Source: Archaeoglobus fulgidus DSM 4304
GTDB lineage: Archaea; Halobacteriota; Archaeoglobi; Archaeoglobales; Archaeoglobaceae
Direction: 5' to 3'
Assembly: GCF_000008665.1 (NCBI RefSeq)
Contig: NC_000917.1
Span: 840,001-872,000 of the forward strand
Length of the DNA: 32,000 bases
In this document: in pieces, positions 1 to 32,000 of the stretch
Numbering within the stretch: position 1 is the stretch's first letter
How the letters are laid out: every line of letters begins with the position of its first letter
Position numbers and translations under genes: made by a program
Notes under the pieces: generated by a model
The model's database searches: none
What the model was told of the DNA's origin: nothing
The model's input: only the letters and a program-made list of their open reading frames with translations

Positions 1-84
1 CTTGAAGAGGCAAAGAAGGTGTTTGAGAACACGATTATCGCTGAGGATTTTATGAGCCTTGAGGTCACCTTCGATGAGAGCTAA
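1..84 (+). CDS. 3' end (last 27 codons) of an unidentified CDS entering from the left edge
   Basis: Frame +1 is open from nt 1 to TAA at 82-84 ([27 protein letters not shown]). Codon usage is GAG/AAG-rich like the neighbours. It is absent from the ORF track because it is truncated. Its stop overlaps the minus-strand TAG (81-83) of top6A within CTAA. Confidence 0.35.
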
Positions 85-1163
85 ATCACGCCAAGCTCGG
101 AAAGTCTCTCCGGAAGATAGACATCGGTAACGTAGTCCAAACCGTACTTTGCCAGGGCCTGCTGCTCTGACTTCTTGTTTATCTCGAGCTGCAGGTTTAC
201 CTCCTTCTTCCAGAACTCGGAGTCAAAGCGTGGGTCGGTAAGAATGGCGTTGAGAGCTTTGATGTCTTCCTCCGTAAGCTTGTCAGCTGGCAGGTCATAC
301 TTGACGATGTCCGTCGGCCTTATTCCGACAAACTGCGCAGCTGGGGTGGCGAGATACTCGGAAAGGTGGGCGGATTTGATGCTTCCGTAAGCTACGCTGG
401 CGAAGATTCTGTAGCTCCAGGGGTCGCCATCGGTGAAGACAACAACCGGCAAATTTAGCTCAGTGTTGAGCCTCCTGAGTAGCCTCCTGGTGCTTCTCGC
501 AGGCTGGCCCTTCAGATGGACTATGATTGCATCGTACTTCTCATCAAATCCGTTCTCCACAAGCCTGTCCCTCATACCGCCGGTTTCAATGGCGATGACG
601 AACTTGGCGTCGTGGTCAACGAACTCAATCTTGTCCACATTGACAGGAATCTGGTAACCTCCCTCTCCGACATCATCCTGGCAGTGTATCTCCCTCACTC
701 CTCTTCTTGTCTCTTCCCTGACTCTCAGAGGGCCGATGACGGTGGCACCATCTTCCTCAGGGCGGATGTGAAAGTGCTCCCTCTGGAAGTTCGTAAGAAT
801 TTCGAGGTCCTCAACAAGCCTGTCGCTCTCCGGCTGCTCTTCAAACTTCGCCGCCCCCCAGCCCTCAGAGATGTAGTAAAGCTCTCTGAGGGTTGAGGAC
901 TTGTTGAGGTTAAGCTGCTCCTTGAGGAAGCCGATAACATACGTCATCTTGAGGATTCTGTACGCACCCTTAACGGTTTTAGCCGACCTTACGGATTTCC
1001 TGTCACCGTAAACCCAAACCTCACTTTCCTCATTAAACTCGATGTTGTACTTGGTTCTCGTTGCAATGTGAAGCTCGGGAACCTGCCCAGCCTTCATCTG
1101 GTCGTATATGTTCTGAACTATACCGATTAAAGCCCGCAAGCATCTCCGCTCTATCTCTTTCAT
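81..1163 (-). CDS. top6A: DNA topoisomerase VI subunit A (Spo11 family)
   Basis: 360-aa ORF. Catalytic-Tyr region '[13 protein letters not shown]' is present. Toprim acidic motifs 'VIAIETGG' and '[10 protein letters not shown]' are present. Length is typical for Top6A. Confidence 0.93.
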
Positions 1164-1186
1164 TAAAAATGCATTATCGCAACGGA

Positions 1187-1192
1187 TTTATA
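1187..1192. promoter_or_regulatory. Single TATA element (TTTATA / TATAAA) centred in the 52-bp divergent intergenic region
   Basis: The centre of TTTATA (1189.5) is 26.5 nt from the top6A start (1163) and 26.5 nt from the ATG at 1216. It is flanked by purine-rich BRE-like hexamers on each strand (AACGGA on plus, AAGGGC on minus). Confidence 0.45.
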
Positions 1193-1215
1193 GCCCTTAC
1201 CAATAACTCAATCTG

Positions 1216-1560
1216 ATGCTCTACATCAATTCGTTTCTTGACAGAATGGGAGAGATTATTAGAGGAGAAAAGAGCGTTGAGGAGGCGGACAAGCTTTTAG
1301 ACCAGAAAAACATCTTTGAAATGTTCAGGAGTGACTGCGAGGAAATATTAAACCTTTACAAAAGCGGTAAGGCTGAGAAAGAGGAGGTTCAGAGAAACTT
1401 CTACCTCCTCAAAACGTACGTTGTTTCCCAGCTTTCGATTCACTTCGAAAGATTGAAGGAGTTCGCCGAAAGCAAGGGTTTCAAAATTGAAAAGAAGCTT
1501 GATCCCGAAGTGATAAACGAAATAGCTCTCTACATCGACAGAGTAGAGAAGGAAGTATGA
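1216..1560 (+). CDS. Hypothetical helical protein (114 aa), first gene of the surE-rpiA operon
   Basis: The ORF has neighbour-like codon usage. Its TGA overlaps the surE ATG (ATGA at 1557-1560). I recognise no family motif. Confidence 0.65.
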   Translation: MLYINSFLDRMGEIIRGEKSVEEADKLLDQKNIFEMFRSDCEEILNLYKSGKAEKEEVQRNFYLLKTYVVSQLSIHFERLKEFAESKGFKIEKKLDPEVINEIALYIDRVEKEV

Positions 1561-2342
1561 AAATCCTCTTAACTAACGACGACGGGCTTTACTCCGCCGG
1601 ACTTAAAGCCGCTTATGACGCGTTGAGCGAGCTTGGGGAGGTTTTTGTTGTAGCCCCAGCAGTGCAGAGGAGCGGTGTTGGGAGAAGCCTTTCCATAATG
1701 GAGCCGATAAGGGTTTCGGAGGTTAAAGTAAACGGGATGAGAGTTTTTGCGGTTGACGGCACCCCCACCGACTCAGTAATCATTGGAATGTACGAGGTAA
1801 TCGGAGAGATTCCCGATTTAGCGGTCAGCGGAATTAATTTAGGGGAAAATCTCTCAACAGAGGCCGCTACAACCTCAGGCACTGTTGGCGCAGCGCTTGA
1901 AGCAGCAACCCACGGAAGCAAAACCATAGCCATCTCCCTGCAAATGCCTGACGTGAGCAAGTTCGAGCTGACGAGCAAGGCCGATTTTAGCTTTGCATCC
2001 AAGGTGCTGCGGGGTATAGCGGAAATTGTGCTTTACAAAGGATTGCCTGAGGGTGTGGACTTGTTGAACGTTAACGTTCCGGCAAAGCCGAACGGAAAAA
2101 TTGCTGTAACGAGGCTCGCAAGAAGAATGTACAGAGTAAGCGTCGAGAAGAGGCTGGATCCGAGAGGGAGGGAGTACTACTGGATTTATGGAGAGGAAAC
2201 GGAGGATGCGGAGGAGGGGACTGACATCCACGCACTCAGGCAGGGGTACGTGAGCATCACGCCCCTGAAAATCGACCTGACAGCTTCGGTTGAGTTTGAT
2301 ATAGTAGAAGGGTGGTTTGATGGACTCGAGTGGGAAGTATAA
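1557..2342 (+). CDS. surE: 5'/3'-nucleotidase SurE
   Basis: N-terminal 'MKILLTNDDGLYSAGL' (SurE NDDG motif), 'GINLGENLS', and about 260 aa length. Confidence 0.92.
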   Translation: MKILLTNDDGLYSAGLKAAYDALSELGEVFVVAPAVQRSGVGRSLSIMEPIRVSEVKVNGMRVFAVDGTPTDSVIIGMYEVIGEIPDLAVSGINLGENLSTEAATTSGTVGAALEAATHGSKTIAISLQMPDVSKFELTSKADFSFASKVLRGIAEIVLYKGLPEGVDLLNVNVPAKPNGKIAVTRLARRMYRVSVEKRLDPRGREYYWIYGEETEDAEEGTDIHALRQGYVSITPLKIDLTASVEFDIVEGWFDGLEWEV

Positions 2343-2997
2343 CGCCGCAAAGCTTGCTCTTGAGCTTGTAAAGGATGGCATGGTTCTCGGAATAGGGAGT
2401 GGTTCTACAGTTGAGGTGTTTCTGAACCTGCTCGGAGACAAAATAAGGGAGGAGGGACTGGAAATCTACGGAATTCCATCATCATACCAGTCCTACTTCG
2501 CTGCGATCAGGAATGGGGTTGAAATTGTTGACCTGGTTGAGTTCGAGCCGGACCTGTGCATTGACGGGGCTGATCAGGTAGATGCCAAGCTGAACTGCAT
2601 AAAGGGCGGCGGGGGAGCGATGACGAGGGAAAAAATCGTTGCCAAGGCGAGCAGGAAGGTTGTGATAATCGTGGACGAGAGCAAGCTTGTGGAAAAACTG
2701 TCAATGCCTGTGCCGGTTGAAGTGCTGCCCTTCGCTTACGGATGGGTTCTGAGGGAGATTGAGAAAATGGGATGCAAGGCAAGGCTGAGGGAAGGAAAGG
2801 GAAAGATTGGGCCGGTGATAACGGATAACGGAAATTTTGTTGTGGACTGCGACTTTGGTGTTATAGAAGAGGATAGGGTTGAGGGTTTGGAGGGTGAGAT
2901 AAAGCTGATTAGCGGGGTTGTCGAGAACGGTATCTTTTCGAAAGAGCTGATAGATGCTGTAATTGCTGGGTCAAGTCGATCTGCAAGATTTCTTTAA
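2317..2997 (+). CDS. rpiA: Ribose-5-phosphate isomerase A
   Basis: Motifs 'GIGSGSTV', 'CIDGADQVD' and 'KGGGGAMTREK' are present. It overlaps the surE 3' end by 26 nt. The start could be 2317 or 2320 (MM). Confidence 0.9.
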   Translation: MMDSSGKYNAAKLALELVKDGMVLGIGSGSTVEVFLNLLGDKIREEGLEIYGIPSSYQSYFAAIRNGVEIVDLVEFEPDLCIDGADQVDAKLNCIKGGGGAMTREKIVAKASRKVVIIVDESKLVEKLSMPVPVEVLPFAYGWVLREIEKMGCKARLREGKGKIGPVITDNGNFVVDCDFGVIEEDRVEGLEGEIKLISGVVENGIFSKELIDAVIAGSSRSARFL

Positions 2998-3001
2998 ACT
3001 T

Positions 3002-4060
3002 CTACCATTTGTCTCTCCTCCTTATGCTTACGATGGTGTAGACTGTCACTATTATAACTGCAACACCCCCAGCTATGATGGCCAGCGTTACTAAATCAAA
3101 TTCAAAGGTGTTCTTTACGTTGATTGATTCTTTCAGAGTCTCAGCCCTTACCTTCAGCGACGTAAGGTTGCTGCTTATGCTCTCAATTTTTTCATCAGCA
3201 GCGGAGAACTGCCCCTTGGAAACAAGCTCAACAAGCTCATCAATCTCGTTATCAAGCTGCTCCCTCTGCAGAGTCAGGTTTCTCCATTCCTCCATCATTT
3301 CATCGTAATTCTCAATTTTTTCCCTATCGTAATCAAGCCGGTACTGAATAAAGGCAAGGGTGGTCGTGATTTTTGACAGCTGTGATTTGAGGTCATCGAT
3401 CTCCTCATCGTATTTCTCCTTCAGGGTTCTGAAATGGCACTCGTTGATTGCCTCTTCAACCTCAGCGAGAAGTTTCTCAGCCTCAGAATACTTCCCCTCG
3501 TTGTAAAGCGTCTTTGCCTCCCTGAGCTTCTTCTCGTCGGCACAGCTTTCCTTTTCAAATTCCTTTAAGTCTGAGTAGAACTTCTGCTTATTCACAACAG
3601 TAATCTGAAGGTCAAAGAGCTCCTCATCGGCAGTGACTTTCAGAGCTGAGATGTTCTCCAGTCTTTTTTCTATTACGGGAACGTAGCCACTTACAGCAAC
3701 CTGAATTTCCTCAACTCCATCGTCAGTTTCAGGAATGTAGAAGGAAAGTGTTGTTCCGTTAATTTTTTCGTAATCATCGTCAGGAGCCGGGTGAAGATGC
3801 TTCTTCCCGTCCTTGAACTCCACGGTGACGGTAATTGCCGAGGAGTCGAGGTTTGTTAAAAAGGTGTACTCCGTGTCATCAGCCTGCTTTGAGTCGCTTG
3901 ATGAGGCCGGAATAATTGTGCATGTGAAGTAGAGGTACTCCCCGCCAAAATAGTAGTCATCGAACGTTTTTGAGCATGAGTAATCAAAATCGAAGGCTGA
4001 AGCCGGGATGGTCAGGATTGCTGCTAAAGTCGCAATCAGTAAGAGTGACTTTGCTCGCAT
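3002..4060 (-). CDS. Membrane-anchored surface protein: signal peptide, beta-rich domain, coiled coil, C-terminal TM (SlaB-like architecture); paralogue of 4116-5321
   Basis: I trimmed the ORF to the Met that begins a signal peptide (MRAKSLLLIATLAAILTIPASA, ATG at 4058-4060). The longer ORF-track start at 4147 would overlap the upstream gene. The central region is charged heptad-like with the TPR-like 'LYNEGKYSEAEKLL'. The C-terminus is 'LVTLAIIAGGVAVIIVTVYTIVSIRRRDKW'. It shares 'TVVNKQKF'/'KVVNVQKF' with its neighbour. Confidence 0.75.
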   Translation of the reverse strand: MRAKSLLLIATLAAILTIPASAFDFDYSCSKTFDDYYFGGEYLYFTCTIIPASSSDSKQADDTEYTFLTNLDSSAITVTVEFKDGKKHLHPAPDDDYEKINGTTLSFYIPETDDGVEEIQVAVSGYVPVIEKRLENISALKVTADEELFDLQITVVNKQKFYSDLKEFEKESCADEKKLREAKTLYNEGKYSEAEKLLAEVEEAINECHFRTLKEKYDEEIDDLKSQLSKITTTLAFIQYRLDYDREKIENYDEMMEEWRNLTLQREQLDNEIDELVELVSKGQFSAADEKIESISSNLTSLKVRAETLKESINVKNTFEFDLVTLAIIAGGVAVIIVTVYTIVSIRRRDKW

Positions 4061-4115
4061 GTTAAAATTTATACAACGAGAATTTAAAATTTTCGAGAAA
4101 ATTAAAAATGAAGGG

Positions 4116-5321
4116 TTACCTGAGTTCGTCCCACTTTCTCCTGCCACCCCTGAGTTTGATGGCAGCTACAATGGCCACTGCTGCCACAACCAAAGCCGCT
4201 GCCAGGTAAAGGGGCGAGATCGGAAGTTCAACATTCAGCGCTGGAAGCCCAAAACCCCCCTGCGTTGGCGACGATGTAACCTCAGCGTCAACCTTCTCCC
4301 TGAGAGTCATTATGTCTGAAAGAAGACTGCTAATGTCGTCTTCCAGCTCTTTAAAGGAGTTGTAGGCATCGGAGTACTTCCCGTCCTTGTAAAGATCGTC
4401 GGCAGCATCGTAATCCTTTTTAACGTCATCATACCTGCTCTTGAGCTCAGCGTAGCTTTGGAGATAATTCGTGTAGTTCTGGCTGTTCTCAATTTTGTTC
4501 AGGGCAACCTCAAGCATGCTGAGGTTCAGGTAGGCATTATCAAGGCTGTCTTTCAATTTGGACCTTAGCGTTTCGGCCTTTAGCCTGTCAGCCTGAGATG
4601 CGATTTCATCGAGCTTTTCCTCAGCCTGATTAATTTTATCATCAGCTTCGAGGTACTTTCCCTGAATGTACAGATTATAGGCCTCGTCAAGGAGTGAATA
4701 GACCTCATCAAAGTCGGACTGGTTGTACGAAACGCCCGCCGAGTCAAGATCCGATTTCAGCTTGTCTGCGTCTGCCCTTACTTTGCTAATGTCCTCGCTG
4801 AACTTCTGCACGTTGACAACCTTCACTGTTAGAGGTGGGAGGGCGTCTTCTTCTGCCTGCTCTACTGAAACGCTGACAAGGTCAATCTCTTCAACCCTTT
4901 CTGTCACTGAAGGTATTCTGCCTGTTAAGTTCGCCTCTATGTATTTGACCCCTTTTAGCTCACCTTCAATGACCAAACCATAAACATCCACTTTTACCTT
5001 ATTGCCGGTGAAATCTTCGGACTTGGTTGCGCTGCCGTAATTGTAGCGAATGACTATTGTCCAGTACGGGTTTTCAAGAGCAGTTTCAAATGTGTATGTT
5101 CTGGGTGTTTTATAATCCTCACCTCCAATTAATTTCATATCGTCTTCGGTTTTTGGAAGAATAATGTAGTCAACTGACACAGTATCGCCAGGGAAATAGT
5201 AATCCTTCTCTGGACTCACCTGTGTATCAGGAGTGGCAAAGTTGTCTTTCGTAAGTGTCTCAAGAGCTGCAGTCGGTGCGATTAGAACCACGAGACACAG
5301 GATGAGCATCAGCTTTTTCAT
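4116..5321 (-). CDS. Membrane-anchored surface protein: signal peptide, beta-rich domain, coiled coil, C-terminal TM (SlaB-like architecture); paralogue of 3002-4060
   Basis: Signal peptide 'MKKLMLILCLVVLIAPTAA'. About 200 aa of coiled coil contain 'LYIQGKYLEADDKI' and 'LYKDGKYSDAYNSF'. C-terminal TM is 'LYLAAALVVAAVAIVAAIKLRGGRRKW'. An own TATA-like element (5344-5355) and T-tracts lie upstream. Confidence 0.8.
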   Translation of the reverse strand: MKKLMLILCLVVLIAPTAALETLTKDNFATPDTQVSPEKDYYFPGDTVSVDYIILPKTEDDMKLIGGEDYKTPRTYTFETALENPYWTIVIRYNYGSATKSEDFTGNKVKVDVYGLVIEGELKGVKYIEANLTGRIPSVTERVEEIDLVSVSVEQAEEDALPPLTVKVVNVQKFSEDISKVRADADKLKSDLDSAGVSYNQSDFDEVYSLLDEAYNLYIQGKYLEADDKINQAEEKLDEIASQADRLKAETLRSKLKDSLDNAYLNLSMLEVALNKIENSQNYTNYLQSYAELKSRYDDVKKDYDAADDLYKDGKYSDAYNSFKELEDDISSLLSDIMTLREKVDAEVTSSPTQGGFGLPALNVELPISPLYLAAALVVAAVAIVAAIKLRGGRRKWDELR

Positions 5322-5387
5322 AACCAGAATACAGGCTCGTAGCTTAAAAACTTTATCACAAAATAAAAAAGAGAAAAATTTGGGGAA

Positions 5388-8300
5388 TTACTTCCTTCTC
5401 AGCAGGTACGCCACTGCCAGCAGGCCAGCAATGGCGAACACTGCCTCGAAGCCAGGCACTCCGCCGCCCTGCTGGGCTTCGGTTGTGGTTGTGACAGCTT
5501 CGGTTGTTGTGGTTTCTACTGCTGTGGTGGTTGTGGCAACTGTTGTGGTTGTAACGGCAGTCGTGGTTGTTACGACTGTTGTTGTAGTTGGTGCGGTTTC
5601 AAGGAGTTCGATTGTCTTGATTACGAGGACGTCATCGTCGGCCTTGTACATTGGAGCAAGTTCACTTGCCGGGTCAAGCATATAGTGTTCATCAACCCAA
5701 GTGTATTGGTCGGTTTCGCTGCAAGTATCCATTGTATCTCTCACGTAAACTTTGTAAGTTCCCGCGCTCATCCCATATGTTTCGAAGGTTACGGTAGCCT
5801 TGCCCTCGCTATTGAGAGTTGCAACCTGAGTAACCTTGTAATTTGTACCTACCAGAGTCACAAATATTTTGTCGTATCCTGCCTCAAGCCTGTCAGTAGT
5901 TATGTTGACAACTATCTCGTCACCAATCACCACAGGTGTGTTGACATCTACTTCGAACGTGAGCCCAAGGATTTCAATCAGCTTGTCCTCTGAATCCACC
6001 TTTTCTCCACCTAAGCTCTGCTTGAATCTAAGTTCAGCTGTCAGTACGTAAAGCCCCGGCTCAAGTGCGTCAAGGTTAAGTTTATTTTTCGCTATATCCC
6101 TGAGATCTACCGTCTTGTTGAAGTAGTTATTTGTATCTACGGAAGCCCAATCCGCTACTGTTGTATCTCTAACATTAGGCCCAGAGAGGACGAGCCTAAC
6201 TTCGACATTGTCCCTGTCACCGGGATCTGTAAGAACACTTACTTCAAACTTGGACTGGTATGGAACTTTGCTCGGAGCGGTGACTTCAACGATCTGCGGG
6301 TCGGTAACAGTGACTGCGATAATCTTCTGCGGGTCTGAGGCTTTATCGACTACTGAGATGTTAGCTGGTGCGTAGAAGTACAGATAGTATGTTCCAGTCT
6401 CCACCCCCGTAACGTTCACTGATATCTGGAAATCAATGTTGTCATTATCGTCAGGTTCCATGTAAGGAACATCGGTAGTGTTAATCTTAGATCCTTTAGT
6501 CTTCAGATCCACATCCGGGACTGGTGTATCACCAACCGTAAACACACCTGAATCGCTGGCATAGATGTAAACTCCGTCGGCAGTCGAGGATCCTGTAACT
6601 CTTATATCTCCACCTCTGGGAACTGTAGTTCTGTCGACGCTGATATCCAGCGTTTGCTTAACTACACTAACCCTAATGTCTGTTGAGATGCCCAAACCAG
6701 GAATTTCTGCTGTAAACTTGTAGTCAGTCAACGGAGCCTCTGTGTTGACATCAAGCTTTATTACAACATCGCCCAATGCGTCAACGTAATAAGTTTTTTC
6801 TTTTACGTCACAGTCTGGATCACCACTGCAGAAGGCCAAATCGTCTATCTTGAATTTCACTTCTGAATTAATTTTGAGGTTCGTGTCAATTGTGAATGTA
6901 ACTGTGTCACCTCTCGTGACAGTTGTCTTATCAGCTATGAGTTTTAACTCGGGCTTAACAACCTCGAACGTGGCAGTCTCAGTGTCCGTGTATTCTCCAA
7001 GAGAGTCGGACTGTATTTTCACTTCGGCGATGTAAAATCCAGTTTCAGTCGCAAAGTACTTACCAAAGTAGTCGATCTTGAATTTGAAGCTTCCATCCGA
7101 GTCGATGAGGGAGACAGCATTACTCTTAACTTTTCCTCCTGTTGAATCGTACACCTGATTGCTCAAAGTATCGTTGAATACCTCCTTACCTGAGAGGTCC
7201 TTTATAACCAGGTACGCCTTATTTTCCGCGGCATTGCTTCCACTATCATCTTCGGTACCCGACTTAGCCAAGTTAGTTGTACCCGTGATTACCAAGTCCT
7301 GTCCTTTGACATGCTGCGATGGAACGTCCAAGCTAAGGATCTTCGGCTTGACAACCTGGAACACAGCCGTTGCCTCAGCCCTGAGTTCACCCTCTCCGAC
7401 ATCTATTTTAGCAACATAAACCCCCTCTGGTCTGTCTTTTATTTGTATCCACCACTCGTCATCGCCGCAGGCTTCCTTCACAGTCCAAGCCCCTACAGTC
7501 GAAGCCCCTGGCTCGGGATAGCTACACAGCACCTCAGTCTGATTTGCACCTGTAATAAACACCGCAATTGGCTTTACTGCCTGATCCGTCGACATTGACG
7601 CACCCACTTTGATGTAATCTCCAAGAGCAACCACACTCTTACTGACGCTTATCGAGACCGTTGGCTTCTCAGCCGCTGTTGGTGTTGCTCTAAACACCAG
7701 CACATCAGAGAAGTTGGTGTCGTCCACAAACGCTACCACTACATAGTAACCTGGCTCCGTGGGTGTGAAATCCCAACTGTTAGAGCCGCCATCTTCTGGA
7801 AGAGAAATCGTCATCTTCGATTTGTCGAGAAGTGTAGCTACGTCAATCGTGGCCCCACTCCTTATGTTCCTGTAATCCGCCCATGAAACCACTGCAATCC
7901 TTCTTGTACCATCTTCTTTGGCATAGTAATTCCAATTGGCTTCAATGGTCACAGTCTCCCCAACGTTAACTTGGTCATCTGACAACTTCAACGACGGTAT
8001 TTTCAGTACATCCACAGATATCGGACCGTCATCTTTCAAGTCCAGCGTTGGAATCTGAGGGACATAGGATTCCGGTAGCTGAGTTGTCCAGAGAGTGAGC
8101 GTCACGTTTTGTAGATAGTCTGTTTTGTTTCCAACTGAGATGTTGGTCTGACTTGTGTCTGTTATTGTATATTCAATGCCACATGACATCCAACTGGTCG
8201 TGTTATTCGTCTGTGTTACACTACAGTAGTAATTATTCTTTATTTGCCCATTTACGTACAAGTACACTGTACCCGAAAGAGGCGTAGTGAGGTTAGTATT

Positions 8301-8498
8301 TTTCAGATAGACATCAGTAATGTTTATAGTCAGTGGAACCCTGCCGTAAGTTGGCGTTAAATTGAAATTCTCGACTGTCAGCTCGCCAGGATAAGTCGTG
8401 TTAACCGACACTTTAACCGACACTCCTGCCATCACTGGAGTCGCTGATATCACTAAAAGCGCCGCCATTATTACGCCTATTAATCCTACCCTTTTCAT
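5388..8498 (-). CDS. Large secreted cell-surface (S-layer/adhesin-like) glycoprotein with repeated Ig-like beta-sandwich domains, Thr-rich linker and PGF-CTERM anchor
   Basis: Signal peptide 'MKRVGLIGVIMAALLVISATPVMA'. At least 7 recurring domain starts are visible (e.g. 'VVKPKILSLDVPSQHVKGQDLVITG', 'VVKPELKLIADKTTVTRGDTVTFTI', 'VVKQTLDISVDRTTVPRGGDIRVTG'). There are many N-x-S/T sequons. SD GGAGGT lies upstream of the ATG at 8498. Confidence 0.85.
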   Translation of the reverse strand: MKRVGLIGVIMAALLVISATPVMAGVSVKVSVNTTYPGELTVENFNLTPTYGRVPLTINITDVYLKNTNLTTPLSGTVYLYVNGQIKNNYYCSVTQTNNTTSWMSCGIEYTITDTSQTNISVGNKTDYLQNVTLTLWTTQLPESYVPQIPTLDLKDDGPISVDVLKIPSLKLSDDQVNVGETVTIEANWNYYAKEDGTRRIAVVSWADYRNIRSGATIDVATLLDKSKMTISLPEDGGSNSWDFTPTEPGYYVVVAFVDDTNFSDVLVFRATPTAAEKPTVSISVSKSVVALGDYIKVGASMSTDQAVKPIAVFITGANQTEVLCSYPEPGASTVGAWTVKEACGDDEWWIQIKDRPEGVYVAKIDVGEGELRAEATAVFQVVKPKILSLDVPSQHVKGQDLVITGTTNLAKSGTEDDSGSNAAENKAYLVIKDLSGKEVFNDTLSNQVYDSTGGKVKSNAVSLIDSDGSFKFKIDYFGKYFATETGFYIAEVKIQSDSLGEYTDTETATFEVVKPELKLIADKTTVTRGDTVTFTIDTNLKINSEVKFKIDDLAFCSGDPDCDVKEKTYYVDALGDVVIKLDVNTEAPLTDYKFTAEIPGLGISTDIRVSVVKQTLDISVDRTTVPRGGDIRVTGSSTADGVYIYASDSGVFTVGDTPVPDVDLKTKGSKINTTDVPYMEPDDNDNIDFQISVNVTGVETGTYYLYFYAPANISVVDKASDPQKIIAVTVTDPQIVEVTAPSKVPYQSKFEVSVLTDPGDRDNVEVRLVLSGPNVRDTTVADWASVDTNNYFNKTVDLRDIAKNKLNLDALEPGLYVLTAELRFKQSLGGEKVDSEDKLIEILGLTFEVDVNTPVVIGDEIVVNITTDRLEAGYDKIFVTLVGTNYKVTQVATLNSEGKATVTFETYGMSAGTYKVYVRDTMDTCSETDQYTWVDEHYMLDPASELAPMYKADDDVLVIKTIELLETAPTTTTVVTTTTAVTTTTVATTTTAVETTTTEAVTTTTEAQQGGGVPGFEAVFAIAGLLAVAYLLRRK
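5391..5456 (-). other. PGF-CTERM archaeosortase (ArtA) sorting signal
   Basis: The last 22 codons encode 'PGFEAVFAIAGLLAVAYLLRRK': a PGF motif, a hydrophobic helix and a basic tail. Confidence 0.8.
5481..5588 (-). repeat. Thr-rich low-complexity linker (six TTTT blocks), a likely O-glycosylation stalk
   Basis: Encodes 'TTTTVVTTTTAVTTTTVATTTTAVETTTTEAVTTTT'. At DNA level it is degenerate ggttgt/gtggtt periodic repeats. Confidence 0.85.
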
Positions 8499-8540
8499 AC
8501 TTCTCTACCTCCTTTTCTCACCTTCCATCTCACCTTCAAC

Positions 8541-8550
8541 TATATAAATT
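8541..8550 (-). promoter_or_regulatory. Proximal TATA box for the large surface-protein gene
   Basis: The minus strand reads AATTTATATA, about 43-52 nt upstream of the ATG (8498). The expected short leader carries the GGAGGT SD. Confidence 0.4.
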
Positions 8551-8562
8551 CTCCTGTTTTTA

Positions 8563-8602
8563 TGGCGGCGGGAAAGCTACAGCATCAGCTAACCCGCCGC
8601 CA
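8563..8602. repeat. GC-rich 10-bp inverted repeat (TGGCGGCGGG / CCCGCCGCCA) with a nested AGCT/AGCT stem
   Basis: Arms are at 8563-8572 and 8593-8602. The 20-nt loop contains self-complementary AGCT (8575-8578) and AGCT (8587-8590). It lies in an otherwise A/T-rich 280-bp intergenic region. Confidence 0.65.
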
Positions 8603-8778
8603 CCGTAATTTAATGGTCCCTTCATATATTTAAACCTTTTGCTTATGAGGAAGGAAATTGTAACAATCGATAGGTATTGAGGGAAGGCTGGGTTGAAAGG
8701 AAGTAAGGAGAGGGTATGACAAAAAAACTAACTGAACTGGAACGAAAGTTGAGGGATTCTGCCTGCTAGAGCTGCAAA

Positions 8779-9177
8779 CTAACCTGCAAGCTTATCAGCA
8801 GTCTTCACGAGCTTCACGGCAACCTCGTAGAGCTCGTCAAGCTGCGTTAACGCTCTCTCAACCTTTGAGAGGTCCAGGTGGTTGTAGTGGTGGGCAATGG
8901 CATTCCTGAGGCCGTTGTATCTTCTCAAAAGTTCCGCCTCGCTCTCCTCAATTACACACTCTTCAAGAAGCTTTGAAATGTTGGTGTAGTCATCCTCCAC
9001 CTGCTTTCCCAAATCCTTCACTAACATCGCTACAATGTCCATTACAACCTCCACCGCTGTCATGATGGAGTAAAGAACTGCTCTCTTCCTCACCTCATCC
9101 GACATCGCATGCTCAGTGGCAAAGTTAATCTCCCTCTCCACCCACTCAAGTTTTTCCAAGTATCTCCTTCTTCGCAC
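8779..9177 (-). CDS. hepT: HEPN-domain (DUF86) toxin of a HEPN/MNT type VII TA pair
   Basis: R-x4-H motif in 'GLRNAIAHHYN'. The protein is about 130 aa and helical. The GTG start at 9177 overlaps the MNT gene by 32 nt. An alternative GTG at 9141 lies 5 nt after the MNT stop. Confidence 0.85.
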   Translation of the reverse strand: MRRRRYLEKLEWVEREINFATEHAMSDEVRKRAVLYSIMTAVEVVMDIVAMLVKDLGKQVEDDYTNISKLLEECVIEESEAELLRRYNGLRNAIAHHYNHLDLSKVERALTQLDELYEVAVKLVKTADKLAG

Positions 9178-9589
9178 TTAACCACCTCTTCCTCGCCTGA
9201 ATTTTCTCCTCCACGCTACTGAACTCGTTCTCCCTGATCCTCCTCTCCATGTCTTCCCATATTTTCCTCTGCTTGTAGAGGTAAAAGTCAAGCTCATCCT
9301 TTGCGTAAATCCTGATGTGATTTTTTATCACCTCAATGCGAACGTAAAATGGAAGGTCTTCGAACACCTTAACGTCATACTTCCCGCCCAGCTTATGCAT
9401 TACCCTGTCAAAAATCCCCTCCTCTGGCCTGACCAGACAAACGTCAATGTCACTTCTCTTCGTCTCCTCACCTCTGGCGTATGAGCCGTAGAGCAGGATG
9501 CCCAGACAGGAATCGGCGAACTCCCTAAAGTCTTCCCTCAGACTTTCCAGCAGTTTATCATTGCGCCTGATTTCGGGAGCCACATACAT
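9146..9589 (-). CDS. mntA: Minimal nucleotidyltransferase (MNT) antitoxin
   Basis: Pol-beta NTase motif 'GSYARGEETKRSDIDV' (GS-x9-11-DxD). It lies immediately upstream of and overlapping the HEPN gene. Confidence 0.85.
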   Translation of the reverse strand: MYVAPEIRRNDKLLESLREDFREFADSCLGILLYGSYARGEETKRSDIDVCLVRPEEGIFDRVMHKLGGKYDVKVFEDLPFYVRIEVIKNHIRIYAKDELDFYLYKQRKIWEDMERRIRENEFSSVEEKIQARKRWLSAKKEILGKT

Positions 9590-9635
9590 TCTCTGACATT
9601 TCCTTTATTTTGTTTTTGATTATCAGTGGTAGAAC

Positions 9636-9658
9636 CTGAAAAATGAACTGAAAAACAA
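9636..9658 (-). terminator. Tandem oligo-T tracts downstream of glnA
   Basis: The minus strand reads ...TTTGTTTTTCAGTTCATTTTTCAGG just after the glnA stop (9669). 'TTTTTCAG' occurs twice. Archaeal RNAP terminates at oligo-T. Confidence 0.4.
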
Positions 9659-9668
9659 ATTGAAGAAA

Positions 9669-11117
9669 TCAGATATCAAAATACTTCATGAATTCCCACG
9701 GAGTGATGTAGAGACAGTACTGGTTCCACTCGTCAATCTTCAGCTCCATGAAGGCGTCGAAGATGTGGCTGCCCAGCACTTCCTGCATAAGCTCATCGCT
9801 TGCCAGATGGTCTATCGCATCTCTAAGCGTTGTAGGCAGCTCTCCCACTCCAAGCTCTCTCTTCTGTGCTGGTGTCAGCTCGTAAACGTCCTCAAGCAGC
9901 GGGTCACCGGGGTCTATCTTCTTCTTTATTCCGTCTAAGCCGGCAGCAAGCTGGGCTGTGATGGCAAGATAAGGATTGCAGCTCGGGTCAACACCCCTGT
10001 ACTCCACCCTTATTGCTGAGGGCTTCTTGACATACATCGGCACCCTCACTAAAGCGGACCTGTTCCTCGGGCTCCAGCAGATGTAGATGGGAGCTTCAAA
10101 GCCCGGCACAAGGCGCTTGTAGCTGTTCACTGTCGGAGCGCAGAGTGCTGTCAGAGCCTTTGCATGCTCCAGCAACCCACCTATGTAGTAGCGGGCCTTC
10201 TGGCTCAGCATGTACTCATCATCAGGATCTGCAAAAACAGCCTCGCCGCTGAAGGGCTCTCCCTTCCAGAGGCTCTGGTGGGTGTGCATTCCGCTCGCGT
10301 TGTCGAGGTAAAGCGGCTTTGGCATGAAGGTCGCATACAACCCGTGCATCGCTGCAATGTTCTTCGCTGCGAACTTGTAGAGGTAGAAAGCATCACCAAC
10401 ATCCACAAGCTGTTTTGGCTTGAAATCCAGCTCCACCTGCCCTGCTGTGGCAACCTCATGGTGGTGGTACTCAATGTCTATTCCGAGCTGCTCCAAATAG
10501 TAAACCAGCTCGTTTCTATATTCAACCGTTGTATCTTCAGGTGGAGGTCTGAAGTAACCCTCCTTGGGCCTTATCATGTACCCACTCTCAAGTTCAGAGC
10601 TGATGGGCATGATTCTCGGCGGACCCCAGCTGTCTCCCGCACCGCCGTTGGGCGAGACCCACATGTCCCAGCTCAGCCTTGTGAAGTCAACACCCTCGAA
10701 AAGGAAGAACTCAATTTCTGGCCCGAATATGGCTGACATTCCCTCGCTCTTCAGCATGTCCTCGTACCTCTTGGCCACGTAACCTCTTGGATCACAGTCA
10801 GCAATCTCAGTGCCCCACGCCTCGTAAACGTTGCCGAACATTATCGCGGACTTCTGAATAGGGTCATCTATCCACGGAATGATTTTAAGCGATGATGCAT
10901 CAGGCATCCAGACCATGTCGCTCTTCTCTATCGTTCTGAACCCTCTGACTGAGGAACCGTCAAAACCGATTCCGTTCTCGAAGGCGCTGCCGTCAACAAA
11001 CTCCCTCGCGGGAATTGAGAACATCTGAAGGTATCCCCTAACATCCGCAAATGCACAGAGTACCTGTCTGACGTTATTTTCCTTCAACACCGCCTTAGCT
11101 CTCTCAACCTCCTCCAT
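9669..11117 (-). CDS. glnA: Glutamine synthetase type I
   Basis: Motifs 'GPEIEFFLF', 'HHHEVATAGQVELDF', 'NASGMHTHQSLW', 'NSYKRLVPGFEAP' and 'RNRSALVRVP'. I chose the start at ATG 11117 (MEEVERAKAV...). A GAGGTGA SD sits 4 nt upstream of it, and the TATA-like A7-TATATAT (about 11149-11162) lies inside the longer ORF-track extension. Confidence 0.9.
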   Translation of the reverse strand: MEEVERAKAVLKENNVRQVLCAFADVRGYLQMFSIPAREFVDGSAFENGIGFDGSSVRGFRTIEKSDMVWMPDASSLKIIPWIDDPIQKSAIMFGNVYEAWGTEIADCDPRGYVAKRYEDMLKSEGMSAIFGPEIEFFLFEGVDFTRLSWDMWVSPNGGAGDSWGPPRIMPISSELESGYMIRPKEGYFRPPPEDTTVEYRNELVYYLEQLGIDIEYHHHEVATAGQVELDFKPKQLVDVGDAFYLYKFAAKNIAAMHGLYATFMPKPLYLDNASGMHTHQSLWKGEPFSGEAVFADPDDEYMLSQKARYYIGGLLEHAKALTALCAPTVNSYKRLVPGFEAPIYICWSPRNRSALVRVPMYVKKPSAIRVEYRGVDPSCNPYLAITAQLAAGLDGIKKKIDPGDPLLEDVYELTPAQKRELGVGELPTTLRDAIDHLASDELMQEVLGSHIFDAFMELKIDEWNQYCLYITPWEFMKYFDI

Positions 11118-11148
11118 ACAATCACCTCTCAGCCGCCTTACCATTTCG

Positions 11149-11162
11149 ATATATATTTTTTT
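11149..11162 (-). promoter_or_regulatory. Candidate glnA TATA/BRE
   Basis: The minus strand reads AAAAAAATATATAT, about 32-45 nt upstream of ATG 11117. That is compatible with a short SD-containing leader. Confidence 0.4.
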
Positions 11163-11295
11163 GCATTCAAGGGGATTTGTTAAATTACCTGCAGGCAAGC
11201 GTAGGTAAATCTGAAAAATCTTCACCAATTCTCAAATACATACCAATACAAACCAATTTTAACAACACAAATCCTCATGTATCCTGACGGTAAGG

Positions 11296-11303
11296 TTTAA
11301 ATA
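11296..11303 (+). promoter_or_regulatory. Candidate TATA box of the glutamate synthase operon
   Basis: TTTAAATA lies 37-44 nt upstream of ATG 11340. GGAGG SD is at 11328-11332. Confidence 0.45.
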
Positions 11304-11339
11304 CACTTAGAGTTGAAGCCCATGTCCGGAGGCGAGAAC

Positions 11340-11795
11340 ATGGCAAGAATAAGGATTGTTTCAAAACCGGAGGTTTGCATTGGATGTCACCTGTGTGAGG
11401 TATGGTGTAGTGTCGCCCACTCAAAGTCAAAGGACATCATCAAGGCCTTCCTCTACGAGCAGCCCAGACCGCAGCCAAGGATACTTGTTGAGGAGGACTT
11501 GCCGGAAACCTACGCCCTGCAGTGCAGGCATTGCGAGGAGCCGAAGTGCGTTGCGGCATGCATAGCTGGAGCGCTCTACAAGGATGACGATGGGATTGTG
11601 ATTCACGATGAGAGTAAATGCGTTGCTTGTTATAGCTGCATCATGGCCTGCCCCTACGGGGCCATAAGAATCAATATTGAAACCAAAAAGCCCCTGAAAT
11701 GCGACCTGTGCAAGGGGCTTGATTATCCTTACTGTGTTAAGTACTGCCCGAACAATGCCTTGGAAATCGTTGAAGAGGTGGAGGAGTACGTATGA
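11340..11795 (+). CDS. Poly-ferredoxin (four Cys clusters, DmsB/HycB-like 4Fe-4S protein)
   Basis: Cys motifs 'CIGCHLCEVWC', 'CRHCEEPKCVAAC', 'CVACYSCIMACP' and 'CDLC...YCVKYCP'. I moved the start to ATG 11340 (MARIRIV...), which lies behind the GGAGG SD. The ORF-track start at 11313 is a TTG upstream of the predicted TSS. Confidence 0.8.
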   Translation: MARIRIVSKPEVCIGCHLCEVWCSVAHSKSKDIIKAFLYEQPRPQPRILVEEDLPETYALQCRHCEEPKCVAACIAGALYKDDDGIVIHDESKCVACYSCIMACPYGAIRINIETKKPLKCDLCKGLDYPYCVKYCPNNALEIVEEVEEYV

Positions 11796-13081
11796 AGTAC
11801 GATTACGTGATTATTGGAAACTCGGCAGGAGGAATTGGATGCGTGGAGGCGATAAGGGAGCTTGATGTGGATTCAAGCATTCTGGTAATCTCCGCAGAGA
11901 AGTACCACGCCTACTCAAGAGCCCTCATCCCCTACTACCTCGACGGCAAAATTGAGTTCGAGAAGATGTACTACCGCCCACCAGACTTCTACGAGAAAAT
12001 GGACGTTGAAACGAAGCTCGGAGTGAGGGCGGTAGGAGTTGATGTTGAAGCTAAGAAGGTTCTGCTTGAGAGCGGAGAGGAGGTTGAGTACGGGAAGCTT
12101 CTCATCGCAACAGGAGGAAAGCCCTTCATACCGCCGATGGAAGGGCTGGGAGGGCAGAGCAACGTCTTCACCTTCCTGAAGATGGATGATGTGCTTGCGG
12201 TTGAGAAGGCCATCAAGGAGGCAAAGAAGGCGGTGGTTCTCGGTGGAGGTATCATCGGTCTGATGGCATCAGAGGTTCTGGCCAAAAAGGGTTTGGATGT
12301 GAAGGTTGTTGAGCTCGCAGATAGGGTTCTCGCTCCCGTTGTTGATGAAACAACCTCAAGAATCGTGGAGAGAAAGTTTGAGGAGAATGGGGTGGAGATC
12401 ATACTCAACAACACCATCTCCAAGGTTGTTGGAGAGGAAAGGGTTGAGAAAGTCATTCTGAGGGATGGAAGGGAGCTTGAGGCGGACATGCTGCTCGTCG
12501 CTGTAGGTGTCGTTCCGAATGTTGACATCGTGAAGAACACTCCGATAAAGGTCAACAGGGGCATAGTGGTCAACAGGAAAATGGAAACATCCGTAAAGGA
12601 CGTTTACGCATGCGGTGACTGCGCTGAGATTTACGATTTCGTGTTTGGAGCGAACAGAGTTCTGCCACTCTGGCCCACAGCCTACACTGGCGGTAGAATT
12701 GCGGGATTCAACATGGTTGGTATCGAGAGGGAGTACAATTTGGCAACATCAATGAACGCCATGCACTTCTTTGATTACTATATAATCAACGCTGGCCTCA
12801 ACGTTCCAAACGACAGCGAGGAGTTTGAGGTGATTTACAGGCTGGAGGGGGACAGCTACAGAAAGTTCGCCCTTAAGGATGGTAGAATCGCGGGATTCAT
12901 AATCGCAGGAAAGATGGAAAGAGCAGGAATATTCCTCAAGCTGATGGAGGAGGGAATAGACGTCTCATCCTTTAAGGAGAAGCTGCTTAAGGACAACTTC
13001 GGATTTCTGGACATTCCCGAACCAACGAGATGGAAGCTGATTGAAGATAAAATCAAGCTTGGAGTGGTGAGAGAGATATGA
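11792..13081 (+). CDS. FAD/NAD(P)H-dependent pyridine-nucleotide-disulfide-oxidoreductase-fold flavoprotein (Nox/CoADR family but lacking the redox Cys)
   Basis: Motifs 'DYVIIGNSAGG', 'KKAVVLGGGIIGLMASEVL...VKVVE' and 'YACGDCAE'. The Nox/CoADR active-site segment reads 'YSRALIPYY' (Ala where Cys42 is expected). ATGA overlap with the ferredoxin gene. Confidence 0.85.
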   Translation: MKYDYVIIGNSAGGIGCVEAIRELDVDSSILVISAEKYHAYSRALIPYYLDGKIEFEKMYYRPPDFYEKMDVETKLGVRAVGVDVEAKKVLLESGEEVEYGKLLIATGGKPFIPPMEGLGGQSNVFTFLKMDDVLAVEKAIKEAKKAVVLGGGIIGLMASEVLAKKGLDVKVVELADRVLAPVVDETTSRIVERKFEENGVEIILNNTISKVVGEERVEKVILRDGRELEADMLLVAVGVVPNVDIVKNTPIKVNRGIVVNRKMETSVKDVYACGDCAEIYDFVFGANRVLPLWPTAYTGGRIAGFNMVGIEREYNLATSMNAMHFFDYYIINAGLNVPNDSEEFEVIYRLEGDSYRKFALKDGRIAGFIIAGKMERAGIFLKLMEEGIDVSSFKEKLLKDNFGFLDIPEPTRWKLIEDKIKLGVVREI

Positions 13082-14214
13082 GGGGTAAGAGAGTCGTTCT
13101 TCCCGATAAGGATCACCAAGCCTGCGGTCTTTTCGGAGTTATAGACCGCAGTGGCAGGAGATTCAGTGGTGAGATGGCCATAAATGCCATGATAAACATG
13201 AAGGTGAGAGGAAACGGCCTTGGCGGTGGTTTTGCAGCTTACGGCATCTATCCTGAGTACAAGGACTACTACGCCCTTCACGTGATGTTCCAGGACTGGG
13301 ACATGGAGGCAAAGCACAGAGTTGATGAGTTTCTGGACGCAAACTTTGATGTTGTGTATGCAGAGGAGATTCCGGTCAATCCGGAAGCGAATGTGGCCTC
13401 ACCCCCGCTATTCTGGCGCTACTTCGTCTCGCCAAACAAGAAGGGGGATGAGAAGAAGCTCAGCGATGATGACTATGTTGTGAAGAAGGTTATGGAGATA
13501 AACACGAAGATTAACAACGCCTACGTCGTCTCATCGGGCAAGGACATGGGCGTTTTCAAGGGAGTCGGCTTCCCTGAGGACATTGCAGAATACTTCATGC
13601 TTGCTGAGGAATACAAGGGCTACATGTGGACGGCCCACTCCCGCTTTCCAACAAACACTCCCGGATGGTGGGGTGGTGCGCATCCATTCTGCATCCTCGA
13701 CTGGACTGTTGTTCACAACGGCGAAATCTCATCTTACGGCACGAACAAGCGCTACCTTGAGATGTTTGGCTATTACTGCACACTGCTTACAGACACAGAA
13801 GTGATGGCCTACGCAGTTGACTTACTCATGAGAAAGCAGGGGTTGCCCATCGAGATAGTCTCCAAGATTTTCGCCCCGCCAATGTGGGACCACATCGACA
13901 TAATGGACGAGAAAAAGAAGAAGTTCTACACCGCTTTAAGAATGAACTACGGACCTCTGCTGATAAACGGCCCCTGGACGATAGTTGTTGCGAGGCACGG
14001 AGAGATGTTTGGAATCACTGACAGAATAAGGCTCAGGCCCATAACCTCGGGAGAGAAGGGTGACCTGCTCTTCGTCTCATCCGAGGAGTCGGCAATCAGA
14101 GCTGTGTGTCCAGATCTGGACAGAGTTTACACGCCGATGGGTGGAGAGCCCGTCATTGGCAGGTTGAAAAGCAGGGAGAAGGAGCTGGCAAAGCAGCTTT
14201 CAGAGGTGGAATGA
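13078..14214 (+). CDS. Glutamate synthase, class-II (Ntn) glutamine amidotransferase subunit
   Basis: 'ACGLFGV' Ntn-Cys preceded by a 15-residue leader. Size and context match the archaeal split GltB domain 1. ATGA overlaps at both ends. Confidence 0.85.
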   Translation: MRGKRVVLPDKDHQACGLFGVIDRSGRRFSGEMAINAMINMKVRGNGLGGGFAAYGIYPEYKDYYALHVMFQDWDMEAKHRVDEFLDANFDVVYAEEIPVNPEANVASPPLFWRYFVSPNKKGDEKKLSDDDYVVKKVMEINTKINNAYVVSSGKDMGVFKGVGFPEDIAEYFMLAEEYKGYMWTAHSRFPTNTPGWWGGAHPFCILDWTVVHNGEISSYGTNKRYLEMFGYYCTLLTDTEVMAYAVDLLMRKQGLPIEIVSKIFAPPMWDHIDIMDEKKKKFYTALRMNYGPLLINGPWTIVVARHGEMFGITDRIRLRPITSGEKGDLLFVSSEESAIRAVCPDLDRVYTPMGGEPVIGRLKSREKELAKQLSEVE

Positions 14215-15746
14215 TGCTGGAGGGTGAATTTCACACTCACATGCTTCCCGAATTCATGATTGAAAGAAGACAGGACCGCTGCATACGCTGCAGAGTTTGC
14301 GAGAGGCAGTGCGGCTTCAACGTTCACTGGTATGATGAAGAAATGGACATGATGAGAGAGGACGAGATGAAGTGCGTCGGCTGTCAGAGGTGTGCTGTGA
14401 TGTGCCCGACAAACGCTCTTGTGGTGAAACCGCATCCCGGCAACTACAAACCCAACGCCAACTGGACGAGGGAAAGGCTGCAGGACTTGAAGAAGCAGGC
14501 TGAAACAGGAGGAGTCCTTCTCACTGGCTCGGGAAACGACAAGCCCTACAGAATCTACTGGGACCACATCGTGCTGAACGCCTCTCAGGTCACCAACCCC
14601 TCCATCGACCCGCTGAGAGAGCCGATGGAGCTGAGAACTTTCCTCGGCAGAAAGCAGGACAGGCTGGAGTTCAAGTACTCAGAAGACTTTGAGGATATAG
14701 AGATTACAACCGAGCTCTACCCCAACGTTCAGATTGAAACGCCGATCGTCTTCTCGGCCATGTCGTATGGAGCCATAAGCTATCAGGCATTCAAATCCCT
14801 TGCGATGGCCGCAAGCGAGTTTGGTACGCTTTTCAACACCGGAGAAGGCGGATTGCCCAAAGAGCTCAGGAAGTACGGCAAGAATGCCATTGTCCAGTGC
14901 GCAAGCGGTAGGTTCGGAGTCGATCCGGAGTACCTCAACGTTGCAGCGGTGGTTGAGATCAAGATAGGACAGGGGGCGAAGCCGGGAATTGGCGGTCACC
15001 TGCCGGGCGAGAAGGTCACTCTCCCCATCTCAGTCACCAGAATGATTCCTGAGGGGACAGATGCTCTCTCGCCCGCTCCTCAGCATGACATTTACTCCAT
15101 TGAGGATTTGAGCATGCTCATCTACGCCCTCAAGGAAGCGACGAACTACGAGAAGCCCGTGAGCGTTAAGATTGCAGCCGTGCATAACGTTGCAGCGATA
15201 GCGAGCGGTATGGTGAGGGCAGGAGCAGACATAATAGCCATTGACGGCCTGAGAGGAGGAACGGGGGCTGCACCGAAGATGATTAGGGATAATGTCGGTA
15301 TCCCCGTTGAGCTCGCACTCGCAGCAGTTGATCAGAGGCTGAGGGACGAGGGAATCAGGAACAAGGCCTCCATCCTTGTGGCTGGCGGTTTCAGGTGCAG
15401 CGCTGATGTTGTCAAGGCAATTGCCCTTGGTGCTGATGCGGTTTACATCGGAACTCCGGCTTTGGTTGCGATGGGATGCACCCTCTGCCAGAAATGCCAC
15501 ACGGGTATATGCAACTGGGGAATCTGCACCCAAGACCCCTACCTGGCAAAGAGGCTCAACCCGGAAATCACTGCAAAGAGGCTTGTTAACCTCCTGAGGG
15601 CGTGGAGTCACGAAATAAAGGAGATGCTCGGTGGGATGGGTATAAACGCCATAGAGAGCTTGAGAGGAAACAGGGAGCAGCTCCGCGGTGTTGGGCTTGA
15701 GGACTGGGAGCTTGAAGTTCTCGGAATAAAGGGGGCGGGAGAATGA
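14211..15746 (+). CDS. gltB: Glutamate synthase FMN/3Fe-4S (synthase) subunit with N-terminal 2x[4Fe-4S] ferredoxin domain
   Basis: Motifs 'CIRCRVCERQC' and 'CVGCQRCAVMCP'. These are followed by 'SAMSYGAIS', 'NTGEGG', 'QCASGRFGV', 'KIGQGAKPGIGGHLPG', 'IDGLRGGTGAAP' and 'CQKCHTGICNWGICTQDP'. Start set to ATG 14211 (ATGA overlap, GAGGTGG SD) rather than the ORF-track 14106. Confidence 0.9.
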   Translation: MMLEGEFHTHMLPEFMIERRQDRCIRCRVCERQCGFNVHWYDEEMDMMREDEMKCVGCQRCAVMCPTNALVVKPHPGNYKPNANWTRERLQDLKKQAETGGVLLTGSGNDKPYRIYWDHIVLNASQVTNPSIDPLREPMELRTFLGRKQDRLEFKYSEDFEDIEITTELYPNVQIETPIVFSAMSYGAISYQAFKSLAMAASEFGTLFNTGEGGLPKELRKYGKNAIVQCASGRFGVDPEYLNVAAVVEIKIGQGAKPGIGGHLPGEKVTLPISVTRMIPEGTDALSPAPQHDIYSIEDLSMLIYALKEATNYEKPVSVKIAAVHNVAAIASGMVRAGADIIAIDGLRGGTGAAPKMIRDNVGIPVELALAAVDQRLRDEGIRNKASILVAGGFRCSADVVKAIALGADAVYIGTPALVAMGCTLCQKCHTGICNWGICTQDPYLAKRLNPEITAKRLVNLLRAWSHEIKEMLGGMGINAIESLRGNREQLRGVGLEDWELEVLGIKGAGE

Positions 15747-16585
15747 AGTACTCTATTGGTGGTTTTTGCGACCTCTTCCTCGACTTCTGCAAAGGAATTG
15801 AGGACTTGCTTGACAGGGTCAAGGTGGAAGGCGATACGGCAGTAATCGACGCTAAAGGGCTGACGCACAAGGAGCTGAACGATTTGATGAGGTATGCTGT
15901 GGTTGAGAAGGGAGTGTCGAGGCTCAAGCTGCTGAACGTGATGGGGCAGAGATATATCGGGACGAGGCTCTACCTCCCGGACTCCAGAAAGGTAGAAATT
16001 GAAGTGCACGGCTTCCCAGGAAACGACCTCGGAGCGTTTCTCGCAGGGCACAAAATTGTGGTTTACGGCAACGCACAGGATGGAGTCGGAAACACGATGG
16101 ATGATGGAGAAATAATAGTTCACGGCAGGGCAGGAGATGTCGTGGCTATGGCGATGAGGGGAGGGAGGATCATGATTCGGGACGACGTCGGCTACAGAAC
16201 GGCAATCCACATGAAGGAGTACAAGGACAAGGTTCCGGTGCTGATAGTCGGCGGAACGGCTCAGGACTTCTTTGGGGAGTACATGGCGGGTGGAAGGGTT
16301 GTTCTTCTCGGTCTCAATCTCGGAGACAAGCCCCACAGAGCGCGGTACATAGGAACGGGCATGCATGGGGGAATAATGTACATCCGCGGAAAGGTGGAGC
16401 AGTGGCAGCTTGGCAAGGAGGTCGGCATCGTTGATATGGAAGAAGAGGACTGGAAGTTCCTCGAAAAACACATAGGAGACTTCTGCAAGGAGTTTGGTTT
16501 CGAGAAGGATGAGATACTCGGCGGCAAGTTCCTCAAGCTGAAGCCCGTCACGAAGAGGCCTTACGGCAGAATTTACGCCTATTAA
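15743..16585 (+). CDS. Glutamate synthase GXGXG (C-terminal beta-helix domain) subunit
   Basis: Motifs 'VYGNAQDGVGNTMDDGEIIVHGRAGDVVAMAMRGGRIMIRDDVG' and 'GEYMAGGRVVLLG'. ATGA overlap with the FMN subunit gene. Confidence 0.85.
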   Translation: MKYSIGGFCDLFLDFCKGIEDLLDRVKVEGDTAVIDAKGLTHKELNDLMRYAVVEKGVSRLKLLNVMGQRYIGTRLYLPDSRKVEIEVHGFPGNDLGAFLAGHKIVVYGNAQDGVGNTMDDGEIIVHGRAGDVVAMAMRGGRIMIRDDVGYRTAIHMKEYKDKVPVLIVGGTAQDFFGEYMAGGRVVLLGLNLGDKPHRARYIGTGMHGGIMYIRGKVEQWQLGKEVGIVDMEEEDWKFLEKHIGDFCKEFGFEKDEILGGKFLKLKPVTKRPYGRIYAY

Positions 16586-16587
16586 AC

Positions 16588-16600
16588 TTTTTTTAAAAAA
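16588..16600. terminator. Bidirectional oligo-T terminator (T7A6) between convergent genes
   Basis: TTTTTTTAAAAAA presents T7 on the plus strand, 3 nt after the glt operon stop. It presents T6 on the minus strand after the TPR gene stop. Confidence 0.45.
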
Positions 16601-16605
16601 TTAGG

Positions 16606-16633
16606 GTTATACCTTTGTCGTTATACCTTCGTC
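16606..16633. repeat. 14-nt tandem direct repeat spanning the TPR gene stop codon
   Basis: GTTATACCTTTGTC (16606-16619) is followed by GTTATACCTTCGTC (16620-16633), with one mismatch. The second copy encodes ...TKV-stop. Confidence 0.7.
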
Positions 16634-17700
16634 CCTGCCTTGAGGAGGTCCTCAGCTATCAGCCTCACCGTATCCTCAAGAATTCCGTCCTCGTATATGT
16701 CGTCCCCCTCAAGCACAGCCTTTATCATTCTCCCAACTCTGCTGTCAAAGTCAATCTCCACCTTCTGGCTCCCGTAGTAGTACTTCAGAATTACCTTTTT
16801 CAGAACTACAGCGTCTTCTCTGAGCTCCGAATCCGATTCAATGACCTTATCCAGGCAGTGCATGAAGTTAATGGACTGAAAACCGAAATTTCTGTAGGCC
16901 ATGAAGCCCAAACAGGCCGCCTCCATGTAGTGCTTGGCGGAGTCTTCCCCCTTTTCCTCGGCCCTTCTCGCCTTGAAGTAAGCTATCTTAGCCTTTAAAT
17001 CGATTGGAAGCTCTCCAAAGCTCTCAAGACGCTCCATAACTCTCCTCAGCTCATCCTCGTCCAGATAGGGCAGGAGGTTCTGCAAAACGGCCGCAATTCC
17101 CAGGTCCTCTCCAACCCGCTCTAAAGCGTCTAAAGCCATCTTCAAAAGCATTGCAGCTTCTCTCTTCCTTCCTCCCCTCTGATAAACCACCGCCAGGTTG
17201 TTAAGCAGAGTCCCCAGCAACCTTGCATCTCCCTTCACCTTCGCCATCTCGAAGGCCTCAACCAAGCACCTTTCAGCGTGCTCCTTCATGTCCAGCTTTG
17301 CATACATCGTTCCGAGAGCGGTCAGAATAGCGAGCCTCTGATCGTTTCTCACGTCACCCAGAACCTTCAACGCGTCCGTGTAGGCCTTCTCCGCCTCAGC
17401 GAACTTCCGGGAAACCTGATAGAGGTTGCCGAGATTGTACAGGCATCCGACAACGTAGGGCAGGAAACCCTCATCCTCCTCGGAGAGCTTCAGATAAACG
17501 TTCAAGGCCTCAAGGTATGCCTCCTCAGCCTCCTTCAGCCTGTGGAGAGCGTAGTAGATATTGCCCAGCGTTCCGAGAACCTTTCCCTTCTCGTGACCCT
17601 CAAGGTCGTCAGAAATGCTCTTTCCAAGCTCTGCAAGCAGCTCAAGCTCTGTCAAGTCTTTTGCATTGTTAAAAGCCTCAACAAACTCATCAGCGTTCAT
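16621..17700 (-). CDS. TPR-repeat protein
   Basis: Repeated 34-residue TPR-like units are present ('LGNIYYALHRLKEAEEAYLEAL', 'LGNLYQVSRKFAEAEKAYTDAL', 'LGTMYAKLDMKEHAERCLVEAF', 'LAVVYQRGGRKREAAMLLKMAL'). Start set to ATG 17700 (MNADEF...), because the ORF-track start at 17730 is a TTG. Confidence 0.8.
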   Translation of the reverse strand: MNADEFVEAFNNAKDLTELELLAELGKSISDDLEGHEKGKVLGTLGNIYYALHRLKEAEEAYLEALNVYLKLSEEDEGFLPYVVGCLYNLGNLYQVSRKFAEAEKAYTDALKVLGDVRNDQRLAILTALGTMYAKLDMKEHAERCLVEAFEMAKVKGDARLLGTLLNNLAVVYQRGGRKREAAMLLKMALDALERVGEDLGIAAVLQNLLPYLDEDELRRVMERLESFGELPIDLKAKIAYFKARRAEEKGEDSAKHYMEAACLGFMAYRNFGFQSINFMHCLDKVIESDSELREDAVVLKKVILKYYYGSQKVEIDFDSRVGRMIKAVLEGDDIYEDGILEDTVRLIAEDLLKAGTKV

Positions 17701-17869
17701 CCTTCTTCCCCTTCTTGAATATCTTCTCAATTTCCATATCCATATACCTTCTCTTGTGCTCGCTTCCCAGAGCCTTCCGGTAATCGGCCCTCAACTGCTG
17801 GGAAGCAAGCTTTTCAAGGAGCTTTTCCTTCTCTTCATCATCCATGTCAAAGCTCTCTATGAAGTTCAT
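17690..17869 (-). CDS. Unlisted small ORF (59 aa, highly charged helical), upstream of and overlapping the TPR gene
   Basis: ATG at 17869, TGA at 17690-17692: MNFIESFDMDDEEKEKLLEKLASQQLRADYRKALGSEHKRRYMDMEIEKIFKKGKKDER*. It is one codon below the apparent 60-aa track cut-off. Codon usage is AAG/GAG-rich. It overlaps the TPR ATG by 11 nt. Confidence 0.4.
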   Translation of the reverse strand: MNFIESFDMDDEEKEKLLEKLASQQLRADYRKALGSEHKRRYMDMEIEKIFKKGKKDER

Positions 17870-17922
17870 TTAAACCTTCTGGAAGGCCAAAGTTTTTTTA
17901 CCCACTCGTTATTTGCTAATCC

Positions 17923-19392
17923 GTGCAAGTCAAAATCCTTGATACAACACTCAGGGATGGAGAGCAAACACCCGGCGTTTCGCTGAGCGTGGAGCAGAAG
18001 GTGATGATAGCCGAGGCCTTGGACAACCTCGGAGTTGACATCATCGAAGCCGGAACTGCCATAGCCTCTGAGGGAGACTTTCAGGCAATAAAGGAAATCT
18101 CGCAGAGAGGTCTGAATGCGGAGATATGCAGCTTTGCGAGAATCAAAAGGGAAGACATAGATGCCGCTGCCGATGCCGGGGCCGAATCAATCTTCATGGT
18201 TGCCCCTTCATCCGACATACACATCAACGCCAAGTTTCCGGGAAAGGACAGGGACTACGTCATCGAAAAGAGCGTTGAGGCCATTGAGTATGCCAAGGAA
18301 AGAGGTCTGATAGTCGAGTTTGGAGCTGAAGACGCTTCAAGGGCGGATTTGGACTTTGTAATTCAGCTTTTCAAGAGGGCAGAGGAGGCTAAGGCTGACA
18401 GAATTACCTTTGCCGACACCGTAGGAGTTCTTTCCCCCGAAAAGATGGAGGAGATAGTAAGGAAAATCAAGGCCAAAGTTAAGCTGCCGCTCGCAATCCA
18501 CTGCCACGACGATTTTGGTCTCGCTACTGCGAACACAATCTTCGGAATAAAGGCCGGAGCCGAGGAGTTTCACGGAACCATTAATGGTCTGGGGGAGAGA
18601 GCGGGTAATGCAGCAATAGAGGAGGTCGTTATTGCCCTTGAGTACCTCTACGGAATCAAGACGAAAATCAAAAAGGAGAGGCTGTACAACACCTCAAAAC
18701 TCGTCGAAAAGCTTTCAAGAGTTGTCGTCCCTCCAAACAAGCCGATTGTGGGCGACAACGCCTTCACGCACGAAAGCGGAATACACACCTCGGCCCTTTT
18801 CCGGGATGCAAAGTCCTACGAGCCAATATCTCCCGAAGTTGTCGGAAGAAAGAGGGTCATCGTTCTTGGAAAGCACGCAGGCAGGGCTAGCGTGGAGGCA
18901 ATAATGAACGAGCTTGGATACAAGGCAACGCCGGAGCAGATGAAGGAAATCCTCGCAAGGATCAAGGAGATTGGAGACAAGGGCAAGAGGGTTACGGACG
19001 CAGACGTCAGAACGATAATCGAGACGGTTCTGCAGATAAAGAGGGAAAAGAAGGTCAAGCTCGAAGACCTAGCAATCTTCAGCGGTAAAAACGTCATGCC
19101 GATGGCAAGCGTGAAGCTCAAAATCGACGGTCAGGAAAGGATAGAGGCCGCTGTTGGCCTTGGACCTGTTGACGCGGCAATAAACGCCATAAGAAGGGCC
19201 ATAAAGGAGTTTGCCGACATAAAGCTCGTGAGCTACCACGTTGACGCAATAACCGGCGGAACTGATGCCCTTGTTGACGTGGTCGTGCAGCTGAAGAAGG
19301 ACAACAAAATCGTGACAGCAAGGGGTGCGAGAACGGATATAATCATGGCTTCAGTTGAGGCATTCATTGAAGGCATTAATATGCTCTTTTAA
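17923..19392 (+). CDS. leuA: 2-isopropylmalate synthase / (R)-citramalate synthase family enzyme (LeuA/CimA)
   Basis: GTG start. Motifs '[14 protein letters not shown]', '[13 protein letters not shown]' and '[12 protein letters not shown]'. A C-terminal LeuA-dimer regulatory domain is present ('[10 protein letters not shown]'). At 489 aa it resembles archaeal CimA in length and N-terminus. Confidence 0.9.
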
Positions 19393-19399
19393 TAATTTA

Positions 19400-20065
19400 T
19401 TACATGAACATTTCCTTAACAAGCTTCTCCGCTCCATCACCCTCCCCGAAGTAAATGGCTTTTCCACCAACAAGAACGCAGGTTTTCTCCGACATAGGAA
19501 AGACCTCGTTTATTTCGTCGTGAGTAACAACCACCACCCCGCTCTTCTTTGAAGCTTCGTGAATTAGCTCAACAACTCTCCCCCTGACCTCCCTGAAGAG
19601 ACCCTGAAAGGGCTCGTCAAGAAGAAGGTATTTCGGATTGGAGATGAAAGCCCTCGCCAGCACCACCATCTGCCTCTCCCCACCGCTGAGCTTTCCAGCC
19701 CTCTTATTCGCCAGCGGCCTAAGCTCTGGAAAGAGCTCAAAGGCCCTCTCAACATCCCCAGCAATGGCGAGGTTCTCCTCAACTGTAAGCTTCTTCGCCA
19801 CCCTCAGCCTCTCAGGGGCCAAAGTTAAACCAAGCCTGAACCTCTCAGATGGTTTCAGCGCAGTCACATCTTCCCCATCAAGAAAAACCCTTCCCTCATG
19901 CTCCACCACCCCCATCATCGCCTTCAGCAGTGTGGACTTGCCGCTTCCGTTGGGGCCGAGAACAAGCATGATCTCTCTCCTCTCAACCCAACAGGTGACC
20001 TTTTTTAAAATCTCCCTCCCGTTAAGCTTTACACTGATATTCTCAGCCTTCAGCAAGCTTTCCAC
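19400..20065 (-). CDS. livF: ABC transporter ATP-binding protein (LivF-like)
   Basis: Motifs 'GPNGSGKST', 'LSGGERQM', 'YLLLDEP' and 'VTHD'. GTG start overlaps livG by 23 nt. Confidence 0.9.
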   Translation of the reverse strand: MESLLKAENISVKLNGREILKKVTCWVERREIMLVLGPNGSGKSTLLKAMMGVVEHEGRVFLDGEDVTALKPSERFRLGLTLAPERLRVAKKLTVEENLAIAGDVERAFELFPELRPLANKRAGKLSGGERQMVVLARAFISNPKYLLLDEPFQGLFREVRGRVVELIHEASKKSGVVVVTHDEINEVFPMSEKTCVLVGGKAIYFGEGDGAEKLVKEMFM

Positions 20066-20681
20066 CCCTCATCTCGTAGCTTTTGTCAGCTAAATCCCTT
20101 AAAAGCTTCATTCTGTGGGCGGTAATCAACGCTGGAACCCCCTCTTTCTTAATCTTCCTGAGAATCCTCCTGACTCTCCTCGCATTCTCCACATCAAGCC
20201 CCGAAAAGGGCTCATCGAGGAGCAAAAGCTTTGGCTGCATCGCTAAAGCCCTCCCGATTTCCAGCAACCTAAGCTCCCCCTGAGATAGCTTCCCCGCCCT
20301 CTCCTCCTTTAAAGCATCGAGCCCGACAAACTCGCAAATCTCCTCCGCCCTCTCCATTGCCTCTCTGTATCTCTTTGAGAGCAGAAGAGGTGTAGCAATG
20401 TTCTCCACAACGCTCAAATTCTTGAAGGGCCTTGAAATCTGAAAAACCATTGATATTCCCATTCTGGCAATTTTCTCCGCCTTCATCGCCGTTATGTCCT
20501 CTCCCTCAAAAATTATCCTCCCGCAGGTGGGCTTTTCAAGTCCGGCTATGATTTTCAGAAGTGTGGACTTACCGCTACCATTTGGCCCGAAAATTCCAAC
20601 AAATCCCTCTACCTCAAGATTTATTCCCCTCAACACCACATTTCCGTTGTAAACCTTTGAGAGGTCAATCACTCTGAGCAT
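20043..20681 (-). CDS. livG: ABC transporter ATP-binding protein (LivG-like, short)
   Basis: Motifs 'GPNGSGKST', variant signature 'LSQGELRLLEI', 'LLLLDEP' and 'TAHR'. Confidence 0.9.
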   Translation of the reverse strand: MLRVIDLSKVYNGNVVLRGINLEVEGFVGIFGPNGSGKSTLLKIIAGLEKPTCGRIIFEGEDITAMKAEKIARMGISMVFQISRPFKNLSVVENIATPLLLSKRYREAMERAEEICEFVGLDALKEERAGKLSQGELRLLEIGRALAMQPKLLLLDEPFSGLDVENARRVRRILRKIKKEGVPALITAHRMKLLRDLADKSYEMRGGKLAEG

Positions 20682-21522
20682 TCCACCACCTGCTCAGCTT
20701 TGGGGAGAGAATGAGCACCGCAGCGTAAAGCAAGAGATGGGCTTCAGGCAGCACTCCCGAAAAGGCCCTTGAAACCACCACAACAACGTAGCTACCAACT
20801 ACAGGCGAAATCAGCCTTTTTCCTGCAATTAGAGTTGCTATGTAGGGAAGCAGAGCAACCTCCATCGAGAAAATTTCAGGCGAGGCATGGCCGAAGTAAA
20901 GCAGGTAGCAAACCCCAGCCAGAGTTGCCAATATCACGGAAATCAGAAAGCTCACAGCCCTGATTTTCAAAACGTCAATTCCCACCGCCCTCGCAGCGAC
21001 CTCATCATCCCTAACAGCCTCGATTTTAAGGCCGAGAGCCGACCTCTTTACTGCCATCAGGAAAAAAACCGTAAGAGTCAAAAGAAGGGAGGCGAGGAGG
21101 TAGGAGTTAAGGAGGCCAATTGATGTAAAGCCAAAACCCTCCTCACCACCAACCATTTCCCCATTTTTCTCAACTACGATGTAGTGGGAGAGGTACCAGA
21201 AAATGACTGCCGTGAAAAAGGTTGCAAAGGGAAAGTTCTCTCTGCCGAGTCTACTCAAGCCAAGAAAGATGAGGAGAGAGGCAACGACTGAGAGTAAAAT
21301 CAGGAAGGGATTTATGGCAAGGCAGTAGGCTGCGAGGCCAAAGGGGATTGAGTGAGAAAGACTGACCCAGCCTGCCCTTCTCTCCATGAAGTACCATGAA
21401 AGCGATAGGGTGGAGTAAATCATCGCCAAAGCTGCAACCGATACTGCAAAGCTGCTCTGAAAGGTTGCTGGCAGAAGAATCAGAAGGGCGAGGAGCAGCA
21501 ATTCTGCCTTCAGGGCAACCAC
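20665..21522 (-). CDS. livM: ABC transporter permease (LivM-like)
   Basis: Polytopic hydrophobic 285-aa ORF. GTG start overlaps livH by 13 nt. Position matches a LivHMGF-type operon. Confidence 0.85.
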   Translation of the reverse strand: MVALKAELLLLALLILLPATFQSSFAVSVAALAMIYSTLSLSWYFMERRAGWVSLSHSIPFGLAAYCLAINPFLILLSVVASLLIFLGLSRLGRENFPFATFFTAVIFWYLSHYIVVEKNGEMVGGEEGFGFTSIGLLNSYLLASLLLTLTVFFLMAVKRSALGLKIEAVRDDEVAARAVGIDVLKIRAVSFLISVILATLAGVCYLLYFGHASPEIFSMEVALLPYIATLIAGKRLISPVVGSYVVVVVSRAFSGVLPEAHLLLYAAVLILSPKLSRWWNAQSD

Positions 21523-22235
21523 CCCACCAGAATTGAGTAGGCGAGGGCGATGGGGAAGGTTGCTGCGTACTTCCTGAAGGTGTTGCCCGCTGCTGCTGCA
21601 AGTGACGCTACAATTACTGCAACAACCATAACGCTCCAGCCCATCGCCGGATGAAGGATGTGGGTGGGGGAAAGCAAAGCACCATTCAGGCAGACCAAAG
21701 CCGACGAAAGAGATACAGCAATAAGCCTTATTCTTTCCGTCCTGACTCCGTAAATCTCCGCCAACTCCCAGTCCTCCTCCATGAACTTCAGCTCAAGCCC
21801 TCTTCTTGAATTCAGTATCAGGCCAAAAACCACGAGAAGAGAAGATAAAACAGCAGCATTCAGGATTTCGTGGATTTCCAGAGTCTCCCCATAAAATTCT
21901 AAGTAGCTCGCCTCCACAATCTGATAGTAGGCACTTCTGAATAGAATTCTGAGTAGCTCCTCAATGGCAATGGCAAATCCCAGAGATACCACGGTAGCCT
22001 CGCCCACAGACAACCTTTCAGTTAACTTCGAAAGTATGGCACCAACCAGAAATCCTGCCAGAAGTGATGCAAGCACAGATAGCTCCTCAACTGCAAGGTA
22101 GAGGTAAGCTCCCAGCGTAAAGAGGGATGCAAAGGTGAGGTTCAGCATTCTGCCGAGCTTGTAGTTCAGGATTACTGCAGAGGCGAAAAAGGATAAAAAA
22201 ATTGCTGTAAAAACTGCTGAAATCATTCCGGCCAC
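21510..22235 (-). CDS. livH: ABC transporter permease (LivH-like)
   Basis: Polytopic hydrophobic ORF of about 240 aa. The start is GTG 22235, or ATG 22226 (ATGA overlap with the SBP stop). Confidence 0.85.
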   Translation of the reverse strand: MAGMISAVFTAIFLSFFASAVILNYKLGRMLNLTFASLFTLGAYLYLAVEELSVLASLLAGFLVGAILSKLTERLSVGEATVVSLGFAIAIEELLRILFRSAYYQIVEASYLEFYGETLEIHEILNAAVLSSLLVVFGLILNSRRGLELKFMEEDWELAEIYGVRTERIRLIAVSLSSALVCLNGALLSPTHILHPAMGWSVMVVAVIVASLAAAAGNTFRKYAATFPIALAYSILVGWLP

Positions 22236-23395
22236 ACTACTTGTGAGGTGGCAAATTCGGGCGGATAAACAACTTCCACTTTGCCGTTAACGAACTCTCC
22301 AATCGTTCCCTTCAGCTCCTCGCTTCCCCAGAGCGCCTGATGGTTTTCGTTAAACCTGTAAATCCCAGCAGCTCCCTTAAAGCTTCCTGATTCAAGCGTT
22401 TCGATAAGCTTCTCCTTTCCACCCTTTTCGAAGGCCTGCGAGAGAATCATTATGGAGTCGTAGGTGAGCAGCCCTGCGTAGTTGTTGGCATCTTCCCCAA
22501 ACTTTGCTTTGTAGTCGGCAAAGTACTTGGCAGTTAAATCGGTTTTCTCCGTCTCTTCAAGCGCAGCGGCCTGAAAGGCAGTGTAGCCAGCATTGAGCTT
22601 TTTCAGAGTTGCGGGCAAAGCGAGGGCACCTCCAACAGAGTAAATTATGCCTTTACCCCCATTCGCCCTGTACTCCTTCAGGAAGTTAATTGAAACTCCT
22701 CCGGGGTCACCAAGGATTATTGCATCCCTCTCGCCAGCCCTTTCAGCAATCTGCTTCGCAACATTCTTGTAGTCATCAGGCGAGACGCTTGGAGACTTGT
22801 AGTAAACCTCCAGCTCAGGCTCTCCATACAGCTCATTGATTTTTGCGAGCATTCCCTGATTGAAGGTTTTCAGCGGGTCGTAGCCGACGAAGTAGTATTT
22901 ATCTGGCTTCGATAAGCTGAGAAACTCAGCAGCCAGAACACCCCAGTATGTGGTGTTGTAAGCAGTTCTGAAAACGTACCTGTTCCCCTCTGTAACCTTC
23001 TTCTCTATCACACCCGTCGATGCCACGCTAACCAGATAAACAACCTTGTTTTCCCCAGCAGCATCGGCAACAACCATTGCCTGCGGGCTTGAGTATGCCC
23101 CAACAACAGCATCAACCTTCTGTGAGACTAAATACTCAAAGGCAGTTTTCGCCTTTTCTGGAGAGTCGCCGCAGTCGGCAAAAACAAGCTCGACATTACC
23201 GGCATGCTCAGCAGCAAGCTCAGCAGCATTCTTCATCGCAACTCCGGCGGAGGAATAAAGGCCAGTTTCGGGGATGAGAACTCCAACCTTTATTTTCTCC
23301 TCAGGTTGGGGCTGGGTAGGTTGAGCGGGTTGTGTGCAACCAAGGATAAACACAGTCAATAAAATAAGGGAAAATACAACTCTAAAATCTTTCAC
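22223..23395 (-). CDS. livJ: Type-I periplasmic-binding-fold substrate-binding lipoprotein (LivJ/Peripla_BP_6-like)
   Basis: Signal/lipobox 'LILLTVFILGC', then a 'TQPAQPTQPQPEE' linker. 'KVGVLIPETGLYSSAG' is typical of Liv-type SBPs. GTGA overlap with the hydratase gene. Confidence 0.88.
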   Translation of the reverse strand: MKDFRVVFSLILLTVFILGCTQPAQPTQPQPEEKIKVGVLIPETGLYSSAGVAMKNAAELAAEHAGNVELVFADCGDSPEKAKTAFEYLVSQKVDAVVGAYSSPQAMVVADAAGENKVVYLVSVASTGVIEKKVTEGNRYVFRTAYNTTYWGVLAAEFLSLSKPDKYYFVGYDPLKTFNQGMLAKINELYGEPELEVYYKSPSVSPDDYKNVAKQIAERAGERDAIILGDPGGVSINFLKEYRANGGKGIIYSVGGALALPATLKKLNAGYTAFQAAALEETEKTDLTAKYFADYKAKFGEDANNYAGLLTYDSIMILSQAFEKGGKEKLIETLESGSFKGAAGIYRFNENHQALWGSEELKGTIGEFVNGKVEVVYPPEFATSQVVWPE

Positions 23396-24171
23396 TCCCT
23401 CTCCCTCCTGAAGTCAGCTTTCCTTTTCTCCACGAAGGCCTTTATCCCCTCTTCCGCATCGGGAGATGAGAAGGAGAGGGCGAAGAGGTCCCTCTCATAC
23501 ATTATACCATCTCTCAGCCCCATCTTGAAGCCCCTGTTCACGGCCTGCTTAACCAGCATTACTGCGTAGGGAGACTTGCTCTTGATGACCTCTGCCATCT
23601 TTTTTGCTTCATCCATCAACTTATCGTGCTCCACAACCTTATTTACCAAGCCGAGCCTGTAGGCTTCCTCTGCGGAGATTCTCTCTCCCGTGAGGCAGAG
23701 CTCCATGGCCTTCTTCCAGCCCACTATCCTGGCAAGCCTCTGCGTTCCTCCCGCTCCGGGAATGATGCCGAGGTTAATTTCAGGCTGACCGAAGCTCGCC
23801 CTCTCGCTTGCTATTATAATATCACACGCCATCGCAATCTCACAGCCCCCACCAAGGGCAAAGCCGTTTATGGCTGCTATCACCGGCACCTCCAAATCCT
23901 CCATCTCCTCAAGAACTTTGCCGAGCTCCTCAATTGTGCTTCTCGCAACAAAATGGGAGGATTCAGAGAACATCTTTATGTCCGCTCCAGCACAGAAGGC
24001 CTTCCCCTCTCCAGTGAGGACGATAACTCTCACAGTCTTGTTGTTCCTCGCATAATCAACGACTTCTCTCAGCCCTTTAACGAAGTCCTTGTTTATAGCG
24101 TTGAGCGCTTCGGGACGGTTGAACTTCACCCACAGAACTCCGTCTTCCTCTCTGTATTCAACTGCAGCCAT
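23392..24171 (-). CDS. Enoyl-CoA hydratase (crotonase family)
   Basis: Motifs 'GEGKAFCAGADIK', 'GGGCEIAMACD' and 'PEINLGIIPGAGGTQRL'. Both catalytic Glu positions are present. Confidence 0.9.
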   Translation of the reverse strand: MAAVEYREEDGVLWVKFNRPEALNAINKDFVKGLREVVDYARNNKTVRVIVLTGEGKAFCAGADIKMFSESSHFVARSTIEELGKVLEEMEDLEVPVIAAINGFALGGGCEIAMACDIIIASERASFGQPEINLGIIPGAGGTQRLARIVGWKKAMELCLTGERISAEEAYRLGLVNKVVEHDKLMDEAKKMAEVIKSKSPYAVMLVKQAVNRGFKMGLRDGIMYERDLFALSFSSPDAEEGIKAFVEKRKADFRRERE

Positions 24172-24175
24172 AATT

Positions 24176-25360
24176 TCACGTCCTGTAGCTCTTCGGCATG
24201 CCGAGGATGTGCTCCGCTATGAAGTTCAGCGCCATCTGCTGCGTCACTGGAGCGAGGCGAATCAGATTGATTTCTCTCCACCACCTCTCCACGTCGTACT
24301 CTTTAGCGTAGCCGTAGCCGCCGAAGGTCTGCATTGCCCAGTAAACCGCCTTAATGCCAGCCTCAACAGCCACAGCTTTAGCCATGTTGGCAGCAGCCCC
24401 AACTTCTCTGTAGTGTGCCCCCTGATCAAAGAGAGTTGCTGCCTTGAAGTTCATCAGTTCCGCACATTCGAGGGTAGCGTAAGCCTCAGCTAAGGGGAAC
24501 TGCAGGCCCTGATAGCTCCCGATGGGGTCTGCAAAAACCTTGCGCTGCTTTGAATACTCAACAGCCTTGCTTATTGCCAATCTGCTGATGCCGATGGCAG
24601 CAGTTGTGAAGCTCATTCTTTCAGGGTTGAGTGTGTCGAGCAGGTGATACCACCCGCCATCGAGGGGCGGGATGAGGGCGTTTTCAGGCAGTCTCAAATT
24701 GTTGAAGCTCACCTCGCAGGTCTTTGAGTAGTTTATCCCGTGCTTTGGAATTGGGTTAACCTTAACTGCATCGTTGGGAAGATCAGCAAGGAAAAGGCTT
24801 ATGCCGTGAGTTTTCTTCTCAGCCTTCTCCCTCGGCGTCGTTCTGGCGATGATGAGCATTCCCTTCGCCCTGTCCGCCCCGCTGATGAAAATCTTGTTTC
24901 CGTTTATAACCCACTCGTCACCATCCTTCACGGCAGTGGTTCTTATTGCCAAAGTGTTTGTGCCCGCATCAGGCTCCGTTAAGGCCATGCAGAACTCCAT
25001 CTCCCCCTTGGCAATCTTCGGCAAATACTTCTCTTTGTGCTCCTCAGTTCCGTGTCTGACGATGGTAAGGGCACCAAAAACCTCCGTCAGAACCATGTAC
25101 CAGACTCCAGCCATCCCGCAGCCGTTGGCAGCGAGCTCTTCCATTGCAATGAGCAGCTCTGTCATCCCGTAGCCGCCACCACCGTATTCCTCTGGAATAA
25201 CAATGCCCATGAAGCCCGCATCGCTTATCGCCTTGAAAAACTCCTCCGCAAACTCACCATTCTCCTCCTTCTCCCTCCAGTACTCGGGCGGAAAGTCCTT
25301 TGCAATGTCTCTCGCAGCGTTTGCAATCATTCTCTGCTCTTCGCTAAGCTCAAAATTCAT
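24176..25360 (-). CDS. Acyl-CoA dehydrogenase
   Basis: ACAD N/M/C domain pattern is present ('FCMALTEPDAGTN', 'INGNKIFISGA', 'QTFGGYGYAKEYDVERWWRE'). GAGGTGA SD lies upstream. Confidence 0.9.
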   Translation of the reverse strand: MNFELSEEQRMIANAARDIAKDFPPEYWREKEENGEFAEEFFKAISDAGFMGIVIPEEYGGGGYGMTELLIAMEELAANGCGMAGVWYMVLTEVFGALTIVRHGTEEHKEKYLPKIAKGEMEFCMALTEPDAGTNTLAIRTTAVKDGDEWVINGNKIFISGADRAKGMLIIARTTPREKAEKKTHGISLFLADLPNDAVKVNPIPKHGINYSKTCEVSFNNLRLPENALIPPLDGGWYHLLDTLNPERMSFTTAAIGISRLAISKAVEYSKQRKVFADPIGSYQGLQFPLAEAYATLECAELMNFKAATLFDQGAHYREVGAAANMAKAVAVEAGIKAVYWAMQTFGGYGYAKEYDVERWWREINLIRLAPVTQQMALNFIAEHILGMPKSYRT

Positions 25361-25377
25361 AAAATCACCTCAAAAAA

Positions 25378-25848
25378 TTAAAGGGGCTTGAAGTAGAGGA
25401 TGTCGGTGATTTTGCCCTCTCTTTCCTCCTTTGGCTTCAGAACGGGCTTTACCTTCATCCCCACCTCAACCTGCTCTGGCTCCACCTCGCCGAGTAGGTG
25501 GATGAGACAACCATCAGTGCCGTCAATGTCAATTACAGCGTAAATCTCGGGCTTCTCAAGCGGGTTCTCGTAGGCGTCGAGCCTTGCAACGGTGAAGGCT
25601 CTCACACATCCCTCCCCACTAACCTCCACAAACTCAGTATCGCTGAAGTCCTTCTCGCAGTAGATGCGGGGCGGGAAGTAAACCTTTCCGCACTTTTTGC
25701 ACTTCGCTGCAATAAACTTCTCCTCATCCTTCAGTTTCTTGAAGAACTCGTCTCCCGCTTTGCCGCTTGTGTAAATCCAGTAAAGCTCTATTTTACCATC
25801 CCAGTGCCTCAACTCCTTGGGATTAACAATCTTCTCTATCATCTTCAC
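25378..25848 (-). CDS. DUF35 protein (Zn-ribbon + OB fold), copy 2
   Basis: 'CKKCGKVYFPPRIYCEKD' ribbon (Cys3 + Asp). OB-fold C-terminus 'GMKVKPVLKPKEEREGKITDILYFKPL'. GTG 25848 (GTGA overlap) or ATG 25842 could be the start. Confidence 0.8.
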   Translation of the reverse strand: MKMIEKIVNPKELRHWDGKIELYWIYTSGKAGDEFFKKLKDEEKFIAAKCKKCGKVYFPPRIYCEKDFSDTEFVEVSGEGCVRAFTVARLDAYENPLEKPEIYAVIDIDGTDGCLIHLLGEVEPEQVEVGMKVKPVLKPKEEREGKITDILYFKPL

Positions 25849-26375
25849 CCCTCCAACGGCTTCCAGTACTTAATGTCTGTAATCGCTCCCTCCCTCTCCT
25901 CTTCGCTCTTCCACACTGCTTTGACCTTCATTCCGATGTAAACGTCCTCAGGCTTCACTTCATCGAGAATGTGCATGATTCCCATGTGCGGTGAGGCTCC
26001 ATCTATGGAAATCACTGCAACAATAACCGGCTCAGGCAGTGGCCTCGCATCGGGGTCGATGTAGGATATAGAGAAGGTCTCAACCGTCCCCGTATCTTTA
26101 AGCTCAACCCATCCGTCGATGGGCTTGTAGCAGAGCTCACAGAACATTCTGGGTGGAACCATAACTCTACCGCACTTGTTGCACTTCACACCCAAAATTT
26201 TGCCCTCCTTCAGGCCGTTAAGAAACTTGCTTATCGCCTGTCCTGCAGTCCACGAGTAGCGGATGTCAGGGTGGTCCTCAACGTAGGTAACCCTCTTTTC
26301 CTTGATATCCGCATCGCTTAGCGGTGTGCCTTCAGCATAGGGAGGGCACTCAATATCCTTTTTGCCTACAGCCAT
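25845..26375 (-). CDS. DUF35 protein (Zn-ribbon + OB fold), copy 1
   Basis: 'CNKCGRVMVPPRMFCELC' (Cys4). C-terminus 'GMKVKAVWKSEEEREGAITDIKYWKPL'. Start set to ATG 26375 (MAVGKKD...), 4 nt after the upstream stop and behind GAGGTGA. The ORF-track start at 26414 would overlap by 35 nt. Confidence 0.8.
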   Translation of the reverse strand: MAVGKKDIECPPYAEGTPLSDADIKEKRVTYVEDHPDIRYSWTAGQAISKFLNGLKEGKILGVKCNKCGRVMVPPRMFCELCYKPIDGWVELKDTGTVETFSISYIDPDARPLPEPVIVAVISIDGASPHMGIMHILDEVKPEDVYIGMKVKAVWKSEEEREGAITDIKYWKPLEG

Positions 26376-26379
26376 CCTA

Positions 26380-27582
26380 TCACCTCTTGTTAGACATAAC
26401 CATAACAGTTCCAACCTGCATCAGGTCTCCCCATGCCTGACATACTCCTGTTGTGACTTCCTTCGCCACCTGTCTCTTTCCAGCCCTGTAGGCGAGCTGC
26501 CAGTAGATTTCGCACGCCTTAACACCCATTGTAGCTGCAATTGGATTTCCAACACCAAGCAGACCTCCTGACGGGCAGGTGGGCAAGTCACCGTCTCTCT
26601 GCGTAACTCCTTCCCTTGTCAGAATTGGAGCCTCACCTTTCTTCGCCAATCCCAATCCCTCCATGTGGTGCAGCTCCTTGTAGTCGAAGGGGTCGTAGGG
26701 TTCAGCAACGTCAATCTCCTTTCTTGGGTCAGTGATGTGGGCCATCCTGTAAGCCATCTTCGCAGCCTCAGCCACATAGCGCGGGAAGTAGAGGTCTCTG
26801 TTGGTCCACCAGGTCGTGTCGAGGGCCCAGCCAACTCCCGTCACCCAGACTGGGTTGTCGGTTAGCTGCCTCGCAATGTGCGGGGCGACCATTATCAGCG
26901 CTGCAGCTCCGTCTGATGGCGGTGAGACGTCGAGCCTTCTCACGGGCAATGCCATCGGCTCGCTGTTGAGAACATCCTCAACAGTAATCTTTTCCGCCAC
27001 CTGAGCACACGGATGATCCAAAGCATTTGCCTTGTTCTTGACAGAAACCAAAGCGATATCCTCGTGCTTTATGTTGTGGACGTGCATGTATCGGCGCATT
27101 TCGAGTGCGAAAATCCATATCAGGTTGGGGTTAAGCGGGCGGTCGAGGATGGGGTCCCAGATGTACTTGAAAGCCGACTGGGGATGGGGATGGACTGAAG
27201 ACATCTTCTCCTCGCAAACGACAAGGCAGACATCAGCTAAACCGCTTGCAACGTGCCAGTAGCCAGCGATTGGGGCAAAGACTCCAGTTCCACCACCGAC
27301 GAAAACTCTCATGTAAGGGCGGTTACTCCCACCAGAGCCGTCGAGCAGGTACTCTCCCTTCATGTGGAAGCCATCGAAGGCGTCTGGTGCAGAGCCCATC
27401 ACCACCATCTCAATGTCGTCAATCGTAAGGCCAGCCTCCTCTAAAGCCTGCTTTACAGCAAGGTAGCTCAGCTCTCTTCCCGTTTCATTGAGCCTCCTCT
27501 TGAAGGTGGTCATTCCCGCTCCTACAATGGCCACATCCTGCTTCTTGTGAAACTTCAAACCGCTTATCCTCTCAACTTCCAT
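26380..27582 (-). CDS. Thiolase-fold (SCP2-thiolase-like) protein B lacking canonical catalytic residues
   Basis: Motifs 'DVAIVGAGMTTF', 'LTDNPVWVTGVGW', 'CPSGGLLGVGNPIAATMG' and 'RAGKRQV'. Start set to ATG 27582 (MEVERISG...), behind the GGTGGTG SD. The track start at 27603 is a TTG. Confidence 0.85.
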   Translation of the reverse strand: MEVERISGLKFHKKQDVAIVGAGMTTFKRRLNETGRELSYLAVKQALEEAGLTIDDIEMVVMGSAPDAFDGFHMKGEYLLDGSGGSNRPYMRVFVGGGTGVFAPIAGYWHVASGLADVCLVVCEEKMSSVHPHPQSAFKYIWDPILDRPLNPNLIWIFALEMRRYMHVHNIKHEDIALVSVKNKANALDHPCAQVAEKITVEDVLNSEPMALPVRRLDVSPPSDGAAALIMVAPHIARQLTDNPVWVTGVGWALDTTWWTNRDLYFPRYVAEAAKMAYRMAHITDPRKEIDVAEPYDPFDYKELHHMEGLGLAKKGEAPILTREGVTQRDGDLPTCPSGGLLGVGNPIAATMGVKACEIYWQLAYRAGKRQVAKEVTTGVCQAWGDLMQVGTVMVMSNKR

Positions 27583-27592
27583 AACCACCACC

Positions 27593-28759
27593 TTACACAC
27601 CAAAAACTGCTACAGCACCGCTGTGCGTCGGCAGGTAGCGCCATGCCTGAGCCACTCCAACCTCCACATCGCTAAGCTGCCTCTTGCCCGCTTCACCGCG
27701 AAGCTGCAGAACCACCTCTAAAGCTTTCTGCCCTCCTGTGCACTCCAGCAGATTGCCAACTCCCAGACTTCCTCCAGAAACGTTTACCGGCTTGGCACCA
27801 TCCCTGTCGAAGTAGCCCTCAGCCATAAGCCTTGCAACGTCGAATTTGCCAGCAAGCTGCAATGCTTCGATGTGCTGCATCTCCTTGAAGGCAAACCTGT
27901 CGTCAACCTCAGCAAAGTCCACCTCCTTGGCGGGATTGGCTATTCCCGCCATCTTGTAGGCCATCTTTGCTGCCTTGTAGGCATACATTGCAGAGAAGCT
28001 CGCAGTATCGTAGCCGTAGGTTTCGCTCCACCATCCAATTCCCTTAACCCAGACTGGGTTGTCTGTCAGCTTCCTCGCCACCTCATCGCTTGCAAGGACA
28101 AAGACAACACAGCCGTCAGCAAGAGGAGCTATTTCCATCTTTTTCATGGGGTCAAAGAGCTTAGGGCTCGCCATGACGTCGTCAAGAGTTACGTTTGCAG
28201 CGTAAGGGGCTGCAGGATTGAGCAGGGCGTTGTTCTTGTTCTTCACTACAACCCTTGCCACGTCTTCCTCGCTGAGACACCTCTCAGCCATGTACTGGAA
28301 CATTTCGAGAGCAGCGAGGTAATATGGATGGGCATTTCCAACGTTCCTCAGCCATATCGGGTCCATCGCAAACTTAACAACATTGCCAAATGTCTGAATG
28401 TCACTCGCCTTGCTGTGGGCTTCAACAACTGCGATGTCCGCCAGCCCACTGTTTATGTGCATGTATGCCGTCGCAACGCCATAGAGGAAGTCTGCCGTTA
28501 CGGTGCACGTCGGCTTCACCACCGCTCCGAGCTGGTCCGGGACGAACTCGTCGAAAATGGCAAAGCCCTCGTATATGTCCTCAGCACACGTTACAAAGCT
28601 GTCCACATCCCTGCGCGGATTTATGCCAGCATCGGTGTAGGCTCTGACCGCAGCCTCGTACATAATTTCTTTCCAGCTCAGGTCGGGCGTGGTGGAGTTG
28701 AAACCCGCATAACCAACTCCCACAACAGCTACCATTCCATCACCAATTATTCTTTGCAT
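27593..28759 (-). CDS. Thiolase-fold (SCP2-thiolase-like) protein A lacking canonical catalytic residues
   Basis: Motifs 'VAVVGVGYAGF', 'LTDNPVWVKGIGW', 'VNVSGGSLGVGNLLECTG' and 'QLRGEAGKRQ'. An alternative start at ATG 28735 (MVAVVGVG...) lies behind GGTGAT. Confidence 0.85.
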   Translation of the reverse strand: MQRIIGDGMVAVVGVGYAGFNSTTPDLSWKEIMYEAAVRAYTDAGINPRRDVDSFVTCAEDIYEGFAIFDEFVPDQLGAVVKPTCTVTADFLYGVATAYMHINSGLADIAVVEAHSKASDIQTFGNVVKFAMDPIWLRNVGNAHPYYLAALEMFQYMAERCLSEEDVARVVVKNKNNALLNPAAPYAANVTLDDVMASPKLFDPMKKMEIAPLADGCVVFVLASDEVARKLTDNPVWVKGIGWWSETYGYDTASFSAMYAYKAAKMAYKMAGIANPAKEVDFAEVDDRFAFKEMQHIEALQLAGKFDVARLMAEGYFDRDGAKPVNVSGGSLGVGNLLECTGGQKALEVVLQLRGEAGKRQLSDVEVGVAQAWRYLPTHSGAVAVFGV

Positions 28760-28763
28760 TTCG

Positions 28764-28860
28764 TTAATACTTAAATTTTACGTAATGTGCCGATTTAAAA
28801 ATAGATAATCCGCCTGTACCGAATTTGTTCCAATTAATACTTGATATATTCAATTTTTAC
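28764..28860 (-). promoter_or_regulatory. A/T-rich promoter/operator region of the 11-gene operon with duplicated TTAATACTT...TTTTACG modules
   Basis: TTAATACTT occurs at 28764-28772 and 28834-28842. TTTTACG occurs at 28776-28782 and 28854-28860. The palindrome TTACGTAA lies at 28778-28785. A TATA-like TTTTTAAAT (minus strand) lies around 28793-28801. Confidence 0.35.
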
Positions 28861-28924
28861 GCGTTTAGATTTTTCATTTGCTCTCGTAATTAATTATTGA
28901 CATTAAAGCTAAATACAGTACGCT

Positions 28925-28962
28925 AAAAACAGCGTGTTAAAAACAAAAATATAAAAATAAAA
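28925..28962 (-). terminator. Run of oligo-T tracts (plus a small ACGCT/AGCGT hairpin) after the symporter gene
   Basis: The minus strand after stop 28965 reads AAATTTTTATTTTTATATTTTTGTTTTTAACACGCTGTTTTTAGCGT, containing five T5 tracts. Confidence 0.5.
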
Positions 28963-28964
28963 AT

Positions 28965-30560
28965 TTAAACCTCCTTGGTCAGCTCAACGCAGTACTTCTG
29001 TACAGCCTCCTCCTCAACGGGCTTGGTTATGAGAGACACGATGATGAACAGCAGGAAGCCCACTGGAATTGCCCAGACTTGGTGTGGCGTAATCAGGGCC
29101 TTTGCGTTGCCAAACAGCACGTCGTTGAGGAAGAAGAAGGCATGATGCCCGAGCACGAGCTTTGCCTTCAGCCATGCGTAGAGGTGCAGTGGGGTCATGA
29201 CTATTGCTGTTGTCCACATCGCCGCTCTCGTTGCCCTCTTCCACCACAGTCCCAGCACAAGTCCTGGACCGAGGGCGGAGATGATGACGACGAATGCCCA
29301 TCCTGACAGGTCAAGCACAAGTCCCGGCGGGTTGATGGCAACGAGGAATCCCACGATCAGGAATATTACTGAGATTATCCTGGCCAGAGTCACCGGCTTC
29401 TCCTTAGCAAACTTGCTCTTCAGAAGCATGTCTCCCCAGTCCCTTGTCAGAAGAGTGTTGACAACCATAACCCATCCTGCTGCAGTTGACATTGCAATTG
29501 CTAAACCGCCAGCACAGAGGATACCGAGAACCCATGGATTCTGTAAGGCCTCAACTGCTGCAATCATTGAGTAGTCAGTCCACCCTCCAACTCCATACTG
29601 GGCCATGTAGCTCTGAAGGATTTTGACCGCATTGGCTCCCTCTCCTCCCATCGGGCCTGTTTCAATCATAAGCTTTGAGGCAGCACCGATAATTTCCAGA
29701 GCCATGTAGAAAATGCCTGCAGCGAGAGTGCACCAGAAAATGCTTCTTCTTGCGGTCTTGATGTCCATGGTTGTGAAGAACCTCACGACGGTGTAGGGCA
29801 TCGTTGCGAATCCGTAGTGCCAGACGAAGAACCAGCCAATAACTGCAATCCACGTTCCGCTGAGGAGGTGGGGTGGCTCAGGGTCGCTCGGGGTGTTCCA
29901 GAACTTGGGATTGTTGGCCAAAACAGCCTCGTAAAATCCTCCAAGTCCTCCGAGCTTGATAACAATTACTGCAGCAGCAATAACTGCAGCAACAGTCATC
30001 AGGAACGCCTGGAAGGCAGCGTTCCAGCTCGTTGCTATCATTCCGCCCCACACAACGTAGAGCATCACTATAATCGTTCCAACTATCAGTCCAATGATGT
30101 AGGGCACTTTTGCGACAGCTAACAGGAAGAGGGCCATACCCACAAGCGAGAGCGTTATGTAGAGCACCGCACCAATCACTGTAACTATACCCACAAGCCA
30201 TCTGAGCCTCTGGTCGTTGTACCTGTCAGCGTAGTAGTCAGCAAAGCTTGTTGGTGCGTACTTTCTCAGTGCTGATGCTGTCAGCAGAGTTGCAATGGGC
30301 ATTCCAGCAATTATGGCCGACATCGCCCACCAGAAGGGGTAGCCGAGGATGAAGATGTATGCCGGTAGTCCGAGCATCGAAGCAGGGCTCAGGTAAGTAG
30401 ATTCCAGTGCAAGACCGTTAACAACAGCGCCAACCTGCCTTCCAGCAACGTAGTAGTCTGTAGCGCTCTTCAGCCTTTGCCTCGAATAGTATCCTATTAT
30501 AATTATGGCCAGGAAGTACAGCACTGTAATTCCTATGACCGGTGCCTCCACCTGAGCCAT
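28965..30560 (-). CDS. Sodium:solute symporter family permease (VC_2705/ActP-like large subunit)
   Basis: 531-aa polytopic protein with an SSF-like pattern ('YYVAGRQVG', 'GMIATSWNAAFQ'). TAATG overlap with the upstream DUF4212 gene. Confidence 0.88.
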   Translation of the reverse strand: MAQVEAPVIGITVLYFLAIIIIGYYSRQRLKSATDYYVAGRQVGAVVNGLALESTYLSPASMLGLPAYIFILGYPFWWAMSAIIAGMPIATLLTASALRKYAPTSFADYYADRYNDQRLRWLVGIVTVIGAVLYITLSLVGMALFLLAVAKVPYIIGLIVGTIIVMLYVVWGGMIATSWNAAFQAFLMTVAAVIAAAVIVIKLGGLGGFYEAVLANNPKFWNTPSDPEPPHLLSGTWIAVIGWFFVWHYGFATMPYTVVRFFTTMDIKTARRSIFWCTLAAGIFYMALEIIGAASKLMIETGPMGGEGANAVKILQSYMAQYGVGGWTDYSMIAAVEALQNPWVLGILCAGGLAIAMSTAAGWVMVVNTLLTRDWGDMLLKSKFAKEKPVTLARIISVIFLIVGFLVAINPPGLVLDLSGWAFVVIISALGPGLVLGLWWKRATRAAMWTTAIVMTPLHLYAWLKAKLVLGHHAFFFLNDVLFGNAKALITPHQVWAIPVGFLLFIIVSLITKPVEEEAVQKYCVELTKEV

Positions 30561-30820
30561 TACGAACCACCTCTCGCTTCTTCAGCCTTCTCCGGGAAGT
30601 AGAAGTATATTATCGACATGAACAGCGGTATCAAGAACGTCCCTAGGAACGACGCGTACCAGAAAGCTGCCGTCGGTATGTGGTTTATCCCTGCAGTCGC
30701 TTCCCCAATCCAGCAAAGTGCCACAAAGCCGTAGTACACTACCAAACCTACCCAAAACACTTTCGGCGGCCAAGGCATTTTCTCACCTACCTTCTCTATT
30801 GTTTGTGATAAATCCAACAT
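30560..30820 (-). CDS. DUF4212 small membrane protein (sodium:solute symporter small subunit)
   Basis: Two-TM, about 72-86 aa ORF immediately upstream of and overlapping the SSF permease, which is the signature gene pair. An alternative start at ATG 30778 (MPWPPKVFW...) lies behind AGGTGA. Confidence 0.75.
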   Translation of the reverse strand: MLDLSQTIEKVGEKMPWPPKVFWVGLVVYYGFVALCWIGEATAGINHIPTAAFWYASFLGTFLIPLFMSIIYFYFPEKAEEARGGS

Positions 30821-30890
30821 ATTTAAATTTTTTCATTTATGAACACAACTAATGTTGATTGATATTTAAAATGAGTGTATCTGCAAAAGC

Positions 30891-30898
30891 TTTATATT
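30891..30898 (+). promoter_or_regulatory. Candidate TATA box for the DUF294 gene (leaderless-type spacing)
   Basis: TTTATATT is centred about 27 nt upstream of ATG 30922. No SD is visible. Confidence 0.4.
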
Positions 30899-30921
30899 GC
30901 CAGATTTGTTAATTATAAAAA

Positions 30922-32000
30922 ATGCTGCCGCCTAAAGAGTTTTTGAGAAAAATAAAACCCTTCAATCTACTGAAAGAGGAAGAGCTTGAGAAAATAGTTG
31001 GCGAGCTGGAAGTGGAGGCTTACGAGGAGGGCGAGGAGATAATAAAGCGCGGGGAGAACAGCAATTACGTTTACTTCGTTTACTCTGGCGTTGTCGGAGT
31101 ATATGAAAATGGAGAGCTAATTGACCGGTTCTCAAGGGGAGAAATATTTGGCCTTACGCATAACCCGCAGAGGGTTGCTGTAGCTGAGGAGGACACGATT
31201 TGCTACCTCATCAAGAAAGACGTCTTCATGGACATCATGGAAAAAAACAAGCTTTTCTCAGACTTTTTCAAATCTTTTGAGGAGAAAAGGTTTAGCAGAA
31301 TTCCTGACCTCTTCAGGGAGGAAGAAATTACTGACAGGTTATTTCTGACAAGAGTTGGAGAGCTTATTTCAAAAAAACCGGTTGTCTGCAGTCCATACAC
31401 GTCAATCAGAGACGCTGCAATTAAGATGGAGCTTAACGGAGTCGGTTCGATTGTGGTGGTGGATGACAATCTCAAACCCCTCGGAATACTAACGAGCAAG
31501 GACTTTAGAACCTTCATTATCTACGGAAAAAGCCACCAGGAAAAAGTTTCCGCGTACATGACTTCTCCAGTAGTTGCTGTTGACTACTCAACACCGGTGT
31601 TCGAGGCCCATCTCGAGCTACTGAAGAGGGGCATAAATCACCTTGTTGTCACAGAGAACGGAAAGGTGAGGGGCGTAATAACGGCCAACGACATCTTAAC
31701 ACTCTTTGAGCCAACAACCTCCCTCATCGTGCTGTACAGAAAACTGAAAAAGGCCAAGAGCCTCGAAGAAATAAAAAACACGTTTAAGAATTTGACAAAA
31801 TCGATTTCTTCCCTTGTAATGCGAGGTATGCACTTCTACGACCTTTCCAACATACTGACGGAAATCTACGACTATCTGGTTGTAAAGGTGATTGAGATGG
31901 AAAAGGAGAGATTTGAGAGGGAGTGGGGAAAGCTGCCCTCTTTCGCATGGGTGCACATGGGAAGCTCAGCCAGGAAGGAGCAGGTAATTGCAACCGACCA
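30922..32000 (+). CDS. cNMP-binding + tandem CBS + DUF294 putative nucleotidyltransferase (5' 359 codons; continues past the window end)
   Basis: Not in the ORF track because there is no stop before the edge. I translated frame +1 from ATG 30922 with no stops: 'MLPPKEFLRKIKPFNLLKEEELEKIV...GEIFGL...' (cNMP-binding). Then two CBS units ('VVCSPYTSIRDAAIKMELNGVGSIVVVD', 'VVAVDYSTPVFEAHLELLKRGINHLVVTE'). Then 'FAWVHMGSSARKEQ' (the NTase G-S-x-x-R-x-E of DUF294). Confidence 0.85.
   Translation, partial: MLPPKEFLRKIKPFNLLKEEELEKIVGELEVEAYEEGEEIIKRGENSNYVYFVYSGVVGVYENGELIDRFSRGEIFGLTHNPQRVAVAEEDTICYLIKKDVFMDIMEKNKLFSDFFKSFEEKRFSRIPDLFREEEITDRLFLTRVGELISKKPVVCSPYTSIRDAAIKMELNGVGSIVVVDDNLKPLGILTSKDFRTFIIYGKSHQEKVSAYMTSPVVAVDYSTPVFEAHLELLKRGINHLVVTENGKVRGVITANDILTLFEPTTSLIVLYRKLKKAKSLEEIKNTFKNLTKSISSLVMRGMHFYDLSNILTEIYDYLVVKVIEMEKERFEREWGKLPSFAWVHMGSSARKEQVIATD

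Follow-up and report, generated by a model that had tools for sequence, protein, structure and literature searches.

What reaction is carried out by two adjacent proteins that are recorded as 3-ketoacyl-CoA thiolases if the residues by which thiolases work are missing from both? The question arises from a four-gene cassette in a 32,000-nt stretch of the Archaeoglobus fulgidus DSM 4304 genome (here, the window), in which two thiolase-like genes, A and B, are followed by two genes for DUF35 proteins. A first-pass annotation, made from the sequence alone, had foreseen the thiolase label, which the database records bear out, and had proposed that the four proteins form a retro-aldol-type lyase. 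We find that the thiolase residues are lost, that the cassette is conserved and that its genes are co-expressed. Despite its label, the cassette almost certainly performs a different reaction on CoA esters. The genes concerned, all on the minus strand, are as follows.

28965-30560, minus strand: AF_0969, sodium:solute symporter (Pfam SSF), upstream of A
27593-28759, minus strand: AF_0968 ("acaB-10"), subunit A, 388 aa; Pfam Thiolase_C_1; thiolase fold whose catalytic centre is degenerate (T88, D286-D-R-F, G-N336)
26380-27582, minus strand: AF_0967 ("AcaB-9"), subunit B, 400 aa; Pfam Thiolase_N and Thiolase_C_1; proposed catalytic subunit
25845-26375, minus strand: AF_0966, DUF35-1; Pfam zf-ChsH2 and OB_ChsH2_C; Cys4 zinc ribbon and OB fold
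25378-25848, minus strand: AF_0965, DUF35-2; Pfam zf-ChsH2 and OB_ChsH2_C; zinc ribbon (Cys3Asp here) and OB fold
24176-25360, minus strand: AF_0964, acyl-CoA dehydrogenase (ACAD) Acd-6; Pfam ACAD N, M and C domains
23392-24171, minus strand: AF_0963, enoyl-CoA hydratase (ECH) Fad-3, crotonase type; Pfam ECH_1 (7e-79)
19400-23395, minus strand: AF_0962-0959, LIV-type ABC importer (Peripla_BP_6) with overlapping ORFs, contiguous with the operon
22223-23395, minus strand: LIV importer binding protein
21510-22235 and 20665-21522, minus strand: LIV importer permeases
20043-20681 and 19400-20065, minus strand: LIV importer ATPases

The ORFs that had been singled out as A and B were recovered at these positions, and the two genes directly after B do encode DUF35 proteins, all four genes touching or overlapping closely: the ATG of B, preceded by an SD-like GGTGGTGG, lies 10 nt past the stop of A, that of DUF35-1 lies 4 nt past the stop of B, and the GTG start of DUF35-2 overlaps the DUF35-1 stop. 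A and B, which as a pair carry Thiolase_C_1/Thiolase_N, score above the cutoffs of separate NCBIfam equivalogs (A, NF004722, 608 bits versus 516; B, NF004721, 755 bits versus 455). A matches AAB90275.1/O29294 exactly; its true start is probably the ATG at 28735, giving 380 aa, because GGTGA lies upstream, most orthologues have 380 aa and RefSeq holds both lengths. The DUF35 proteins are 41% identical and represent two distinct families, although both match the same PDB sequences, SSO2064 (3irb), the Methanothermococcus thermolithotrophicus DUF35 (6esq_E) and Shy-DUF35 (9myr_B). DUF35-1 bears an N-terminal extension of ~50 aa and has a Cys4 ribbon in 70 of 70 orthologues; the DUF35-2 ribbon is Cys3Asp here and in other Archaeoglobi and Cys4 elsewhere (CCCD in 24 orthologues, CCCC in 53). 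The top NCBIfam model for Fad-3 is a short-chain enoyl-CoA hydratase, and the LIV-type importer has an identical order in other Archaeoglobaceae loci. AF_0969, separated from A by an AT-rich spacer of 205 nt (28760-28964), matches NCBIfam models of the VC_2705, PutP, ActP and MctC types weakly, none of them reaching its cutoff.

To locate the catalytic positions, we used profile–profile alignment (hhalign) against a canonical archaeal thiolase with NACASS, HDCF and GHP motifs (locus L007, 5294-6466, minus strand). The nucleophile Cys site is occupied by T88 in A and G97 in B, the HDCF site reads DDRF and YDPF, respectively, and the GHP site reads GN(L) and GNP; A and B alike have neither the nucleophilic Cys nor either of the catalytic His residues. 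The first-pass annotation had called these substitutions from an ungapped register of the nucleophile elbow. Its quoted strings were all found, its codons were right (Thr88 of A, 28496-28498; Gly97 of B, 27292-27294), and its register is better than one given by phmmer that sets D90 of A under the Cys, which requires a gap inside a helix. The profile alignment upholds the substitutions, which are fixed in B: G97, Y296, D297, P298, F299 and N346 are 100% conserved among 82 unique orthologues, these checked invariant residues all lie within or beside catalytic loops, and B has the same 50-residue HDCF-to-GHP spacing as the canonical thiolase, Ltp2 and Sal. For A the claim needs qualifying. Among 185 unique orthologues, D287 and F289 are ~100% conserved and D286 88%, with no His, but residue 88, Thr in this genome, is C in 51% (94/185), S in 25%, T in 15% and A in 6%, with D and G also occurring. 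The three catalytic positions drift in A, whereas B keeps all three invariant; averaged over alignment columns, identity is 80% in B against 66% in A, a pattern by which B looks active and A does not. B remains 68-77% identical from one archaeal phylum to another and to bacteria. No Cys is invariant in B, C336 being Asn in a Bathyarchaeota orthologue (L001) and in L007. These comparisons support the conclusion that neither A nor B can act as a canonical thiolase. The AF2 model of A (pLDDT 82) has archaeal thiolases as its top Foldseek matches, and that of B (pLDDT 60.6) is too poor for pocket inspection.

The cassette of two thiolase-like and two DUF35 genes occurs in A. fulgidus and about 500 other genomes, mostly archaeal, spanning Archaeoglobi, Thermoplasmatota, Asgard and Bathyarchaeota together with some Bipolaricaulota and Fraserbacteria. 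Among the 70 loci long enough to hold four genes, 67 have the order A-B-DUF35-DUF35, with median intergenic gaps of -4, +2 and -1 nt across the cassette. In published RNA-seq data, AF_0963-0968 are induced together (log2 2.8-3.5), and AF_0969 (log2 2.7), AF_0959 and AF_0962 are co-induced with them; Hbd-2 is not. Because order is conserved, gaps are minimal and induction is shared, the four genes are supported as acting as a single unit. Our literature search found no published characterisation of the cassette and, as the first-pass annotation had anticipated, no characterised complex in which a pair of thiolase-like subunits is joined by two different DUF35 subunits.

That annotation had also argued from the operon's combination of an ACAD and an ECH with no 3-hydroxyacyl-CoA dehydrogenase (HADH). 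The HADH part stands: none was found among the ORFs and Pfam domains of the window, and HADH genes are rare near the cassette (5 of 86 loci). The remainder generalises poorly, since an ECH is near the cassette in just 19 of the 86 loci and absent from 67, and four loci have a canonical thiolase and HADH within 10 kb; at two of these, L075 and L081, thiolase-HADH-crotonase-ACAD genes stand directly upstream. Of the 86 loci, 44 have an ACAD next to the cassette, 27 a glutaconate-type CoA-transferase and 23 a CoA ligase. Aldehyde:ferredoxin oxidoreductase genes are close by in three loci, two of them Asgard, including one directly downstream in L035.

The reading that we favour, plausible if tentative, is that A, B and the DUF35 proteins form a heteromeric, non-thiolytic C–C lyase in which B does the catalysis and A assists. 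A and B would pair as a heterodimer of thiolase-fold paralogues, with a separate DUF35 protein capping each protomer; the resulting assembly, A·B·D1·D2 or some multiple, would be unable to thiolyse 3-oxoacyl-CoA. That the two DUF35 families are distinct fits such a pairing of every thiolase-like protomer with a DUF35, for which the solved Sal-Shy(DUF35) αββα complex is a precedent. Using the Gly97 backbone and Tyr296, placed as in the Ltp2 and Sal retro-aldolases, B would most likely cleave, or reversibly form, the C2–C3 bond of a short or branched 3-hydroxyacyl-CoA supplied by the neighbouring ACAD and, where present, hydratase, with acetyl- or propionyl-CoA and an aldehyde or ketone as products. 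With the Tyr missing and none of its three catalytic positions held constant, A would more probably assist B than act as a lyase itself; it may be a structural or substrate-shaping partner, like the chain-length factor of KS-CLF pairs.

The residues of B speak on both sides of the retro-aldol assignment in the first-pass annotation. The published account of Sal reports Gly at the Cys site of CtSal and, in place of HDCF, Y302DCY in CtSal and Y294DHF in Ltp2, with Tyr as the catalytic base. B has this defining Gly and Tyr, but it lacks both known aldolase acids, with Pro298 for Sal Cys304 and Asn346 for Ltp2 Tyr344. Since A and B are nearer to archaeal thiolases than to Ltp2/Sal in sequence and fold, the shared Gly and Tyr may reflect convergence or chance. 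Acd-6 has a Glu in 'LNPER', the isovaleryl-CoA-dehydrogenase (IVD) position, and none at the MCAD Glu376 site; the IVD-type position, common to 32 of 47 cassette-linked ACADs, would suit 3-branched substrates, hydrated to a non-oxidisable tertiary alcohol. The frequent glutaconate-type CoA-transferase points to no obvious aldolase substrate and, like the many neighbourhoods without an ECH and the four loci with a canonical thiolase and HADH, counts against a lyase.

The same CoA-transferase bears on an alternative that we regard as unlikely, decarboxylation of a carboxy-acyl-CoA (malonyl-, methylmalonyl- or glutaconyl-CoA), in which the oxyanion hole for the thioester, still retained, would act with no nucleophile, KS-CLF and TbSLP being the models. 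The transferase is a close homologue of glutaconate CoA-transferase (β subunit versus 1poi_B, 5e-60, with catalytic Glu54 kept), methylmalonyl-CoA mutase, epimerase and carboxyltransferase genes adjoin the cassette in several Archaeoglobaceae, and the ACAD is secondarily similar to non-decarboxylating glutaryl-CoA dehydrogenase. TbSLP itself, a Cys-less SCP2-thiolase-like protein of T. brucei with YDCF (PDB 5AB4-7), of unknown function and proposed as an aldolase, slowly decarboxylates malonyl-CoA. However, CtSal does not show malonyl-CoA decarboxylation, Acd-6 lacks the Glu at the glutaryl-CoA dehydrogenase position, bacterial loci have the CoA-transferase without an ACAD, and no residue-level argument favours this reaction over aldol chemistry.

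It is likewise improbable that the complex is catalytically dead and serves as a scaffold or CoA-ester-binding hub, assembling or channelling between ACAD, hydratase and reductases. Neither subunit retains any canonical catalytic residue, a ketothiolase/DUF35 pair is a demonstrated hub nucleating fatty-acid-synthase assembly in S. acidocaldarius, and the most conserved loops of A (62-75 and 123-142) are of low confidence in the AF2 monomer, as interface segments would be. Yet a pure scaffold would seldom be conserved as strictly as B is between archaeal phyla and bacteria, where each catalytic loop has residues that never change, and the neighbours that would be scaffolded vary by lineage. A true thiolase or acyltransferase working through a relocated or lineage-retained cysteine of A (Cys58, in 181/185 orthologues, on the β2-α2 loop that lines the Sal substrate cleft, or Cys88 where present) with a new acid/base such as D90 or H115 (nearly invariant, as are S116 and K117) is very doubtful, because position 58 is A or S in the other four, position 88 is not Cys in 49%, the oxyanion/base His pair is missing in every member and B offers no invariant Cys.

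The proposed lyase has partial counterparts in several known systems. KS-CLF of type II polyketide synthases pairs two thiolase-fold paralogues as a heterodimer, one of which has lost the nucleophile (Cys to Gln). Its other subunit still works through a Cys, and no DUF35 takes part, whereas in the cassette the catalytic set is gone from both subunits. The mycobacterial and rhodococcal ltp3-ltp4 genes are genetically required for removal of C24-branched sterol side chains, and their products are proposed aldol-lyases. In our literature search, Rv3521-Rv3523 were found to be adjacent, the two thiolase-like 'lipid-transfer protein' genes lying beside the conserved hypothetical Rv3521; the setting is actinobacterial steroid metabolism, and the likeness to A/B is one of gene adjacency. 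Tandem thiolase-type and DUF35 genes of the same superfamily branch encode α2β2 complexes in S. acidocaldarius (Saci_1121/1120 ketothiolase/DUF35, of archaeal β-oxidation and fatty-acid synthesis) and in benzoylsuccinyl-CoA thiolase BbsAB (PDB 7PXP), but these complexes are active as thiolases and contain a single type of each subunit, whereas A and B are without all three thiolase motifs.

Ltp2-ChsH2(DUF35), the T. curvata steroid side-chain aldolase (PDB 6OK1), and Sal-Shy(DUF35), the C. testosteroni bile-acid aldolase (PDB 9MYR), share with the cassette an SCP2/archaeal-type thiolase fold without a Cys nucleophile, an obligatory DUF35 partner encoded alongside, and, as proposed for the cassette, action after an ACAD and a hydratase without HADH. 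They differ in that a single kind of thiolase-fold subunit forms a homodimer and a single kind of DUF35 is fused to a MaoC hydratase, whereas the cassette encodes two of each, its DUF35 proteins free-standing; they also differ in their steroid setting, the cassette hosts being anaerobic archaea with no steroid pathway. In sequence and fold they rank farther from A and B than archaeal thiolases do. Thiolase/HMGCS/DUF35 complexes, whose operon lies divergently adjacent to the cassette in L007, keep an active Cys in the thiolase-type subunit, have a single DUF35 type and use an HMGCS-like second subunit rather than a thiolase paralogue; like the cassette, however, they join two different thiolase-superfamily subunits with DUF35, and among solved structures their thiolase is nearest to A and B in both sequence and fold.

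The thiolase-like proteins A and B are encoded in a minus-strand block whose locus tags were taken from exact-sequence matches and published tables. Exact-sequence look-up identified B as AAB90276.1 ('AcaB-9'), DUF35-1 as AAB90277.1 and the dehydrogenase AF_0964 as Acd-6/O29298. The block comprises the following genes:

28965-30560, minus strand: AF_0969, sodium:solute symporter
27593-28759, minus strand: AF_0968, A
26380-27582, minus strand: AF_0967, B
25845-26375, minus strand: AF_0966, DUF35-1 (D1; Pfam zf-ChsH2 and OB_ChsH2_C)
25378-25848, minus strand: AF_0965, DUF35-2 (D2; Pfam zf-ChsH2 and OB_ChsH2_C)
24176-25360, minus strand: AF_0964, acyl-CoA dehydrogenase
23392-24171, minus strand: AF_0963, enoyl-CoA hydratase
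19400-23395, minus strand: AF_0962-0959, LIV-type ABC importer

Downstream from A, the genes overlap or lie within 17 nt of one another, and a 205-nt AT-rich spacer precedes A on its 5′ side. The most likely start of A is ATG 28735, given the GGTGA just 5′ of this codon, the 380-aa length of most orthologues and the occurrence of both lengths in RefSeq; residues of A are numbered here on the 388-aa form, as in the first-pass annotation. Elsewhere in the window, we noted the following features:

5388-8498, minus strand: secreted protein of 1036 aa whose archaeosortase sorting signal is of the PGF-CTERM type (Pfam 5e-10) and whose linker is Thr-rich
4116-5321 and 3002-4147: two coiled-coil membrane-anchored proteins of no known family, after the 1036-aa secreted protein
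8779-9177 and 9146-9589, minus strand: overlapping genes for a HepT-like RNase (HEPN) and a nucleotidyltransferase (MNT), a type VII toxin-antitoxin-like module adjoining glutamine synthetase (9669-11228)
13078-16585, plus strand: archaeal split glutamate-synthase-like set of three consecutive overlapping genes (GATase_2, ferredoxin-fused Glu_synthase FMN domain and GXGXG-domain protein), with a 4Fe-4S protein and a pyridine-nucleotide-disulphide oxidoreductase encoded 5′ of it

Both A and B have the thiolase fold (Pfam Thiolase_N/Thiolase_C_1). Their nearest solved relatives by sequence are the archaeal thiolases of P. furiosus (7YVY), S. tokodaii (ST0096, 4YZO) and M. thermolithotrophicus (6ESQ), followed by BbsB, PhlC, SCP2-thiolases, Ltp2 (6OK1) and Sal (9MYR). 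An AF2 model of A (pLDDT 82) gave TM-scores of 0.77-0.89 against the archaeal thiolases 7YVY, 4YZO and 6ET9, and a Foldseek search with this model ordered the relatives as the sequence ranking did; the model of B, built from an 18-sequence low-diversity alignment, reached a pLDDT of 60.6 and was not used for fold search. In our alignment, 4YZO itself has Ser (NTSGSG) under the nucleophilic Cys and keeps HD.. and GHP, which makes it a further archaeal thiolase paralogue that probably does not act as a thiolase.

Profile-profile alignment (hhalign) used as its reference a canonical archaeal thiolase with intact NACASS, HDCF and GHP motifs, whose gene (L007:5294-6466:-) adjoins that of HMG-CoA synthase. 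In this alignment, the nucleophilic Cys corresponds to T88 in A and G97 in B, HDCF to D286DRF and Y296DPF, and GHP to G-N336 and G-N346-P, respectively. The nucleophilic Cys of the CxS elbow is accordingly missing from both proteins (B has G97 in 82 of 82 unique orthologues and A has T88 here), as are the His of HDxF and the His of GHx that serve in acid/base catalysis and the oxyanion hole. An alternative phmmer register, with Asp90 of A as the Cys equivalent, needs a gap in the following helix, and the ungapped hhalign register was preferred. A and B score above the curated cutoffs of two NCBIfam equivalogs (A, 608 versus 516 for NF004722 (PRK06066); B, 755 versus 455 for NF004721 (PRK06065)), both of which are called merely 'thiolase domain-containing protein' and have no functional name. 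The Pfam matches, the hhalign alignment and the orthologue statistics bear out the first-pass annotation in its description of A and B as thiolase-fold proteins without the catalytic motifs, encoded beside two DUF35 proteins, and its codon coordinates for the nucleophile positions (28496-28498 in A and 27292-27294 in B) are correct.

A and B are not equivalent, since the catalytic-loop residues of B are invariant and the three former catalytic positions of A drift. In 82 unique orthologues of B, conservation is 100% at G96-G97-G98-T99, Y296-D-P-F and G345-N346-P-I, with several further catalytic-loop positions likewise fixed. Among 185 unique orthologues of A, residue 88 is C in 51%, S in 25%, T in 15% and A in 6%; residue 286 is D in 88%, C in 6% and E in 4%, with His in a single sequence; and residue 336 is N in 68%, Y in 23% and D in 7%. 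Residue 88 of A is not constrained, its Thr is a trait of this strain, and in half of the A orthologues the nucleophile site retains a relic Cys without the catalytic His residues. A does have fixed residues elsewhere, namely C58 (98%), the acidic loop 58-78, D90, E113, H115, S116, K117, H144 and W373-R374. Mean column identity is 80% for B versus 66% for A, and identity across carrier groups is 68-77% for B and 57-63% for A.

The two DUF35 proteins each match the PF12172 zinc ribbon and the PF01796 OB fold above Pfam cutoffs, and they belong to separate families that are 41% identical. The D1 ribbon is always Cys4; that of D2 has C50/C53/C64/D67 here, the fourth ligand being Asp in all 24 Archaeoglobi-type sequences and Cys in 53 others. 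By analogy with the DUF35 partner of Sal, whose Cys3His ribbon shapes the substrate cleft, this Asp could matter for specificity. In the solved Sal-Shy(DUF35) complex, one DUF35 protein sits on each thiolase-fold protomer in an αββα arrangement; with this stoichiometry and two distinct DUF35 genes, the simplest reading would be an A/B heterodimer with one dedicated DUF35 protein per protomer.

B-specific peptide patterns located 499 loci in GTDB species representatives. We analysed synteny in the best 80 of these and eight metagenomic loci, 70 of which were long enough to hold all four genes; tblastn found the order A, B, DUF35-1, DUF35-2 in 67 of the 70. The median intergenic gaps are -4, +2 and -1 nt. 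Of the three exceptions, two have A further upstream, and in the third the two DUF35 genes lie upstream and are encoded on the other strand. A lower count from an ORF caller (45 of 68 complete cassettes) was discarded, its misses being antisense-ORF artefacts. The archaeal carriers are Archaeoglobi, Thermoplasmatota, four Asgard phyla, Bathyarchaeota, Theionarchaea and Methanofastidiosia, together with one Methanomassiliicoccales MAG and one Nitrososphaeria MAG; the bacterial carriers are Bipolaricaulota/Acetothermia, Fraserbacteria and one Anaerolineales MAG. The 679-aa protein record P0037, which joins A residues ~1-345 to B from about residue 64, was rejected as a natural A-B fusion: it is a single unsourced record in which both junction regions are missing, and it probably arose by chimeric assembly or by recombination of the two paralogues.

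Further paired or Cys-less thiolase-like genes lie near some cassettes. Five Asgard loci carry, on the plus strand, a second pair of paralogous Cys-less genes adjoining the main cassette and BKACE genes (L037:16636-18946, L043:15774-18087, L050:16923-19273, L052:15814-18127 and L072:16982-19309), with YDAF/SNP motifs in one member and G...YEPT/NP in the other, and with two more DUF35 genes after it where the locus is long enough. The heterodimer-plus-two-DUF35 architecture seems to have radiated. In a Theionarchaea locus (L002:11759-13773, plus strand), a third Cys-less gene directly downstream of the cassette encodes a 426-aa protein with Gly at the nucleophile site, FAPY for HDCF and the His kept in AHP, and is accompanied by its own 242-aa DUF35 protein. 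Outside the window, the adjacent A. fulgidus genes AF_0201/AF_0202 (AcaB-5 and AcaB-6), listed with low and unchanged expression in a published table, may be another paired thiolase-like unit.

Neighbouring genes were counted within ~10 kb of the cassette at 86 non-redundant loci. Acyl-CoA dehydrogenases (ACADs) occur at 44 of these, two-subunit CoA-transferases at 27, AMP-forming CoA ligases at 23, crotonase-type hydratases at 19, BKACE at 10 (nine of them Asgard), 2-oxoacid:ferredoxin oxidoreductases at 10, methylmalonyl-CoA mutases at 9, 3-hydroxyacyl-CoA dehydrogenases (HADHs) at 5, HpaB/AbfD-family proteins (possible 4-hydroxybutyryl-CoA dehydratases) at 5, canonical thiolases at 4 and aldehyde:ferredoxin oxidoreductases at 3. 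The first-pass annotation had argued for its lyase from an operon with ACAD and enoyl-CoA hydratase genes and no HADH gene; this argument is weakened across the carriers, as the hydratase is absent from most neighbourhoods and two loci (L075 and L081) show the order thiolase-HADH-crotonase-ACAD-cassette. The CoA-transferase is closely homologous to glutaconate CoA-transferase (β subunit versus 1POI_B, 5e-60) with catalytic Glu54 kept; an AibA/AibB-type 3-methylglutaconyl-CoA decarboxylase was rejected on the β subunit, which matches GctB at 5e-60 versus AibB at 2e-14. In 32 of 47 cassette-linked ACADs, including AF_0964, the catalytic Glu is at the isovaleryl-CoA-dehydrogenase (IVD) position and none is at the MCAD Glu376 site, an arrangement that would suit 3-branched substrates; hydration of such a substrate would give a tertiary alcohol, which is not open to oxidation, and the same reasoning applies to Ltp2. 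Similarity of the ACAD to glutaryl-CoA dehydrogenase is secondary, and with the Glu at the IVD position that assignment was dropped. At one locus (L035), an aldehyde:ferredoxin oxidoreductase gene lies directly 3′ of the cassette, which fits an aldehyde product. In seven bacterial carriers (Bipolaricaulota/Fraserbacteria; L056, L062, L073, L076, L077, L078 and L083), we found no ACAD near the cassette. A conserved gene there, divergent from A and immediately upstream of the cassette (for example, L083:7178-8176, minus strand), encodes a 332-aa protein with no Pfam or NCBIfam match; HdrB/C-like, malic-enzyme-like and PanB-like genes were noted nearby by inspection of the sequence.

In published RNA-seq of A. 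fulgidus grown in yeast-extract-containing medium, the operon is ~8-fold up on 2-methoxyphenol relative to lactate. The log2 fold changes are 3.0 (AF_0959), 3.9 (AF_0962), 3.5 (AF_0963), 3.2 (AF_0964), 2.8 (AF_0965), 2.8 (AF_0966), 3.1 (AF_0967), 3.1 (AF_0968) and 2.7 (AF_0969), compared with -0.2 for Hbd-2 and 1.8 for Hbd-1. The authors of that study tie this response, and a similar one on H2/CO2, to lipid and amino acid co-assimilation; during CO-acetogenic growth, AF_0963, AF_0964 and AF_0967 are down-regulated. These data support co-regulation of the block as a single unit, catabolic or assimilatory in role. The putative A/B complex with DUF35 proteins is supported by synteny (67/70 loci), by translational coupling and by co-expression, and we regard the heteromeric, non-thiolytic nature of the four-gene unit as well supported and highly probable.

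For the reaction itself, our leading reading, held at somewhat below an even chance, is a retro-aldol-type lyase in which B is catalytic and A auxiliary; from the conservation patterns, B would be the working active site and A its degenerate partner. A more speculative proposal, which we consider improbable as a whole, is a self-contained enoyl-/3-hydroxyacyl-CoA lyase. With it, anaerobic archaea, including Asgard, would strip C2/C3 units from CoA esters while needing neither a dehydrogenase nor a thiolase. B would carry out the aldol cleavage, and the invariant D90/H115/S116/K117 of A might form a new site for hydratase-type chemistry or substrate gating. Aldehyde:ferredoxin oxidoreductase would take up the aldehyde or ketone, and the CoA-transferase or ligase encoded next to the cassette would re-activate it. 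The genomic context points to short or branched acyl-CoA metabolism without fixing one substrate. Among the other readings of the reaction, a decarboxylase acting on a carboxy-acyl-CoA is unlikely. A catalytically dead assembly hub is given the same low probability. A thiolase using a relocated Cys is very improbable. Cys85 of A, named in the first-pass annotation as a residue that might overturn its proposal, is present in just 56% of A orthologues. The remaining probability falls to some other reaction.

We found no published characterisation of the cassette and no remark on its missing catalytic residues; a preprint that tallies archaeal ketothiolase/DUF35 pairs as a potential for fatty-acid synthesis does not address catalytic residues. 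Judged from their catalytic positions, the thiolase-like proteins of the cassette are not thiolases. They go solely by 'thiolase domain-containing protein' or 'acetyl-CoA C-acetyltransferase', and reconstructions of β-oxidation, butyrate metabolism and fatty-acid synthesis from such annotations take the genes for thiolases, a risk exemplified by ketothiolase/DUF35 pair counts in Asgard genomes. If the proposal of a self-contained lyase is true, many 'acetyl-CoA acetyltransferase/DUF35 pairs' that reconstructions of archaeal genomes count towards β-oxidation or fatty-acid synthesis are mis-assigned. As the operon is inducible and A. fulgidus cultivable, the function of the cassette can be tested directly.

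The cassette is a new, probably heteromeric form of the known thiolase-like/DUF35 theme, widespread and mis-annotated, with B ~70% identical among Archaeoglobi, Thermoplasmatota, Asgard archaea, Bathyarchaeota and some bacteria. According to the Sal paper, the thiolase-fold aldolases Ltp2 and Sal have Gly at the former Cys site, its backbone NH binding the β-hydroxyl, and Y294DHF (Ltp2) or Y302DCY (Sal) in place of HDCF; the base is Tyr294 and the acid Tyr344 in Ltp2, and the base is Tyr302 and the acid Cys304 in Sal. B shares the Gly (G97 in an invariant GGGTG) and the base Tyr (invariant Y296DPF), whereas A has T/C/S/A and DDRF at these sites. Neither protein has either of the known general acids, Tyr at the GHP-His position (Ltp2) or Cys at the HDCF-Cys position (Sal): the residues there are N346 and P298 in B and N336 and R288 in A. 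The spacing from HDCF to GHP is 50 residues in canonical thiolase, B, Ltp2 and Sal, so that B Asn346 corresponds to Ltp2 Tyr344 and Sal Gln352; this equivalence was drawn from the spacing together with phmmer ranges. The predicted retro-aldol lyase is therefore partly upheld, in the Gly and Tyr of B, and partly weakened, both known acids being missing from B and the Tyr from A; retro-aldol chemistry would be chemically reasonable for B, which is a candidate rather than an established member of the Ltp2/Sal family. Because A and B are nearer to archaeal thiolases, the Gly/Tyr state common to B and Ltp2/Sal may be convergent. If B is an aldolase, it may represent a second lineage of such enzymes, and thiolase-fold aldolases reach from steroid-degrading bacteria to anaerobic archaeal core metabolism, where they would have a new heteromeric architecture.
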